A stretch of 64,000 bases of DNA from Flectonema sp. DT1601 (taxonomy: Eukaryota): positions 434,001 through 498,000 of the forward strand of contig OZ025804.1 of assembly GCA_964019425.1 (NCBI GenBank), in the 5' to 3' direction. The notes beneath the pieces are model-generated. The model ran no database searches. It was not told where the DNA came from and saw nothing but the letters and a program-made list of their open reading frames with translations. A program made the position numbers and the translations under genes. Within the stretch, counting starts at the first letter, position 1. Every line of letters begins with the position of its first letter. Below are positions 1 to 64,000 of this stretch, in pieces.

Positions 1-686
1 TTAGCAAAATACAAACTGATGACTACGAGGGGTTTGGGTAGCCCGCAGCAGTCCAATCGCGAAGATTGTAGTTTCATAGTATTGGCTGGAAGTGATCGAC
101 TTCCAGCCACCTTGCTGTTTTAAGAATCGAAACATAAAATCAAATGATCCGTCGTATGAACATCTTAAATGAAGGGAAGTGGAAATAGACCTACACCCTT
201 AGAGTATATATCCTTTTAAAGACGTTAGTACTGACGACAGTTCAAACACGCAAAGGACCAGCTGCTTTTGTCTTCAGTGCCAAGTGCAGAGAGAGACTCA
301 AACAAGATCCATCGGTTGAAATCAGTAAGTAACTGTCGCTAGCCAAAACACTAAAAACAGGAATCGGATTTATCTTAAACTATACTTTGTTAGTTTAAGT
401 TGGTGCACGAAACGGTGAACCGACTTAAACTGATAAAGCAAAAGCAACGAAAAAAGGAGAAGAAAGTAGAGAGGAAATACGACATAAATAATTGTATATG
501 GATGAAATGAATATTTTGCAATATCCTTTGCATTATGGTGACAAAGTTACAGTAAAGACCATCAACATTACTAACAGCATGTGCTGCAATTGATTTTTTC
601 TTCGCCGTCGACTTTGAAATACACAAAAAGAAGTAATAAAAAGAAACACTTTTTTATTTAAATAATGAGTTGAAAGAAATAATAAA

Positions 687-788
687 CTAAACCTGATCAG
701 GGCAGCTGGCAACGTTGTTCATAGCGTCATCATTCCCCGCTGATTCCTTGCCCTTGCAACAGAAACAGCAGACAACCAAAACAATCGT
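687..788 (-). pseudogene. 3'-terminal fragment of a third DOMON-membrane-protein paralog (TM end + cytoplasmic tail only)
   Basis: Translates to ...VLVVCCFCCKGKESAGNDDAMNNVASCPDQV*, homologous to the C-terminus of 1102..4149; the flanking 460-690 duplicates the 3' UTR at 880-1100. Confidence 0.75.
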
Positions 789-1101
789 AAACCAACTTAA
801 ACTGATAAAAGAAAAGCAGGTTCACGAACTGCCAGCATTATTTTTAGTGCACTTGTTAAACACGTTAAAAAGAGAGGGAAATAGAGAGGAAATTGGAAAT
901 AAATAATTGTATATGGATGAAAAGAATATTTTGCAATATCCTTTACATTATGGTGACAAAGTCACAGTAAAGACCATCAACATTACTAACAGCATGTGCT
1001 GCAATTGATTTTTTCTTTGCTGTCGACTTCGAAATACACAAAAACAAGTAATAAAAAGAAACACCTTTTTATTTAAATAATAAGTTGAAAAAAATAATAG
1101 A

Positions 1102-4100
1102 CTAAACCTTTTCAGGACTGCTGGCAACGATATCCATAGCGTTACCTTCATCAGCTGATTCCTTGCCCTTGCAACAGAAACAGTAGACAACCAAAATAAC
1201 GATAACTGCAAACGCCAAAGAACCGATAACGATTCCAGCAATAGCTCCACCAGATAAACCATCATCGTTGACAGTCACTACTACTGGGTCCGTGGTCGCT
1301 GTTATTATTGGTTTGACAGGAGCTGTTGCAACAGGAACCGGAGTAGGGGTGGGATCTGCGAAATCAACATTTCCCGATCCTCTGGTAGTGTGAATGTTCA
1401 CAGGAAATCCAATCTCTGATGAGTGCGATGCGTAGTTGACAGCCATATCTGATGTAAGCAACAAAGCGTTGAATCTCAAAATACGAAGACCGTTGGCCAC
1501 TTCAGTCGTAGGGGCAGAAAACGGGGCATTAGCTGGATTGCTCGTGATACCCGCTGCTGAGTTGGAAGTGATGTGGTAAATACCCGCAGAACTAACACTG
1601 TTCGTTACCAAGGAAAAGGCAGGCGACATGCTTCCCGGGGTCGTAGGGAACCCAACAGCAAACCAACCGTTGACGTTCGTACTAGTCACAGCAACCGCAG
1701 CTGATCCGCTCGTTGCCATGTTCCAGTGCATAAAAACTCCATTCGCCAAAGACTTCATGCATTGATAATTAGTTGTACCCGTTTGAACGAGAGTCGATGC
1801 CATGCAAATCAATGCAGGGGTAGAAGCAGGGGAAACAGGAGGGGCAAAAGCCGGATTAGGCGAAGGAGTAGGAGGTGGGGTAGGAGCTGGGTAAGGAGAA
1901 GGAGTTGGGGGTGGGGTAGGAGCAGGGACAGGAGCAGGGGTGGGATCTGCGAAATCAACAGTTCCCGATCCTCTGGTGGTGTGAATGTTCACAGGAAATC
2001 CAATCTCTGACGAGTGGAATGCGTAGTTGACAGCCACGTTTGCCCTAAGCACCAAAGTATTGAATCTCAAAATACGAAGACCGTTGGCCACTTCAGTCGT
2101 AGGGGCAGTAAACGGGGCATTAGCTGGATTGCTCGTGATACCCGCTGCTGAGTTGGAAGTGAGGTGGTAAATACCCGCAGAACTAGCACTGTTCGTTGCC
2201 AAGGAAAAGGCAGGCGACATGCTTCCCGGGGTCGTAGGGAACCCAACAGCAAACCAACCGTTGACGTTCGTACTAGTCGCAGCAACCGCAGCTGATCCAC
2301 TCGTCACTATGTTCCAGTGAATAAAAACTCCATTCCCCAAAGACTTCATGCATTGATAATTAGTGGTACCCGTTTGAACGAGAGTCGATGCCATGCAATT
2401 CGATGCAAGGGTAGGAGTAGGCGTGGAAACAGGGGAAACAGCAGGGGTAGGAGCCGGGTAAGGAGAAGGAGTTGGAGGTGGGGTAGGAGCCGGGTAAGGA
2501 GAAGGAGTTGGAGGTGGGGTAGGAGCAGGGACAGGAGTAGGGGTGGGATCCGCGAAATCAACAGTTCCCGATCCTCTGGTGGTGTGAATGTTCACAGGAA
2601 ATCCAATCTCTGACGAGTGGAATGCGTAGTTGACAGCCACGTTCGCCCTAAGCACCAAAGTATTGAATCTCAAAATACGAAGACCGTTGGCCACTTCAGT
2701 CGTAGGGGCAGTAAACGGGGTATTAGCTGGATTGCTCGTGATACCCGCTGCTGAGTTGGAAGTGATGTGGTAAATACCCGCAGAACTAACACTGTTCGTT
2801 GCCAAGGAAAAGGCAGGCGACATGCTTCCCGGGGTCGTAGGGAACCCAACAGCAAACCAACCGTTGACGTTCGTACTAGTCGCAGCAACCGCAGCTGATC
2901 CACTCGTCACTATGTTCCAGTGAATAAAAACTCCATTCCCCAAAGACTTCATGCATTGATAATTAGTGGTACCCGTGTGAACGAGAGTCGATGCCATGCA
3001 ATTCGATGCAAGGGTAGGAGTAGGCGTAGAAGCAGGGGAAACAGCAGGGGTAGGAGCCGGGTAAGGAGAAGGAGTTGGAGGTGGGGTAGGAGCTGGGTAA
3101 GGAGAAGGAGTTGGGGGTGGGGTAGGAGCAGGGACAGGAGCAGGGGTGGGATCTGCGAAATCAACAGTTCCCGATCCTCTGGTAGTGTGAATGTTCACAG
3201 GAAATCCAATATCTGACGAGTGGAATGCGTAGTTGACGTCCACGTTCGCCCTAAGCACCAAAGTATTGAATTTCAAAATACGAAGACCGTTGGCTACTTC
3301 AGTCGTAGGGGCAGAAAACGGGACGTTACCTGGATTGCTCGTGATACCCGCTGCTGAGTTGGAAGTAATGTGGTAAATACCCGCAGAACTAGCACTGTTC
3401 GTTGCCAAGGAAAAGGCAGGCGACATGCTTCCCGGGGTCGTAGGGAACCCAACAGCAAACCAACCGTTGACGTTCGTACTAGTCGCAGCAACCGCAGCTG
3501 ATCCACTCGTCACTATGTTCCAGTGAATAAAAACCCCATTCCCCAAAGACTTCATGCATTGATAATTAGTGGTACCCGTTTGAACGAGAGTCGATGCCAT
3601 GCAATTCGATGTAGGGGCAACTCCATCAGCCAAGTCGATAGTTTGGGCAGCCCTTCCGGAACCTCCGTGATTAGATAAAGTTCCAGTACCACCAAAAGCG
3701 AAGATAGTCAACAAGTTGCCCGTGCTGACACCAGTCCTTCGGAACTTCAGAGTGATGCGATTGTTAGACGACGTAATCGCTGTTTGCGTAATGGTCCCTG
3801 GGATGGTTGCTTCAGTAGCGAGGATGTTGCCTCCGTTGGTGTTTGCCGGCGTGTACATCTTCACGGCGTTGAGATCAGCGGTTCCTCCCATCAAAATGGT
3901 GGAACCAATCATCCTGTTGCCTGTAGGACTAGTTGGGTTCCACCCAACAGCAGCATATCCATTAGCACCAGTCTGTGGAGCATCAACCATCATTTCGTAG
4001 TAGTTCCCAGCCGTATCAGTCTTCCAGTGAACGTTGATACCAGCACCTGTAATCATGCACACGTAGTTGCTGTCAGTAGATGCAGTACCGCAAACAGCAC

Positions 4101-4149
4101 TAGAAACTCCCAACATTGCGGCCAGTGCAGTAAGTCTGAGTAACTTCAT
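1102..4149 (-). CDS. Type I membrane protein with five DOMON-like domains (1 unique + 4 near-identical repeats) and Pro/Thr linkers
   Basis: 1015-aa ORF; signal peptide; repeated HW...GW/YxAVGF/W...M...H pattern typical of DOMON; C-terminal GAIAGIVIG TM helix followed by CFCC. Confidence 0.8.
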   Translation of the reverse strand: MKLLRLTALAAMLGVSSAVCGTASTDSNYVCMITGAGINVHWKTDTAGNYYEMMVDAPQTGANGYAAVGWNPTSPTGNRMIGSTILMGGTADLNAVKMYTPANTNGGNILATEATIPGTITQTAITSSNNRITLKFRRTGVSTGNLLTIFAFGGTGTLSNHGGSGRAAQTIDLADGVAPTSNCMASTLVQTGTTNYQCMKSLGNGVFIHWNIVTSGSAAVAATSTNVNGWFAVGFPTTPGSMSPAFSLATNSASSAGIYHITSNSAAGITSNPGNVPFSAPTTEVANGLRILKFNTLVLRANVDVNYAFHSSDIGFPVNIHTTRGSGTVDFADPTPAPVPAPTPPPTPSPYPAPTPPPTPSPYPAPTPAVSPASTPTPTLASNCMASTLVHTGTTNYQCMKSLGNGVFIHWNIVTSGSAAVAATSTNVNGWFAVGFPTTPGSMSPAFSLATNSVSSAGIYHITSNSAAGITSNPANTPFTAPTTEVANGLRILRFNTLVLRANVAVNYAFHSSEIGFPVNIHTTRGSGTVDFADPTPTPVPAPTPPPTPSPYPAPTPPPTPSPYPAPTPAVSPVSTPTPTLASNCMASTLVQTGTTNYQCMKSLGNGVFIHWNIVTSGSAAVAATSTNVNGWFAVGFPTTPGSMSPAFSLATNSASSAGIYHLTSNSAAGITSNPANAPFTAPTTEVANGLRILRFNTLVLRANVAVNYAFHSSEIGFPVNIHTTRGSGTVDFADPTPAPVPAPTPPPTPSPYPAPTPPPTPSPNPAFAPPVSPASTPALICMASTLVQTGTTNYQCMKSLANGVFMHWNMATSGSAAVAVTSTNVNGWFAVGFPTTPGSMSPAFSLVTNSVSSAGIYHITSNSAAGITSNPANAPFSAPTTEVANGLRILRFNALLLTSDMAVNYASHSSEIGFPVNIHTTRGSGNVDFADPTPTPVPVATAPVKPIITATTDPVVVTVNDDGLSGGAIAGIVIGSLAFAVIVILVVYCFCCKGKESADEGNAMDIVASSPEKV

Positions 4150-4854
4150 GATTAGCAGGTGGCAATAAACTGTGAAAAAAATATTTTAACAATCCGAGTG
4201 ACTACAAACTGATAGTTCCTTAGAATTACGACAACAGGAATGTTTCATGTAAATTATTTATTGTTTCCGTTTTAAGAATCGAAACATAAAATCAAATGAT
4301 CCGTCGTATGAACATCTTAAATGAAGGGAAGTGGAAATAGACCTACACCCTTAGAGTATATATCCTTTTAAAGACGTTAGTACTGACGACAGTTCAAACA
4401 CGCAAAGGACCAGCTGCTTTTGTCTTCAGTGCCAAGTGCAGAGAGAGACTCAAACAAGATCCATCGGTTGAAATCAGTAAGTAACTGTCGCTAGCAAAAA
4501 CACTAAAAAAAGAATTGGCTTTATCTTAAACAAAAGTTTGTCGGTGCACGAATCCGTAAACCGATTTAAATTGATAAAGGAAAAGCAGGTTTAACGTTCT
4601 TTTTCGTGCAGTTGTTAAACGCAAAAAAAGAGAGGAAATAGAGAGGAAATACGACATAAATAATTGTATATGGATGAAAAGAATATTTTGCAATATCCTT
4701 TACATTATGGTGACAAAGTTACAGTAAAGACCATCAACATTACTAACAGCATGTGCTGCAATTGATTTTTTCTTTGCTGTCGACTTCGAAATACACAAAA
4801 AGTAGTAAAAAGAAACACCTTCTTTTTGAATAATAAGTTGAAAGAAATAATAAA

Positions 4855-6732
4855 CTAAACCTTATTAGGATTGCTGGCAACGATATCCATAGCGTTACCT
4901 TCATCAGCTGATTCCTTGCCCTTGCAACAGAAACAGTAGACAACCAAAATAACGATAACTGCAAACGCCAAAGAACCGATAACGATTCCAGCAATAGCTC
5001 CACCAGATAAACCATCATCGTTGACAGTCACTACTACTGGGTCCGTGGTCGCTGCAGTTCCTGGAGTAACAGGAGTTGTTGCAACTGTAGCTGGAGTTGA
5101 GGTAGTTGCAGGGACACGAGTAGGGGTGGGATTCACGAAATCAACAGTTCCCGATCCTCTGGTGGTGTGAATGTTCACAGGAAATCCAATCTCTGACGAG
5201 TGGAATGCGTAGTTGACAGCCACGTTCGCCCTAAGCAACAAAGCGTTGAATCTCAAAATACGAAGACCGTTGGCCACTTCAGTCGTAGGGGCAGAAAACG
5301 GGGTATTAGCTGGATCGCTCGTGATACCCGCTGCTGAGTTGGAAGTGATGTGGTAAATACCCGCAGAACTAACACTGTTCGTTGCCAAGGAAAAGGCAGG
5401 CGACATGCTTCCCGGGGTCGTAGGGAACCCAACAGCAAACCAACCGTTGACGTTCGTACTAGTCGCAGCAACCGCAGCTGATCCACTCGTCACTATGTTC
5501 CAGTGAATAAAAACTCCATTCCCCAAAGACTTCATGCATTGATAATTAGTGGTACCCGTTTGAACGAGAGTCGATGCCATGCAATTCGATGCAAGGGTAG
5601 GAGTACGCGTAGAAGCAGGGGAAACAGCAGGGGTAGGAGCCGGGTTAGGAGAAGGCGTTGGAGGTGGGGTAGGAGTAGGCGTAGAAGCAGGGGTTACAGG
5701 AGAGGTAGGAGCAGGGACAGGAGTAGGGGTGGGATTCACGAAATCAACAGTTCCCGATCCTCTGGTGGTGTGAATGTTCACAGGAAATCCAATCTCTGAC
5801 GAGTGGAATGCGTAGTTGACGTCCACATTTGCCCTAAGCAACAAAGCGTTGAATCTTAAAATACGAAGACCGTTGGCCACTTCAGTCGTAGGGGCAGTAA
5901 ACGGGGTATTAGCTGGATCGCTCGTGATACCCGCTGCTGAGTTGGAAGTGATGTGGTAAATACCCGCAGAACTAGCACTGTTCGTTGCCAAGGAAAAGGC
6001 AGGCGACATGCTTCCCGGGGTCGTAGGGAATCCAACAGCAAACCAACCGTTGACGTTCGTATTAGTCGCAGCAACCGCAGCTGATCCACTCGTCACTATG
6101 TTCCAGTGAATAAAAACTCCATTCCCCAAAGACTTCATGCATTGATAATTAGTGGTACCCGTTTGAACGAGAGTCGATGCCATGCAATTCGATGTAGGAG
6201 CAACTCCATCAGCCAAGTCGATAGTTTGGGCAGCCCTTCCGGAACCTCCGTGATTAGATAAAGTTCCAGTACCACCAAAAGCGAAGATAGTCAACAAGTT
6301 GCCCGTGCTGACACCAGTCCTTCGGAACTTCAGAGTGATGCGATTGTTAGACGACGTAATCGCTGTTTGCGTAATGGTCCCTGGGATGGTTGCTTCAGTA
6401 GCGAGGATGTTGCCTCCGTTGGTGTTTGCCGGCGTGTACATCTTCACGGCGTTGAGATCAGCGGTTCCTCCCATCAAAATGGTGGAACCAATCATCCTGT
6501 TGCCTGTAGGACTAGTTGGGTTCCACCCAACAGCAGCATATCCATTAGCACCAGTCTGTGGAGCATCAACCATCATTTCGTAGTAGTTCCCAGCCGTATC
6601 AGTCTTCCAGTGAACGTTGATACCAGCACCTGTAATCATGCACACGTAGTTGCTGTCAGTAGATGCAGTACCGCAAACAGCACTAGAAACTCCCAACATT
6701 GCGGCCAGTGCAGTAAGTCTGAGTAACTTCAT
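4855..6732 (-). CDS. Paralogous type I membrane protein with three DOMON-like domains (1+2)
   Basis: 625-aa ORF, N- and C-termini almost identical to 1102..4149, two fewer internal repeats. Confidence 0.8.
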   Translation of the reverse strand: MKLLRLTALAAMLGVSSAVCGTASTDSNYVCMITGAGINVHWKTDTAGNYYEMMVDAPQTGANGYAAVGWNPTSPTGNRMIGSTILMGGTADLNAVKMYTPANTNGGNILATEATIPGTITQTAITSSNNRITLKFRRTGVSTGNLLTIFAFGGTGTLSNHGGSGRAAQTIDLADGVAPTSNCMASTLVQTGTTNYQCMKSLGNGVFIHWNIVTSGSAAVAATNTNVNGWFAVGFPTTPGSMSPAFSLATNSASSAGIYHITSNSAAGITSDPANTPFTAPTTEVANGLRILRFNALLLRANVDVNYAFHSSEIGFPVNIHTTRGSGTVDFVNPTPTPVPAPTSPVTPASTPTPTPPPTPSPNPAPTPAVSPASTRTPTLASNCMASTLVQTGTTNYQCMKSLGNGVFIHWNIVTSGSAAVAATSTNVNGWFAVGFPTTPGSMSPAFSLATNSVSSAGIYHITSNSAAGITSDPANTPFSAPTTEVANGLRILRFNALLLRANVAVNYAFHSSEIGFPVNIHTTRGSGTVDFVNPTPTRVPATTSTPATVATTPVTPGTAATTDPVVVTVNDDGLSGGAIAGIVIGSLAFAVIVILVVYCFCCKGKESADEGNAMDIVASNPNKV

Positions 6733-7571
6733 GATTAGCAGGTGGCAATAAACTGTGAAAAAAAATATTTTAATAATCCGAGTGACTACAAACTGATAGT
6801 TCCTTAGAATTACGACAACAGGAATGTTTCATCTAAATTATTTATTGTTTCCGTTTTAAGAATCGAAACATAAAATCAAATGATCCGTCGTATGAATATC
6901 TTAAATGAAGGGAAGTGGAAATAGACCTACACCCTTAGAGTATATATCCTTTTAAAGACGTTAGTACTGACGACAGTCCAAACACGCAAAGGACCAGCTG
7001 CTTTTGTAGTCACCTACCCGTTAAGCAATCAATTCCTGTTAGAATAGAAGGAGAAGAAGTACTGCTTGCTGCATCCTCATCAATGTAAATTTAAGGGTTT
7101 TTTTTTAAAACAAGAAAAAAACGTATTTTAATTTTTTAAAGTGTAATTATAGCTATCTTAGTGTAACAAACACCATTTTTCAATCTTCGATAAGTCGAGA
7201 GTCAAGTCAAGTTTTAGTCCAAACGAGTTGCTGTTTTCTGTGAGCAGGTGCCAGTCGAAAAATTTTGATCCCTTTAGAGTATCATCACAAGAAGCTGAGT
7301 ACAGCAAACCGCAAACTAGTATTACCCAGCTGGTGCTGTGGCTAGCATTCCCTGAATGGCTGCTTTCTGACCCGCAGATATGCTTTTTTTTTTTTTTTTT
7401 TTTTTTTAAATTGGTTTTAGAAATCTAAAACTCTCTCTCGGAGGTGAAAAACTTATTTACAAAAAAAAAAAAAAAAAAAGGAATCGGCAATCTTCACTTT
7501 TTACTTACTCACACTTTTATTTTGGTTGTGCGCAACCGAGGCGAAATCCTAATAAAGGAATAAGGAAAAGG

Positions 7572-7886
7572 TTAGTTATGCTGCACAATTCTCGTTCTAC
7601 CGAACAATGCGTTTGTAGGTACAAAAAAAAGAAAAAAAGAAAAAGAAAATTCATACCAACCGGTGTTAATAGCTGTGGCGACGGCTTGGACTGGATTTCC
7701 ATGGCAAACCCTCTTTCCCCTTTTGCTGTGTTCTAGTGCAAGAGTAAAATCAATATCACCTGCTCCGCCTGCACCGCCTGCAGGAAGTGGTACATCTATT
7801 CCTCCAGAGTTACCCCCAAGTCCTACTCCGGTTCCGACAGAGTTAAACGACATGTCGTACTTTGCACCCAAGTGTGGGCTCGGCAT
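7572..7886 (-). CDS. Small Gly-rich hypothetical protein (possibly with a 60-nt intron 7656..7597)
   Basis: ATG-initiated ORF with coding-like composition until a G|GTATGA donor-like site followed by a T-rich tract. Confidence 0.35.
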   Translation of the reverse strand: MPSPHLGAKYDMSFNSVGTGVGLGGNSGGIDVPLPAGGAGGAGDIDFTLALEHSKRGKRVCHGNPVQAVATAINTGWYEFSFSFFLFFVPTNALFGRTRIVQHN

Positions 7887-8124
7887 TGTTGCTTGATTTT
7901 AGTTTTTTTTTTTTTTTTGTGTAAACACTACAGTGAAATAAACATCACAAAAGGATATCAGAACAGAAATAAGTAATCAAACTTTATAATTGTCGATAAG
8001 CTGGTTGTGAAAACAGAATTCAACTCTCAGTAAGGCTAGTAGTAGTGAGTGTTGTCTAATGATAATCTCGTACAACAGACCAATTAGAATGAGGAAAGAA
8101 ACTTAATACCGTTTTATCAATACA

Positions 8125-8262
8125 AAAGTAACTTGAAATTAGTAAACCAAATAGGGTACGGCGTTGCCATACGTGTTGTCGAATATGGGGATTCTGGACC
8201 ACAGAAGGACAATACAAAAAATCAAAACCAGGAGCACATCCCGCAAGACTCGGCTGCGAGTG
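8125..8262. repeat. Dispersed short repeat family, copy 1 (3' of AlkB gene)
   Basis: 32-nt identity 8231-8262 = 24656-24687; 'gtgttgtcgaatatgg' shared with ~21667. Confidence 0.65.
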
Positions 8263-8288
8263 GAGGGAAAGAACAATCAACATAATAA

Positions 8289-8990
8289 TCAGCTCTCAGT
8301 TGCTGGAAAGTACCTCGCAAGGTCTTTCTTTTTCACAGTTTTCTTCTTCTTCTGAGAAGGAAGAATAACTACTGGAGGAGTGTAGTTAACACATCTCCAA
8401 GTAACAGATACCCTTCGTGATTTCACTGCTCCCAAATGAGCTCCATGAACCCACTTGTAACGAGACTCACCTGTCATGTAGTAAATAGACCGACGAGGAA
8501 CTTCCACATCAATTGATTTATTGTACTTCAGATTCTTAAATGTAATCGTCACTGTTGAGCAAAGACTGACCGCAACAATGACATCTTTGTACGCAATTAC
8601 ATTGTCAGTGTGGAAGCCAAGAGAGTCCTTCGGAAGGAATTCATTAACCTGCATTTCTGTGTGTTTTGATTCATTTATTTTGTAGGCATCCCAGTCAACA
8701 TGCTGAAGTGCTTCAACAGTCATTCCGTAATCAATTATGTTGGTCGCAAGTTGTTTTGCGTATTCAGGTAATTCTCTGATGGTGTCCTTCTCTTCAACTC
8801 GTCCTTTTTTATCTTCCCATGGGACGTAAAACCTAACTCTACGGCAACCAGATCTACAATTCTCCCACTCATCTTCGGAATCTATACATTTCAGCATCAG
8901 AGCCTCTTCTTCTTCTGTGAGGAAATCCCTGACTAAAAAGAGTCCCGGTATTCCTTCAACGGGAGTCGCACTGAGATGGTCAAAAGACAT
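8289..8990 (-). CDS. AlkB-family 2OG-Fe(II) dioxygenase
   Basis: IPGLFLVRDFLTEEEE start; VNEF...FHTD (HxD), VSL, PRRSIYYMTGESRYKWVH, RRVSVTWR motifs. Confidence 0.9.
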   Translation of the reverse strand: MSFDHLSATPVEGIPGLFLVRDFLTEEEEALMLKCIDSEDEWENCRSGCRRVRFYVPWEDKKGRVEEKDTIRELPEYAKQLATNIIDYGMTVEALQHVDWDAYKINESKHTEMQVNEFLPKDSLGFHTDNVIAYKDVIVAVSLCSTVTITFKNLKYNKSIDVEVPRRSIYYMTGESRYKWVHGAHLGAVKSRRVSVTWRCVNYTPPVVILPSQKKKKTVKKKDLARYFPATES

Positions 8991-9582
8991 GTTGTGGCGT
9001 TACAGTGCTGAATAACAGAGATGATTGTGTTAAGTGTTTTCATGTAAGAATATTGTGTCGAAGGGGCGATGTGAAAAAATAAAAATATAAAAAATAAAAT
9101 TAAAAAAAACACGGAAAGGTGGGTATCCGATTAGTATGATTGATTTCTTTTTCAAACAACAAAAAAAAAAAAAAAAAAAAAAAATGTGCGCTTCGGAAAC
9201 TGATATTTGCTCCAGTCGTCGTTCTTAAGCTGCTGTTCTTTTTCCAACTATTCAAAAATTGGTTATTCAAGAGGAGGCAAAAAAAAAGAAAAGGTTGGAG
9301 ATGGGGAAAAACACTAAAAAAAAAAGGGGGAAAAAGAAAATTTCTTTCTATGTCTCTCTGGAGACAAACAATCAAAAAAAAAAAAAAAAAAAAGGGGGAA
9401 AAGAGGCGAACGATCTTTCATGAAGGTAAGCCAAGACCAAAAGCCCTACTAGCCGATAAAAAGAATTCCTTTTTTTGTTTCCTAGGCGAGGACTGTCTTG
9501 GTACTACTATATGAACACATCGTTAAGATAGATAGCTTCCGCTGTTAGTAGGTATCGATTAATTGTTGTGAGGATGAATATT

Positions 9583-12291
9583 TTACATGTCAATCTTGAA
9601 TCCTCCCTTACGGTTGGATCCCCAAGTCTTCTTTGGCTTGTCATCCTCAGCTGGCTTCTCTTCAGCCTTTGGAGCTTCGGCCTTTGGTTCCTCCTTCTCG
9701 GACTGCCAGGTGGCACCTCTTGCCTGGAATGCCTTCTTTGGTGGGGAAGCTTCTTGTGGGGCATCAGATCCACCTCCGCCTCTCCAGTTTCCGGATTCTT
9801 GAGCAGCAGTTGGTGGCTTCGCTTCCCTTTCAGGCTGACCAGATGGTTCAGCATCACGGACGATTTCTCCCTTACCAGCACCAGCTCTTCCAACCTTGTT
9901 GAACAATTCCTTCTCAACCTCTTCGTCTCTGATAGTCTTTTCAGCTCTGGCGATAAGGCTCGGGTCCTGTTTTCTGATGTTGATAACTGATTCGTAGAAG
10001 GTTTCCATCTGGGACTCCATTCTGCTCAATCTCCTCTTAGTCTCAACAGCATCGTCGTAGTCCTTACGGAGCTGGGTGAGGGTGTTGGCCTTACGAGCTT
10101 CGAAGGCACTCTTTTGTTGTTGAAGCTTGTCTTCGTGAGCCTTTCTGATAAGAGGGGCCTCAAAATCACGTACAGCACGCTCCAACCAGTGGATCTTGTG
10201 CCATTCGTTAATACGCTTCTGTTCAGCCTTGTATCTAGCATCAATCATGTACTTAAGACCCTGTTCAACAAGTTCATCAGTGTCGATATTATCAGTACCT
10301 GACTTGATACGCTTCTCCAAGTCGCTGGCACGACCAGAGGTTGCCTTGACGATGGCAGTAATGATAGCTTCGCCCTGCTTTTGGTTCTTAATTTTGTTAG
10401 CCTCCTCCTTCGCTTCCTTTTCACGTCTGGCCTTCTCCTTGTTACGCTTGTTGAATTCTTCGTTAAGAGTGGCCAACTTCTCGTTTTGGAGACGCTGAGC
10501 TTCTTCTTCCTTCTCCTTATCCTTTTGCTTCTCTGCTTCCTTACGACGTTCATCGATGACTTCAACACGTCTGATGAAGGCTTCACGTTCTTCTTCAAGT
10601 CCAGAGATGACTCTCTTGGAGAGAAGTCCTCTGCGTTCAGCGATCTTCTGCTGAAGAGCTTCACCTTCTTCACGCTTTGACATCAACATTCTGTTGATTG
10701 TGGCCATACGCTTACGGAGGTTTGGTAGAGTAGAGCACAAGATATCGCTGCTGATGTTAGCGTCATCGAACTTAATCGACTGGCTCTGGTGATCAATGCA
10801 CAGCTGAACATTTGAAGCTGGGGCTCTAGCAACGGTCACAAGGAGAGATTCGATCTGAAGGTTCTCATGGAATCTACACATGTCTGACAATGCTTTTAAT
10901 GATAAAGTACTGTAAACCTTACTGCTGGCAACAATAACAGCCACTGATGCAACCTCCTGAAGATGGCCAGAGTAGTCACCCAAACCGTTGTCCCCAAGCC
11001 ATTGGAAGACTGGCTTTACCTTGTCAGCGAGGTTCAATGGTTGAATGTTACGTTCAACGATGTTGTACAGCTCAACTACCTTTGGATGAGCCAACTTCAG
11101 AATCTGTGATTCCTTACCAGTGATCTCTAATAGCAGACTCTCTCTGGAAGGAGGCTTCACTGATCCCAACAAAGTTGTCATCTTGGCAGCCTTCTCTCTC
11201 TCGGAATCGCTGGTGAATGGAGTGATGCTGTTTGGCGGCTGGTGAGTCCAGAATGGGATCGAAAGAACTGCGAGAAGTACCTTCGAGGCGAGCTTCTGCT
11301 TCTCTTCGTCGTTGTTGGATCTTCCCCAGAACAAGTCTCCCTTCTTTACAAACAACTTGTAAAGAGCGTAGGCATGGAACAGCCAGTTCTTTGACACCCA
11401 AAAGATTCTCGCCAAGAGAGTGTAGTACTGAATAATAATATCAATCTTTGGTGATACTTTAAAGAATTCAATTCTCTGATGGATCTCTTCAATTGCGCGG
11501 TAGGCCTCCTGCCAGTTATCAAAGTGAACAGCAACATCTAACTGAGCCTGATGGGCGGCAAGCATCAAGTGAAACTTTGAGTCAATTTTACCATCAGCCT
11601 GCTGTTGTTTAACTTCGTCGAATCTCTTCTTCTTAGCGGCGTTGTCTAAGTGGTTCATTTCAGTCCAGTGATCTCTTAGAATACGGCAGAAGTGCATCTT
11701 GAAGGCAATCTTTTGTTTGTGTTTCTTACAGAAAGCGAAGGCCTTGCTGGACATCTTATGGAATGAGTCTTCGTAGGCTGGGTTCTTCTTACAGATCTCC
11801 ATACAGTTCTTGTAGCAGTCGGTTAAGTACTTAACCCAAGGAGTGAGCTTCTCACGTTGAATACGTTCCTTTAATTCTTCTCCACCAACAGCCTTCATGA
11901 GAGCGGCTTCAGGAGAGTCGTCAAGAAGTTCGCTTCCATCTCCAGTGATTTCACGAGCCTGTTCTTCAGCATCCTGTGCGTTGGCGGTTGCCTTGTCAGC
12001 TTCTTCAACAACGTGGTTGAGGACACGCTCAAGTGTTTCTGGTTGTTGTTCTCTAGTGAAGGCTCTGTATATGATTAAATCATCCTTTAAGTTCTTTCTT
12101 AATGAAATAGCGATATCAACCAACTTGAACATCGCCTGCTCGTGAGCCTCAACCCACTGAACTCTCTTCAGCTTGTACACACCTCTAAGATGAGTGAGAG
12201 CCATCTCTTTCTGGTCTTGCTTAAGGAGTTCTTCCACCTTGATCAAAGCACTCTCCGGCTTGATCTGCTGGTTTCTACCAAACGACATCAT
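9583..12291 (-). CDS. EIF3A: Eukaryotic translation initiation factor 3 subunit A
   Basis: N-terminal KPESAL..EELL, LTPWVKYL, WQEAYRAIEEIH, FWVSKNWLFHAYA, PCI region and long charged coiled coil with LERAVR. Confidence 0.9.
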   Translation of the reverse strand: MMSFGRNQQIKPESALIKVEELLKQDQKEMALTHLRGVYKLKRVQWVEAHEQAMFKLVDIAISLRKNLKDDLIIYRAFTREQQPETLERVLNHVVEEADKATANAQDAEEQAREITGDGSELLDDSPEAALMKAVGGEELKERIQREKLTPWVKYLTDCYKNCMEICKKNPAYEDSFHKMSSKAFAFCKKHKQKIAFKMHFCRILRDHWTEMNHLDNAAKKKRFDEVKQQQADGKIDSKFHLMLAAHQAQLDVAVHFDNWQEAYRAIEEIHQRIEFFKVSPKIDIIIQYYTLLARIFWVSKNWLFHAYALYKLFVKKGDLFWGRSNNDEEKQKLASKVLLAVLSIPFWTHQPPNSITPFTSDSEREKAAKMTTLLGSVKPPSRESLLLEITGKESQILKLAHPKVVELYNIVERNIQPLNLADKVKPVFQWLGDNGLGDYSGHLQEVASVAVIVASSKVYSTLSLKALSDMCRFHENLQIESLLVTVARAPASNVQLCIDHQSQSIKFDDANISSDILCSTLPNLRKRMATINRMLMSKREEGEALQQKIAERRGLLSKRVISGLEEEREAFIRRVEVIDERRKEAEKQKDKEKEEEAQRLQNEKLATLNEEFNKRNKEKARREKEAKEEANKIKNQKQGEAIITAIVKATSGRASDLEKRIKSGTDNIDTDELVEQGLKYMIDARYKAEQKRINEWHKIHWLERAVRDFEAPLIRKAHEDKLQQQKSAFEARKANTLTQLRKDYDDAVETKRRLSRMESQMETFYESVINIRKQDPSLIARAEKTIRDEEVEKELFNKVGRAGAGKGEIVRDAEPSGQPEREAKPPTAAQESGNWRGGGGSDAPQEASPPKKAFQARGATWQSEKEEPKAEAPKAEEKPAEDDKPKKTWGSNRKGGFKIDM

Positions 12292-12678
12292 CTTTGACGA
12301 TTACACTGATAAAATACAAATATATTGATTGAAGTTGATGTTAAAATTACACATGCGGCTGTTGCTCGTCATTTTCATGTAAAGTAAGGATGACAAACAG
12401 GGTTATTAAATAATAACAAACACAATTGGTATTCGCGCACGCGGCGTACATCACCAAAACATAACAAAAAAAGAGAACCATATGATATTTTTGGGAGAAT
12501 TTCGACTCTAAGGGGAAAAGAAAAAAAAAAAAAAAAATTGGCATTAAACTTGTTTTTGTGCACTGAAACTGTAATCCGGCCAGACTGAGAGCTAGAAAGA
12601 ATTACATGTGCCCTAACATTCGATTGTAAAAACAAAAACGTAAGACCACCCTCGACGGTATTTCATACAACAGCTGGT

Positions 12679-14232
12679 TTAGTCTTCAGCGCTCAGCTTT
12701 GCGAAATCACATGTGAGTCCTGTTTTTGCTCCTGGAGGTTTGCCTGTTCTTAAAGCTTGAATCGAAGGGTTGTGAAAAGCTGTTTTACTTTGAAGAAAAG
12801 ATGTGATTTCAGCGGCTGGTATCTCAGGATCGATGTCAGTCATCCCACTCATGGTCAGTAGATCGTATTCAACATCTGGTTTGTGTCTCTTATTCGGACT
12901 GTCGTCAAGACAAAGCTGACCATTTAAGTCTTTACAAACACTACTCGCACTCTTCTTAAGGAAGAGGTGACGACGAAGTATTTTACAAGTTGGTCGAACA
13001 GACGGATCAAGCTGAAGACAATCTTGCATAAATGAATGTAACTCCGGTGAAGCACTCGAAGGAAGTTGTGGAGGTTCAGTAGCATTACCAATATGATATA
13101 ATACGGCTATTGGATTATCGAATTCTTTTTCTGACCAAGGTCGTTTCCCTGTTGCCATTTCTAATACAGTACAACCTAATCCCCATACATCACTGTGGTA
13201 TCCAACAGTGTTTTCCTTCACTACTTCAGGTGCCACCCATAGGGGTGTTCCGCATAGTATTTTATCTTTTTCAGGAAGCGAATGCTTCAAACTGAGCGCT
13301 GATCCAAAGTCACTCAACTTTGCAATCCCGTTATCAGAAACTAAGATGTTAGCAGCCTTTAGATCACGATGAATGACTTGGCAGTCGTGAAGGTAGTGCA
13401 ACCCTTGTACTATCTGAGACGTATACGTAATAATTAATGATTCATGAAAGCGACCAAATCGTTCTAACAATTGAGCGAGAGATCCTCCAGGTACGTATTC
13501 CATAACGACTTCCATTTTATGATCGTTAGAATCACCGCATGCTAAATACTTTACAATGTTTGGATGGTCTAGTCGTCTTAATAGGTCGATTTCCTGTTGT
13601 ACTTCTGAAGCATCTTGTCCGATGGATAACGATATTGTTTTTATAGCAATCAGTTCTGCTGTTTGGCAGTTGATGCCAAGATGTACAGTGCCGTATCCTC
13701 CTTTTCCGATTAAGTCTCCTAATTGCCAGGCTTGAACTCGTCCTGCTTTAGGAGATACAACGAGAGGCAATCCCGGAATTTTAAAAATAAAACTAAAAAA
13801 ACATTTCGATTTCGCATCATTGGATGACATAGATCTTTTTTTATGTTGGATCCCAACAATTCCAATTTCGTCTCCGTTGTGAAGACGGTGTTGGCGATTC
13901 TTTATCAACCTGTATCCATTAACATACGTCCCGTTTGTACTTGTGTCAGTTATTGCAACTTTATATTGGTTGGTTTGTCCGCAAATTTCTTTTTCAATCT
14001 TTAAGTGAGTGTTGCTGATTCGTGGATCATTTATTTCGATTTGAGCGCCTCCTCCAGCCCTTCCAATAACGACTGCATGCTCTCCACTCAATTCGTGTTT
14101 TAATAAATTATCGGAACTAATTAGAGTTCCCCAGCTACTGTCTCTTGGTTCTATGTACATATGACTGGGCTGTGTTTCGGGAACCACTTCCAGGGTGCTT
14201 TGGGGAGTACATTGTTGTTGTGGAGCTGACAT
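12679..14232 (-). CDS. FHA-domain Ser/Thr protein kinase with STE11/MAPKKK-like catalytic domain
   Basis: FHA motifs IGR..SNTH..DTSTNGTYVNG; kinase GKGGYG, AIK, EYVPGGSL, HRDLKAANIL, DFG, GTPLWVAPE, EMATGKRPW. Confidence 0.9.
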   Translation of the reverse strand: MSAPQQQCTPQSTLEVVPETQPSHMYIEPRDSSWGTLISSDNLLKHELSGEHAVVIGRAGGGAQIEINDPRISNTHLKIEKEICGQTNQYKVAITDTSTNGTYVNGYRLIKNRQHRLHNGDEIGIVGIQHKKRSMSSNDAKSKCFFSFIFKIPGLPLVVSPKAGRVQAWQLGDLIGKGGYGTVHLGINCQTAELIAIKTISLSIGQDASEVQQEIDLLRRLDHPNIVKYLACGDSNDHKMEVVMEYVPGGSLAQLLERFGRFHESLIITYTSQIVQGLHYLHDCQVIHRDLKAANILVSDNGIAKLSDFGSALSLKHSLPEKDKILCGTPLWVAPEVVKENTVGYHSDVWGLGCTVLEMATGKRPWSEKEFDNPIAVLYHIGNATEPPQLPSSASPELHSFMQDCLQLDPSVRPTCKILRRHLFLKKSASSVCKDLNGQLCLDDSPNKRHKPDVEYDLLTMSGMTDIDPEIPAAEITSFLQSKTAFHNPSIQALRTGKPPGAKTGLTCDFAKLSAED

Positions 14233-14609
14233 AACGAAAACTGGGTGGGGGGGGGAAGGAAAATAAATTATTCAAAAATAACATAATAAATAATTTTACT
14301 ATAACCGTAATGATAGGACAAAATTTTGTGTTTTTTTTTTTTTTCTTTTTTTTTTTGATGTAATGATCCAAGAGGGAAAGAAAAAATAAAAAAAAAAATA
14401 AAAAAGTTAAAAGGAACGGAAAAAATAAAAATAAAAAAATAAAAAAGAAATGGTGCATGGCTTTAGTGTCGTAATTTATTTTATTTATTTTTCCCTTCAT
14501 CGTTTTTTTTTTTTCTTTCTTTCTGAACAACTAATACAGAAGGCAAAAATCCAGCTCACAAACTAGGAAGGATGTGCATTTAGGAGGCACACAACAAGAT
14601 TAAAGAACC

Positions 14610-17600
14610 TTATTCTGTCTTGGCGCGTTTGACGTTCTTCTTCGATTCAAACTTCTTCTTCTTTTCCTTCTCACGTTCCTTTTTGGCTTGTTCCTTGAAC
14701 GCCTTCTTTGATTTCAATTTCTGATCCTTCGCCTGCTGCTCAGCCTCATGTGCAGCTTTTTCGGATTCTTCAAAACGCTTTCGTTTGCTGCCATCGGCAG
14801 TTTCGTTTTCTGTATTTCCAGACATTGAGGATGGCTTACGTGGTTTTGTTTGAATAACATCTTTACTGACTGTGAGCTTCAGATGAGGAGCAGCCTTACG
14901 CAGTGCCGCTCTCATATTCAAATCAATAAAAGAAGATTTCTGAATGTAAGTATCGACAGTCTTAACAACATGACTACAAAGATCTTTATCTTGTTTCTTA
15001 CATCTGTCTAAGAATCTAACAATTGTTGACTGTAGCAGAATACCATGTGGAAGAGTGACGCGGTTTCTCCATGCAGCAGCTTCGTCAGTTGCAAGGCCTT
15101 CAGCTGTAACGTCGAATGACTTGGCTAAAGATACCAACGACGGGATAAGAGTCTTTGATGTCTTTACTAACTCATCCATTTGAGTCCACTTACTCGAAAT
15201 ATAATGTGCTACTTCCAATAGAATTGATCTGTTGAATGGCCTCTGATTAGTCTTAGCTGACAACTGCTTTGTCAATGCTGGAACAACTACCCAGAACACA
15301 GCTGCAGCTGATCTCTCAAACAGATTAGAGACACATTCCTTCATAAAGGCTAGTGATGGTTTCTTTGTTCCGAATATCTTAAGGGTAAGCGCCAGTACCT
15401 TTTCTTCAGTCTCAGTTTTCTTTCCGACTTCTGCGAATAGAATACTTATAATGTTAGTCGCTACCTTTAAGACGACATTCTTTAAATGTTTTCCTTCACG
15501 CTCTTGTAACTTTGCCTTGTTATCTCTTGTGGCTAAGGTGACACAGAATTCCAAAGATGACAACAGTTCTTCGACGTCTGGTTTGGTTGTCTTTGCTTTT
15601 GCTAAATGGTTTAACACTGAAACAGATGCCGACAAGACTGGAGCAGAGTTCTGTAAATTAGATTGATCACCTTCATTCCATCCCTTTCCTTTTTGTTGTT
15701 TCTTATTCTTGTTGCTTGCCTTTAACTTTGGCAATGACAACTCTGCAAGACGAGCAACAGGTTCAGCAATTGCACCTACAGCAAGCGTAGATCCCTCGCA
15801 ACGCTTAAGATAAGCAAGAAGGTATTGTAATGAACGTACTTGAGCGTGACGAAGTTGCTGTTCAAGAGCTTGACGATCTGCTTTTGTTTGTTTTTGAGGT
15901 GCGGGTTTGTCGTCATCATCATCACCTGAGTCACTGTCAGATGATGAATCAGAATCAGATCCGCTGTCTTCGTCATCAGAACCTTCTTGAACTTCATAAC
16001 CCTCAGGAGTTAAAGGAGCCAATAGAATCTTTAAACATTCATTATTCATATGGTTTGAGATAACTAATTCAATAATGGTCATAGAAACCTTACTTATAGT
16101 CGCTGATAAGTGTGCTAATACTTCTTGGTGACGTAAGTTGACCGACAACAACGAATCGAGTAACACTTCTGGAACAAAACAACCACTTGCATAAGCATTA
16201 CAGATATCATGAATACTCTCTGAAAGGTTAACCATGACTGTAGCACCAGCATTGTTACTTCCTTCAATTACTAAGTTAAAGAACAACAGTGTTAAGAGAG
16301 ACTCAAAGTGAATGTGATGTCTTTTTTCAATCGGATTTCCAGAAACTTTTTTTGATCCCTTCTTTGACAACAACGCCTTTGAGATAACCTTTAACAATGA
16401 CCCAACCTCAGCACCGTCTTCTGTTTGTGGCATTTGGTACAAAGCCTCACCAGTTACATTACTTAAACCAGATTCATAACGCTTAATCGCGGATAATAAA
16501 AGTGACTTAGCTGTGGTAGTATCGCTGTCTTTGGTGGAGCTCACAGTGGAGGAGATGTGTCTGAGAACAGTGAACAGTTGATCAGAAGCAGCAGTACGAA
16601 GAACTGATGGTAATGCCTCAAGAGATAGAAGTCTCTCTGGTAGTGGAGTAGACTTGTCAGATGACTCAGCAGTACCTGATGGTGTTGCAAAGAACGAATG
16701 GGTAACCAAGAATGAGATTATCTTTTCAAGAGATGTCGATGACGCGTTGATTGCCTGCGGAGTTGAAGCCGTCGTTGTGAGAGCACGAATTTCAGAAAAG
16801 ACGTATCTCTGAACATTAAATGAGAATCTAAGGTATCCTTCTCTAATTGGTTCATCATCAAGTTGTTCTTCCATTTCTTCATCAGCATTCTCACTTGACG
16901 CGCTGTCAGAGTCAGAGTCTGATGGAGCTCCTTCTTCAACGTTTGGAAATTGTTTTCTAATTTTCTGATCTCCAAGTCCGTGAAGCTGTTCCATGAGATT
17001 TGTTATCTTTTTGACATCCAACTGATCTCCGCCACTCTTCGTTGGCTTTCCCTGTTTTAGCAACTGAGTTGTGATTTGAGGATGCTTTTCACTGAGTTCT
17101 GCCAAAAGCAAACTTGACATTCCAGACCCTTGACTATTATTAGTAATAGCGTGAACAACTGAAGAAATCAAGAAGTCGTATAAGTTTTTGTAAGGCCTCT
17201 TCTCAAGATTCTCTTCCGTGAAGTACGGAACAATAACTGCCTTCCAGAATGAACGAAGCTTAGACTCAAATGACTTTCCTGAATTGCTACTTTGAATGTC
17301 GTCGAACCAACTTCCCCAAAGAGAATGAATTCTTGGGTATAATTCCACTGTTGGTTTAGCACCTTCGAATAGTGACGCGGAGATTACTTTAGTGATTGAT
17401 ATGTTACTGAAGGTTAATTCTTTTAATCTGTTGTGAGACTCTGGTACCTTACAAGAATTAAACAATCCCATGTGTGACAACTCCAGGTACATAAAGATTG
17501 ACTCAGCTGACCAAGTCTCATGTTTAACGCTAGTGAAGTAGTGTTCGAAAATAGAAGGCATTAGAGCTTTGTCTAAGAATGAAATCTCTGATGAGAATTT

Positions 17601-18758
17601 CTTTACTAATAAAAGGATAAGTTGGGCACAAGGTTCCTTTGATGCCGGTAGAATTGAACTCGTCTGAAGTAGTCTCGAGATAGTGACGGACATGCTAACT
17701 CTGTCGAGGGTTCTGTTGGATGTTAAAATTGAAAGTAATCCGAAGAAGACTCCCCATGAAAGTTGTTTTTGTTCTGATCCCTGGTTCTCATCAGACTTCG
17801 CAGCTCCACTCGATTTCATCAAAGCCTCCAAACTACAAGTGATGTACGACGTTGGAAGTTTACTCGCATTCAACAATCGAATGAGCGTTTCGCAAAATCC
17901 CAAACGAGATCCCCCAACCCCACTTGCTAAACCCTTAATCAAACGAGTGAGGATGTAAGCAGGAACTGAACCAATCGCCTTCTCGTATTTTGCAGGTTTG
18001 GTGACATCATCGTTACCAATATTGAGAGTGTCTTGGTTAATACCTGCAATGGCAATTTCAACCAATCCCTTAGCACCTTCGGTTCTCTTAAGAGAACTAG
18101 ATTCACGGAGCTTATCAAACAGCGGAAGTGTCTTCTTTCTCTCTTCAAGAAGTTTACGAGCCCTGTCGATAGCGGCACCAGAAGGTTTGTCTTCAGGTGC
18201 TGTGAGATCTTCTGCGGAATCTTTTGAAACTTTTTTAATCTTAATCTTCTTTTCAACTTTACTTTGAATCTCCAATGTGTCGAATACTGATAAGAACTTA
18301 CCCGGAGGACCAGCAGGTGGGTGTTCTGGGAAGTATCCAACAGGGTTAATCTGGTTCACAATGTCAAGGAACGCACCAAGCTCTGGGTCTTTGTTCCCCG
18401 CCTGCGATGATTTGGCGTTCAAGTAATCAATAGCCGCCTTGTGGAACGCGGATTTTTCTTGTTTCTGCCCGCCCGCTGGTGCAGCAGTACCAGAGGCTTT
18501 GCGTTGTGCCTTTTTAAGTTTCTTCAGTTCCTTCTTGGTGTGTTTACCAGTTTCAGGACCTCCCTCAGTCTTTCTTCTCTTCTGACGATCATGTCTCTTA
18601 CTAGAAGTTACCTTACCCTGTCTCTTTTCCCTTCTCTTTGCTGCGCGATCGAGACGAGTTTGCTCACTAGTCTCGTTTTGCTTGCTTCGCTTCACATCTT
18701 TCTTTGCCTTGTTTTTAGGGGTTTCCTTCCCTTTCTTTGCGACTGCGGCCTTTACCAT
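14610..18758 (-). CDS. MYBBP1A/Pol5 (DNA polymerase phi)-like nucleolar protein
   Basis: YILTRLIKGLASGVGGSRLGFCETLIRLL resembles the family N-terminal signature; helical body, acidic tracts and Lys-rich termini. Confidence 0.7.
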   Translation of the reverse strand: MVKAAVAKKGKETPKNKAKKDVKRSKQNETSEQTRLDRAAKRREKRQGKVTSSKRHDRQKRRKTEGGPETGKHTKKELKKLKKAQRKASGTAAPAGGQKQEKSAFHKAAIDYLNAKSSQAGNKDPELGAFLDIVNQINPVGYFPEHPPAGPPGKFLSVFDTLEIQSKVEKKIKIKKVSKDSAEDLTAPEDKPSGAAIDRARKLLEERKKTLPLFDKLRESSSLKRTEGAKGLVEIAIAGINQDTLNIGNDDVTKPAKYEKAIGSVPAYILTRLIKGLASGVGGSRLGFCETLIRLLNASKLPTSYITCSLEALMKSSGAAKSDENQGSEQKQLSWGVFFGLLSILTSNRTLDRVSMSVTISRLLQTSSILPASKEPCAQLILLLVKKFSSEISFLDKALMPSIFEHYFTSVKHETWSAESIFMYLELSHMGLFNSCKVPESHNRLKELTFSNISITKVISASLFEGAKPTVELYPRIHSLWGSWFDDIQSSNSGKSFESKLRSFWKAVIVPYFTEENLEKRPYKNLYDFLISSVVHAITNNSQGSGMSSLLLAELSEKHPQITTQLLKQGKPTKSGGDQLDVKKITNLMEQLHGLGDQKIRKQFPNVEEGAPSDSDSDSASSENADEEMEEQLDDEPIREGYLRFSFNVQRYVFSEIRALTTTASTPQAINASSTSLEKIISFLVTHSFFATPSGTAESSDKSTPLPERLLSLEALPSVLRTAASDQLFTVLRHISSTVSSTKDSDTTTAKSLLLSAIKRYESGLSNVTGEALYQMPQTEDGAEVGSLLKVISKALLSKKGSKKVSGNPIEKRHHIHFESLLTLLFFNLVIEGSNNAGATVMVNLSESIHDICNAYASGCFVPEVLLDSLLSVNLRHQEVLAHLSATISKVSMTIIELVISNHMNNECLKILLAPLTPEGYEVQEGSDDEDSGSDSDSSSDSDSGDDDDDKPAPQKQTKADRQALEQQLRHAQVRSLQYLLAYLKRCEGSTLAVGAIAEPVARLAELSLPKLKASNKNKKQQKGKGWNEGDQSNLQNSAPVLSASVSVLNHLAKAKTTKPDVEELLSSLEFCVTLATRDNKAKLQEREGKHLKNVVLKVATNIISILFAEVGKKTETEEKVLALTLKIFGTKKPSLAFMKECVSNLFERSAAAVFWVVVPALTKQLSAKTNQRPFNRSILLEVAHYISSKWTQMDELVKTSKTLIPSLVSLAKSFDVTAEGLATDEAAAWRNRVTLPHGILLQSTIVRFLDRCKKQDKDLCSHVVKTVDTYIQKSSFIDLNMRAALRKAAPHLKLTVSKDVIQTKPRKPSSMSGNTENETADGSKRKRFEESEKAAHEAEQQAKDQKLKSKKAFKEQAKKEREKEKKKKFESKKNVKRAKTE

Positions 18759-19125
18759 CTGGCCCTGATTGATACCTGTAGTGGGAAGTAATTTATTGAT
18801 AGAGGACTACGACAATTATGAAAACACTTCTGTGGGAAGCAGCAGCAACATTGTATTTCCTGGGAGAAAAATGGCATAAACCGCACCAAAATATCAATCA
18901 CAATAAAGTCAAGAAATACGCCTAACGAACCAGAACAAGCTAAAACACTTTTGCTACTATCGTAACATATTTCTCTTCGGAAAATCTCTAAATCGCAGGC
19001 CTCAGTTTTATTAAACGCTGATTGCTTACATCATTTGATGGTAAGTTTGTTTTGTTTGTGAGGCTCAATTTGGAGTCAAGAGACTCCACAAAGGATGGAT
19101 TTTCTTTGTACTCGAATGATCTAAT

Positions 19126-20691
19126 TTAGAGTTCTTCATTAGCGATATCACTCCACTCATCATCTGCTGATCTGACTACGACAAACTCATCATCGAATTG
19201 TTGCCAATGAGTAGCTTCTTCTTGATTCTTTGTCTCAACTTCTTCAAACCAAATAGTTCTTCTCATCTTTTCTTTTTCAGCTTTCTCCTTGGCTTCCTTC
19301 TTCTTCTTTTGTTTGACTTTTTCAGCAGCTTCTTCCTGTGCTTTTTGTTTTTCCTCGGCATCCTTAATTTTCTTGAGTCTGTCAGCGATTTCCTGAGTGT
19401 CATCTAGTATAATTTGAGAACAAAGTACAGAGTCAGGGCGTTCCTTCAGTGGACCGGTCCAACCATTTCCGATACGGTCACCACAGGCAATGAACATAGT
19501 ACTGTTGGTAACCAGGCTAAAATCCGTGTCAACAGGGGCAACACCAATAACACCTGAGCTTTCACAAACCTGTATATTATTTTATTTTTTTGTTTCTATT
19601 TTTACGCCAAAACAACTTAACTAACAAAATAAAAGAAAACAAACCCTCGGATACGGAAGCTCTGAACACACTGCCAAATCACTTGAATCCGACTCCAGAA
19701 AATCATCAGTGTAGACGCTGTTGCCAAAGATTTCATCGGATGTGATGTTTCCGGAAGAACTCTTTTTACCAGAACTTCTAATAAAGTCAATTGAAGATGT
19801 GTATCCAATACCAACTGATGCCATCGTGTAATACGATGAAATCACTGTAGGAACTGATCTGGATACAGGAAGGGTTTCACGCTTACCCCATTGTTTTCCC
19901 ATAGTTCTGCTAGTCATTGAAAGCAGTCTTCCTGAAAATGATTTGATGTGAACAGTAAGTGAATCATCCTTCTTCCTTGCGATAGAAGATCCAACAATAC
20001 TACTCAAAACTGGTAGTTTACTAACGTGATCCCATGAGAGTCCATCAGTACTTTTAAACAAGTGAGTTTCATTCACATTAGCGCCGACTAACCAAAACCA
20101 CTGTTTCAAGTCATCAGCGTATAAGCTGGGTCCGAATTGATAAATTTCAACAGAAGAAACATTCTTTCCTTTAATCATTGGTCCGAAGAAGAATTTTTCT
20201 GGATTGCTGGAAGTGACGAGTTTTCCTTCTGTTATACTCATTGAGAAAAATGATGTAGTTGTTGTTTTTGGGATGCTAATACTTTCATCAGATTCTGGTT
20301 CATCAGGCGTGTCGTCTATTAAGAAAACAGGACATCTGCGAGTGTTCTCAGCTGGGACGTAGATCGATCCCTCAGAGCAAAAGTCATCATTATTAAGGAT
20401 CAGTTCACTGTAGCTTTCTCCTCTGTCAGTAGTTACGTAATGAATACTTTCTTTACACTCTCTGTGACATGGAACCGTGTCGACAGACATATCGTTACCA
20501 CCATCACAGCAATCTCCATCATCACGTCTTTGCACTGAAACTACAACGTCATTTCCAAAACTAAGAACTTTAGGCATCCAGTAATGATGTTGTTCGCTAC
20601 TTCCTATAGTAACTTGTTTACCAACAGTTACATACTCTTTCTTTGATTTCCCACTCATACAGAGTGCCGTTATCAGGGTTGGGATTAACAT
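19126..20691 (-). CDS. Secreted Asp-box (BNR/sialidase-like) protein with C-terminal charged coiled coil; two exons (20691..19645, 19569..19126)
   Basis: Asp-box-like TTDRGESY, STDGLSW, SRTMGKQW; a 75-nt GT-AG intron 19644..19570 joins the 360-aa and 123-aa ORFs in frame. Confidence 0.65.
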
Positions 20692-20906
20692 TGTTGTAGT
20701 CAAGGGGCTGATGGGGAAATCATGTTTTTTTTTTTTTTTTTTTTTTAAATTCGAAAATTAGTTCAAATCACTGCATTCGGAAAACTTCATTTGTTTATCT
20801 AAGTGACAAGTTCCGTATGCATCTCTGCGAAAGTAATTTGATGTCCCAACATTGAAACATCACATCGTTTGTTTTTTTTATCAGATTTCATCAAGCCCGG
20901 GGTACA

Positions 20907-21410
20907 CTATTTTTTTACGAATTTCCTTTTAAAAAATTTAAAAACAAAAAAGTCAACAAGATGCACTTCAATTGACCTTTTAGTAAGCCCCGAGGCAGCC
21001 GCTTGAGCAGTCAAGATGTCAGGATGATGTGACACATGGAAATCATCTGTATTGGGGATACGTTCCACAAGAAGAAGCTCTCCATTACTATTGAGAGATG
21101 CGGATATTTCATTAAAAACTAAGGGAAGGTCTGATTCACTTATGTGTGAGAGTACCTGGGTACCAACAACTAGGTCTACCTGAGATGGCGGTACCCTCCA
21201 CGGTTTGGTAATATCCTGAAGCTCTATATTAGTAAGCCCTCTTCCTGTTGCCAATGATATCATTTCCGGCTCCAGTTCGAGTCCGATGTATGACTTTATT
21301 TCTTGTCTCTGGAGCCACCTGGTCGAGGCTCCACCACCGCAACCGATCTCCACAACTCGCAACCCCCGTGGGTTGCATACTTTTGAGAGAATACGTTCCA
21401 CAGGTTTCAT
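20907..21410 (-). CDS. Class I SAM-dependent methyltransferase (ends uncertain, may be spliced)
   Basis: VVEIGCGGG motif I, GLE..PEMI, DLVV...VLSHI, LNSNGELLLVE. Confidence 0.75.
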   Translation of the reverse strand: MKPVERILSKVCNPRGLRVVEIGCGGGASTRWLQRQEIKSYIGLELEPEMISLATGRGLTNIELQDITKPWRVPPSQVDLVVGTQVLSHISESDLPLVFNEISASLNSNGELLLVERIPNTDDFHVSHHPDILTAQAAASGLTKRSIEVHLVDFFVFKFFKRKFVKK

Positions 21411-21544
21411 GAACTTAGTTTTCTGTAAAGGGAATTATCATATTTGGAAAAGGTGAATTCTTCATAAACGTATGAAATGCTCAAAATCTCCGAAGACATC
21501 CTCTAATCTTGTTCTTATTATCAGTGTAGTGCTAGGATGAAGGG

Positions 21545-21685
21545 GGTAACTTGATACTATGATTAAATGGAAAACAACTTGAAACTGTCTAAAACAAATA
21601 TAGGGTTCGGCCAAACCCAGTTGCAGTGAAAAGAGACCAACAGTTGGTATCAATAAAATATCATATGTGTTGTCGAATATGGAGG
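21545..21685. repeat. Dispersed short repeat family, copy 2
   Basis: 'tgaaaagagaccaacagttggtatcaataaaat' shared with ~24400-24431; upstream similarity to 24325-24385 and 8125-8160. Confidence 0.65.
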
Positions 21686-22317
21686 GGGTGAAATAGGAAA
21701 TAATTCCACAGTACAGAAGAGTAATCGATGAAGATCACAAGTTTCGAGAAACGAAAAACAAATTTTGAGAGGGGTTAACTGGTACTTATCTGGTTAAGCA
21801 TGCAGATGACGTGTCATCAAAGTTAACCAACAAAGTTTTAAAAAAAAATAGTTCGAAACATTCGGAGATTAAAAAAAGGACCACGCTCGATGAGAAATTG
21901 CCAGTGCTGGAAATCGGACTTCTGCTGACTCTACTATCACGAAAAAAGATTAAAAAAAAAAAAAAAAAAAAAACTATGCAGCAAATAAAGGTTTGTTCCA
22001 CTCTCGAGTAGAGTACTGTAGCAGAGCAATCCGATTCCAATCACATAAGGGAGAACGGGGGAGAACACAATAACGTAAACCCTCGGTTAGCAGAATAACG
22101 TAAACCCAAGGTATCATCAGGGTGCGAAATCGCTGCTAAATAAAACACCAAATAACCACCAAATAAATTATTATGCTTGCGTGAACAGTAAGTTGAAATA
22201 TAATAAGCAAAAAACAAAAAAAGAGGACGGGAAAACGAGACGACATTTCGCTTCCACTCCATGCTTTGTATTCCTACTTTTTATAAATCATTGAAAGAAG
22301 CATCGTGCGCTATATCA

Positions 22318-23079
22318 TTAAGCGATTACCGAAAGCTCGAAGGCAATCTGCCAATCTTCAGCTTCGGGTTTGATAAACCTGCAGTACCACTTTGCGGTTC
22401 CGTACTTAGTGGTGGTGAAGCCAATAGCGTGGTACAGTGTTGGGGACTCCTGGTATCCAGCAAGGAACCCATTAGCTGTCATTGGAGTCGGTGTTACGGA
22501 CTTAAAGTAAGACTCAAGATCCGGCTGAAGAATGTAACGATCGGAAGAGTATGGGACATACTGAGCACCCGGGTTGTACATAGCAGCGAGCGCTTCAAAG
22601 TTTTGAGAGTTCCAGAGTTCAAGACCCTTCTTTAATTGTGCTGCCATCCAGCTAGGAGGTGTTGCCTTCACTAAGGAAGATGAACTGCTTGGAACACCAA
22701 TAGACATGCAGTCGAAGGCAATTTCCCAAACATTTCCAGGCTTGATCCATCTGACATAATATGTTCCCTTTCCAGTACTGTCGCTGGACTCACCGATCTC
22801 GTGCCACAAGCTGTCGCTCTCCTGCAACACGTGAGTTGGAGTCAATGACAAGTTACGTAGTCCACTTTCGTATGCCTGTTTAAAAAAAGGAGCCAAGTTC
22901 TTTCCCAACAAAAATGTATCAGCAGTTGGCGGGATCAGCTCAGCACCAGGATTGTAGATACTCTGCACTCCGGTAAAGTTTTGAGAGTTGTACAGCTCTG
23001 CGAACCTCTTATCAGATTCAACCATCCACTGAGGTGGTGCAACAGCAACGGCAGCGGCAAGAAGAACTGTCTGCATCAT
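22318..23079 (-). CDS. Secreted protein with two tandem SnoaL/NTF2-like (DUF4440-like) domains
   Basis: Signal peptide MMQTVLLAAAVAVA; internal duplication PPxWM...ELY/WNSQNF...YNPGA...QES..L.H.IG...Y.RW/FIKP...W.IAF. Confidence 0.65.
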   Translation of the reverse strand: MMQTVLLAAAVAVAPPQWMVESDKRFAELYNSQNFTGVQSIYNPGAELIPPTADTFLLGKNLAPFFKQAYESGLRNLSLTPTHVLQESDSLWHEIGESSDSTGKGTYYVRWIKPGNVWEIAFDCMSIGVPSSSSSLVKATPPSWMAAQLKKGLELWNSQNFEALAAMYNPGAQYVPYSSDRYILQPDLESYFKSVTPTPMTANGFLAGYQESPTLYHAIGFTTTKYGTAKWYCRFIKPEAEDWQIAFELSVIA

Positions 23080-23841
23080 ATTACTTTTAAAAAGGGTTTT
23101 AAGACCTGTTTTTTTGTTACAATAGATATAATCACACCAAAACACAGAAAACCCAACATTGTAATAAAAGAATGAATCTTATTCATTCATTATTATTAAT
23201 ATCAACAAGAACAAGGGTTTTGTTGGCTTATCGAGGTCCACTACATATCACAGTATAAAGGAAAAGAAAGAAGAAAAAAACGAAGTTCATTTCAGCGGAA
23301 ATAAAGCTTAACCTTCTACGATGGTTTTTATTTATTTATTCTATTTGCTGAGTCCAGGAGCCAAAAAAAATCAGAAAAAGCTCAACAGGGGTAACAGTTA
23401 TATCGCTACCAGCATAACCGTGAGACTCTCACAGACGATAAGAGACATAGAAGACCATGCAGAAAATAAAATTATATCCAAACCCTACTTGGATTAAAAA
23501 AGCTTTCGCCTATAAATGGCTGGTTGAAAAAGAAATATATGGGTAGGTAGGATTTATCATATGCTCCTTTAGACTTAACAACGAGGTTTTGGGATCAAAG
23601 AGTAGTATGTTTCATGTCCACTCCACATTGAGTATTTTTTTACGCTGCAACCACGTTCAAAGGAATCGTTAATAAAACAAACTAACAAAACAACCAAACA
23701 AACAAACACAGTTGGTTTCAGCCTGTTTACCTTACTATCCCATTTCAGCGAAGAAAGAAGGGACAATGCGGTGTCAAGTAACAGTCACAATATATTGTTT
23801 GTTGTAAAATAGTGCACTCTGAGTGTGAAGTCAAAACGCTA

Positions 23842-23875
<34 letters not shown>

Positions 23876-24324
23876 CCCTTCATCAGTAAGTTCTGAGAGT
23901 TCAAGGTGGATAGATTGATAAAGGTATCTGATTGCAAATGGCAGAGTTCACGAAGTGAACAGGAAAGGTAAATTGATAGTAGTTTGTGATGACTGTAAGA
24001 AGTTCGGGTAACCCACACCAGTGGAGAACACACATATTTTATTTGTTATAGCTTCGGCTGAAAGGAATAATCCTCAGCTGTCCATCTTGACAGAGACTAA
24101 TTTGTCAGTCAATCAAATAAATTAAACGCAAAAAATTGTAAGACAACAAACAAAATGATGATTGGGTTTCGGGCTAAAATTAAAAAATCTTTGTTCGGAC
24201 CATTCCCCTTACCCACCCCTCTTCAGCGAAGAAAGCAAGGGGGACACTCCTTAGTTTTCATAAATTGGCTGTCCAAAGACATTGTTCTCCGAAAAGAAAT
24301 CCGAAAGTTCGATAAAATTGATGC

Positions 24325-24687
24325 ATAGCTTGATATTATGACTAAATATAAATATACAGCAACTCGAAACTCGTTAAAACGAATGTTGCGTCCGGCCAAT
24401 GAAAAGAGACCAACAGTTGGTATCAATAAAATCCCATATATGGATTCGGGGCCCATGTACTACAGGTTGAGCACCCCATGTTCTGTAGACCGTTACAGCT
24501 AAAAATTAGTATTTCTTTACGCATTTCAAAATCAATCAAATAGTTTATCAAATAAACATTAAAGGAAATCTTGAATAAGAAATTTTTTTTTTTGAAAATT
24601 CAAAAAATAATCAAAAATAATAATAATGAAACATTACTGGTTTATAGCACACTACGGAGCACATCCCGCAAGACTCGGCTGCGAGTG
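24325..24687. repeat. Dispersed short repeat family, copy 3 (two blocks: 24325-24445 and 24656-24687)
   Basis: Matches to 21545-21665 and 8231-8262. Confidence 0.6.
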
Positions 24688-24772
24688 ATAATTAAGTTCT
24701 TTTGTACGTATCTTTGTTGGTTGAGATACTTGAGTACATTCATGAAATGAATATACTCGTATGGTACCAAAA

Positions 24773-25073
24773 TTAACTAAAATAAACAATAGAATCGAAG
24801 GGTCTACTCAGGGGATTAACTGTTCAATTTTGTACGTTAAATAAGAATGTATTGTATCATAAACAACATAACGATAATTTAACATTAGTTCATAGACACA
24901 GTTGACTAAAAGGTAATGTTAGTGTAGGTATACACTCTGCAATTGACGTAAATACTTTACATTATAATAAATGTTTCTAACTTAGCTGCATACACATCTC
25001 TTTTTCCGTGTTGTCATTCAGTGCAGTACGGAATCGAGTGGTTAACTAAAATAAACGTTGGTCTACTCAGGGG
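24773..25073. repeat. Imperfect direct repeat pair (24773-24814, 25042-25073)
   Basis: ttaactaaaataaac...ggtctactcagggg occurs twice ~270 nt apart. Confidence 0.6.
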
Positions 25074-25858
25074 TGAAACTTTGACAATGTAAAAACAGTA
25101 ACAACTTCAGGGTATTCAAAACGAAATTAATATCAAGTACTTGACTGAAAAAATATTTGTTGCTAATCAAAGAAAAGGTACGTTCAGAAAAAGAAAACAT
25201 AAAAAGGGGAATTCAATACGAAAGGATATATGAGGGAAGAATACAGCAGGTAACGTTTACCAAGTTACTTAGTTGGAAGCCAAATAAATGCGCAAAATAA
25301 AAACAAACGTTAACAGTAGACGAACCCGACGAAAGGCTTTCCTAGACTACTCGAGTCTTCAGCGGTCTGCTCGCCCGGGAAGAACAAACTCACTCATCTG
25401 CCTGGAAACCATCAAAAATTGGTTCGCTCCGAATTGGCGACCTAAACGATCTCGTAAGGCTTAGGGGGTAAATTGATACCGCTCTTTTTTTTTTTTTTTG
25501 CATTTAACAAGTATTGTAAGAACGAAAAAGAATGTTGGCAGCACACGTAAACCTCCTTTAGCTTTATCAGTTTAAGTCGGTTCACGGTTTCGTTCACAAA
25601 CCAAAAAATCACAGTGTTATATTATTATTTTCTGTATAGTTGAAGATAAAGCCATTTTTTTTTTTTTTAATGATTCTATGTTCCCTATGGTTTCCTGCAG
25701 TAGAACAAACAACGAACAATTCTTTTTTTCTTTTTGATAAAACAGACGTTTAAGGGTCATGAGAAAAAATTAGAAATCTTGGAACACCACACCAGGGACA
25801 CCAGAACAATAAAAACTACACAAACTTCGAATGCCTAAATTTAAAAAAAAAAAAAAAA

Positions 25859-26530
25859 GGGCAGTGGCCCAAAATACACCTCTTGCGGACGGCCCAAAAT
25901 ACACCAAAGTGGTTGGTTCTCAACCAGGGAAGGAATAGTTTAAGGCTCGGCTGACATAATAATATACTAGTAGTAGAAAAGCCAGGAGGTATTACCTTGA
26001 GATATTCAGCAGGTGACATAATAATATATACTATTAGCTCGCTAATCAAGTGAAAGTCAGTAGCGGAGTAGTTCGGCTGATTGAATCTTTAGAAAAGTGT
26101 TCCGTGGGCTACTTTCACAGAAACTCCGAAAGGACAGTACTGTGTGGCTCAGTGAAGTGATCTCAGACTTGAGAACACTAAATGGTTTCGCCACTCCACA
26201 GCTATTCATGTCAAGCCCTAGGCCGCTGATCATGTATACTTAGTTTTTGCGCTCTCATACCACATCTTGGTTGGTACGACGCGTGACCCGCACATATCGA
26301 GCTGTGTGTCACTCTTCTAAAGATTAATCATGTTGGATGTTGTCCCGTCTGACGCTCGTGATGCACCTCTAGTATTTTAAGTAGTTACACTCTGAACCCT
26401 CATGGTTGCATGAGTAATACCTGGTCACAAGTGTCTCTACCCAAATTTCCCCCAGTGACGCAGTCAGGCCAGAGCCCCGGGTCACACAGGTTCATTTTGG
26501 GCCACCTTCGTGTACTTTCGGCCATAATCC
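25859..26530. mobile_element. MITE-like non-autonomous DNA element with doubled sub-terminal inverted motifs
   Basis: ggcccaaaatacacc twice at left (25866, 25891); inverted versions at right (26488-26505, 16/18 match; 26510-26524); no ORF; no clear TSD. Confidence 0.5.
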
Positions 26531-27440
26531 GAAGAAAAAAAGGGGAAGCTATTGACTTTCATTCACACGACCTACTGTTTGTTAAATAACTAAGTACAAG
26601 GACTTTGATGTAAAATAATTTCATCATTACTCGAACAAAGCCTCTACATTGACGCACATAGATTGACAAAAAAGTATGGGAAAAAAACAACAGCAATAAA
26701 CTTTGATATACTTAAAAAGAAAAAAGTATTAAGGTTTAACCGAGAAACACAAGAATAATAAATAAATTAAATAAAATAAAGAGAGAACAGAATGAAAAAA
26801 AACTACCTCCGAAATCTGAATAAAAGTTCAGAAAGTAATTTTTGATGTATTTTGGTTTGTTTCCATACTTCACTTGTTAAGACTCGAAAAGTCTACACAA
26901 CAGAAGAAAAAAAAAGTTCAATCACAAGTAAATCTACGGTGATACTATAAAAAACAATTAAACACAAGTAAAACAACTAACTACTCTGGGGTACTCCTTA
27001 TTGCAAGGACTACACCAATAAAAAATTGGGAAATAAGAGGAAACAAAACATAATAAAGTGACAGCCAAGGCCGCCCTCATAGTACTAAAAAAATGATCGA
27101 AAAACGACACTTTTTTTTTTTTTTTTTGCAAACGCCATTGTGTCAATTGCTACTTCCAGGTATCATATCGAGACATAGGCCACCATGGTGATGTTATAAA
27201 ACGTCTTCATCAGTCCAGCTCTGTTGCCATACAAGTACAGAAGGTCACGCTCATAGCAGCAGCAAGAATAGCAGTCATTAACATTTTAAAATGGGTTTTA
27301 AACACAAAAAGACCTGTTTGGGAAAAAAAATAATGTTAAAATAAAGTCTCGTGAAGAGGTTAACACACCAGACTACTTTGTAAGATTAATAAAACAACGC
27401 GTAGCAGTTATAGTCATGTTCAATATGTGTCTGTAACGCC

Positions 27441-27604
27441 TTTTTTTTTTTTTGAGGGAGGTGAGAGGTAGGTATGGCAGGAGGGTAAACCCTCGGAACC
27501 AGCGATCCTTATGTTACATGAGTGTGCGCTAAAAAGATAAACTGCATCACAAGTTTTGGGCCGGTTTTCTAGGTCCTACTATATCTGTCGCCGAAGCGAA
27601 GAAG
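27441..27604 (-). mobile_element. Poly(A)-tailed ~150-nt structured retroelement 3' end / SINE-like sequence, copy 1
   Basis: T13 then sequence homologous to 52753-52900, including 27 identical nt (27487-27513 = 52784-52810). Confidence 0.7.
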
Positions 27605-27878
27605 AGAAAAATGAAAAAACAATATTTGTGGTTGTTTGTGTACAGGGATTGCTTAATAACATGACTTTTAGGTAAAAAATTGTAATGCGTGTAAAAATCG
27701 TGTCTTTTTTTTTCTCTGCTTTACAATTCTTGAAAGAAGAAAAATAAAGTGGAAAGACAAGGAGGGATGTGACTAAATAAAGGTTTTTGCTAAAATGAAA
27801 ACATTTCTTTAAAGAAAGTTTAATTATAATAAGTTTTCTTTTTTATTTATTTATTATAATAAGAAAAGTTTTTTTTCA

Positions 27879-28840
27879 TTTTTTTTTTTTTTTTTGATAC
27901 TGGATACGTTGTGATTCAGAGAGGGTTAATTCTCTGTTCACTTGATATCCTGTTAATGAGCGGGGTAAGTTGACCCCAAAAGGTTCGTTCATAAATAGAA
28001 AGGAATACAATAGAGAAACATAAGACTGAGCTAGATTAGTCTAATGTGCAGCAAGAGTTACGTAAAAATATAATAAATTAATCAGTATAATAGTTACAAC
28101 AGCATGGTTTGACAGGTTTCTCAATAAACCCTTATTCTTTGAGTTGTTGACATGTTTCTAAATCCTCAGAGAGTACATCTACACCTAATATTTTTTCCCC
28201 TCATCAACAACTGTCAGCTCCATCATCAGCATTTCTTCGAATGGTACCCATCTTCTGACTCAATCATCGAACCTTGTCGTGCAGCATGAATCAGCATCCA
28301 TCAGCTCCTTGCTTGCATCAGAAAATTTTCACATTGATTGTGTACAAATTACAGTGTTCCATACGAGTTTAAGTTCTTTTTAGTTTTGTCCTCTGGACTT
28401 GTCCATCCCCTACGTCACATAGATATTTTAATAGCATTACCATGCCATCAAAGTCATTAGACTGTTCTATTAACTCGTCTTCTGTTAATATAAGCGAGTC
28501 TAAGTTCATTTTTCTTTCTTTGTAGAATGCTGGACATTCACAAACATAGTGTTGCATTGTGTCCTCCACTTCACAGCAGAGACACAATCCATTTCTATAT
28601 CGGTTATCAATTTGTTTTGTAGTAAAGCATGCCTTACCCATTCTTATTTGTGATATTAGTATTTCCATTTCCCTGTTGAATTTCTCCGGAAATGATTCCT
28701 TCTTTCCAATCATTACCTTTGTATGTAAATATTTCATTTTTGTTGTGACAGTTTTGTAGTCCACTTTTACATTGTTTTGCTCTATTTTAACCGCTTCCGC
28801 AGCCAGAGCATCAGCTCTCTCATTTCCTTCTATACCGCAA
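27879..28840 (-). mobile_element. 5'-truncated non-LTR retrotransposon fragment (RNase H C-terminus + Cys/His finger + 3' UTR + poly A)
   Basis: CGIEGNERADALA at 28839-28801, QIRMG...CLCC...TMQHYVCEC, stop at 28369, T17 at 27879-27895. Confidence 0.8.
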
Positions 28841-30221
28841 TTTTTATTTTATTTTTATTTTGTCACATCTTTCTTGTCTCTCTTTCATTTTGCTTTTTTT
28901 ATATTCTGAGCACCAACGCTCTTCTTATTTTTTAACAAGACAAAGATACGCGTGCAACTGTCAGGAGTCCGTTAGAGGACCTCCACGGATCGGCAGCTCC
29001 TGACACTGTGCTTGCAAAGCGAGAGATCAACGTAAAGACGGTGGCCAAAGACCACTGGGTCACCTGCGAGCCGAAAGGTTGTCCTCATAGAATTAGGAGA
29101 TAAGGAGAAAGAATGGAGAAGATGTATACTAAAAGATAACAGTATTGACTTGTTTAACTACAGCTGAGTGCTGTCAGGTTTGAACCCATTGCTCCATGTT
29201 CCATATGAATCCGGCAAGGGCATGCAAGTTACGTGTAGCAAACATGAACGGAAGACTCAAGGCAGTCTTCGAGATTCTTGCTTCCTCAATAATTTCACCA
29301 ATAGTTCCTTTTCGAATGTACATCAGCGCCGCAGCAGTGCATTCCAGTATCAGATGACGTGGTGAAGACTCCGTTCTTTGACAAAAGAGACACATCCGAG
29401 GAACTTCTTTAATTCTAAGTAAGTGATGAGATCCAGTCCTGAATCTAGCTATTCTAATTTCTGATGACCTCAGCATGTTAGAGGGGTAACGAGCAGCCTT
29501 GTAACCCCCGGTGGCATCCAGGTATTGTCTCAGCATGACACGCTTGACAGGGGGCCTCGCAGTCTCAGCACCTTCAAGCATCCTGCCAAATAGCTTCCTA
29601 CCGGTTTCGCGTGCAACCCTCGACTTGTGCAAAGAAGTCCATTTTTGAATTAACTGGCTTCCCATCCAAATCTTTAGAAGCTGCCTTAGCCAGTTTATCA
29701 GCCTTGTCGTGAGGATCAATCCCTACATGCGATGGGATGAATTGAAGATGGACAAAGGTCCCCAGTTGTTTGATTTTGTTCAGTATCGACAGCGAATTCA
29801 CCTTCCTTTGAGCCACAATACCTCCCTTCAGTTCATCTAAATTCGACTTCGAGTCACTAAATATCCTTGTGATCCCGCAGGTAGATCCAAACGGCGAGTT
29901 TATCTTGCCAATTGCATAAACCAATAATTTCAGAGCTATCTGTTCAGACTTGAAACTACTTTCGGTGGCCACAAGTCTGGATGCCCTGGTACACTCTACC
30001 GGTAAGACCTGCACGGCCGCTGCACCTCAACTCGTCTCGTTCCTTCGTGTCTACGCTCGTCTTCCTGTCTTTCTTACCGTTCCCGTTCTCTGTGTGTGCT
30101 TTCTGGTTCCTTTCCTTCCGTGAGAGTATTTCTCCTCCCATCTGGTTGCAAAATTTAGTCGGTCTCTGCCGTCCGAGACCGCCGCGTGGAGGCATTTTGT
30201 GTGGTCCCTAAACCCGTAAGG
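28841..30221 (-). mobile_element. Defective (frameshifted, probably internally deleted) non-LTR retrotransposon of another family
   Basis: RNase H motifs SSFKSEQIAL, IFSDSKS, FIPSHVGI...DKADKLAK; RFRTG...CLFC...HLILEC in another frame; (TAAAA)-type tail at 28841-28861. Confidence 0.8.
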
Positions 30222-30284
30222 TTTTTTTTTTTTTTTTTTTTTGTGTGCACCACGACCCGTGAGTCTGTGATGCTGATTGCGCTG

Positions 30285-33076
<2,792 letters not shown>

Positions 33077-33080
<4 letters not shown>

Positions 33081-34942
33081 GATTGGCCAGTGTTGTTCCT
33101 GTTGGTCGCACTTGTAGTAATCTTGTTCATACCAAGATTGTTCTCAATCCTCTTGACAGCTTCTATTAGCGAAGTGATGGCTGTCGCCATGTTGTTGTTG
33201 GCTGCTTCGTTCTTTTTCGTAGTTTGCACCAGGGTTTCTACAATCCCGGTTATCTGTGCCATGCCTTCATCAAGTCGAACTTGCATGTCCTTCACTTCTT
33301 TCTGAAGACGTTCGATTGTCTCGTTCGTTTTCTCTCTCAGGCTGTTGACGTTGTTTTCTACAACCTGAACTTCGGCCGTTGGTTTCTTCGTTGTCGGGAG
33401 TGACCTCTTGACCGCGGCTGCGTACGATGTTCTAGCCTCACGGTACTTAACTACAACGGGTTTCGCTGTTTCCTTCGCCTTCACTTCTGTTTCTAACTTT
33501 TCAATGAGGATGACAATATCTCCACACTGTACAAACCTTGATTCTGGTTTCTTGTCCAGTGCGATGATAAAGTCACCTCTATCCATCCTTATGAACTTTG
33601 ACTTCAGTCCTATCTCCAATAGGATATTCCGAAGTCTGTTACCCCAGCTGTAAGGTGCTCCACTGAGACGGTGAAGCCCTTCGCCAAACACTGTGGATGC
33701 ATATTTACCAGCACCCTTTCTTACTTTATCAACATCCTTTTGATAAACCACCCTCAATCCAATCTTGCCATGAATGATGGTGAGTCCATGGCAGAGGTCA
33801 TGTTGGGCTTTAAGTATGCCAACTGCCTCTTCGTTTGTTGTCTTGCGGTCCAGCCACACTGTGGTGTACTGAGTGGGTGTCTGTCCCGCCACTGATTTAA
33901 TCCGGAAATAAACATTTCCTATTCCGGAGTTTCTTAAAAGTGCGACAGCTGCTTCCACATCGTTTGGGAGAACAGTGAGTTCTACGAAGTCTTTGCCAAC
34001 GTATCTGTAGGAGCGTTGATCGACTCTTCCGTGTTGTGCCACAACAGCTTTGACAATTGCTGTTACAGCTGCCGGGTTTTGGACCTGTGACTTGGTCAAC
34101 TCTTTAGTTGTTATCCACGCAATTAATTCGTGGGTCACCGGTGCGTTGATCTTCTTGGCGATCGTTAGAGTTGGCCGGTGGATCGTGCCAGACAGAGCAA
34201 CGAACCACCAGCTTCTTATTTTTAATTGCCCATCGAATTGGACAGGTGTCTGTATCTGACTGCAGTCAGTTGCGTGTTGTAGGGCACGTTTTGGAGGTGG
34301 TCGTGTGAACACCATCGTCAGTTGCTTCGTTTTACTGGCCTTTTCGAAGTAGTCTTCGTCCAGGCTTCTTGCTTGTTGAGATAATGCAAGTATAATGCCG
34401 TTGGTCTTGCTGTTGAGGGTCTCAGTTGGCTGGAGTATTTTGCATTTAAAATGCTCCTTGTTTAGCTTCGGTGGTGGTCCATTCATAATCACCGTCGATC
34501 TTCTTTGTGCCTCTTTGATTTGAGGGCTTGATTGGGGTGCCTCATTTGACGGAGGGCTTTGATCTGCTTTTAAAAATTTACTTCCATGTGCCTCGATATT
34601 TTGAGGGCTTATTTGAATTGCCTCTTTGTTTTGAGGGCTTGTCTTTGTTTGAGTTGCCTCCTTGTTTTGAGGGCTTGCTTGAAATGCTGCGGGAGGTCCT
34701 ACTGCGGTCACCTCTACTGCGATTCCTTCCGGTACTTCTGGAGAGTCCATCTCCATTTCTTCCTCTGATACTTCTGGTGATTCTCCCATCACCACGTCCT
34801 CGTCTTCTTGCTGTTGGGTCTCTTCTTCTTCCCGGATCTCATTTCTGGCTTGTTCCCTCATCATCTTCGCCTCTTTCCTTTCTCTTTCTCTCCTTTCTGC
34901 AGCCCTTCTATCTTGCGGACGCATTGCTTTCTTTCCAGCCAT
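33077..34942 (-). CDS. LINE ORF1 (basic/acidic N-terminus, SPQ repeats, C-terminal coiled coil; no CCHC knuckle seen), copy A
   Basis: First ATG at 34942; stop overlaps ORF2 start (ATGA). Confidence 0.85.
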
Positions 34943-34966
34943 TTTAATTTTTTTAAGGTTCGGAAT

Positions 34967-35017
34967 CAATAAAGTACAGAATAAAATAAAACTGCAATAA
35001 AAGAAAAAGAAAAGAAC
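34967..35017 (-). promoter_or_regulatory. Polypyrimidine tract + CAG acceptor followed by spliced-leader-like 15-mer TTCTGTACTTTATTG (also 41428-41478, 47909-47959)
   Basis: Minus strand reads gttcttttctttttcttttattgCAGttttattttaTTCTGTACTTTATTG, ending 24 nt before the ORF1 ATG. Confidence 0.7.
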
Positions 35018-35643
35018 GCAACATCACCTTCGGTGTTGTCGCAGTGTCTCATCCAACACTCCTGTCTCCTTCTTCTCCTATTCTCCTTAAAAATTTCTCT
35101 TGAGGGCAGGCCTTCGGGCTGTTCAAGTGGTCTTTGACCACCGCTCTAGTTATATGCTCGACTCTTTGTTTTTCCTTATCGATGGTAGGAATGGTAACCG
35201 AATTAGCTTCGTGTGTCCAATTTCAAGGACGCGTGACCATTTATTTTTTTTCCGTTGCCGCTCTTCTTACGTCCTCAGGCGGAGCCTACCTATGTTTCCC
35301 GTGTTTTCCAATTTGTCAGACTTAAGTCAAAAAGAAAGTATAAAAGAAAGACAAAACATAGAAGTGAAAAGAACAAAAATTTTTTTTTTTTGAGTGCATC
35401 ACGACCCGTGAGTCTGTGATGCTGATTGCGCTGTTAGGCGCGGTTGTTCTTTTTCTTTCTTTCTTTCTTACTTTCTTTGTTTTGGGGGTTGGGGGTGGGA
35501 ATCCCGTAGGCTTCGTATCTCCTTTCTTTGTTTTGATAACTTAAAACTAATACTACATAATTAATTGTCCACTTGGACGACTTCAGATGTGTTGCAATGA
35601 TGCCTTCAATGTTGATATTCGAAATGTCGATGTTTTAATAATA

Positions 35644-38600
35644 CTACCGTCCTAATAGTTGTGCCAGTCTGTCTAAGGTTGTGACAAATCCAGTCATCTG
35701 CTGTTGATTCGCAGGTAAGTAGCAGTCCTCCAGCTGGCATGCTTCCTCTCCCTTGTCATTCATCATGTGACTGATGTATTTTTCCCTCAAGGTTTCTATA
35801 CACCAATGTTCGCATATAAATAATACATGATGTGCTGTCGCCTTTCCAAGTTTACAGAAAAAGCACAGCTCGTTCAGTCCTTTGATTATCAGAGATCTAC
35901 AATGTCCCACTCTAAAGCGTGACATCAGTACTTCCTCTGGTCGTGTTAGAGCTTCGATGTACGGAGGGTGTCTTACCTCTCCCGGTCCGATCCAGTTCTC
36001 CCGTTTTCTCCGCTTGTGAAACGTCATCAATGTTCCCATGTCAAGTTGAGTGGGCAGTTGTTTAATAATAACATCTTCGTGAGGTGGATCTTCCTTCAGG
36101 CCTGCAGCGAATTTCGCCAGTTGGTCCGCTACTTCGTTGTACCGCACGTTTCTGTGTGCCGGTACATACTGCATGTTGACTTGGATTCCCTTCTTCTCCA
36201 GTTTCATTGCCAACTTCCAGATCTTTTTGTTCATTGGGGACCTTTGTTTATATGGCCCTTGTTCCAATGCCTGCATGACTGACATCGAATCAGTCAACAG
36301 GTGCGTCGTTGTTGTTAGAGATTCATGTTCATCCTCCGCCACCTGAACTAAATTTTCCAACGCCAGTTTTACTGCAATCTGCTCGGTCCTATAAGAGGAA
36401 CCCGCTACTGGTATTTTATATCCAAGTAGACGCATCTTGCTTTCTTTTACTATGACCACAGCGGCAGCCGAGTCTGTCATGTAAGTCTCGGATTTGTGTC
36501 TTATCGACCCGTCAGTGTAGACTTTCATCTCGTGAGTTGGTAGTTCAGCTTCTCGCTGTTCAGCCTCTTCCTTGTTGCTTGAATATGTGAATCTCATCGC
36601 ACTAGTACTTTTCCATGGAGGGAGAGTGTAGTGTTCTGGGTTCACTTCCAGGTTGGTAATGCTCCGGTAGTTGTCAAGTCCAGGGACACCAGAGACATAG
36701 TCTATCCAGACATTCCATCCCCATTTTGATTTTTGGTATAATTCTGAACTCCCTGTTCTCGTCAGCTTGCGAGTCGGCAGGAACGGACTCAATTTGAAAC
36801 GTTCATAAGTTCTACACATCTTATACTGGATGTGTTCCTTTAGTCTTGGCGTATCGGCTTCTTTGTAAAGTCTCTGTAGTTTGGTGCTCCGCAGACATCC
36901 AGTTACCAGCCTCACTGCCCTGTTTACCAGTAATTCCAGTTGTTCGAAGCACTCTTTTGGTAACATCCAAGCAAAGCTTTCAACACCATAAAGCACCCTT
37001 GCTAACACCACCGTCACCAGTATACTAATGAGTGTCCTCTTTCTGCAGCCTATCCTAGTGAGTCTAACCAACAAGCCTAGACCCTTGGAAGCAGCTGTCA
37101 TCATCTTTTGAATTTGCGACTTAAAGGTTAACTTCTCGTCATAATGTACACCCAGGTACCGCACGGTATTCGTCTTGTGAACTTTTCGTCCAACCGCATA
37201 GGCAAATCCGTGTAGTCCGGGCCCCACTCTTTCCAGCATCTTATCTATTTCTGCCTTGTTGTGGACTTTCTTCAGTTGTGGGAAGCGGGCACTCATCTTC
37301 ATTGTTTTCAGTACCGCCGGTTTGTTCGGTAGCTTGACTTTGATCTTATGTTTTGGAACGACGTACAGGTGAGTGATGGCGAATTCTTCTTTTGAAACTA
37401 CAGTTGTTGAGTTATCATCCTTCACAAGGTTACACCACATATTTAAATGTGTGTTCCTCCGAGTATACCACTACTGGGGACTTGTCGTGAGTTCCACTTG
37501 GCCTCACGTGAATGTATTCCGTCTTGCCAGGGTTCTTATTGATTTTGATGTGTGAGTCAAGTGCCCACCTTTCAAATATTTTGACTGCGTTGTTAACCTT
37601 GTTTTCTAAACAGCTGACAGTGCCTGCGGTTATTACTATTCCAACATCATCTGCAAAGACAGTCGGTTCGTACATCTCTAGTTTATCTATCAAATCGTTT
37701 ATGAAGATAGAGAATAACTGGGGTCCCAGCACGCTTCCTTGTGGTACTCCTACTCGAATGTTCCGGAATGCTCCCTTCACTCCATTCACCCTTGTTGAAA
37801 TCTTCCTACTAGTCAAGTAGTTTTGAACCCACCGTAGATATTTCGTTGGTAGTCCTATTTTGGACATCTTATTTAGAAGAGTTACCGGTTGAACTGCATC
37901 AAAGGCTTTTTGTAGGTCGAAGGTGATTAATATCGCTTCTTCTCCCATTGCCTTGGCACTTTTGAGTTTGTCTGTAACTATACAGAGATTTTCAATGGAA
38001 TCCCGTCCTCGTTTGTAGGCTGCTTGCCTCGGATTCATTCTGTCTTTCAACAGGTGGTGCATCCGTTCTACGACCATTCTTTCAAAGAGTTTCGAGACGG
38101 TCGAGGTTAGTGCTATCGGTCTGTACGATAGGACTTGTTTCTTGTCTTTATCAGGTTTCAGTATGGGTATTACCATTCCACTTTTCCAGCACCTGGGTAC
38201 TGCTGATCGTTGCCATGAGAGGTTGAATAGTCTTAGTAGTTGCTCGAGGAAAGCTTTTGGAAGTTGTTTTAACATCGAGTTCCAGATGTGGTCAGGTCCA
38301 GGTGCCTTCTTCTCCTTTGTTTTTGAAATTTGTCGTTCCAGTTCAGGCATTCCAAATTCCACCGAGTTGTCATCAGGTATTCCTTGTAAGGTTGGTTCAC
38401 CATCTTCGAATTTGAATTGGTCTGCGTATGTTTTGGTGAAGACATCTGCCATCTCCCGCGAGTCGGTTAATTCCTTCTCACCGTCGACAATCTTAGTAAT
38501 TGAATGGTCCATCATTCTACCTTCCAGTTGTTTAACTTTTCTAAAGGCCCATCGGTAGTCCATTCCAGTCATGTCGCACTCAATGATCTTCTGTTTGATC

Positions 38601-39541
38601 ATGTTGATACCTCTTTCAATTGCTTCTGAGTCTGTCTTATCAGGGTCAGTCTCTGCCATTAAATCTTCCAATTCTGAATCCCTCACAGCGAAGGTACTAC
38701 TTGACTTTTTGTTGTAGCCTGGGATGGCCCTACTCGCTGCTCTCAGAATCTCGTTGTTGATCCTATTAGCAAGTTTCTGCACATTCTTAATTCTTTCTAA
38801 TTTGGGCGCTGCCCTTTCCAACAATATTTTATAATAATTCCAATCGGCACAATGCCACTTCCATTTCCATGTCCCAGAACTCTCTTTTGAATATTCATCT
38901 GTTTTGATATCTTCGATTGTCAGTTTGAGTGGCAGGTGATCGCTGCCCCATCCCTTCATGAGTTCGATTTGTGCATCTATTGAAATATCTAATGCAATTA
39001 CATCCGGAGAAGCTGAGCTTTGTGGTCTTGTGTGTTGTTGAGGTTTATTTAGAATTTTAATTGTTGCTTCTAGTGACCAATCGTAGAAGCTGTTACCAGT
39101 GGTGTTCGTATTACCATTTGACCAAGTTGAATGGTGTCCATTAATGTCACCCGCAATCAATGTGCCGGGCTCTGTTTTGAACTTCCAGGTTGTTGCCTTG
39201 ATTTCAGGCGGGTGGTAAACATTGTGAATTGTCAATGGCGGATTAGATTGAAGTACTACTGTTAATATCTCAGTTTGGTCATGTGAGATGTCGGGGTGTT
39301 TTAATATTAACTTATTTAAATCATTTCTGACCAGAGTGACGAGTCCTCGATGACCTGACTTGATGGTGCTGTCTCTCCTGTGGATTGAATATCCTTCAAT
39401 AGCGAAGTGTTTTTCTTTTGATAACCACGTTTCCTGCAGTAGTACTACTTCAGGCTTTTCTTCTTTCAGTGCCCAGTTCAATCGAAAGTAATTTTCTGGT
39501 TTCAGAACTGAGCGAATGTTATTTGACCAAATCACAATCAT
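35644..39541 (-). pseudogene. LINE ORF2, split by 20-nt deletion into 703-aa and 598-aa frames
   Basis: ORF track plus direct comparison with 43890-43915. Confidence 0.9.
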
Positions 39542-41403
39542 GATTGGCCAGTGTTGTTCCTGTTGGTCGCACTTGTAGTAATCTTGTTCATACCAAGATT
39601 GTTCTCAATCCTCTTGACAGCTTCTATTAGCGAAGTGATGGCTGTCGCCATGTTGTTGTTGGCTGCTTCGTTCTTTTTCGTAGTTTGCACCAGGGTTTCT
39701 ACAATCCCGGTTATCTGTGCCATGCCTTCATCAAGTCGAACTTGCATGTCCTTCACTTCTTTCTGAAGACGTTCGATTGTCTCGTTCGTTTTCTCTCTCA
39801 GGCTGTTGACGTTGTTTTCTACAACCTGAACTTCGGCCGTTGGTTTCTTCGTTGTCGGGAGTGACCTCTTGACCGCGGCTGCGTACGATGTTCTAGCCTC
39901 ACGGTACTTAACTACAACGGGTTTCGCTGTTTCCTTCGCCTTCACTTCTGTTTCTAACTTTTCAATGAGGATGACAATATCTCCACACTGTACAAACCTT
40001 GATTCTGGTTTCTTGTCCAGTGCGATGATAAAGTCACCTCTATCCATCCTTATGAACTTTGACTTCAGTCCTATCTCCAATAGGATATTCCGAAGTCTGT
40101 TACCCCAGCTGTAAGGTGCTCCACTGAGACGGTGAAGCCCTTCGCCAAACACTGTGGATGCATATTTACCAGCACCCTTTCTTACTTTATCAACATCCTT
40201 TTGATAAACCACCCTCAATCCAATCTTGCCATGAATGATGGTGAGTCCATGGCAGAGGTCATGTTGGGCTTTAAGTATGCCAACTGCCTCTTCGTTTGTT
40301 GTCTTGCGGTCCAGCCACACTGTGGTGTACTGAGTGGGTGTCTGTCCCGCCACTGATTTAATCCGGAAATAAACATTTCCTATTCCGGAGTTTCTTAAAA
40401 GTGCGACAGCTGCTTCCACATCGTTTGGGAGAACAGTGAGTTCTACGAAGTCTTTGCCAACGTATCTGTAGGAGCGTTGATCGACTCTTCCGTGTTGTGC
40501 CACAACAGCTTTGACAATTGCTGTTACAGCTGCCGGGTTTTGGACCTGTGACTTGGTCAACTCTTTAGTTGTTATCCACGCAATTAATTCGTGGGTCACC
40601 GGTGCGTTGATCTTCTTGGCGATCGTTAGAGTTGGCCGGTGGATCGTGCCAGACAGAGCAACGAACCACCAGCTTCTTATTTTTAATTGCCCATCGAATT
40701 GGACAGGTGTCTGTATCTGACTGCAGTCAGTTGCGTGTTGTAGGGCACGTTTTGGAGGTGGTCGTGTGAACACCATCGTCAGTTGCTTCGTTTTACTGGC
40801 CTTTTCGAAGTAGTCTTCGTCCAGGCTTCTTGCTTGTTGAGATAATGCAAGTATAATGCCGTTGGTCTTGCTGTTGAGGGTCTCAGTTGGCTGGAGTATT
40901 TTGCATTTAAAATGCTCCTTGTTTAGCTTCGGTGGTGGTCCATTCATAATCACCGTCGATCTTCTTTGTGCCTCTTTGATTTGAGGGCTTGATTGGGGTG
41001 CCTCATTTGACGGAGGGCTTTGATCTGCTTTTAAAAATTTACTTCCATGTGCCTCGATATTTTGAGGGCTTATTTGAATTGCCTCTTTGTTTTGAGGGCT
41101 TGTCTTTGTTTGAGTTGCCTCCTTGTTTTGAGGGCTTGCTTGAAATGCTGCGGGAGGTCCTACTGCGGTCACCTCTACTGCGATTCCTTCCGGTACTTCT
41201 GGAGAGTCCATCTCCATTTCTTCCTCTGATACTTCTGGTGATTCTCCCATCACCACGTCCTCGTCTTCTTGCTGTTGGGTCTCTTCTTCTTCCCGGATCT
41301 CATTTCTGGCTTGTTCCCTCATCATCTTCGCCTCTTTCCTTTCTCTTTCTCTCCTTTCTGCAGCCCTTCTATCTTGCGGACGCATTGCTTTCTTTCCAGC
41401 CAT
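39538..41403 (-). CDS. LINE ORF1, copy B
   Basis: Translation identical to copy A. Confidence 0.85.
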   Translation of the reverse strand: MAGKKAMRPQDRRAAERRERERKEAKMMREQARNEIREEEETQQQEDEDVVMGESPEVSEEEMEMDSPEVPEGIAVEVTAVGPPAAFQASPQNKEATQTKTSPQNKEAIQISPQNIEAHGSKFLKADQSPPSNEAPQSSPQIKEAQRRSTVIMNGPPPKLNKEHFKCKILQPTETLNSKTNGIILALSQQARSLDEDYFEKASKTKQLTMVFTRPPPKRALQHATDCSQIQTPVQFDGQLKIRSWWFVALSGTIHRPTLTIAKKINAPVTHELIAWITTKELTKSQVQNPAAVTAIVKAVVAQHGRVDQRSYRYVGKDFVELTVLPNDVEAAVALLRNSGIGNVYFRIKSVAGQTPTQYTTVWLDRKTTNEEAVGILKAQHDLCHGLTIIHGKIGLRVVYQKDVDKVRKGAGKYASTVFGEGLHRLSGAPYSWGNRLRNILLEIGLKSKFIRMDRGDFIIALDKKPESRFVQCGDIVILIEKLETEVKAKETAKPVVVKYREARTSYAAAVKRSLPTTKKPTAEVQVVENNVNSLREKTNETIERLQKEVKDMQVRLDEGMAQITGIVETLVQTTKKNEAANNNMATAITSLIEAVKRIENNLGMNKITTSATNRNNTGQS

Positions 41404-42104
41404 TTTAATTTTTTTAAGGTTCGGAATCAATAAAGTACAGAATAAAATAAAACTGCAATAAAAGAAAAAGAAAAGAACGCAACATCACCTTCGGTGTTGT
41501 CGCAGTGTCTCATCCAACACTCCTGTCTCCTTCTTCTCCTATTCTCCTTAAAAATTTCTCTTGAGGGCAGGCCTTCGGGCTGTTCAAGTGGTCTTTGACC
41601 ACCGCTCTAGTTATATGCTCGACTCTTTGTTTTTCCTTATCGATGGTAGGAATGGTAACCGAATTAGCTTCGTGTGTCCAATTTCAAGGACGCGTGACCA
41701 TTTATTTTTTTTCCGTTGCCGCTCTTCTTACGTCCTCAGGCGGAGCCTACCTATGTTTCCCGTGTTTTCCAATTTGTCAGACTTAAGTCAAAAAGAAAGT
41801 ATAAAAGAAAGACAAAACATAGAAGTGAAAAGAACAAAAATTTTTTTTTTTTGAGTGCATCACGACCCGTGAGTCTGTGATGCTGATTGCGCTGTTAGGC
41901 GCGGTTGTTCTTTTTCTTTCTTTCTTTCTTACTTTCTTTGTTTTGGGGGTTGGGGGTGGGAATCCCGTAGGCTTCGTATCTCCTTTCTTTGTTTTGATAA
42001 CTTAAAACTAATACTACATAATTAATTGTCCACTTGGACGACTTCAGATGTGTTGCAATGATGCCTTCAATGTTGATATTCGAAATGTCGATGTTTTAAT
42101 AATA

Positions 42105-45100
42105 CTACCGTCCTAATAGTTGTGCCAGTCTGTCTAAGGTTGTGACAAATCCAGTCATCTGCTGTTGATTCGCAGGTAAGTAGCAGTCCTCCAGCTGGCA
42201 TGCTTCCTCTCCCTTGTCATTCATCATGTGACTGATGTATTTTTCCCTCAAGGTTTCTATACACCAATGTTCGCATATAAATAATACATGATGTGCTGTC
42301 GCCTTTCCAAGTTTACAGAAAAAGCACAGCTCGTTCAGTCCTTTGATTATCAGAGATCTACAATGTCCCACTCTAAAGCGTGACATCAGTACTTCCTCTG
42401 GTCGTGTTAGAGCTTCGATGTACGGAGGGTGTCTTACCTCTCCCGGTCCGATCCAGTTCTCCCGTTTTCTCCGCTTGTGAAACGTCATCAATGTTCCCAT
42501 GTCAAGTTGAGTGGGCAGTTGTTTAATAATAACATCTTCGTGAGGTGGATCTTCCTTCAGGCCTGCAGCGAATTTCGCCAGTTGGTCCGCTACTTCGTTG
42601 TACCGCACGTTTCTGTGTGCCGGTACATACTGCATGTTGACTTGGATTCCCTTCTTCTCCAGTTTCATTGCCAACTTCCAGATCTTTTTGTTCATTGGGG
42701 ACCTTTGTTTATATGGCCCTTGTTCCAATGCCTGCATGACTGACATCGAATCAGTCAACAGGTGCGTCGTTGTTGTTAGAGATTCATGTTCATCCTCCGC
42801 CACCTGAACTAAATTTTCCAACGCCAGTTTTACTGCAATCTGCTCGGTCCTATAAGAGGAACCCGCTACTGGTATTTTATATCCAAGTAGACGCATCTTG
42901 CTTTCTTTTACTATGACCACAGCGGCAGCCGAGTCTGTCATGTAAGTCTCGGATTTGTGTCTTATCGACCCGTCAGTGTAGACTTTCATCTCGTGAGTTG
43001 GTAGTTCAGCTTCTCGCTGTTCAGCCTCTTCCTTGTTGCTTGAATATGTGAATCTCATCGCACTAGTACTTTTCCATGGAGGGAGAGTGTAGTGTTCTGG
43101 GTTCACTTCCAGGTTGGTAATGCTCCGGTAGTTGTCAAGTCCAGGGACACCAGAGACATAGTCTATCCAGACATTCCATCCCCATTTTGATTTTTGGTAT
43201 AATTCTGAACTCCCTGTTCTCGTCAGCTTGCGAGTCGGCAGGAACGGACTCAATTTGAAACGTTCATAAGTTCTACACATCTTATACTGGATGTGTTCCT
43301 TTAGTCTTGGCGTATCGGCTTCTTTGTAAAGTCTCTGTAGTTTGGTGCTCCGCAGACATCCAGTTACCAGCCTCACTGCCCTGTTTACCAGTAATTCCAG
43401 TTGTTCGAAGCACTCTTTTGGTAACATCCAAGCAAAGCTTTCAACACCATAAAGCACCCTTGCTAACACCACCGTCACCAGTATACTAATGAGTGTCCTC
43501 TTTCTGCAGCCTATCCTAGTGAGTCTAACCAACAAGCCTAGACCCTTGGAAGCAGCTGTCATCATCTTTTGAATTTGCGACTTAAAGGTTAACTTCTCGT
43601 CATAATGTACACCCAGGTACCGCACGGTATTCGTCTTGTGAACTTTTCGTCCAACCGCATAGGCAAATCCGTGTAGTCCGGGCCCCACTCTTTCCAGCAT
43701 CTTATCTATTTCTGCCTTGTTGTGGACTTTCTTCAGTTGTGGGAAGCGGGCACTCATCTTCATTGTTTTCAGTACCGCCGGTTTGTTCGGTAGCTTGACT
43801 TTGATCTTATGTTTTGGAACGACGTACAGGTGAGTGATGGCGAATTCTTCTTTTGAAACTACAGTTGTTGAGTTATCATCCTTCACAAGGTTACTCATTT
43901 GTTCTGCCGTGGCCACCACATATTTAAATGTGTGTTCCTCCGAGTATACCACTACTGGGGACTTGTCGTGAGTTCCACTTGGCCTCACGTGAATGTATTC
44001 CGTCTTGCCAGGGTTCTTATTGATTTTGATGTGTGAGTCAAGTGCCCACCTTTCAAATATTTTGACTGCGTTGTTAACCTTGTTTTCTAAACAGCTGACA
44101 GTGCCTGCGGTTATTACTATTCCAACATCATCTGCAAAGACAGTCGGTTCGTACATCTCTAGTTTATCTATCAAATCGTTTATGAAGATAGAGAATAACT
44201 GGGGTCCCAGCACGCTTCCTTGTGGTACTCCTACTCGAATGTTCCGGAATGCTCCCTTCACTCCATTCACCCTTGTTGAAATCTTCCTACTAGTCAAGTA
44301 GTTTTGAACCCACCGTAGATATTTCGTTGGTAGTCCTATTTTGGACATCTTATTTAGAAGAGTTACCGGTTGAACTGCATCAAAGGCTTTTTGTAGGTCG
44401 AAGGTGATTAATATCGCTTCTTCTCCCATTGCCTTGGCACTTTTGAGTTTGTCTGTAACTATACAGAGATTTTCAATGGAATCCCGTCCTCGTTTGTAGG
44501 CTGCTTGCCTCGGATTCATTCTGTCTTTCAACAGGTGGTGCATCCGTTCTACGACCATTCTTTCAAAGAGTTTCGAGACGGTCGAGGTTAGTGCTATCGG
44601 TCTGTACGATAGGACTTGTTTCTTGTCTTTATCAGGTTTCAGTATGGGTATTACCATTCCACTTTTCCAGCACCTGGGTACTGCTGATCGTTGCCATGAG
44701 AGGTTGAATAGTCTTAGTAGTTGCTCGAGGAAAGCTTTTGGAAGTTGTTTTAACATCGAGTTCCAGATGTGGTCAGGTCCAGGTGCCTTCTTCTCCTTTG
44801 TTTTTGAAATTTGTCGTTCCAGTTCAGGCATTCCAAATTCCACCGAGTTGTCATCAGGTATTCCTTGTAAGGTTGGTTCACCATCTTCGAATTTGAATTG
44901 GTCTGCGTATGTTTTGGTGAAGACATCTGCCATCTCCCGCGAGTCGGTTAATTCCTTCTCACCGTCGACAATCTTAGTAATTGAATGGTCCATCATTCTA
45001 CCTTCCAGTTGTTTAACTTTTCTAAAGGCCCATCGGTAGTCCATTCCAGTCATGTCGCACTCAATGATCTTCTGTTTGATCATGTTGATACCTCTTTCAA

Positions 45101-46022
45101 TTGCTTCTGAGTCTGTCTTATCAGGGTCAGTCTCTGCCATTAAATCTTCCAATTCTGAATCCCTCACAGCGAAGGTACTACTTGACTTTTTGTTGTAGCC
45201 TGGGATGGCCCTACTCGCTGCTCTCAGAATCTCGTTGTTGATCCTATTAGCAAGTTTCTGCACATTCTTAATTCTTTCTAATTTGGGCGCTGCCCTTTCC
45301 AACAATATTTTATAATAATTCCAATCGGCACAATGCCACTTCCATTTCCATGTCCCAGAACTCTCTTTTGAATATTCATCTGTTTTGATATCTTCGATTG
45401 TCAGTTTGAGTGGCAGGTGATCGCTGCCCCATCCCTTCATGAGTTCGATTTGTGCATCTATTGAAATATCTAATGCAATTACATCCGGAGAAGCTGAGCT
45501 TTGTGGTCTTGTGTGTTGTTGAGGTTTATTTAGAATTTTAATTGTTGCTTCTAGTGACCAATCGTAGAAGCTGTTACCAGTGGTGTTCGTATTACCATTT
45601 GACCAAGTTGAATGGTGTCCATTAATGTCACCCGCAATCAATGTGCCGGGCTCTGTTTTGAACTTCCAGGTTGTTGCCTTGATTTCAGGCGGGTGGTAAA
45701 CATTGTGAATTGTCAATGGCGGATTAGATTGAAGTACTACTGTTAATATCTCAGTTTGGTCATGTGAGATGTCGGGGTGTTTTAATATTAACTTATTTAA
45801 ATCATTTCTGACCAGAGTGACGAGTCCTCGATGACCTGACTTGATGGTGCTGTCTCTCCTGTGGATTGAATATCCTTCAATAGCGAAGTGTTTTTCTTTT
45901 GATAACCACGTTTCCTGCAGTAGTACTACTTCAGGCTTTTCTTCTTTCAGTGCCCAGTTCAATCGAAAGTAATTTTCTGGTTTCAGAACTGAGCGAATGT
46001 TATTTGACCAAATCACAATCAT
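42105..46022 (-). CDS. LINE ORF2 polyprotein: AP endonuclease, reverse transcriptase, RNase H, C-terminal Cys/His finger
   Basis: LQETW, GDINGH, SDH (APE); KAPGPD, YRPIALTS, DLQKAFD, GVPQGSVLGP, FADD, YLG (RT); YTDGS, TEQIA, TDS, VPAH...NEVADQLAK (RNase H); CFFC...HVLFIC. Confidence 0.95.
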   Translation of the reverse strand: MIVIWSNNIRSVLKPENYFRLNWALKEEKPEVVLLQETWLSKEKHFAIEGYSIHRRDSTIKSGHRGLVTLVRNDLNKLILKHPDISHDQTEILTVVLQSNPPLTIHNVYHPPEIKATTWKFKTEPGTLIAGDINGHHSTWSNGNTNTTGNSFYDWSLEATIKILNKPQQHTRPQSSASPDVIALDISIDAQIELMKGWGSDHLPLKLTIEDIKTDEYSKESSGTWKWKWHCADWNYYKILLERAAPKLERIKNVQKLANRINNEILRAASRAIPGYNKKSSSTFAVRDSELEDLMAETDPDKTDSEAIERGINMIKQKIIECDMTGMDYRWAFRKVKQLEGRMMDHSITKIVDGEKELTDSREMADVFTKTYADQFKFEDGEPTLQGIPDDNSVEFGMPELERQISKTKEKKAPGPDHIWNSMLKQLPKAFLEQLLRLFNLSWQRSAVPRCWKSGMVIPILKPDKDKKQVLSYRPIALTSTVSKLFERMVVERMHHLLKDRMNPRQAAYKRGRDSIENLCIVTDKLKSAKAMGEEAILITFDLQKAFDAVQPVTLLNKMSKIGLPTKYLRWVQNYLTSRKISTRVNGVKGAFRNIRVGVPQGSVLGPQLFSIFINDLIDKLEMYEPTVFADDVGIVITAGTVSCLENKVNNAVKIFERWALDSHIKINKNPGKTEYIHVRPSGTHDKSPVVVYSEEHTFKYVVATAEQMSNLVKDDNSTTVVSKEEFAITHLYVVPKHKIKVKLPNKPAVLKTMKMSARFPQLKKVHNKAEIDKMLERVGPGLHGFAYAVGRKVHKTNTVRYLGVHYDEKLTFKSQIQKMMTAASKGLGLLVRLTRIGCRKRTLISILVTVVLARVLYGVESFAWMLPKECFEQLELLVNRAVRLVTGCLRSTKLQRLYKEADTPRLKEHIQYKMCRTYERFKLSPFLPTRKLTRTGSSELYQKSKWGWNVWIDYVSGVPGLDNYRSITNLEVNPEHYTLPPWKSTSAMRFTYSSNKEEAEQREAELPTHEMKVYTDGSIRHKSETYMTDSAAAVVIVKESKMRLLGYKIPVAGSSYRTEQIAVKLALENLVQVAEDEHESLTTTTHLLTDSMSVMQALEQGPYKQRSPMNKKIWKLAMKLEKKGIQVNMQYVPAHRNVRYNEVADQLAKFAAGLKEDPPHEDVIIKQLPTQLDMGTLMTFHKRRKRENWIGPGEVRHPPYIEALTRPEEVLMSRFRVGHCRSLIIKGLNELCFFCKLGKATAHHVLFICEHWCIETLREKYISHMMNDKGEEACQLEDCYLPANQQQMTGFVTTLDRLAQLLGR

Positions 46023-47884
46023 GATTGGCCAGTGTTGTTCCTGTTGGTCGCACTTGTAGTAATCTTGTTCATACCAAGATTGTTCTCAATCCTCTTGACA
46101 GCTTCTATTAGCGAAGTGATGGCTGTCGCCATGTTGTTGTTGGCTGCTTCGTTCTTTTTCGTAGTTTGCACCAGGGTTTCTACAATCCCGGTTATCTGTG
46201 CCATGCCTTCATCAAGTCGAACTTGCATGTCCTTCACTTCTTTCTGAAGACGTTCGATTGTCTCGTTCGTTTTCTCTCTCAGGCTGTTGACGTTGTTTTC
46301 TACAACCTGAACTTCGGCCGTTGGTTTCTTCGTTGTCGGGAGTGACCTCTTGACCGCGGCTGCGTACGATGTTCTAGCCTCACGGTACTTAACTACAACG
46401 GGTTTCGCTGTTTCCTTCGCCTTCACTTCTGTTTCTAACTTTTCAATGAGGATGACAATATCTCCACACTGTACAAACCTTGATTCTGGTTTCTTGTCCA
46501 GTGCGATGATAAAGTCACCTCTATCCATCCTTATGAACTTTGACTTCAGTCCTATCTCCAATAGGATATTCCGAAGTCTGTTACCCCAGCTGTAAGGTGC
46601 TCCACTGAGACGGTGAAGCCCTTCGCCAAACACTGTGGATGCATATTTACCAGCACCCTTTCTTACTTTATCAACATCCTTTTGATAAACCACCCTCAAT
46701 CCAATCTTGCCATGAATGATGGTGAGTCCATGGCAGAGGTCATGTTGGGCTTTAAGTATGCCAACTGCCTCTTCGTTTGTTGTCTTGCGGTCCAGCCACA
46801 CTGTGGTGTACTGAGTGGGTGTCTGTCCCGCCACTGATTTAATCCGGAAATAAACATTTCCTATTCCGGAGTTTCTTAAAAGTGCGACAGCTGCTTCCAC
46901 ATCGTTTGGGAGAACAGTGAGTTCTACGAAGTCTTTGCCAACGTATCTGTAGGAGCGTTGATCGACTCTTCCGTGTTGTGCCACAACAGCTTTGACAATT
47001 GCTGTTACAGCTGCCGGGTTTTGGACCTGTGACTTGGTCAACTCTTTAGTTGTTATCCACGCAATTAATTCGTGGGTCACCGGTGCGTTGATCTTCTTGG
47101 CGATCGTTAGAGTTGGCCGGTGGATCGTGCCAGACAGAGCAACGAACCACCAGCTTCTTATTTTTAATTGCCCATCGAATTGGACAGGTGTCTGTATCTG
47201 ACTGCAGTCAGTTGCGTGTTGTAGGGCACGTTTTGGAGGTGGTCGTGTGAACACCATCGTCAGTTGCTTCGTTTTACTGGCCTTTTCGAAGTAGTCTTCG
47301 TCCAGGCTTCTTGCTTGTTGAGATAATGCAAGTATAATGCCGTTGGTCTTGCTGTTGAGGGTCTCAGTTGGCTGGAGTATTTTGCATTTAAAATGCTCCT
47401 TGTTTAGCTTCGGTGGTGGTCCATTCATAATCACCGTCGATCTTCTTTGTGCCTCTTTGATTTGAGGGCTTGATTGGGGTGCCTCATTTGACGGAGGGCT
47501 TTGATCTGCTTTTAAAAATTTACTTCCATGTGCCTCGATATTTTGAGGGCTTATTTGAATTGCCTCTTTGTTTTGAGGGCTTGTCTTTGTTTGAGTTGCC
47601 TCCTTGTTTTGAGGGCTTGCTTGAAATGCTGCGGGAGGTCCTACTGCGGTCACCTCTACTGCGATTCCTTCCGGTACTTCTGGAGAGTCCATCTCCATTT
47701 CTTCCTCTGATACTTCTGGTGATTCTCCCATCACCACGTCCTCGTCTTCTTGCTGTTGGGTCTCTTCTTCTTCCCGGATCTCATTTCTGGCTTGTTCCCT
47801 CATCATCTTCGCCTCTTTCCTTTCTCTTTCTCTCCTTTCTGCAGCCCTTCTATCTTGCGGACGCATTGCTTTCTTTCCAGCCAT
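46019..47884 (-). CDS. LINE ORF1, copy C
   Basis: Translation identical to copies A and B. Confidence 0.85.
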   Translation of the reverse strand: MAGKKAMRPQDRRAAERRERERKEAKMMREQARNEIREEEETQQQEDEDVVMGESPEVSEEEMEMDSPEVPEGIAVEVTAVGPPAAFQASPQNKEATQTKTSPQNKEAIQISPQNIEAHGSKFLKADQSPPSNEAPQSSPQIKEAQRRSTVIMNGPPPKLNKEHFKCKILQPTETLNSKTNGIILALSQQARSLDEDYFEKASKTKQLTMVFTRPPPKRALQHATDCSQIQTPVQFDGQLKIRSWWFVALSGTIHRPTLTIAKKINAPVTHELIAWITTKELTKSQVQNPAAVTAIVKAVVAQHGRVDQRSYRYVGKDFVELTVLPNDVEAAVALLRNSGIGNVYFRIKSVAGQTPTQYTTVWLDRKTTNEEAVGILKAQHDLCHGLTIIHGKIGLRVVYQKDVDKVRKGAGKYASTVFGEGLHRLSGAPYSWGNRLRNILLEIGLKSKFIRMDRGDFIIALDKKPESRFVQCGDIVILIEKLETEVKAKETAKPVVVKYREARTSYAAAVKRSLPTTKKPTAEVQVVENNVNSLREKTNETIERLQKEVKDMQVRLDEGMAQITGIVETLVQTTKKNEAANNNMATAITSLIEAVKRIENNLGMNKITTSATNRNNTGQS

Positions 47885-48321
47885 TTTAATTTTTTTAAGG
47901 TTCGGAATCAATAAAGTACAGAATAAAATAAAACTGCAATAAAAGAAAAAGAAAAGAACGCAACATCACCTTCGGTGTTGTCGCAGTGTCTCATCCAACA
48001 CTCCTGTCTCCTTCTTCTCCTATTCTCCTTAAAAATTTCTCTTGAGGGCAGGCCTTCGGGCTGTTCAAGTGGTCTTTGACCACCGCTCTAGTTATATGCT
48101 CGACTCTTTGTTTTTCCTTATCGATGGTAGGAATGGTAACCGAATTAGCTTCGTGTGTCCAATTTCAAGGACGCGTGACCATTTATTTTTTTTCCGTTGC
48201 CGCTCTTCTTACGTCCTCAGGCGGAGCCTACCTATGTTTCCCGTGTTTTCCAATTTGTCAGACTTAAGTCAAAAAGAAAGTATAAAAGAAAGACAAAACA
48301 TAGAAGTGAAAAGAACAAAAA

Positions 48322-51300
48322 TTTTTTTTTTTTGAGTGCATCACGACCCGTGAGTCTGTGATGCTGATTGCGCTGTTAGGCGCGGTTGTTCTTTTTCTTT
48401 CTTTCTTTCTTACTTTCTTTGTTTTGGGGGTTGGGGGTGGGAATCCCGTAGGCTTCGTATCTCCTTTCTTTGTTTTGATAACTTAAAACTAATACTACAT
48501 AATTAATTGTCCACTTGGACGACTTCAGATGTGTTGCAATGATGCCTTCAATGTTGATATTCGAAATGTCGATGTTTTAATAATACTACCGTCCTAATAG
48601 TTGTGCCAGTCTGTCTAAGGTTGTGACAAATCCAGTCATCTGCTGTTGATTCGCAGGTAAGTAGCAGTCCTCCAGCTGGCATGCTTCCTCTCCCTTGTCA
48701 TTCATCATGTGACTGATGTATTTTTCCCTCAAGGTTTCTATACACCAATGTTCGCATATAAATAATACATGATGTGCTGTCGCCTTTCCAAGTTTACAGA
48801 AAAAGCACAGCTCGTTCAGTCCTTTGATTATCAGAGATCTACAATGTCCCACTCTAAAGCGTGACATCAGTACTTCCTCTGGTCGTGTTAGAGCTTCGAT
48901 GTACGGAGGGTGTCTTACCTCTCCCGGTCCGATCCAGTTCTCCCGTTTTCTCCGCTTGTGAAACGTCATCAATGTTCCCATGTCAAGTTGAGTGGGCAGT
49001 TGTTTAATAATAACATCTTCGTGAGGTGGATCTTCCTTCAGGCCTGCAGCGAATTTCGCCAGTTGGTCCGCTACTTCGTTGTACCGCACGTTTCTGTGTG
49101 CCGGTACATACTGCATGTTGACTTGGATTCCCTTCTTCTCCAGTTTCATTGCCAACTTCCAGATCTTTTTGTTCATTGGGGACCTTTGTTTATATGGCCC
49201 TTGTTCCAATGCCTGCATGACTGACATCGAATCAGTCAACAGGTGCGTCGTTGTTGTTAGAGATTCATGTTCATCCTCCGCCACCTGAACTAAATTTTCC
49301 AACGCCAGTTTTACTGCAATCTGCTCGGTCCTATAAGAGGAACCCGCTACTGGTATTTTATATCCAAGTAGACGCATCTTGCTTTCTTTTACTATGACCA
49401 CAGCGGCAGCCGAGTCTGTCATGTAAGTCTCGGATTTGTGTCTTATCGACCCGTCAGTGTAGACTTTCATCTCGTGAGTTGGTAGTTCAGCTTCTCGCTG
49501 TTCAGCCTCTTCCTTGTTGCTTGAATATGTGAATCTCATCGCACTAGTACTTTTCCATGGAGGGAGAGTGTAGTGTTCTGGGTTCACTTCCAGGTTGGTA
49601 ATGCTCCGGTAGTTGTCAAGTCCAGGGACACCAGAGACATAGTCTATCCAGACATTCCATCCCCATTTTGATTTTTGGTATAATTCTGAACTCCCTGTTC
49701 TCGTCAGCTTGCGAGTCGGCAGGAACGGACTCAATTTGAAACGTTCATAAGTTCTACACATCTTATACTGGATGTGTTCCTTTAGTCTTGGCGTATCGGC
49801 TTCTTTGTAAAGTCTCTGTAGTTTGGTGCTCCGCAGACATCCAGTTACCAGCCTCACTGCCCTGTTTACCAGTAATTCCAGTTGTTCGAAGCACTCTTTT
49901 GGTAACATCCAAGCAAAGCTTTCAACACCATAAAGCACCCTTGCTAACACCACCGTCACCAGTATACTAATGAGTGTCCTCTTTCTGCAGCCTATCCTAG
50001 TGAGTCTAACCAACAAGCCTAGACCCTTGGAAGCAGCTGTCATCATCTTTTGAATTTGCGACTTAAAGGTTAACTTCTCGTCATAATGTACACCCAGGTA
50101 CCGCACGGTATTCGTCTTGTGAACTTTTCGTCCAACCGCATAGGCAAATCCGTGTAGTCCGGGCCCCACTCTTTCCAGCATCTTATCTATTTCTGCCTTG
50201 TTGTGGACTTTCTTCAGTTGTGGGAAGCGGGCACTCATCTTCATTGTTTTCAGTACCGCCGGTTTGTTCGGTAGCTTGACTTTGATCTTATGTTTTGGAA
50301 CGACGTACAGGTGAGTGATGGCGAATTCTTCTTTTGAAACTACAGTTGTTGAGTTATCATCCTTCACAAGGTTACTCATTTGTTCTGCCGTGGCCACCAC
50401 ATATTTAAATGTGTGTTCCTCCGAGTATACCACTACTGGGGACTTGTCGTGAGTTCCACTTGGCCTCACGTGAATGTATTCCGTCTTGCCAGGGTTCTTA
50501 TTGATTTTGATGTGTGAGTCAAGTGCCCACCTTTCAAATATTTTGACTGCGTTGTTAACCTTGTTTTCTAAACAGCTGACAGTGCCTGCGGTTATTACTA
50601 TTCCAACATCATCTGCAAAGACAGTCGGTTCGTACATCTCTAGTTTATCTATCAAATCGTTTATGAAGATAGAGAATAACTGGGGTCCCAGCACGCTTCC
50701 TTGTGGTACTCCTACTCGAATGTTCCGGAATGCTCCCTTCACTCCATTCACCCTTGTTGAAATCTTCCTACTAGTCAAGTAGTTTTGAACCCACCGTAGA
50801 TATTTCGTTGGTAGTCCTATTTTGGACATCTTATTTAGAAGAGTTACCGGTTGAACTGCATCAAAGGCTTTTTGTAGGTCGAAGGTGATTAATATCGCTT
50901 CTTCTCCCATTGCCTTGGCACTTTTGAGTTTGTCTGTAACTATACAGAGATTTTCAATGGAATCCCGTCCTCGTTTGTAGGCTGCTTGCCTCGGATTCAT
51001 TCTGTCTTTCAACAGGTGGTGCATCCGTTCTACGACCATTCTTTCAAAGAGTTTCGAGACGGTCGAGGTTAGTGCTATCGGTCTGTACGATAGGACTTGT
51101 TTCTTGTCTTTATCAGGTTTCAGTATGGGTATTACCATTCCACTTTTCCAGCACCTGGGTACTGCTGATCGTTGCCATGAGAGGTTGAATAGTCTTAGTA
51201 GTTGCTCGAGGAAAGCTTTTGGAAGTTGTTTTAACATCGAGTTCCAGATGTGGTCAGGTCCAGGTGCCTTCTTCTCCTTTGTTTTTGAAATTTGTCGTTC

Positions 51301-52708
51301 CAGTTCAGGCATTCCAAATTCCACCGAGTTGTCATCAGGTATTCCTTGTAAGGTTGGTTCACCATCTTCGAATTTGAATTGGTCTGCGTATGTTTTGGTG
51401 AAGACATCTGCCATCTCCCGCGAGTCGGTTAATTCCTTCTCACCGTCGACAATCTTAGTAATTGAATGGTCCATCATTCTACCTTCCAGTTGTTTAACTT
51501 TTCTAAAGGCCCATCGGTAGTCCATTCCAGTCATGTCGCACTCAATGATCTTCTGTTTGATCATGTTGATACCTCTTTCAATTGCTTCTGAGTCTGTCTT
51601 ATCAGGGTCAGTCTCTGCCATTAAATCTTCCAATTCTGAATCCCTCACAGCGAAGGTACTACTTGACTTTTTGTTGTAGCCTGGGATGGCCCTACTCGCT
51701 GCTCTCAGAATCTCGTTGTTGATCCTATTAGCAAGTTTCTGCACATTCTTAATTCTTTCTAATTTGGGCGCTGCCCTTTCCAACAATATTTTATAATAAT
51801 TCCAATCGGCACAATGCCACTTCCATTTCCATGTCCCAGAACTCTCTTTTGAATATTCATCTGTTTTGATATCTTCGATTGTCAGTTTGAGTGGCAGGTG
51901 ATCGCTGCCCCATCCCTTCATGAGTTCGATTTGTGCATCTATTGAAATATCTAATGCAATTACATCCGGAGAAGCTGAGCTTTGTGGTCTTGTGTGTTGT
52001 TGAGGTTTATTTAGAATTTTAATTGTTGCTTCTAGTGACCAATCGTAGAAGCTGTTACCAGTGGTGTTCGTATTACCATTTGACCAAGTTGAATGGTGTC
52101 CATTAATGTCACCCGCAATCAATGTGCCGGGCTCTGTTTTGAACTTCCAGGTTGTTGCCTTGATTTCAGGCGGGTGGTAAACATTGTGAATTGTCAATGG
52201 CGGATTAGATTGAAGTACTACTGTTAATATCTCAGTTTGGTCATGTGAGATGTCGGGGTGTTTTAATATTAACTTATTTAAATCATTTCTGACCAGAGTG
52301 ACGAGTCCTCGATGACCTGACTTGATGGTGCTGTCTCTCCTGTGGATTGAATATCCTTCAATAGCGAAGTGTTTTTCTTTTGATAACCACGTTTCCTGCA
52401 GTAGTACTACTTCAGGCTTTTCTTCTTTCAGTGCCCAGTTCAATCGAAAGTAATTTTCTGGTTTCAGAACTGAGCGAATGTTATTTGACCAAATCACAAT
52501 CATGATTGGCCAGTGTTGTTCCTGTTGGTCGCACTTGTAGTAATCTTGTTCATACCAAGATTGTTCTCAATCCTCTTGACAGCTTCTATTAGCGAAGTGA
52601 TGGCTGTCGCCATGTTGTTGTTGGCTGCTTCGTTCTTTTTCGTAGTTTGCACCAGGGTTTCTACAATCCCGGTTATCTGTGCCATGCCTTCATCAAGTCG
52701 AACTTGCA
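48322..52708 (-). mobile_element. Tandem LINE copy D, 5'-truncated inside ORF1
   Basis: Homology stops after aagtcgaacttgca at ~52708, followed by aaaacaaag and T35. Confidence 0.95.
48586..52503 (-). CDS. LINE ORF2 polyprotein, intact, copy D
   Basis: 1305 aa, same translation as copy C. Confidence 0.93.
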   Translation of the reverse strand: MIVIWSNNIRSVLKPENYFRLNWALKEEKPEVVLLQETWLSKEKHFAIEGYSIHRRDSTIKSGHRGLVTLVRNDLNKLILKHPDISHDQTEILTVVLQSNPPLTIHNVYHPPEIKATTWKFKTEPGTLIAGDINGHHSTWSNGNTNTTGNSFYDWSLEATIKILNKPQQHTRPQSSASPDVIALDISIDAQIELMKGWGSDHLPLKLTIEDIKTDEYSKESSGTWKWKWHCADWNYYKILLERAAPKLERIKNVQKLANRINNEILRAASRAIPGYNKKSSSTFAVRDSELEDLMAETDPDKTDSEAIERGINMIKQKIIECDMTGMDYRWAFRKVKQLEGRMMDHSITKIVDGEKELTDSREMADVFTKTYADQFKFEDGEPTLQGIPDDNSVEFGMPELERQISKTKEKKAPGPDHIWNSMLKQLPKAFLEQLLRLFNLSWQRSAVPRCWKSGMVIPILKPDKDKKQVLSYRPIALTSTVSKLFERMVVERMHHLLKDRMNPRQAAYKRGRDSIENLCIVTDKLKSAKAMGEEAILITFDLQKAFDAVQPVTLLNKMSKIGLPTKYLRWVQNYLTSRKISTRVNGVKGAFRNIRVGVPQGSVLGPQLFSIFINDLIDKLEMYEPTVFADDVGIVITAGTVSCLENKVNNAVKIFERWALDSHIKINKNPGKTEYIHVRPSGTHDKSPVVVYSEEHTFKYVVATAEQMSNLVKDDNSTTVVSKEEFAITHLYVVPKHKIKVKLPNKPAVLKTMKMSARFPQLKKVHNKAEIDKMLERVGPGLHGFAYAVGRKVHKTNTVRYLGVHYDEKLTFKSQIQKMMTAASKGLGLLVRLTRIGCRKRTLISILVTVVLARVLYGVESFAWMLPKECFEQLELLVNRAVRLVTGCLRSTKLQRLYKEADTPRLKEHIQYKMCRTYERFKLSPFLPTRKLTRTGSSELYQKSKWGWNVWIDYVSGVPGLDNYRSITNLEVNPEHYTLPPWKSTSAMRFTYSSNKEEAEQREAELPTHEMKVYTDGSIRHKSETYMTDSAAAVVIVKESKMRLLGYKIPVAGSSYRTEQIAVKLALENLVQVAEDEHESLTTTTHLLTDSMSVMQALEQGPYKQRSPMNKKIWKLAMKLEKKGIQVNMQYVPAHRNVRYNEVADQLAKFAAGLKEDPPHEDVIIKQLPTQLDMGTLMTFHKRRKRENWIGPGEVRHPPYIEALTRPEEVLMSRFRVGHCRSLIIKGLNELCFFCKLGKATAHHVLFICEHWCIETLREKYISHMMNDKGEEACQLEDCYLPANQQQMTGFVTTLDRLAQLLGR

Positions 52709-52715
52709 AAAACAA

Positions 52716-52717
<2 letters not shown>

Positions 52718-52757
<40 letters not shown>

Positions 52758-52905
52758 ATAGAGAGGCAGGTAAGTGGGAGAGCAAACCCTCGGAACCAGC
52801 GATCCTTATGATGTATGAATGCGTGCTAAAAATATAAACCACATCAACAGTCTTAAGCTGGTTTTACAGGTCCCACGATTACCCGTCGCCATGGCGAAGA
52901 AAAGA
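52718..52905 (-). mobile_element. Poly(A)-tailed ~150-nt structured retroelement 3' end / SINE-like sequence, copy 2
   Basis: T35 then homolog of 27454-27604. Confidence 0.7.
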
Positions 52906-52953
52906 TAAGTAAATTATAACTCATGATGGCTCACAAGGTCACGTTTTGTTTTG

Positions 52954-52986
<33 letters not shown>

Positions 52987-53071
52987 CCCCATTTCTTTTT
53001 AACCCCCGAGTAGTATAGTAAGCTCGTTCACAGTGTTCCCTGGGCACGCATTGGTTCTTTTCTTTTGCTCA

Positions 53072-53074
<3 letters not shown>

Positions 53075-53102
<28 letters not shown>

Positions 53103-56100
53103 CCTTTCACTTTTTTTCACATGTTCCTTCTTCCTAGTCGTCGTCTTCTTCGTTACCTGAGCATGACCGTGTTAGGCTCCCTGTTCCTACTCTCCTCTTG
53201 TTTCCAAACACTTGCTTCCGCAGCCTACCTCTATTACTCCGCCGTCTCACCAGCTCTCTCGCAAAGTTCCCTAATGTCTTCGAACCCGACGACGACGCGT
53301 CTGTACTACTCAGATACAGAAGGTCCCGGTCAGCTCCAGCCGGTCCCTTCCGCGCCTTGTCATGGGCTCTCCTTCTCTTCGTCTTCGTCTTTTTCGCCTC
53401 CTTGGCGAGTTTGGCTTTCAGCGCGGCCAGATCACAGCATTGGTCGAAGTCGCATTTGCTACAGTTTACCATCAACGTACCCTTCAGTCTCTTCCTGCGG
53501 CATCTGTTGCACCACCCATTACTAGCCAAGGGTCTCCTCCTAAAGTTCCTCGGGAGCCATCTGTCTCCACACAGACACTTTCCCAGCTCAGGTGGATCTT
53601 CCGACGGTGCCGAGCATGTTGAGGTGTCATCATCGCCCGAATTCGTCACATCTGTGTCCATGCATGTCATTTCGGAGTCTGATGTCTCCGACGACACAGC
53701 TCGCTGCAGCCGCATGCCGTCCCCTGCGTGATCCTTCGCCGTCTGTTCATCCAACACGGTTCGAGGGGAACTCCCTTCCTCCAGCAGCACCGGTGTTGCA
53801 TCATCGCTCCCAGTCTTGGTTGCAAGCTTCGAGTCTTCCAGCAGATTGTTTTCCTGTTGGGCGCTTTCTGACTCTTGTGGCTCGGTTCCTTCGGCTGGCT
53901 TCTTTACTACATTAACCTCCTCCTCCTGCCGCCCCCTCTCAGCACGTGCCTCCGCCGTCGCTGTTCCCTTCTCAAATTCTGCCTGCAGGAGCTCATAGTC
54001 AGGCAGCACAGGTATCGCCTCTCCGTCAGCGAGTCGGGTCACGGTCTCTTGCTTCGAATCTTCGTGCACTTTGATTTCCTGTTGTGTGCTCTCCGATTCT
54101 TGTTGCTCGATCCCACCGGCCGACGCTGTCTCCTCCGCGTTCGACTCCGTCGGCGGTTTGTCCCGTCCCGGTTGCGAGTCAGCCCCTGTTGGTGTCTCTG
54201 CCTGTTCGGGCCCTGTGCGATGTTCGCAGTCCGGTGTCACACGTCCGCTACCCGGCTTGGGGTCCTCCTGCAGTCTGTTTTGCTGTTGGGCATTGTCCGA
54301 CCCTTGTTGCCTGGTTTCCTTGGCCTCCGCTAGGGGTGGCCCATCTGATGCAATGTGCGATGAAGGAGCTCCAGCTGGGCCGTCCATCGAGTCCCTCCGC
54401 GGGTCACTCGACTTTGTCTTCTTCAGGTCTGATGGCGAGCGTCCTCCCAATCTCCGCTTGGTCGGCCCCTGTGTTATCGCCAGTGGGCGTGTCCTTACCG
54501 CCTCCGCTACCCGGCCTCGCCGGTCGCCTAACGCGGGTCGTGGGATCATCTCTACCATGGGGAAAGACACCATTGGCTTCCTCTCTGGGATTCCTTCGGG
54601 GACTCCGTAGCACCACTCGTACGCGCTATGCCTCACCTCTCTCGGTAGATCGGCGATCTTCAGGGAGATCCCCGCCCCACTCGCCTTCTGGACCATGCCC
54701 TCCACCTGTGTCCATTCCCCCTCTTCCCAGCCCCCCAAAGGCCCGTACGCCTGGACGTCGCCCAGCTTGCCGAGGACTCCACAGCTCGACAAGATATCAC
54801 GCACTGCCCTCATGAGGACGAGCATCGCTGGGTCCCCCGCTCCCTCCAAGCGGTTGAAACTCCATTGTTTCAGCATCGCACCACCTCCGCTCTCCAGCAA
54901 GTATGCTCTATTCATCCCCGCAAAAAAGAGGTACGCCACGGAGCACGGTCCCCGCAGCCTCTGGGACTGCGAGTGTTCCACGCGTTTTGCTACCCCTCCA
55001 GGAAACGAGTGTACCTGTAACGAGGCCTCGCTCCACGTCGCGTAGCATCCCGGTCGCCTCCCTCGCGACACCACGTACCACTCCATGCTCTGGGCCAGTC
55101 CAGATAGGGTTGCCTGCCGGTGTCCCGGGTCCGTTCCCCGTATGAACGCATCCGCCTCCACCATGGTGTTGAACCCTTTGAACACCGCACAGCGCAACCC
55201 CGTCACCAGCGGCTCCGCTTCACCCCAGCTGGTGACTACACCGGACCCATTCCTCCCATTCGCGATGGCGTAGAATTTGAATCTTCCCGCTGACTCGCGC
55301 ACTTTGCTCCCGGGGGCAGGCATCGTCAGCGCTGTCTCATTCGGTTCCAGGTCGCCTCCACTGTTGCTCCGCCGTGGGGCTTTCCGTCCCTTCAGCCTCC
55401 TCAGCAGCATGAAGTGAGGTGTCGATGCCTGTACCTCCCGCCACGAAGCCGTCCTCTCCACTCGGTCGTTCTGGTGTAGCCATCGGCCCTCCTCATCACA
55501 TGTGAAAGAGACGTAGTGGCCTACCCCAGATATCCCCTGGTGGACCACCACTGCGCCCAGCTCATACCATGTGGCACCGTCTCGCGGTTCCAGTAAGACT
55601 TTCTCACTTAGAGGAATTCGCGGGAGTGCTCCTGGTCGTCCCGCTACACACAGGATCAGTATCTCCGGCGCGGCCACCAGTTCCGTCCTCCTCGTTGAGT
55701 GCCCTCTCTCCCCGCATGAATCACATACATAGTCCGTCACCCTTACGGAGAGCCAGAGGTTCGACAACGCCTCCTGTATCTCCGCGGCTCGATGCACGAA
55801 CAGCCCACGCTCTTCCTGCGGCATCGATTTCTCGTTCAGGCAGCGGGCACACGACGTCGTCACAACCATCCCACAGGCGAACATCCTCGAGAACGGACTC
55901 GCGGCTCCTGCTCTTCTCTGGATGTCGTCCACTAGGTGCAGTAGCAACTCATGCGCGTCCTGCTGCCCTCTTCCGTCACCTCGCCGTGTTAACCCCGCCA
56001 TCACCCTGCCCAGAGGTACCATCTGGCTCACGGCTCGTCCACTTCCTTCCGCTATCCCTGCTAGGATGCAAATCGTGCACAGCCGGTCGCACACGTGCGG

Positions 56101-59100
56101 GAGCTCTCTGATCCGACCGAGTCCGAGGTCTACCCCCTTGATCAGACACTGCGAGACTACGTTCATGTAGCACGTGTCCCCCCGGTTCTCTAGCCCCTCG
56201 AGGCACGACTTCGCCATTGGGGTAGTCCTCTCGAAGTGTGATGGTGCTACTAATGTCTCCTTTTCCGATTGTCTCCTTCCCATCTCTTCCGCAGTGTTCT
56301 GGGCGGGCCCTAGCACCCCCATATCCGACCAGTCCTGGCACGGGTCCATCATCTCCACGTCCAGTGCCGCTCCTTCCAACTTCTCACTCGGCACGTCTTG
56401 GCACGAGTCCTCCATCTCCACATCCCGGCCCAGGTCTAAGGGACATGTGGAGACATCCATGCATCCATGCGGTGCCGTGCCCCTCTCCACTCCGGCTTGG
56501 TCAGCAGAGTCCAACCGCTCAGCCAACGTGCTGTAATCCGCCATCCTCAGCGGTGTCGGTTTGTTCCGGTCCGATGGTGGCGGGGGCGCTAACTGTGTCA
56601 GCATCTCCATCCGCAGGGGGTTTAACAGGGACCGGAAGCAGGCTTCTGTATCAGGCGTTCGTCGGCATCCATTTCCCGGCGACGTCACTGGTATCTTGCT
56701 CTCCTTTAAATGGAGATCCGTCCTCCTCCCAATCTCCTCTGTGCTCCTCCCGGTGCTCCTCCCGGTAGCCACTCCCCCCTCAGGCGACATAATTTGACAC
56801 ACCGCTGGCTTGTTCTCTTCCTCGTCCAGCTGTAACCCGGCGTCCTCCTCCGCGGCCAGGGACACCTCATCCCCCAGTGTTCCCTCACGCAGGGCAATGT
56901 GTATCGGTAGGGTCTCCATTCGATGTGTTTTCACGTCTATGGCCGTCACCGATCGGTTTATTTCCGCTGCTGGCGGCAGTTGCAGCTCCCCCGCCAAAGG
57001 TGGCGGTGCACCTGACTCCGCTAGCGTCTCCCCGGCTGTGCTCTCCATCGTCGGTGCCCGCGGGGTGTGCTCCACCATGCCTCCTTTCACCACCAGCTTA
57101 GCTTCCTCTGACTTCGGGGGAACCTTCGATGGCTGTAGGTCGGTCCCCACTTCTACCCCCTCCGTGATCCCCACCGTTGTCACGTTCACCACGGGTGGCG
57201 CTCCTCGGCTTGCGGCAAGTGTCCTCCCATCACCGTCTGTTTGCATCAGGGCGCCCTCCCCCGTGGTCGGGGACACGTCATCCCACGTCGTTCCCTCACG
57301 CAGGGCGAAGTGTATCGTCGGGGCCCCCATGTGGAGCGTTTTCACGTCCGTGGCCGCCTCCGATCGGTTCACTTCCACTGTTGGCGGCAGTTGCAGCTTC
57401 CCCGCCTCTGGTGTTGCACCCGACTCCACTAGCATCTCCCCGGCTGTGCTCTCCATCGTCGGTGCCTGCGAGGTGTGCTCCAACATGCCTCCATTCACCG
57501 ACAGCATGGCTTCCTCTGACTTCGGGGGAATCTTCGATGGCTGGAGGTCGGTTCTCACTTCTACCCCCTCCTTGATCTCCACCGTTGTCGCATCCGCCAC
57601 GGGTGGCGCTCCCCGGCTCGCAGCAGGTGTCCTCCCACCGTCTACTTGCATCAGGGCGCCCTCCCCTGTGGTCGGGGACACATCATCCCACGATATCCCC
57701 TCCCGCAAGGCAGCATAGACTGGCTGGGGCCCCACTTGGGGTGCCCTCGTGTCATTGGTCGACCTCGGTTGGTCCTCCCTCACAGCCACCGTCTGAGGTG
57801 TCGTTACCGTGTTTGTCCGCGGCCCCAGGGCCACATTCCCCAGCATGGGTGCATGCGTCTCCAAAGGTGTATCCTGTGGTCCCGTGGGCGCCCCTAGGGC
57901 TCCGGCGTGCGGTGCGCTCTCACTAATCCCTTTGCTCAGTGGCGTTGTTCCCGTATCCGATCGTGACTCTAGCCGCGTCCCTTGGGCCAAACTTACCACG
58001 GTGGGCGAATGCGGTGTGGGCTCCGTTTTGTCCCCACTCACCAGCACAACCCCCTCCTCCGCAACTCGTGGTTCAGTGGACGGCACTGGGGCTTCGACGC
58101 GCATTGTACCTTCTCCAATCTCCTTGCTCTGTGGGTGATGCGCCACCTGCACACGTCCTGGCGCCGCTGTAGTCTCCCTCTCTCGCGACAACACGCTTCC
58201 CGTTTGTGAACGTGACGACGGCGACTCCGGCTCGGTCACTTCTGGAGGGGGTGGCTCCACTCTCGTGTATACCCAGAACAAGGGGTCTAGCGAGTCCAAT
58301 CCAGCCTCCACCACTGGGGAATCATCGCTCACCCTCAACCACCGGTCCTCCTGGGTCCTCACCAAGGCCACGGCATGCTTCACCTCCGAACTGCCCTTGG
58401 TCCCTCCCACACACCCGGTGAGCACGTAGACCCGCAGCCCGGCCGCTGTATCGACTCTGACCTCGGCCGCCCGCTCCAGGCGCCCCGTCGAGAAGATCAC
58501 TGGTGCCGTGTTCAGCATCCTCCACTTCACCGTGTACAATCGCGAGGGGTTCCTGCACTTATCGCAGATGGTTTCCCGCTGGGTCTTTTCCAACGAGACT
58601 CCACCCCGCAAGACCTGTGCCGCCTCGGGCATCTCCTTCACCATCAGTACGGTGAAGTCCAGCACCATGCGCTTCAGGGTCGCTCCACAGTCGCAGGTGT
58701 AGACTCCCTCCAGCCGGCTGCTGAAGATCTCTCTCAGGCAGCTCTGCCACGCTGCGCAGGCATCCTCCAGCCTACCCAGGACCAAGGTCAGGTAATCCAG
58801 TGGCGACCCACCAGCCATGGAGAAGCGTTCCACTTCCCGCTTCACCGCTCCTTTCTGCATCTCCTGCGTGTGTCTCGCAGATTCCTTCAGCAACGGCCCC
58901 AGGTCTGTGCTCCTTCCCACCATCATCTCCCACAGCGAGCACACGAAGCATCCTGTCCTGCACAGGGCGTGGCCTGTCCTCTTCATCTCCAGGAATCCCA
59001 TCAGCGGCGTGGACCAGGCCAACGAGGCTACCGTCGCTCCGGCGTAACAGGTCCCACCACCGTTCGAGAAGCCGATCGGTTCCGAGAGGGCCCACCTGCA

Positions 59101-62100
59101 GTCTTGCTTCCCGCCGACTACATAAGAGAGTAGCCTCTCCCTCGGCGCGGCCTCCTCCACCCGCCCCGCGTCGGGAGAACTATCTAGCGGCTTCCGGACC
59201 TCACTCTCGGACACCTTCATTGCCTGTAGGGCCGCCTCCAGATCCGCAACTTCGCAGGCCTCCAGCCCTTCGGGTTGATCCGCCGCCCACAGGTCCCAGG
59301 ACAGTTCCGCCTCCACCTGCTCATGCTGCGTGATCAGCGTTAGTTCCCCGTCAGGTGCCGTTACGTCTCCCCTGTCCGCCACCGCCCTCGCCCACGAGAC
59401 CGCCAATATCGTCGATACTTCCCTTGTCACTCGACACCACGCTTCCCTCGGTGTCGCCGATCTCATGGCAATCGCCCTCATGAAAGCCGCAGCCGCCTGG
59501 TTTGTCGCACCCTCTCTGGTGAACACCAGCGGGACAAAATTCACACCCTGCTCGGTGCATTCCCTCCCGTACTTCGCAATCTTCTCGCGCTCCTTGACTT
59601 GGATCGCCTGTCGGGCATCCTTGTGCGACCCTCTGCTCACGGAGGTCACGGTGCTCACTTCGAGTACGGTTACGTCGTAGGCGGTCAGCCCGACGTTCCC
59701 ACCCGCCACTGTTCCATGCGCCGCCGTTGTGAGCAATAGATCCGCGGGTTTGGTTCCCCCCTTCAGTAGCTTTTTCGGTTCGGTCTCCACCGCGAAGCCC
59801 ACCTCTCTGGCCCTCCCAGCTAAATAGTCGCGGATCAGGTTGTGCCTTATTATCGGGCTCCCTCCTGTCCTGCACACACCCGCGTGCACACCATGCGCGT
59901 CCAGTTTCGTCCCGCATCTGCGGCACAGCTGCCCGCGCATCAACACCTCCATGCCGAGCATGCCTCTCAGGGCCAGCCTCAGACTCTTCGGGTCTACCTG
60001 GGTCCCCTCCTCAGACGCCTCTGCCAGCCACGCTCCTGCCCTTGGCATCGAGGCCGCTCTGAAGTGGGCCAATAGCGACTTGTCCGAGCCCTTTAACTGC
60101 ATCAGCTTCCCGCGCAGGGTCTTGTCAATCCTCGCCGAGAGCTCCCTCTGACTGATCGGCTTCTCCAAGCTGAGGTCACCCAAGTCTGGTATTGAGGCCT
60201 TGAGAGTTCGCTGGACTCTTCCCCACTCATCAGCGTCCGCCTTGTAGTGTGGGTCAAACTCTTCGCAGAGCAGCCGGGTCGCGGTCATCGATGCCGCTCT
60301 ACCCGCAGCAGCATGTCTCACCGTGCTCCGCAACCCCACTCCACCTCCCCTGATCGGCAGTTCTACCTGCATCAACTCCTCCGCTCCCATCCCAGGTCCC
60401 ACAAAGCTCTCTAGGGTATCACGGATCGCGACGTCAAACTCCTCCAATCCCGCTGCCATGTCGCCCAGCCGCATGGACCTCATTAGGTAAACCATCTTAC
60501 CGAACGAGTGACAGTACCTCAGCTGGGTGAGCGCCGCGTGCCTATCTGGCATCCCCGACAACCGCGAACTCACCCCTCGCAGCTTCCCCACATAATCTCG
60601 CAGGTACTTGCTGCAATAACCGCTACTTCCCACTGGCAGCTTGAGGATCGTGAAATTGCCGTCGGGCGCCGTTTCTACTTCCGCCAGTTTGCCCGTCGGC
60701 TTTGTGCAGCCCCCCAAGGGTATGAAGCAGCATTTGGCTACCTTCACCTTCAGTCCCAGCTGTGCCGCTTCCTCCACCAAGAAGTCAAACGAATGCTGCA
60801 GGACTTCCACCCTCCCCATCAGCACACCATCGTCCAGGTACCATAGGCTGTTGTCCAGTCCCCTATCCCGCAGCTTATTCAGCAGGCATCTGATCCCTAT
60901 CGCAAAGAGCAGCGGCCCTGCAGGGTCTCCCTGCTGCGCTCCTTCCCGCGATTTGATCAGTTCCTCGTTGAAGAAGAGATCCGTCTCCGTCTCGTAGCAC
61001 CACAGGGCCCACGGTAGCAGTTCCGGTAACGCAGCCGCCAGCTCCTTCAAGAACGCCAACCTTGAGATGCAGTTGAAGGCGTTCTCGAAGTCTATCGTGA
61101 GGATCGCCTTCCCGCGTCCCATGTTCCTCGCCGCGTACTCCTTCACGAGGGTGTACATGACCTCGACGCCGCAGGGCACCGCCACCCCCAGCTGTCCTCC
61201 CGGCCGCAGTAGCGATGGGATCTTCGGCCTCACCTGGTGCAGCAGTGTCTTCCATGTCCATCTCCTGAGGCTCTCTCCAACTGCGATGGGACGGTAACCC
61301 ACCGGTTCCTTCCTGAGCGCGACCAGCCTCGCCCCCGCAATCAGGGAGGCCGCTTCCTTCGGCACTCTCCCTCTCGCGAGCAGCTCCATCGAGGCGCACA
61401 GCAGCGGTAACAGACCCTTCTCGCCTGTATCTAGGGCCTGTTTCAGCAGCTCCACGCTCAAACCGGACGGTCCCGCACCTGTGTCCTTCGGAAACTCCCT
61501 CAGGCACGTCAAAGCCAGCTCGGGGTCGAAGGTCACCACTCCAGTCCTCACCCCCACGACATCTTGATTCGGGTGTAATGGTTCCGGATGGATCTTCTGC
61601 ATGGCTTGCAGTACTTCCGCCGAGTTTGGGGCCAGCCCGCTGGAGACTAGGCATGCATTCGCTTGCGAGTACCTCCCCCTTCTACTCATGGCGCTGCACC
61701 TCTCGTATCTCTCCTTCAATGAAAGTACCTTGCCCTTCCCTTTGATCGCCTTGGTTTCCATGGAGCTCCACAGCTCCGTGTACTCCCCACGCATCCACTG
61801 TTCTAGCCTTGCAGTCGTCCGCACACGGTTCGTGACCTCCTCCTCCCCGCTCTCCACTCCCCTTCCCTTCCTTTCCACACGTAAACCCAGACAGGCCTTC
61901 GGGAGCATGTGCAACAGTTTCCAGGCCCCTACATTGTTGTCGGAGACCACTCTCTGCAGCACCTCCCTCAGGGCCCTCGCCCAGAGCACTGTTAAGCGGT
62001 CGTCCACCCTCTTGGGGACTCTCACGGGTGAACTCCCTATCTCCGCCCACGAGGGCAGCGTCTCCGCTCCCGGTGTCTCAGGCCCTATCGTCGGCTCTTC

Positions 62101-64000
62101 CGAGAGGTGCTCCCCAGCCTTGTAGTCTCCCAGGGACGCCTTCCGACAGCGAGGGTGCGACCCCGTCTTACTCTTCGTGAGGCCTCCACAGAACGCACAG
62201 GGTCTCGCGTCCAGGGCCCTCAGCTCCGGCTCCGACAGGGGTCTATCTGAGAGCAGGTGTTGCCTGGTCAGGTGCGCCATCAGCCCCGCGATTGAGTCAT
62301 ACCCGCTGTGCTGCTGCGCCCTTGACCTCGAGCAATCGCTCCGTGGGCAGAAGAAGGGTCCGTTCCCCATCGTACCTGCCTTCGCTCCCGTTCCCAGCCC
62401 CATCCGTTTGGCTGCTTGGTCAGGGTCCTCATCCGCCGCCCCGGTGATGTGGACCGCCTCGGCCTCGCCTTCTACCTGTTCCAACGACTCGCGCGACGCC
62501 CCCACTACCGCTTCGTAGTGGCTCCCTCGTAGGTGCAGCCAGACCGGCACGGGGTGGTCTCGGCTCGCGGGCAAGAACTTGCGGTGTCTGTCCCCCTCCG
62601 TCACCACGATCACTGTGTGCAAGAGATTCGCGGCCACTTGCAGGGTGGTATTGTCTCCCCAGGCTTTCGTCCTTACGCCCTGTGCGAAACTCTCCTTCGA
62701 GCTCCCGTCCGTGAACCACCGGTCTCCCTCAGGGTCAACCAGCAAGGCGTCCGCCACGTGTCCCCGCAGTCCCTGCGTACCGACCCTCGGATTCCAGACC
62801 TTCTTCGCCGTGAGGATCGCCCTGAACTGGCAGTCTCCGTTCGGCCTCGTCCGTGAAACCGTCACCTCCGGCCACTTCGACTTCAGCCTCCCCATCGCGT
62901 CCCCGCCACCCTCCGCACGTCGCGCTTCCGCTCGGATCAGGTTGTCGCACAGTGGGTGCGGTTCCCCTCCACCTCTGGCGCACTTCTTGCAGGGTTTCAG
63001 GTCCACCGCCTCCCACTGTTTCTCCGAGAATCCTTGCCCGTGCACCCCGTACACATGCTTCCGGAGGCCCGTCTTTGACGTGAACCTCTCGTCACACGCC
63101 GGGCAGCTCATCCCGCCACCCTCCATCTCATGCGGGCGCTGTCTGCACCCTGACGGGACCCTCATGCGGACTTCCGGGGCTGCCGGGCGTGTACCTTTCT
63201 TCAGAGACATACTTCTCCGCAGGCGCTCCCATCGTTTCTCGGCCTTTCTGTTCCGGGGGGCCGCCATGGGCCTCTCCCACACCGTTCGCCCCAGATCCTC
63301 CCTCTCCTCCACCTCAACCCTTCGGATCTGGTTCTCGTCAGGGAGGTACCGCCGGCCTTCTCGCCTAGCAAGACACGAAGGTATCAACAAGGGGAAGTAC
63401 CTTTCCGAACGTAGGGGTTCCCACCTCCGGGTCATCGTCAGGAGCGCAGTCGCCTTCCCCGTCAGGTTCCGGAGGGACTCCCAGCACTCGTCCACCAACA
63501 TATCTTCCGCGTCCGAACCGTATTCTGTCCGGTCCACACTCGCCCGGATGTCGGTTGCGCGGATATCGTCGGTCACTCCCTCCGCCTTCCTTACCGAAGA
63601 AGTTAGGCCTGTGGCTCTAACAGGTAGAGGATACACGCATTCACACCCCCAGATGCCACCTGTTTGCATAATCGGGCCATCGTACGCCCGTCCATCAGTC
63701 GTATACATCGGAGATCGATTCTTGTACCCATCAGACACACACGCCGTCACGGCCGCAAGCGTTGGGTCAACGCATACCTGCCCGTGCCCCAGGCCTCTCG
63801 AGCAGTGTCCATTATCCTCATCTAACGTGACACTATCGTCAAACTCACAGACCATCGGTTGTGTCAGAATGGAGGCCCAATCGTAGCATGACCGGGAACT
63901 AAGACCAAAGAAGTCAAGAGCAGCGATATCAAAACAGTGAGACGGGCAACAATCATTAATCGTGGTGACACTTCCAGGACCTAGTAGGTCGGTGACTTCT
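53075..64000 (-). mobile_element. Giant GC-rich RLE-type (CRE-like) non-LTR retrotransposon; 5' end not defined in window
   Basis: Single 10.7-kb ORF, A-tract 31 nt after the stop, abrupt compositional shift to high GC. Confidence 0.88.
53134..63855 (-). CDS. 3573-aa polyprotein: C2H2 fingers, OTU protease, RT, CCHC + restriction-like endonuclease, two USP (peptidase C19)-like domains, two RNase H1 N-terminal (viroplasmin-like) domains, C-terminal Cys cluster
   Basis: CPAC..H..H; NGDC..WG..HY; GAGPSG, YRPIAVGE, DFENAFN, GAQQGDPAGPLLF, YLDDG; CRRC..H..C, RHN, PAD..D..EREKIAKY; GFSNGGGTCY..H..DD; GLENRGDTCYMN..QQDAHE..GHY..ND; FYAIANGR..SW..FKGF, WYVVSRGRRPGCYATW. Confidence 0.9.
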   Translation of the reverse strand: MVCEFDDSVTLDEDNGHCSRGLGHGQVCVDPTLAAVTACVSDGYKNRSPMYTTDGRAYDGPIMQTGGIWGCECVYPLPVRATGLTSSVRKAEGVTDDIRATDIRASVDRTEYGSDAEDMLVDECWESLRNLTGKATALLTMTRRWEPLRSERYFPLLIPSCLARREGRRYLPDENQIRRVEVEEREDLGRTVWERPMAAPRNRKAEKRWERLRRSMSLKKGTRPAAPEVRMRVPSGCRQRPHEMEGGGMSCPACDERFTSKTGLRKHVYGVHGQGFSEKQWEAVDLKPCKKCARGGGEPHPLCDNLIRAEARRAEGGGDAMGRLKSKWPEVTVSRTRPNGDCQFRAILTAKKVWNPRVGTQGLRGHVADALLVDPEGDRWFTDGSSKESFAQGVRTKAWGDNTTLQVAANLLHTVIVVTEGDRHRKFLPASRDHPVPVWLHLRGSHYEAVVGASRESLEQVEGEAEAVHITGAADEDPDQAAKRMGLGTGAKAGTMGNGPFFCPRSDCSRSRAQQHSGYDSIAGLMAHLTRQHLLSDRPLSEPELRALDARPCAFCGGLTKSKTGSHPRCRKASLGDYKAGEHLSEEPTIGPETPGAETLPSWAEIGSSPVRVPKRVDDRLTVLWARALREVLQRVVSDNNVGAWKLLHMLPKACLGLRVERKGRGVESGEEEVTNRVRTTARLEQWMRGEYTELWSSMETKAIKGKGKVLSLKERYERCSAMSRRGRYSQANACLVSSGLAPNSAEVLQAMQKIHPEPLHPNQDVVGVRTGVVTFDPELALTCLREFPKDTGAGPSGLSVELLKQALDTGEKGLLPLLCASMELLARGRVPKEAASLIAGARLVALRKEPVGYRPIAVGESLRRWTWKTLLHQVRPKIPSLLRPGGQLGVAVPCGVEVMYTLVKEYAARNMGRGKAILTIDFENAFNCISRLAFLKELAAALPELLPWALWCYETETDLFFNEELIKSREGAQQGDPAGPLLFAIGIRCLLNKLRDRGLDNSLWYLDDGVLMGRVEVLQHSFDFLVEEAAQLGLKVKVAKCCFIPLGGCTKPTGKLAEVETAPDGNFTILKLPVGSSGYCSKYLRDYVGKLRGVSSRLSGMPDRHAALTQLRYCHSFGKMVYLMRSMRLGDMAAGLEEFDVAIRDTLESFVGPGMGAEELMQVELPIRGGGVGLRSTVRHAAAGRAASMTATRLLCEEFDPHYKADADEWGRVQRTLKASIPDLGDLSLEKPISQRELSARIDKTLRGKLMQLKGSDKSLLAHFRAASMPRAGAWLAEASEEGTQVDPKSLRLALRGMLGMEVLMRGQLCRRCGTKLDAHGVHAGVCRTGGSPIIRHNLIRDYLAGRAREVGFAVETEPKKLLKGGTKPADLLLTTAAHGTVAGGNVGLTAYDVTVLEVSTVTSVSRGSHKDARQAIQVKEREKIAKYGRECTEQGVNFVPLVFTREGATNQAAAAFMRAIAMRSATPREAWCRVTREVSTILAVSWARAVADRGDVTAPDGELTLITQHEQVEAELSWDLWAADQPEGLEACEVADLEAALQAMKVSESEVRKPLDSSPDAGRVEEAAPRERLLSYVVGGKQDCRWALSEPIGFSNGGGTCYAGATVASLAWSTPLMGFLEMKRTGHALCRTGCFVCSLWEMMVGRSTDLGPLLKESARHTQEMQKGAVKREVERFSMAGGSPLDYLTLVLGRLEDACAAWQSCLREIFSSRLEGVYTCDCGATLKRMVLDFTVLMVKEMPEAAQVLRGGVSLEKTQRETICDKCRNPSRLYTVKWRMLNTAPVIFSTGRLERAAEVRVDTAAGLRVYVLTGCVGGTKGSSEVKHAVALVRTQEDRWLRVSDDSPVVEAGLDSLDPLFWVYTRVEPPPPEVTEPESPSSRSQTGSVLSRERETTAAPGRVQVAHHPQSKEIGEGTMRVEAPVPSTEPRVAEEGVVLVSGDKTEPTPHSPTVVSLAQGTRLESRSDTGTTPLSKGISESAPHAGALGAPTGPQDTPLETHAPMLGNVALGPRTNTVTTPQTVAVREDQPRSTNDTRAPQVGPQPVYAALREGISWDDVSPTTGEGALMQVDGGRTPAASRGAPPVADATTVEIKEGVEVRTDLQPSKIPPKSEEAMLSVNGGMLEHTSQAPTMESTAGEMLVESGATPEAGKLQLPPTVEVNRSEAATDVKTLHMGAPTIHFALREGTTWDDVSPTTGEGALMQTDGDGRTLAASRGAPPVVNVTTVGITEGVEVGTDLQPSKVPPKSEEAKLVVKGGMVEHTPRAPTMESTAGETLAESGAPPPLAGELQLPPAAEINRSVTAIDVKTHRMETLPIHIALREGTLGDEVSLAAEEDAGLQLDEEENKPAVCQIMSPEGGVATGRSTGRSTEEIGRRTDLHLKESKIPVTSPGNGCRRTPDTEACFRSLLNPLRMEMLTQLAPPPPSDRNKPTPLRMADYSTLAERLDSADQAGVERGTAPHGCMDVSTCPLDLGRDVEMEDSCQDVPSEKLEGAALDVEMMDPCQDWSDMGVLGPAQNTAEEMGRRQSEKETLVAPSHFERTTPMAKSCLEGLENRGDTCYMNVVSQCLIKGVDLGLGRIRELPHVCDRLCTICILAGIAEGSGRAVSQMVPLGRVMAGLTRRGDGRGQQDAHELLLHLVDDIQRRAGAASPFSRMFACGMVVTTSCARCLNEKSMPQEERGLFVHRAAEIQEALSNLWLSVRVTDYVCDSCGERGHSTRRTELVAAPEILILCVAGRPGALPRIPLSEKVLLEPRDGATWYELGAVVVHQGISGVGHYVSFTCDEEGRWLHQNDRVERTASWREVQASTPHFMLLRRLKGRKAPRRSNSGGDLEPNETALTMPAPGSKVRESAGRFKFYAIANGRNGSGVVTSWGEAEPLVTGLRCAVFKGFNTMVEADAFIRGTDPGHRQATLSGLAQSMEWYVVSRGRRPGCYATWSEASLQVHSFPGGVAKRVEHSQSQRLRGPCSVAYLFFAGMNRAYLLESGGGAMLKQWSFNRLEGAGDPAMLVLMRAVRDILSSCGVLGKLGDVQAYGPLGGWEEGEWTQVEGMVQKASGAGISLKIADLPREVRHSAYEWCYGVPEGIPERKPMVSFPMVEMIPRPALGDRRGRVAEAVRTRPLAITQGPTKRRLGGRSPSDLKKTKSSDPRRDSMDGPAGAPSSHIASDGPPLAEAKETRQQGSDNAQQQNRLQEDPKPGSGRVTPDCEHRTGPEQAETPTGADSQPGRDKPPTESNAEETASAGGIEQQESESTQQEIKVHEDSKQETVTRLADGEAIPVLPDYELLQAEFEKGTATAEARAERGRQEEEVNVVKKPAEGTEPQESESAQQENNLLEDSKLATKTGSDDATPVLLEEGSSPRTVLDEQTAKDHAGDGMRLQRAVSSETSDSEMTCMDTDVTNSGDDDTSTCSAPSEDPPELGKCLCGDRWLPRNFRRRPLASNGWCNRCRRKRLKGTLMVNCSKCDFDQCCDLAALKAKLAKEAKKTKTKRRRAHDKARKGPAGADRDLLYLSSTDASSSGSKTLGNFARELVRRRSNRGRLRKQVFGNKRRVGTGSLTRSCSGNEEDDD

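Follow-up and report, generated by a model that had tools for sequence, protein, structure and literature searches.

In genomes that are transcribed as long polycistrons, it is a standing question how a LINE comes by a 5′ end that is defined and translatable. For trypanosomatids, the answer in the literature combines an internal promoter, a ribozyme, and unspliced RNA. The ingi/L1Tc clade carries the Pr77 promoter and an HDV-like ribozyme (PMC1874656, PMC4035085, in their available portions), and the accessible text of PMC1874656 describes L1Tc RNA as unspliced, calls this general for trypanosomatid LINEs, and reports a spliced leader (SL) on none of 19 RIME/ingi cDNAs. The CRE/SLACS/CZAR and NeSL elements are non-LTR elements tied to the SL, as is the element described here; they encode a restriction-like endonuclease and insert into SL genes (PMC3636483, accessible part). 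In D. papillatum, genes lie in one-way clusters and essentially all mRNAs bear an SL (PMC10161547, cited passages). SL exon sequences have been tabulated, and GT marks the exon boundary in SL RNA genes (PMC3795323, available part of the table).

Here, we analyzed a 64,000-nucleotide stretch of DNA (the window) holding a tandem LINE array in which ORF1 is preceded by the end of an SL exon. The presence of SL DNA before ORF1 suggests that the LINE is likely copied from host-style spliced messages, and our findings point to a solution opposite to the trypanosomatid one in free-living relatives.

All nine host ORFs of at least 150 aa within positions 1–29100 lie on one strand, which also carries the LINE array. 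Among the matches listed, the named sequences closest to ORF2 belong to three Flectonema neradi transcript clusters (44–58% identity), followed by matches at 21–43% identity whose upper end comes from short stretches; none of the 90 matches listed with names is ingi/L1Tc. The host eIF3a matches eIF3a chains of 1350–1382 residues at E 9e-70 and chain 7ase_8, which we take to be from a trypanosome structure, at E 1e-6. Judged from these similarities, the host is most likely a diplonemid, probably a marine one. The initial annotation of this DNA had assumed an SL-using host, and the ORF2 relatives do place it in an SL-using group. That the host uses the particular SL discussed below would follow from this grouping together with the SL read from the translation of a sister copy (P0173). 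No SL RNA gene was found in the window. Elsewhere on the minus strand, 1102–6732 holds tandem genes for DOMON-domain surface proteins with internal repeats of ~600 nt.

The repeat unit of the array measures 6481 nt and consists of ORF1, ORF2, a terminal hairpin, and a 12-nt A tail. At one end of the array (52708) lies a 5′-truncated copy, at the other a deleted copy that stops at 30231; a self-alignment of the array spanning 15,276 nt shows a single 20-nt gap and not one mismatch. With APE, RT, and RNase H domains, an ORF1, an A tail, and 5′-truncated copies, the element is an APE-type LINE. The array is composite, and no target-site duplication was found at its ends. Beyond its own family, ORF1 has no relatives among 1.84 billion representatives (7 matches). 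Searches with an ORF1 alignment against JGI metagenomes (601 pattern matches) and an ORF2 alignment against IMG/VR (68 matches) yielded no confirmed hits. In the last copy, ~650 nt of (GAAA)n at 30290–30940 join the middle of ORF2 to a short (AAGA)n of the 3′ UTR, and four positions in its final 103 nt set it apart from the other copies. A SINE-like A-tailed repeat of ~170 nt occurs at 27441–27610 and 52740–52908 (78% identical), and copy D is inserted behind its tail.

Table 1. Features of the LINE array and its surroundings, in window coordinates
Feature	Position	Strand	Basis or remark
Remnant of a different LINE family (RNase H and C-terminus)	29174..30050	minus	22–31% identity to ORF2 families
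Predicted HDV-like ribozyme (P1, P1.1 GG, P2, P3, L3, P4, CUAA)	30149..30208	minus	Rfam CPEB3 E 0.56 and pairing descriptor
ORF2 copy shortened by a deletion that reaches into (GAAA)n	30285-33080	minus	
ORF1, 621 aa, without a Pfam family	33077..34942	minus	also 39538-41403 and 46019-47884
A-run ahead of the ATG	34943..34954	minus	copies agree from here on
Spacer of 12 nt between relic and element body	34955..34966	minus	
SL-exon 3′-end relic, 15 nt, copy A	34967..34981	minus	exact match; SL table PMC3795323 (available part)
Polypyrimidine tract, TTTATTG, candidate acceptor CAG, T-rich 10 nt	34982..35020	minus	sequence read-out
Candidate acceptor CAG	34994-34992	minus	
Segment M, 359 nt of another repeat	35021..35379	minus	own polypyrimidine tract, AAG at 35323-35321
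3′ end of the preceding copy	35380..35422	minus	terminal hairpin (z -3.9) and 12-nt A tail
ORF2 copy frameshifted by a 20-nt deletion	35644-39541	minus	
ORF2, 1305 aa, APE endonuclease, RT, and RNase H	42105..46022	minus	second intact copy 48586-52503
Copy D, 5′-truncated within ORF1, without relic	48322..52708	minus	downstream of a short repeat's A tail

Read directly, the minus strand from 35017 to 34943 has the sequence given in the initial annotation, including an SL-like 15-mer separated by 24 nt from the ORF1 ATG (34942). Position, match length, and rarity all bear out that description, and the available part of the SL table (PMC3795323) agrees that a known SL exon end is matched over its last 15 nt. 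The match goes no further, as no 16-nt exact match to the SL 3′ end occurs in the window. The base directly 3′ of it is A, where GT would border the exon in an SL RNA gene; what the DNA holds is the SL exon end of the host group, with no intron GT behind it. The motif had been reported in copies A, B, and C and is indeed present in all three, with identical relics at 41442–41428 and 47923–47909 on the minus strand; as the three array copies are identical, however, they represent one event and a single observation.

The 15-mer had been proposed for counting against background. It occurs once in the 46,022-nt non-redundant window and in none of six local shuffles, and its 13-mer, allowing up to one mismatch, has three matches in the window against 0.12 expected, a number reached by none of 100 shuffles. 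Markov models based on intergenic DNA of the window put its chance at 6e-9 to 1e-8 per position, and a model with the base composition of the T-rich segment puts it at 5e-8; for the whole T-rich segment this amounts to about 1e-6 to 3e-6. About 1000 such stretches occur in 596 Gb of prokaryotic DNA. The 15-mer thus matches the SL exon end beyond chance and is likely a relic of it. The predicted fold of the relic segment is unremarkable (z 0.46).

The DNA upstream of the relic admits several readings. It had been described as a 19-mer of the SL interrupted by a 9-nt T/A insertion, and CAGTTT is present there. This feature is not distinctive, since CAGTTT lies less than 300 nt from the ATG in 6 of the 9 host ORFs, preceded by a pyrimidine-rich stretch in at least 4, so the interrupted 19-mer is one reading among several. 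The CAG at 34994–34992 is also 9–10 nt out of register with the SL. Under a reading with two relics, which was chosen post hoc, the joint 13-mer arises in 2e-5 of shuffles and its halves in 5.5% and 1.7%. On sequence grounds, the simplest reading would be that an acceptor region of host type adjoins a relic of 15 nt, while an expanded or doubled relic is possible; 34982–35020 may be either host target DNA or a decayed older relic. These 39 nt of pyrimidine tract and AG remain in place upstream of the relic; if the stretch travelled along with the LINE, the founding RNA would have been unspliced at 34992.

Further upstream, the sequence does not belong to the LINE. Segment M appears in contigs of two sequencing runs from two studies (X1 and X2) with different flanks on both sides. 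The truncated sister copies P0157 and P0185 sit in the pyrimidine tract of M, and their N-terminus spells the other upstream flank of M. Together, these observations identify M as a target repeat rather than the LINE's own UTR. The 437 nt ahead of ORF1, which the initial annotation took for the LINE's 5′ region, are composite, with 359 nt derived from another repeat. The element body itself appears to begin at the A-run: the X1 contig stops there, and in four copies with visible flanks the residues KKIK/KNK mark a shared start at this point. In contigs of four runs over 33900–36400, no SL joint was found, and 34955–35020 was covered only by short T-rich matches from other DNA, a gap to which we attach no weight.

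Sister copies of the element were read as stored protein records, in which in-frame upstream gene calls expose the flanks as N-terminal extensions. Of 56 records of the ORF1 family, 28 have a whole N-terminus and three of these bear an extension. One extension is SL (P0173), one is a piece of HDV ribozyme (P0139), and the third (P0172), six bases of other sequence, is too short to tell; that so few records show a flank, and just one of them SL, speaks against the SL reading. The N-terminus of P0173 reads MENNDSKATVSVLYCFCTLLLHPLLSVQKNKM. Within its stretch NDSKATVSVLYCFCTLL, 11–12 residues equal the translation of the whole diplonemid-type SL (loci L041 and L042), and 12–14 residues equal the translation of real tandems of SL plus 16 nt (L001, L005, L008, L010, L019, L025, L040). 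The segment NDSKATVSVLY corresponds to the translated whole diplonemid-type SL minus its first ~4 bases, and TVSVLYCFCTLL to the translation of an SL with a 16-nt relic attached, the relic beginning directly behind the SL-internal AG.

The P0173 subfamily is 79% identical to the ORF1 of the window, and its implied spacer is 22 nt, against 12 nt in the window, which indicates a separate capture and makes the spacer likely to be captured host flank. Read through its translation, P0173 is an independent SL capture with two rounds recorded. Known as a protein alone, it probably comes from the same assembly as the window. When short proteins were searched for the N-terminus of P0173, none of five candidates scored. 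SL capture in this LINE family, as proposed in the initial annotation, happened at least twice independently (window and P0173). Insertions of this family sit in pyrimidine tracts or follow A tails (P0157, P0185, P0165, P0187; the truncated copies P0165 and P0187 follow A tails), and such sites would supply acceptors.

Scanning JGI metagenomes for tandem SL ends returned 40 loci. Thirty-two of them form one series that carries the same 21-nt junction at contig ends next to unrelated ordinary genes, likely assembly or library artefacts, and a simple tandem repeat (L003) was also discarded. The seven loci kept, whose junctions may still be assembly chimeras, consist of a 5′-shortened SL plus a 16-nt relic, with at least 50 nt of other DNA upstream in five. 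In three of the seven, a non-LTR RT ORF lies directly behind the junction (Pfam RVT_1, E 1e-15 to 1e-29). The ORF of L005 begins 19 nt behind the junction, shows a C-terminal restriction-like motif by eye, and is followed by a (TTTTA)n tail; L010 combines RT with ubiquitin hydrolase; and L025 combines RT with zf-RVT and is located behind another such element. Two further contigs (L001 and L040) stop within 125 and 465 nt of the junction. The same tandem of SL and relic beginning after the internal AG is found in P0173 and all three RT loci. The RTs of these loci are 22–27% identical to one another and to ORF2, implying that the SL arrangement arose or persisted in several clades, and the shortening of the first SL at its 5′ side may reflect an RT that stops before the methylated cap. 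With P0173 and three unrelated elements sharing one junction, SL capture evidently recurs with reuse of the internal AG. The initial annotation had placed such reuse at AG 34992; reuse is borne out in P0173 and in other euglenozoan non-LTR elements, but not an SL origin of AG 34992 itself, given its register.

Several neighboring observations came from the same searches. L008 and L019 carry a tandem SL relic before related ORFs without a Pfam match (372 aa; 1320 aa with internal repeats) and may represent a further mobile element. At 53134–63855 on the minus strand, the window contains a 3573-aa ORF (60% GC) with OTU protease, RT, ubiquitin hydrolase, and RNase H1 N-terminal domains, whose RT region is related to those of L005 and L010; this giant CRE-like element lies outside any SL gene, and its 5′ end may lie past the window edge. 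Whole 39-nt euglenozoan SL exons, without a following GT, stand directly before viral ORFs at seven loci (L041, L042, L044, L046, L048, L043, L047), the first five of which share one 237,777-nt IMG/VR contig with a VLTF3 gene and a PCIF1-like gene. In six of the seven, an AAAAT(T)GA box, presumably the mimivirus-type early promoter, starts 25–26 nt ahead of the exon. These contigs look like giant viruses of diplonemids or kinetoplastids that encode the host SL in cis.

As the best explanation of these data as a whole, we consider it probable that the relic derives from an SL trans-spliced to the LINE's own RNA, which was then reverse transcribed and reinserted. Taken separately, an origin of the relic in the element's own trans-spliced RNA is very likely, and we lean towards the SL route being the usual one for this LINE family. 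Without a ribozyme in its unit and probably without a promoter of its own, the LINE shares the coding strand with the genes of a one-way array and would be transcribed together with them by read-through. The host would join a capped SL to whichever AG is upstream of ORF1, and the LINE RT would copy the resulting mRNA into the leader and halt part-way, after 15 nt here and about 35 nt in P0173. A new insertion would then consist of an SL end, a short piece of old flank, and the element body. Where a copied SL-internal AG lands behind a pyrimidine tract, it could be used in the next round and yield SL plus a 16-nt relic, a tandem which implies that a copy headed by SL went through transcription, splicing, and renewed copying. 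Both the read-through transcription and a present use of the candidate AG 34992 are proposed here from the layout of the locus.

An unlikely alternative puts an HDV-like ribozyme at the head of the master copy, as in ingi/L1Tc, and regards SL capture as real but incidental, occurring in copies from which the ribozyme was lost. The initial annotation had presented the SL as an alternative to a ribozyme, of which it found none. This holds for the 6481-nt unit, in which neither the pairing descriptor nor a similarity search found an HDV fold and which therefore lacks the Pr77-like ribozyme of ingi/L1Tc, but not for the surroundings. At 30208–30149, only 22 nt behind the last A tail of the array, a predicted nested double pseudoknot with the catalytic C in J4/2 gives the descriptor its sole match in the window, against none in five shuffles, and ribozyme sequence also precedes ORF1 sequence in P0139 and P0183. 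Yet the full ribozyme heads a deleted element of another LINE family and leads into that family's RNase H. The piece ahead of ORF1 in P0139 is broken, cut inside P4, with a translation that lacks the catalytic C and the 3′ strand of P2; in P0183 the ribozyme sequence joins ORF1 at residue 170 and implies a variant with another P4. Three differing joints resemble insertions near a ribozyme-bearing repeat, and the SL-plus-relic tandem indicates an SL-headed copy that was itself re-copied. A blastn search found no second copy of the ribozyme, and no contig from four runs over 29700–30290 crosses it. This HDV-like fold occurs in a likely diplonemid; the available part of the paper on ribozyme spread (PMC4035085) covers trypanosomatids. 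An additional LINE RNase H remnant lies at 28836–28375 (minus strand).

It is also quite improbable that the relic came from a host mRNA, either because the LINE landed next to a host retrocopy, 12 nt behind its SL relic, or because the RT switched template to the 5′ end of a host message. Spacers do vary between copies, and host relics may exist: a 14/16 match to the SL end at 18916–18901 (minus strand), 149 nt ahead of a DNA pol phi ORF, is possibly a worn one, its score being reached by 0.8% of shuffles and at one of nine genes. However, the two copies that bear SL are joined at one and the same point, the A-run ahead of a complete ORF1; three unrelated elements are arranged alike; and host genes in the window lack clear relics, the longest exact SL suffix at any of the nine being 9 nt.

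Targeting of SL RNA genes in the manner of CRE/SLACS/CZAR, with the motif as target DNA, is very improbable: such elements are known in Euglenozoa (PMC3636483, accessible part) and SLACS-like models occur in D. papillatum, but the window LINE has an APE rather than a restriction-like endonuclease, its exon end is joined to A and non-intron sequence instead of GT, its flanks vary, and the window has no SL gene into which it could have inserted. A chance match in T-rich DNA, to which a single event with T at 9 of 15 bases in a segment of 59% T might point, is hardly credible at about 3e-6 even under the segment's own composition and with a 17-residue SL translation in sister copy P0173.

Trans-splicing of the element's own RNA, the reading we prefer, allows a wider one, which we put forward tentatively and with slightly more doubt than confidence. 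In free-living Euglenozoa, several non-LTR clades may have dropped promoter and ribozyme and use SL trans-splicing for 5′ processing, with a self-renewing acceptor taken from the host leader and insertion behind activating pyrimidine tracts. The clades concerned are the APE–RNase H type described here and, in metagenomes, a CRE-like type and another restriction-endonuclease type. Stacked relics count transposition rounds.

In the open-licence PMC and bioRxiv literature, which excludes subscription papers, we found no description of an SL-headed euglenozoan LINE; the available parts of PMC8061765 and PMC4558846 added nothing on the subject. Seven supplements of the D. papillatum genome paper contain no SL motif and neither the term "spliced leader" nor "ribozyme", though its main supplementary text on repeats may fall outside these. 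Among described elements, ingi/L1Tc resembles the window LINE as an APE–RT–RNase H euglenozoan non-LTR element with an A tail, head-to-tail copies, and HDV-like ribozymes in the genome (PMC1874656, PMC4035085, available portions); the window LINE differs in its separate 621-aa ORF1, its SL relics, and a unit without ribozyme. Cer1 of C. elegans shares with the proposed cycle a retrotransposon RNA that is SL trans-spliced, but it is an LTR element, SL1 is found on a 2.4-kb sub-genomic RNA and not on the 8-kb RNA, and the accessible text does not mention SL in a DNA copy (PMC3315495). The parallel with dinoflagellate relict SLs, which the initial annotation had drawn, extends to both features seen here: in the cited passages on DinoSL–DinoRL retrogenes, an SL remnant is fixed in DNA via reverse transcription, as in the window LINE, and reuse of an internal acceptor gives a tandem of SL and truncated relic, as in P0173, L005, L010, and L025 (PMC12014239, PMC3942190). 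The cargo differs, being host genes copied in trans in dinoflagellates and an autonomous retroelement here, in Euglenozoa and with a 39-nt SL. Together, the relics show euglenozoan RTs copying capped SL mRNA into the leader, which is the step needed for dinoflagellate-style gene recycling.

What the first reader, a model, noticed from the sequence alone, without database searches (positions are those of the whole stretch)
53134..63855. Giant CRE-like retrotransposon carrying three deubiquitinase-type protease domains (1 OTU + 2 USP) in one ORF
Seen: one uninterrupted 3573-aa ORF. An OTU motif set (~62850-62510) lies upstream of RT/RLE, and two separate USP-like domains lie downstream of the endonuclease (~59080-58300 and ~56200-55390). 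Each retains Cys-box and His/Asp-box residues. Known: RLE elements (CRE/SLACS/CZAR, R2, NeSL) normally end shortly after the endonuclease, and the accessory protease I know in them is N-terminal (Ulp1 in NeSL). Inference: ~2000 aa of cargo after the RLE, with two C19 proteases, is an architecture I do not recognise. It may process the polyprotein or counter ubiquitin-based host defence or chromatin silencing, as viral DUBs do.
Basis: partly seen in the sequence, partly recalled or inferred. Interest (0 to 1): 0.92.

Follow-up and report, generated by a model that had tools for sequence, protein, structure and literature searches.

The report
Giant retrotransposon carrying three deubiquitinase domains
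A jumping gene in an unidentified eukaryote encodes one 3,573-residue protein that joins its copying enzymes to three conserved domains predicted to cut ubiquitin tags and to a predicted dead RNA:DNA-hybrid-binding enzyme, likely a built-in kit that protects the element from the host's tagging and destruction while it inserts.

Summary
Confirmed and extended. The minus-strand ORF (53134-63855; frame still open at the window edge) reads zinc finger, OTU, zinc finger, RT, restriction-like endonuclease (RLE), USP-A, USP-B, two RNase H1 hybrid-binding domains, a catalytically dead RNase H fold and a Cys finger. A 28-nt poly(A) follows. USP-B is a clear C19 domain (Pfam E 2e-19). USP-A has no Pfam hit, but three other tests call it a USP; it keeps Cys/His/Asp and has lost the QQDAxE and GHY boxes. 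The cargo is not a one-off. A sister family (62% RT identity, 26 members, three full-length ORFs on different contigs) has the same order and all three catalytic sets. Domains are 33-62% identical while linkers score like shuffles. A 96%-identical second copy of this family exists. N-terminal Ulp1, Josephin and OTU domains in LINEs are published, as is a C19 on a DNA transposase. I found no USP, and no DUB after the RLE, in a LINE in print; Repbase was not searchable. CRE membership is untested. No activity was measured.

The parts
53134..63855 (-). Single 3573-aa ORF of the element (frame open to 63999; the 5' end of the element lies outside the window)
   Evidence: GC about 0.59-0.65 against about 0.34-0.51 in the rest of the window
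63040..63108 (-). C2H2 zinc finger 1 (aa 250-272)
   Evidence: Pfam zf-C2H2_4 E 0.004, below cut-off; 37% identical in the sister family
62500..62868 (-). OTU cysteine protease domain (Cys342, WGDN box, His446)
   Evidence: Pfam OTU 28 bits, above cut-off; sister E 8e-8; 44% identical
62140..62343 (-). Second Cys/His zinc-finger region (aa 505-572)
   Evidence: 58% identical in the sister family; read from the sequence, no Pfam finger hit
60256..61488 (-). Reverse transcriptase core (QGDP 975, YLDD 1006-1009)
   Evidence: RVT_1 E 8e-10; best PDB hits are R2 retrotransposon proteins
59356..59925 (-). CCHC knuckle and restriction-like endonuclease (RHN, E, KPAD, D)
   Evidence: motif regex against the published REL consensus; aligns to the R2 endonuclease region; 56% identical in sister
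58255..59133 (-). USP-A: divergent C19/USP domain; Asn1598, Cys1603, His1827, Ser1843/Asp1844 kept; QQDAxE box replaced by GGSPL and GHY by KHA
   Evidence: 44% identical in sister with the same changes
56221..58248 (-). Low-complexity linker (676 aa) with a 408-bp internal duplication at 56839-57712
   Evidence: TRF; similarity to the sister linker no better than shuffles (25 of 100 reach it)
55396..56202 (-). USP-B: canonical C19/USP domain (Asn2557, Cys2562, QQDAHE, His2780, Asn2796/Asp2797)
   Evidence: Pfam UCH E 2e-19; best USP match in the PDB is USP36 over its whole length, E 1.5e-9
55141..55284 (-). RNase H1 hybrid-binding domain 1 (Cauli_VI)
   Evidence: Pfam E 3e-21 for two stretches; PDB hits are RNase H1 N-terminal domains
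54976..55083 (-). RNase H1 hybrid-binding domain 2
   Evidence: second Cauli_VI stretch; the pair is 52% identical in sister
54595..54954 (-). RNase H-fold domain lacking the catalytic acidic residues (one copy here, two in the sister family)
   Evidence: AF2 pLDDT 67, b-b-b-a-b-a-b-a topology; VIA best Z 7.9, rmsd 3.6, 108 aligned to LC11-RNase H1; Foldseek hits mainly uS11 and Pelota; residues
53431..53598 (-). C-terminal Cys-rich finger followed by a basic tail
   Evidence: 41% identical in sister; only a weak C1_2 hit, E 0.1
53075..53102 (-). 28-nt poly(A) tail starting 31 nt after the stop codon

Best explanation
This is an intact, poly(A)-tailed RLE-type non-LTR retrotransposon whose single polyprotein likely carries its own counter-defence arm: deubiquitinase domains predicted to strip ubiquitin from the RT-RNA particle and from proteins at the insertion nick, and an RNase H1-derived module predicted to bind but not cut the RNA:cDNA hybrid. 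Shown: the domain order, the intact RT, RLE, OTU and USP catalytic motifs, the poly(A), further copies, and conservation of every domain across two families. Standard for RLE LINEs: the protein binds its own RNA, the RLE nicks DNA and the RT copies about 11 kb by target-primed reverse transcription. Inferred: (1) OTU and USP-B remove ubiquitin from the very long polyprotein and so delay its degradation; (2) the two hybrid-binding domains and the dead RNase H fold sit on the growing hybrid, shield it from host RNase H and hold the neighbouring USPs at the insertion site, where they reverse ubiquitin-based repair or chromatin signals; (3) USP-A, with its triad kept and two conserved boxes lost, has shifted to another substrate, such as a ubiquitin-like modifier or a specific protein.
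For: Architecture and motifs. Mobile family: the sister cluster has 26 members; the 15 listed lie on 12 distinct contig lengths; three are full length (3746, 4614, 4730 aa) and differ by 5-7 residues in their last 3400. Two overlapping members (P0002, P0008) share one contig length, so they appear to be separate copies. 10 of the 14 other listed members run to the same C-terminus and none stops after the RLE. P0050 is a 96%-identical degenerate copy of the window's own family on another contig. Selection: 10 of 10 domains are 33-62% identical between families (0 of 100 shuffles reach the score), while 4 of 4 linkers are at shuffle level (25-83 of 100). All catalytic Cys/His/Asp positions are kept in 4 of 4 full-length proteins. 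Ser at the third catalytic position is compatible with activity (USP16/30/45; PMC10867860). Ubiquitin-driven degradation of a LINE ORF2p is a known restriction (title and abstract start of PMC10716122). Josephin in Dualen was proposed to disrupt protein degradation (PMC8557442). The hybrid-binding domain binds RNA:DNA hybrids (10.1101/572842).
Against: No activity, substrate, expression or transposition was measured. USP-A could not be folded (pLDDT 38.9), and loss of the QQDAxE and GHY boxes could mean poor or no ubiquitin cleavage. The RNase H assignment rests on a pLDDT-67 model from 3 sequences with best Z 7.9, a level the tool says can reflect a common arrangement; Foldseek ranked uS11 and Pelota first, and ESM features gave only 0.77 to unnamed clusters with a minority Macro label. 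12 of 14 relatives with a readable RHN motif end within 198 aa of it (some are cut by contig ends), so this arm is not needed for RLE retrotransposition in general. The best USP relatives (USP36, a Ubp8-type chain) also fit a chromatin role. dN/dS was not possible because only proteins of the sister family were available.
Confidence: 0.5

Rival explanations
1. The USPs act in trans on chromatin, removing histone ubiquitin or related marks so that copies of the element stay transcribed; the hybrid-binding module would then target R-loops at transcribed copies.
For: USP-B's best full-length USP match in the PDB is USP36. USP-A's best profile hits are a Ubp8-type chain and USP36. Both domains share the Cys-x-Cys zinc motif after the Cys box with USP36/42/17-like proteins. 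That these enzymes act on H2B ubiquitin is recalled, not from a call. A basic C-terminal tail could be a nuclear signal (sequence).
Against: The similarity is remote (about 20-23% identity) and does not give a substrate. Removal of H2B ubiquitin often favours silencing (recalled). Fusion to the RT points to action in cis.
Confidence: 0.22
2. One or more of the proteases, most likely USP-A, cuts the 3,500-4,700-aa polyprotein into working units, as viral papain-like proteases do.
For: The domains are separated by long, unconserved, probably disordered linkers. USP-A keeps its triad but has lost two conserved USP boxes in both families, as expected of a change in specificity.
Against: No hydrophobic-x-GG motif lies at a shared position in the linkers behind the RLE; the shared ones fall inside folded domains, apart from one just before zinc finger 1. 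Linkers show no conserved site at all. Neither family has a 2A-like motif. Three proteases are more than processing needs.
Confidence: 0.18
3. The 3' half is passenger DNA: host genes caught by read-through and carried without benefit, or an assembly chimera.
For: Most relatives end soon after the RLE. The window's own family is seen in only two copies, no flanks of other copies could be read, and the window's ORF itself did not appear in the two RT searches.
Against: The same in-frame order occurs in two families 38% diverged in the RT, with domains conserved, linkers randomised and catalytic residues intact. There are three independent full-length sister ORFs. GC3 is high across RT and cargo (0.61-0.80) and unlike the host genes (0.31-0.52).
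Confidence: 0.05

Closest known systems
CRE-group RLE non-LTR retrotransposons (CRE1/2, SLACS, CZAR, Cnl1, MoTeR, FoTeR)
   Same: One ORF with N-terminal C2H2 fingers, RT and a CCHC-RHN-E-PxD-D endonuclease (PMC12857005, passages); poly(A) tail.
   Different: FoTeR ORFs are about 1,150-1,184 aa with the endonuclease at the C-terminal end. Here about 2,070 aa follow it and an OTU precedes the RT. Clade membership and target site were not testable.
Dualen/RandI LINEs
   Same: Multidomain LINE protein with a DUB-type cysteine protease (Josephin), RT, RLE and RNase H (PMC9977147 figure legend; PMC8557442; PMC4640811).
   Different: Dualen also has an APE endonuclease and an N-terminal Josephin. 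This element has no APE, uses OTU plus two C19 domains, and its RNase H fold lacks the acidic residues and lies far behind the RLE.
NeSL and Utopia-1_TSP (Ulp1-bearing RLE elements)
   Same: RLE LINE with an accessory ubiquitin-like protease (PMC4640811, passages).
   Different: One N-terminal Ulp1 there. Here three proteases of two other families, two of them after the endonuclease.
Symbiodinium necroappetens ORF2p with N-terminal OTU (bioRxiv 10.64898/2026.06.17.732966)
   Same: OTU in front of a LINE RT (passages).
   Different: No USP domains and no RNase H1-like module are described.
Ginger1 transposases (C-terminal OTU or Ulp1), Helentron OTU, Trichomonas vaginalis transposase XP_001314237.1 with peptidase C19
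   Same: Mobile-element enzymes fused to DUB domains, including one C19 case (PMC2836005; PMC6431247).
   Different: These are DNA transposons, each with one protease domain ('either OTU or Ulp1, but not both' in Ginger1).
Cellular USP36/USP42/USP17-like and Ubp8-type USPs; compact USPs of Nucleocytoviricota
   Same: Best matches of USP-A and USP-B; shared zinc motif after the Cys box.
   Different: Only about 20-23% identity. USP-A lacks the QQDAxE and GHY boxes. The donor could not be determined.
Eukaryotic RNase H1 (hybrid-binding domain plus catalytic domain)
   Same: Hybrid-binding domains followed by an RNase H fold.
   Different: No Asp in strand 1, at the end of strand 4 or in the last helix, so it is predicted to be inactive; the fold is duplicated in the sister family.

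Membership tests
RLE-type non-LTR retrotransposon | RT domain with intact YxDD | tested here: met
   RVT_1 39 bits, above cut-off; YLDD 1006-1009; best PDB hits are R2 proteins
RLE-type non-LTR retrotransposon | CCHC knuckle plus PD-(D/E)xK-type endonuclease after the RT | tested here: met
   C-x2-C-x9-H-x3-C-x8-RHN-x19-E-x9-KPAD-x21-D; three spacers differ from the published SLACS/CRE ranges
RLE-type non-LTR retrotransposon | 3' poly(A) or simple-repeat tail | tested here: met
   A28 at 53075-53102, 31 nt after the stop
RLE-type non-LTR retrotransposon | Dispersed near-identical copies, many anchored at the 3' end | tested here: met
   Sister cluster of 26 members, 15 listed; a second copy of the window's family. 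Frameshifted copies cannot be told from 5'-truncated ones without DNA.
RLE-type non-LTR retrotransposon | Target-site duplication or specific target sequence | not testable with these tools
   The 5' end is outside the window, no genome is held, and Rfam finds nothing credible at the 3' junction
CRE clade | RT groups with named CRE/SLACS/CZAR/Cnl1/MoTeR elements | not testable with these tools
   The tree holds only unclassified relatives, among them Cladocopium and Ephydatia proteins. The resemblance of the RT motifs to CRE is recalled.
CRE clade | ORF ends shortly after the endonuclease | tested here: not met
   2234 aa follow the RHN motif, against 198 or fewer in 12 of 14 relatives with a readable motif
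Dualen/RandI | APE and RLE together, N-terminal Josephin | tested here: not met
   No APE or Josephin hit in the 3573 aa; sequence upstream of the window was not seen, but the 4730-aa sister ORF also has none
OTU (C85-type) protease | Pfam OTU above cut-off with catalytic Cys and His | tested here: met
   28 bits against 23.3; Cys342, His446. A PDB sequence search found no OTU.
USP/C19 (USP-B) | Cys box, QQDAxE box, His box, Asn/Asp pair | tested here: met
USP/C19 (USP-A) | Profile similarity to USPs over the whole domain, with catalytic Asn, Cys, His and Asp | tested here: met
   Ser in the third position occurs in active USPs
USP/C19 (USP-A) | QQDAxE box and GHY His-box motif | tested here: not met
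   GGSPL and KHA/RHA in both families
USP/C19 (USP-A) | Predicted C19 three-dimensional fold | tested here: inconclusive
   Single-sequence model pLDDT 38.9; no fold search was run on it
OTU and USP deubiquitinases | Cleavage of ubiquitin conjugates | not testable with these tools
   Needs an assay
RNase H1 | Hybrid-binding domain followed by an RNase H fold | tested here: met
   fold support is moderate (best Z 7.9)
RNase H1 | D-E-D-D catalytic residues | tested here: not met
   Strand 1 VAYLFFAG, strand 4 VQAYGP, last helix HSAYEW; also absent in both sister copies

The most novel reading that the evidence does not exclude
A LINE has built a virus-like, cis-acting counter-defence arm: a catalytically dead RNase H1 mimic that occupies the RNA:cDNA intermediate and delivers two USP deubiquitinases to the insertion site, one of which (USP-A) has evolved a new specificity. 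This would be the first USP-bearing LINE and evidence that ubiquitin signalling and RNase H attack at the insertion intermediate restrict retrotransposons in a unicellular eukaryote.
Probability: 0.3. Interest if true: 0.86.

Novelty: new variant of a known kind. Interest (0 to 1): 0.72.

Why it matters
Mobile elements have repeatedly captured Ulp1, OTU and Josephin domains, and the papers I read only speculate on why. This family carries three such proteases from two families in one protein, under evident constraint, next to a hybrid-binding module. It offers small separable domains and clean catalytic mutants with which to ask directly whether ubiquitin restricts target-primed reverse transcription, and at which step. 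It also shows that an RLE protein tolerates more than 2,000 residues behind the endonuclease and copies an RNA of about 11 kb or more, which bears on R2-type gene-insertion tools. USP-A is a natural USP variant with an intact triad and altered recognition boxes.

Tried and rejected
No whole genome is held, so copy number, flanks and target sites could not be read. No sequencing run was listed. Single-sequence AlphaFold of USP-A failed, and the second fold job went to the RNase H-like domain. The representative search with USP-A gave 2 proteins, both tandem USP17/36/42-like arrays whose E-values are inflated by repeats. The USP-B search (154-492 aa only) gave 1 protein, P0050. No search of proteins longer than 6253 aa was made. 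Three scans of viral contigs (RT-RLE, USP-B, USP-A profile) found no relative. The metagenome scan gave 6 loci at 27-37% identity; L001 ends 198 aa after the RHN motif. For the domain after the hybrid-binding domains, Pfam, a PDB profile search and HHalign against the neighbouring LINE's RNase H (0.07%) gave nothing; a macrodomain reading (ESM 0.77) was rejected because no macrodomain is among the 50 VIA rows shown. Alignment A2 was misaligned by the duplicated domain and was discarded. The N-terminal 240 aa are not detectably homologous to the sister's N-terminus (97 and 108 of 500 shuffles reach the score). The C-terminal finger is only marginally like the finger of P0029 (33 of 1000 shuffles; sister 100 of 1000). 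No tRNA or Rfam family was found in the window; two weak matches at the 3' junction are chance. The host was not identified: eIF3a is nearer to mammalian than to yeast or trypanosome entries, which is not diagnostic. No complex prediction was run. Earlier notes by sequence, by place and by seven words returned nothing.
Full report
Observation. The minus strand holds one 3573-aa ORF at 53134-63855. The frame stays open for 48 more codons to the window edge, and the other two frames hold 105 and 200 stops. GC rises from about 0.4 in the rest of the window to about 0.6 over the ORF. A 28-nt poly(A) starts 31 nt after the stop. The left half of the window has long uninterrupted eukaryotic ORFs (eIF3a, an FHA kinase, DNA pol phi, DOMON proteins) on a 435-kb ENA contig. 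I infer an intron-poor unicellular eukaryote, which I could not identify.

Domains. Pfam finds a weak C2H2 finger, OTU (28 bits alone, cut-off 23.3), RVT_1, UCH at aa 2554-2813 (E 2e-19 alone) and two Cauli_VI stretches. The RT keeps QGDP and YLDD. It is followed by a CCHC knuckle and RHN-E-KPAD-D, in line with the REL consensus printed in PMC12857005 (passages) except for three spacer lengths. The best PDB relatives are R2 proteins. USP-B is canonical; its best USP match in the PDB is USP36 over the whole domain (E 1.5e-9), below one spurious repeat-protein hit.

USP-A needed more work. It has no Pfam hit and did not fold from a single sequence (pLDDT 38.9). ESM features place it with UCH clusters at 0.95, with 187 of 256 features shared and 10 of 10 best named hits agreeing. 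A two-sequence profile finds USPs in 6 of 7 PDB hits (E 0.003-0.03). HHalign gives 96% (E 2.5e-9) against a four-sequence USP profile, 63% against the two cellular USPs alone and 37% against USP-B; 5 of 5 column shuffles score under 0.2% against the cellular pair. The alignment shows Asn1598, Cys1603, His1827, Ser1843/Asp1844 and the zinc ligands kept. The QQDAxE box is replaced by GGSPL and GHY by KHA (RHA in the sister). Ser at the third position occurs in active USP16, USP30 and USP45, and several USPs rely on the following Asp (PMC10867860, passages). USP-A may therefore be active with altered recognition; this is inference.

The two Cauli_VI stretches match RNase H1 N-terminal domains in the PDB. 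The next 120 aa had no sequence hit but are 33% identical in the sister family, which has a second such domain. A three-sequence AlphaFold model (pLDDT 67, pTM 0.62) has RNase H topology. VIA ranks LC11-RNase H1 first (Z 7.9, rmsd 3.6, 108 aligned), then foamy virus RT (7.6) and a halophile RNase H1 (7.5); no chain reaches Z 8. Foldseek ranks uS11 and Pelota first; that these share the fold is recalled. The acidic catalytic residues are absent. Given its position behind two hybrid-binding domains, I read it as a dead RNase H1, with moderate confidence.

Is the cargo real? Searching the RT-RLE region among proteins of 1965-6253 aa gave 2 hits among 2205 candidates. P0002 (3746 aa) has the same order of domains. 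Its cluster has 26 members, of which 15 were listed, on 12 distinct contig lengths. Three are full length and differ by 5-7 residues in the last 3400. Ten of the 14 other listed members reach the same C-terminus, four are internal pieces, and none stops after the RLE. Frameshifts and 5' truncations cannot be told apart without DNA, and 11 members were not seen. P0002 and P0008 overlap and share one contig length, so they appear to be two copies in one genome. Whether this is the window's organism is unknown. Between the families, 10 of 10 domains are 33-62% identical with 0 of 100 shuffles reaching the score, while 4 of 4 linkers are at shuffle level. All OTU, RT, RLE, USP-A and USP-B motifs are present in 4 of 4 full-length proteins. 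P0050, 96% identical to aa 2416-2613 with two small deletions, is a second copy of the window's own family on a 663-kb contig. Misassembly and neutral capture are thus unlikely.

Relatives. The shorter-protein search gave 21 hits among 7990 candidates; none of these has a UCH hit. Of 24 non-family relatives, 14 have a readable RHN motif: 12 end within 198 aa of it (some cut by contig ends), and two run about 880 aa further. In an RT tree of 27 rows (4 of 6 loci left out as short or broken; midpoint root), the two families group at 100/100 and are sister to P0029 at 100/99, while P0003 lies in another supported group. This suggests, without a formal test, that DUB cargo behind the RLE arose more than once. 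No named CRE sequence was available, so 'CRE-like' remains a recalled resemblance.

Mechanism. Shown: anatomy, mobility and constraint. Standard for the class: target-primed reverse transcription by a cis-acting protein. Inferred, 0.5: the DUBs protect the very long RT particle from ubiquitin-dependent removal and reverse ubiquitin signals at the nick, held there by a hybrid-binding, non-cutting RNase H1 module that also shields the hybrid. Ubiquitin-driven degradation of L1 ORF2p is a published restriction (PMC10716122, title and abstract start only), and Josephin in Dualen was proposed to disrupt degradation (PMC8557442, one passage citing Kojima and Fujiwara 2005, which I did not read). Rivals: trans-acting chromatin DUB (0.22), polyprotein processing (0.18; no shared hydrophobic-x-GG site in the linkers behind the RLE) and passenger DNA (0.05).

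Comparison with print. Passages read: N-terminal Ulp1 in NeSL and Utopia-1_TSP (PMC4640811); N-terminal Josephin in Dualen and N-terminal OTU in a Symbiodinium ORF2p (bioRxiv 10.64898/2026.06.17.732966); Dualen domains (PMC9977147); C-terminal OTU or Ulp1 in Ginger1 and a C19 on a Trichomonas transposase (PMC2836005); OTU in Helentrons, with no giant RLE LINE among the passages shown from a review of giant transposons (PMC6431247); weak C-terminal Josephin homology in a Penelope-like element; dead RNase H tethers and hybrid-binding domains (PMC5603734, 10.1101/572842). A survey of papain-like proteases does not mention transposons (PMC10318531, term search only). Seven searches showed no LINE with a USP, with a DUB behind the RLE, or with a hybrid-binding domain plus dead RNase H. 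I saw only the top listings of the larger ones (20 of 31, 20 of 103, 20 of 16,691), read no supplements, and could not search Repbase or subscription journals, where such elements are often described. Three unchecked earlier notes of this scan report OTU domains in Penelope-like and DIRS-like elements; they fit recurrent capture but are not evidence.

Verdict. The feature is real and conserved: a new variant of a known kind. DUB capture by mobile elements is known. Two USP-fold domains plus an OTU and a pseudo-RNase H1 in one RLE LINE protein was not found in print. Interest 0.72.

Noticed in passing
window 30285-52708 (-): Head-to-tail array of about 3.4 copies of a second LINE (630-aa ORF1; 1305-aa APE-RT-RNase H ORF2), period about 6.46-6.48 kb, 99.8-100% identical. 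One copy has ORF2 split into 703 + 598 aa, and the last breaks off into (GAAA)160 at 30303-30942. Each unit ends in GAAA repeats, so it may insert into its own tail.
   Followed up: partly
window 52718-53074 (-): Between the giant element and the LINE array lie an 88-nt unique piece ending in A32 and a roughly 200-nt piece ending in A35. The latter is 78% like 27441-27610, which also ends in poly(A): a possible SINE family. No Rfam match.
   Followed up: partly
P0029 aa 885-1002; P0003 aa 1738-1891: Two other RLE elements with an OTU-like domain after the endonuclease, in different branches of the RT tree; P0003 has a long Lys/Glu-rich stretch before it.
   Followed up: partly
P0009 and P0011, first 1,100-1,300 aa: The sister family's ORF begins with about 460 aa of unassigned sequence and a variable-number 29-aa tandem repeat, giving ORFs of up to 4730 aa; not detectably related to the window's N-terminus.
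   Followed up: partly
window 117-7007 (-): Two tandem DOMON plus CEMIP_X-like genes (1015 and 625 aa) built from internal repeats of about 600 bp and Pro-rich spacers.
   Followed up: no
window 53134-63999 and 30285-52503: The window's retroelement ORFs are absent as exact sequences from the protein collection although host genes of the same contig are present, and the giant ORF was not returned by the two RT searches. A longer called ORF or masking would explain it.
   Followed up: no
P0027, P0028: Proteins made of 10 and 3 tandem USP17/36/42-like catalytic domains; these may be gene-calling fusions of tandem arrays.
   Followed up: no
P0030 aa 69, P0040 aa 231: 2A-like (D/G)(V/I)ExNPGP motifs in two RT relatives; none in the two giant families.
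   Followed up: no
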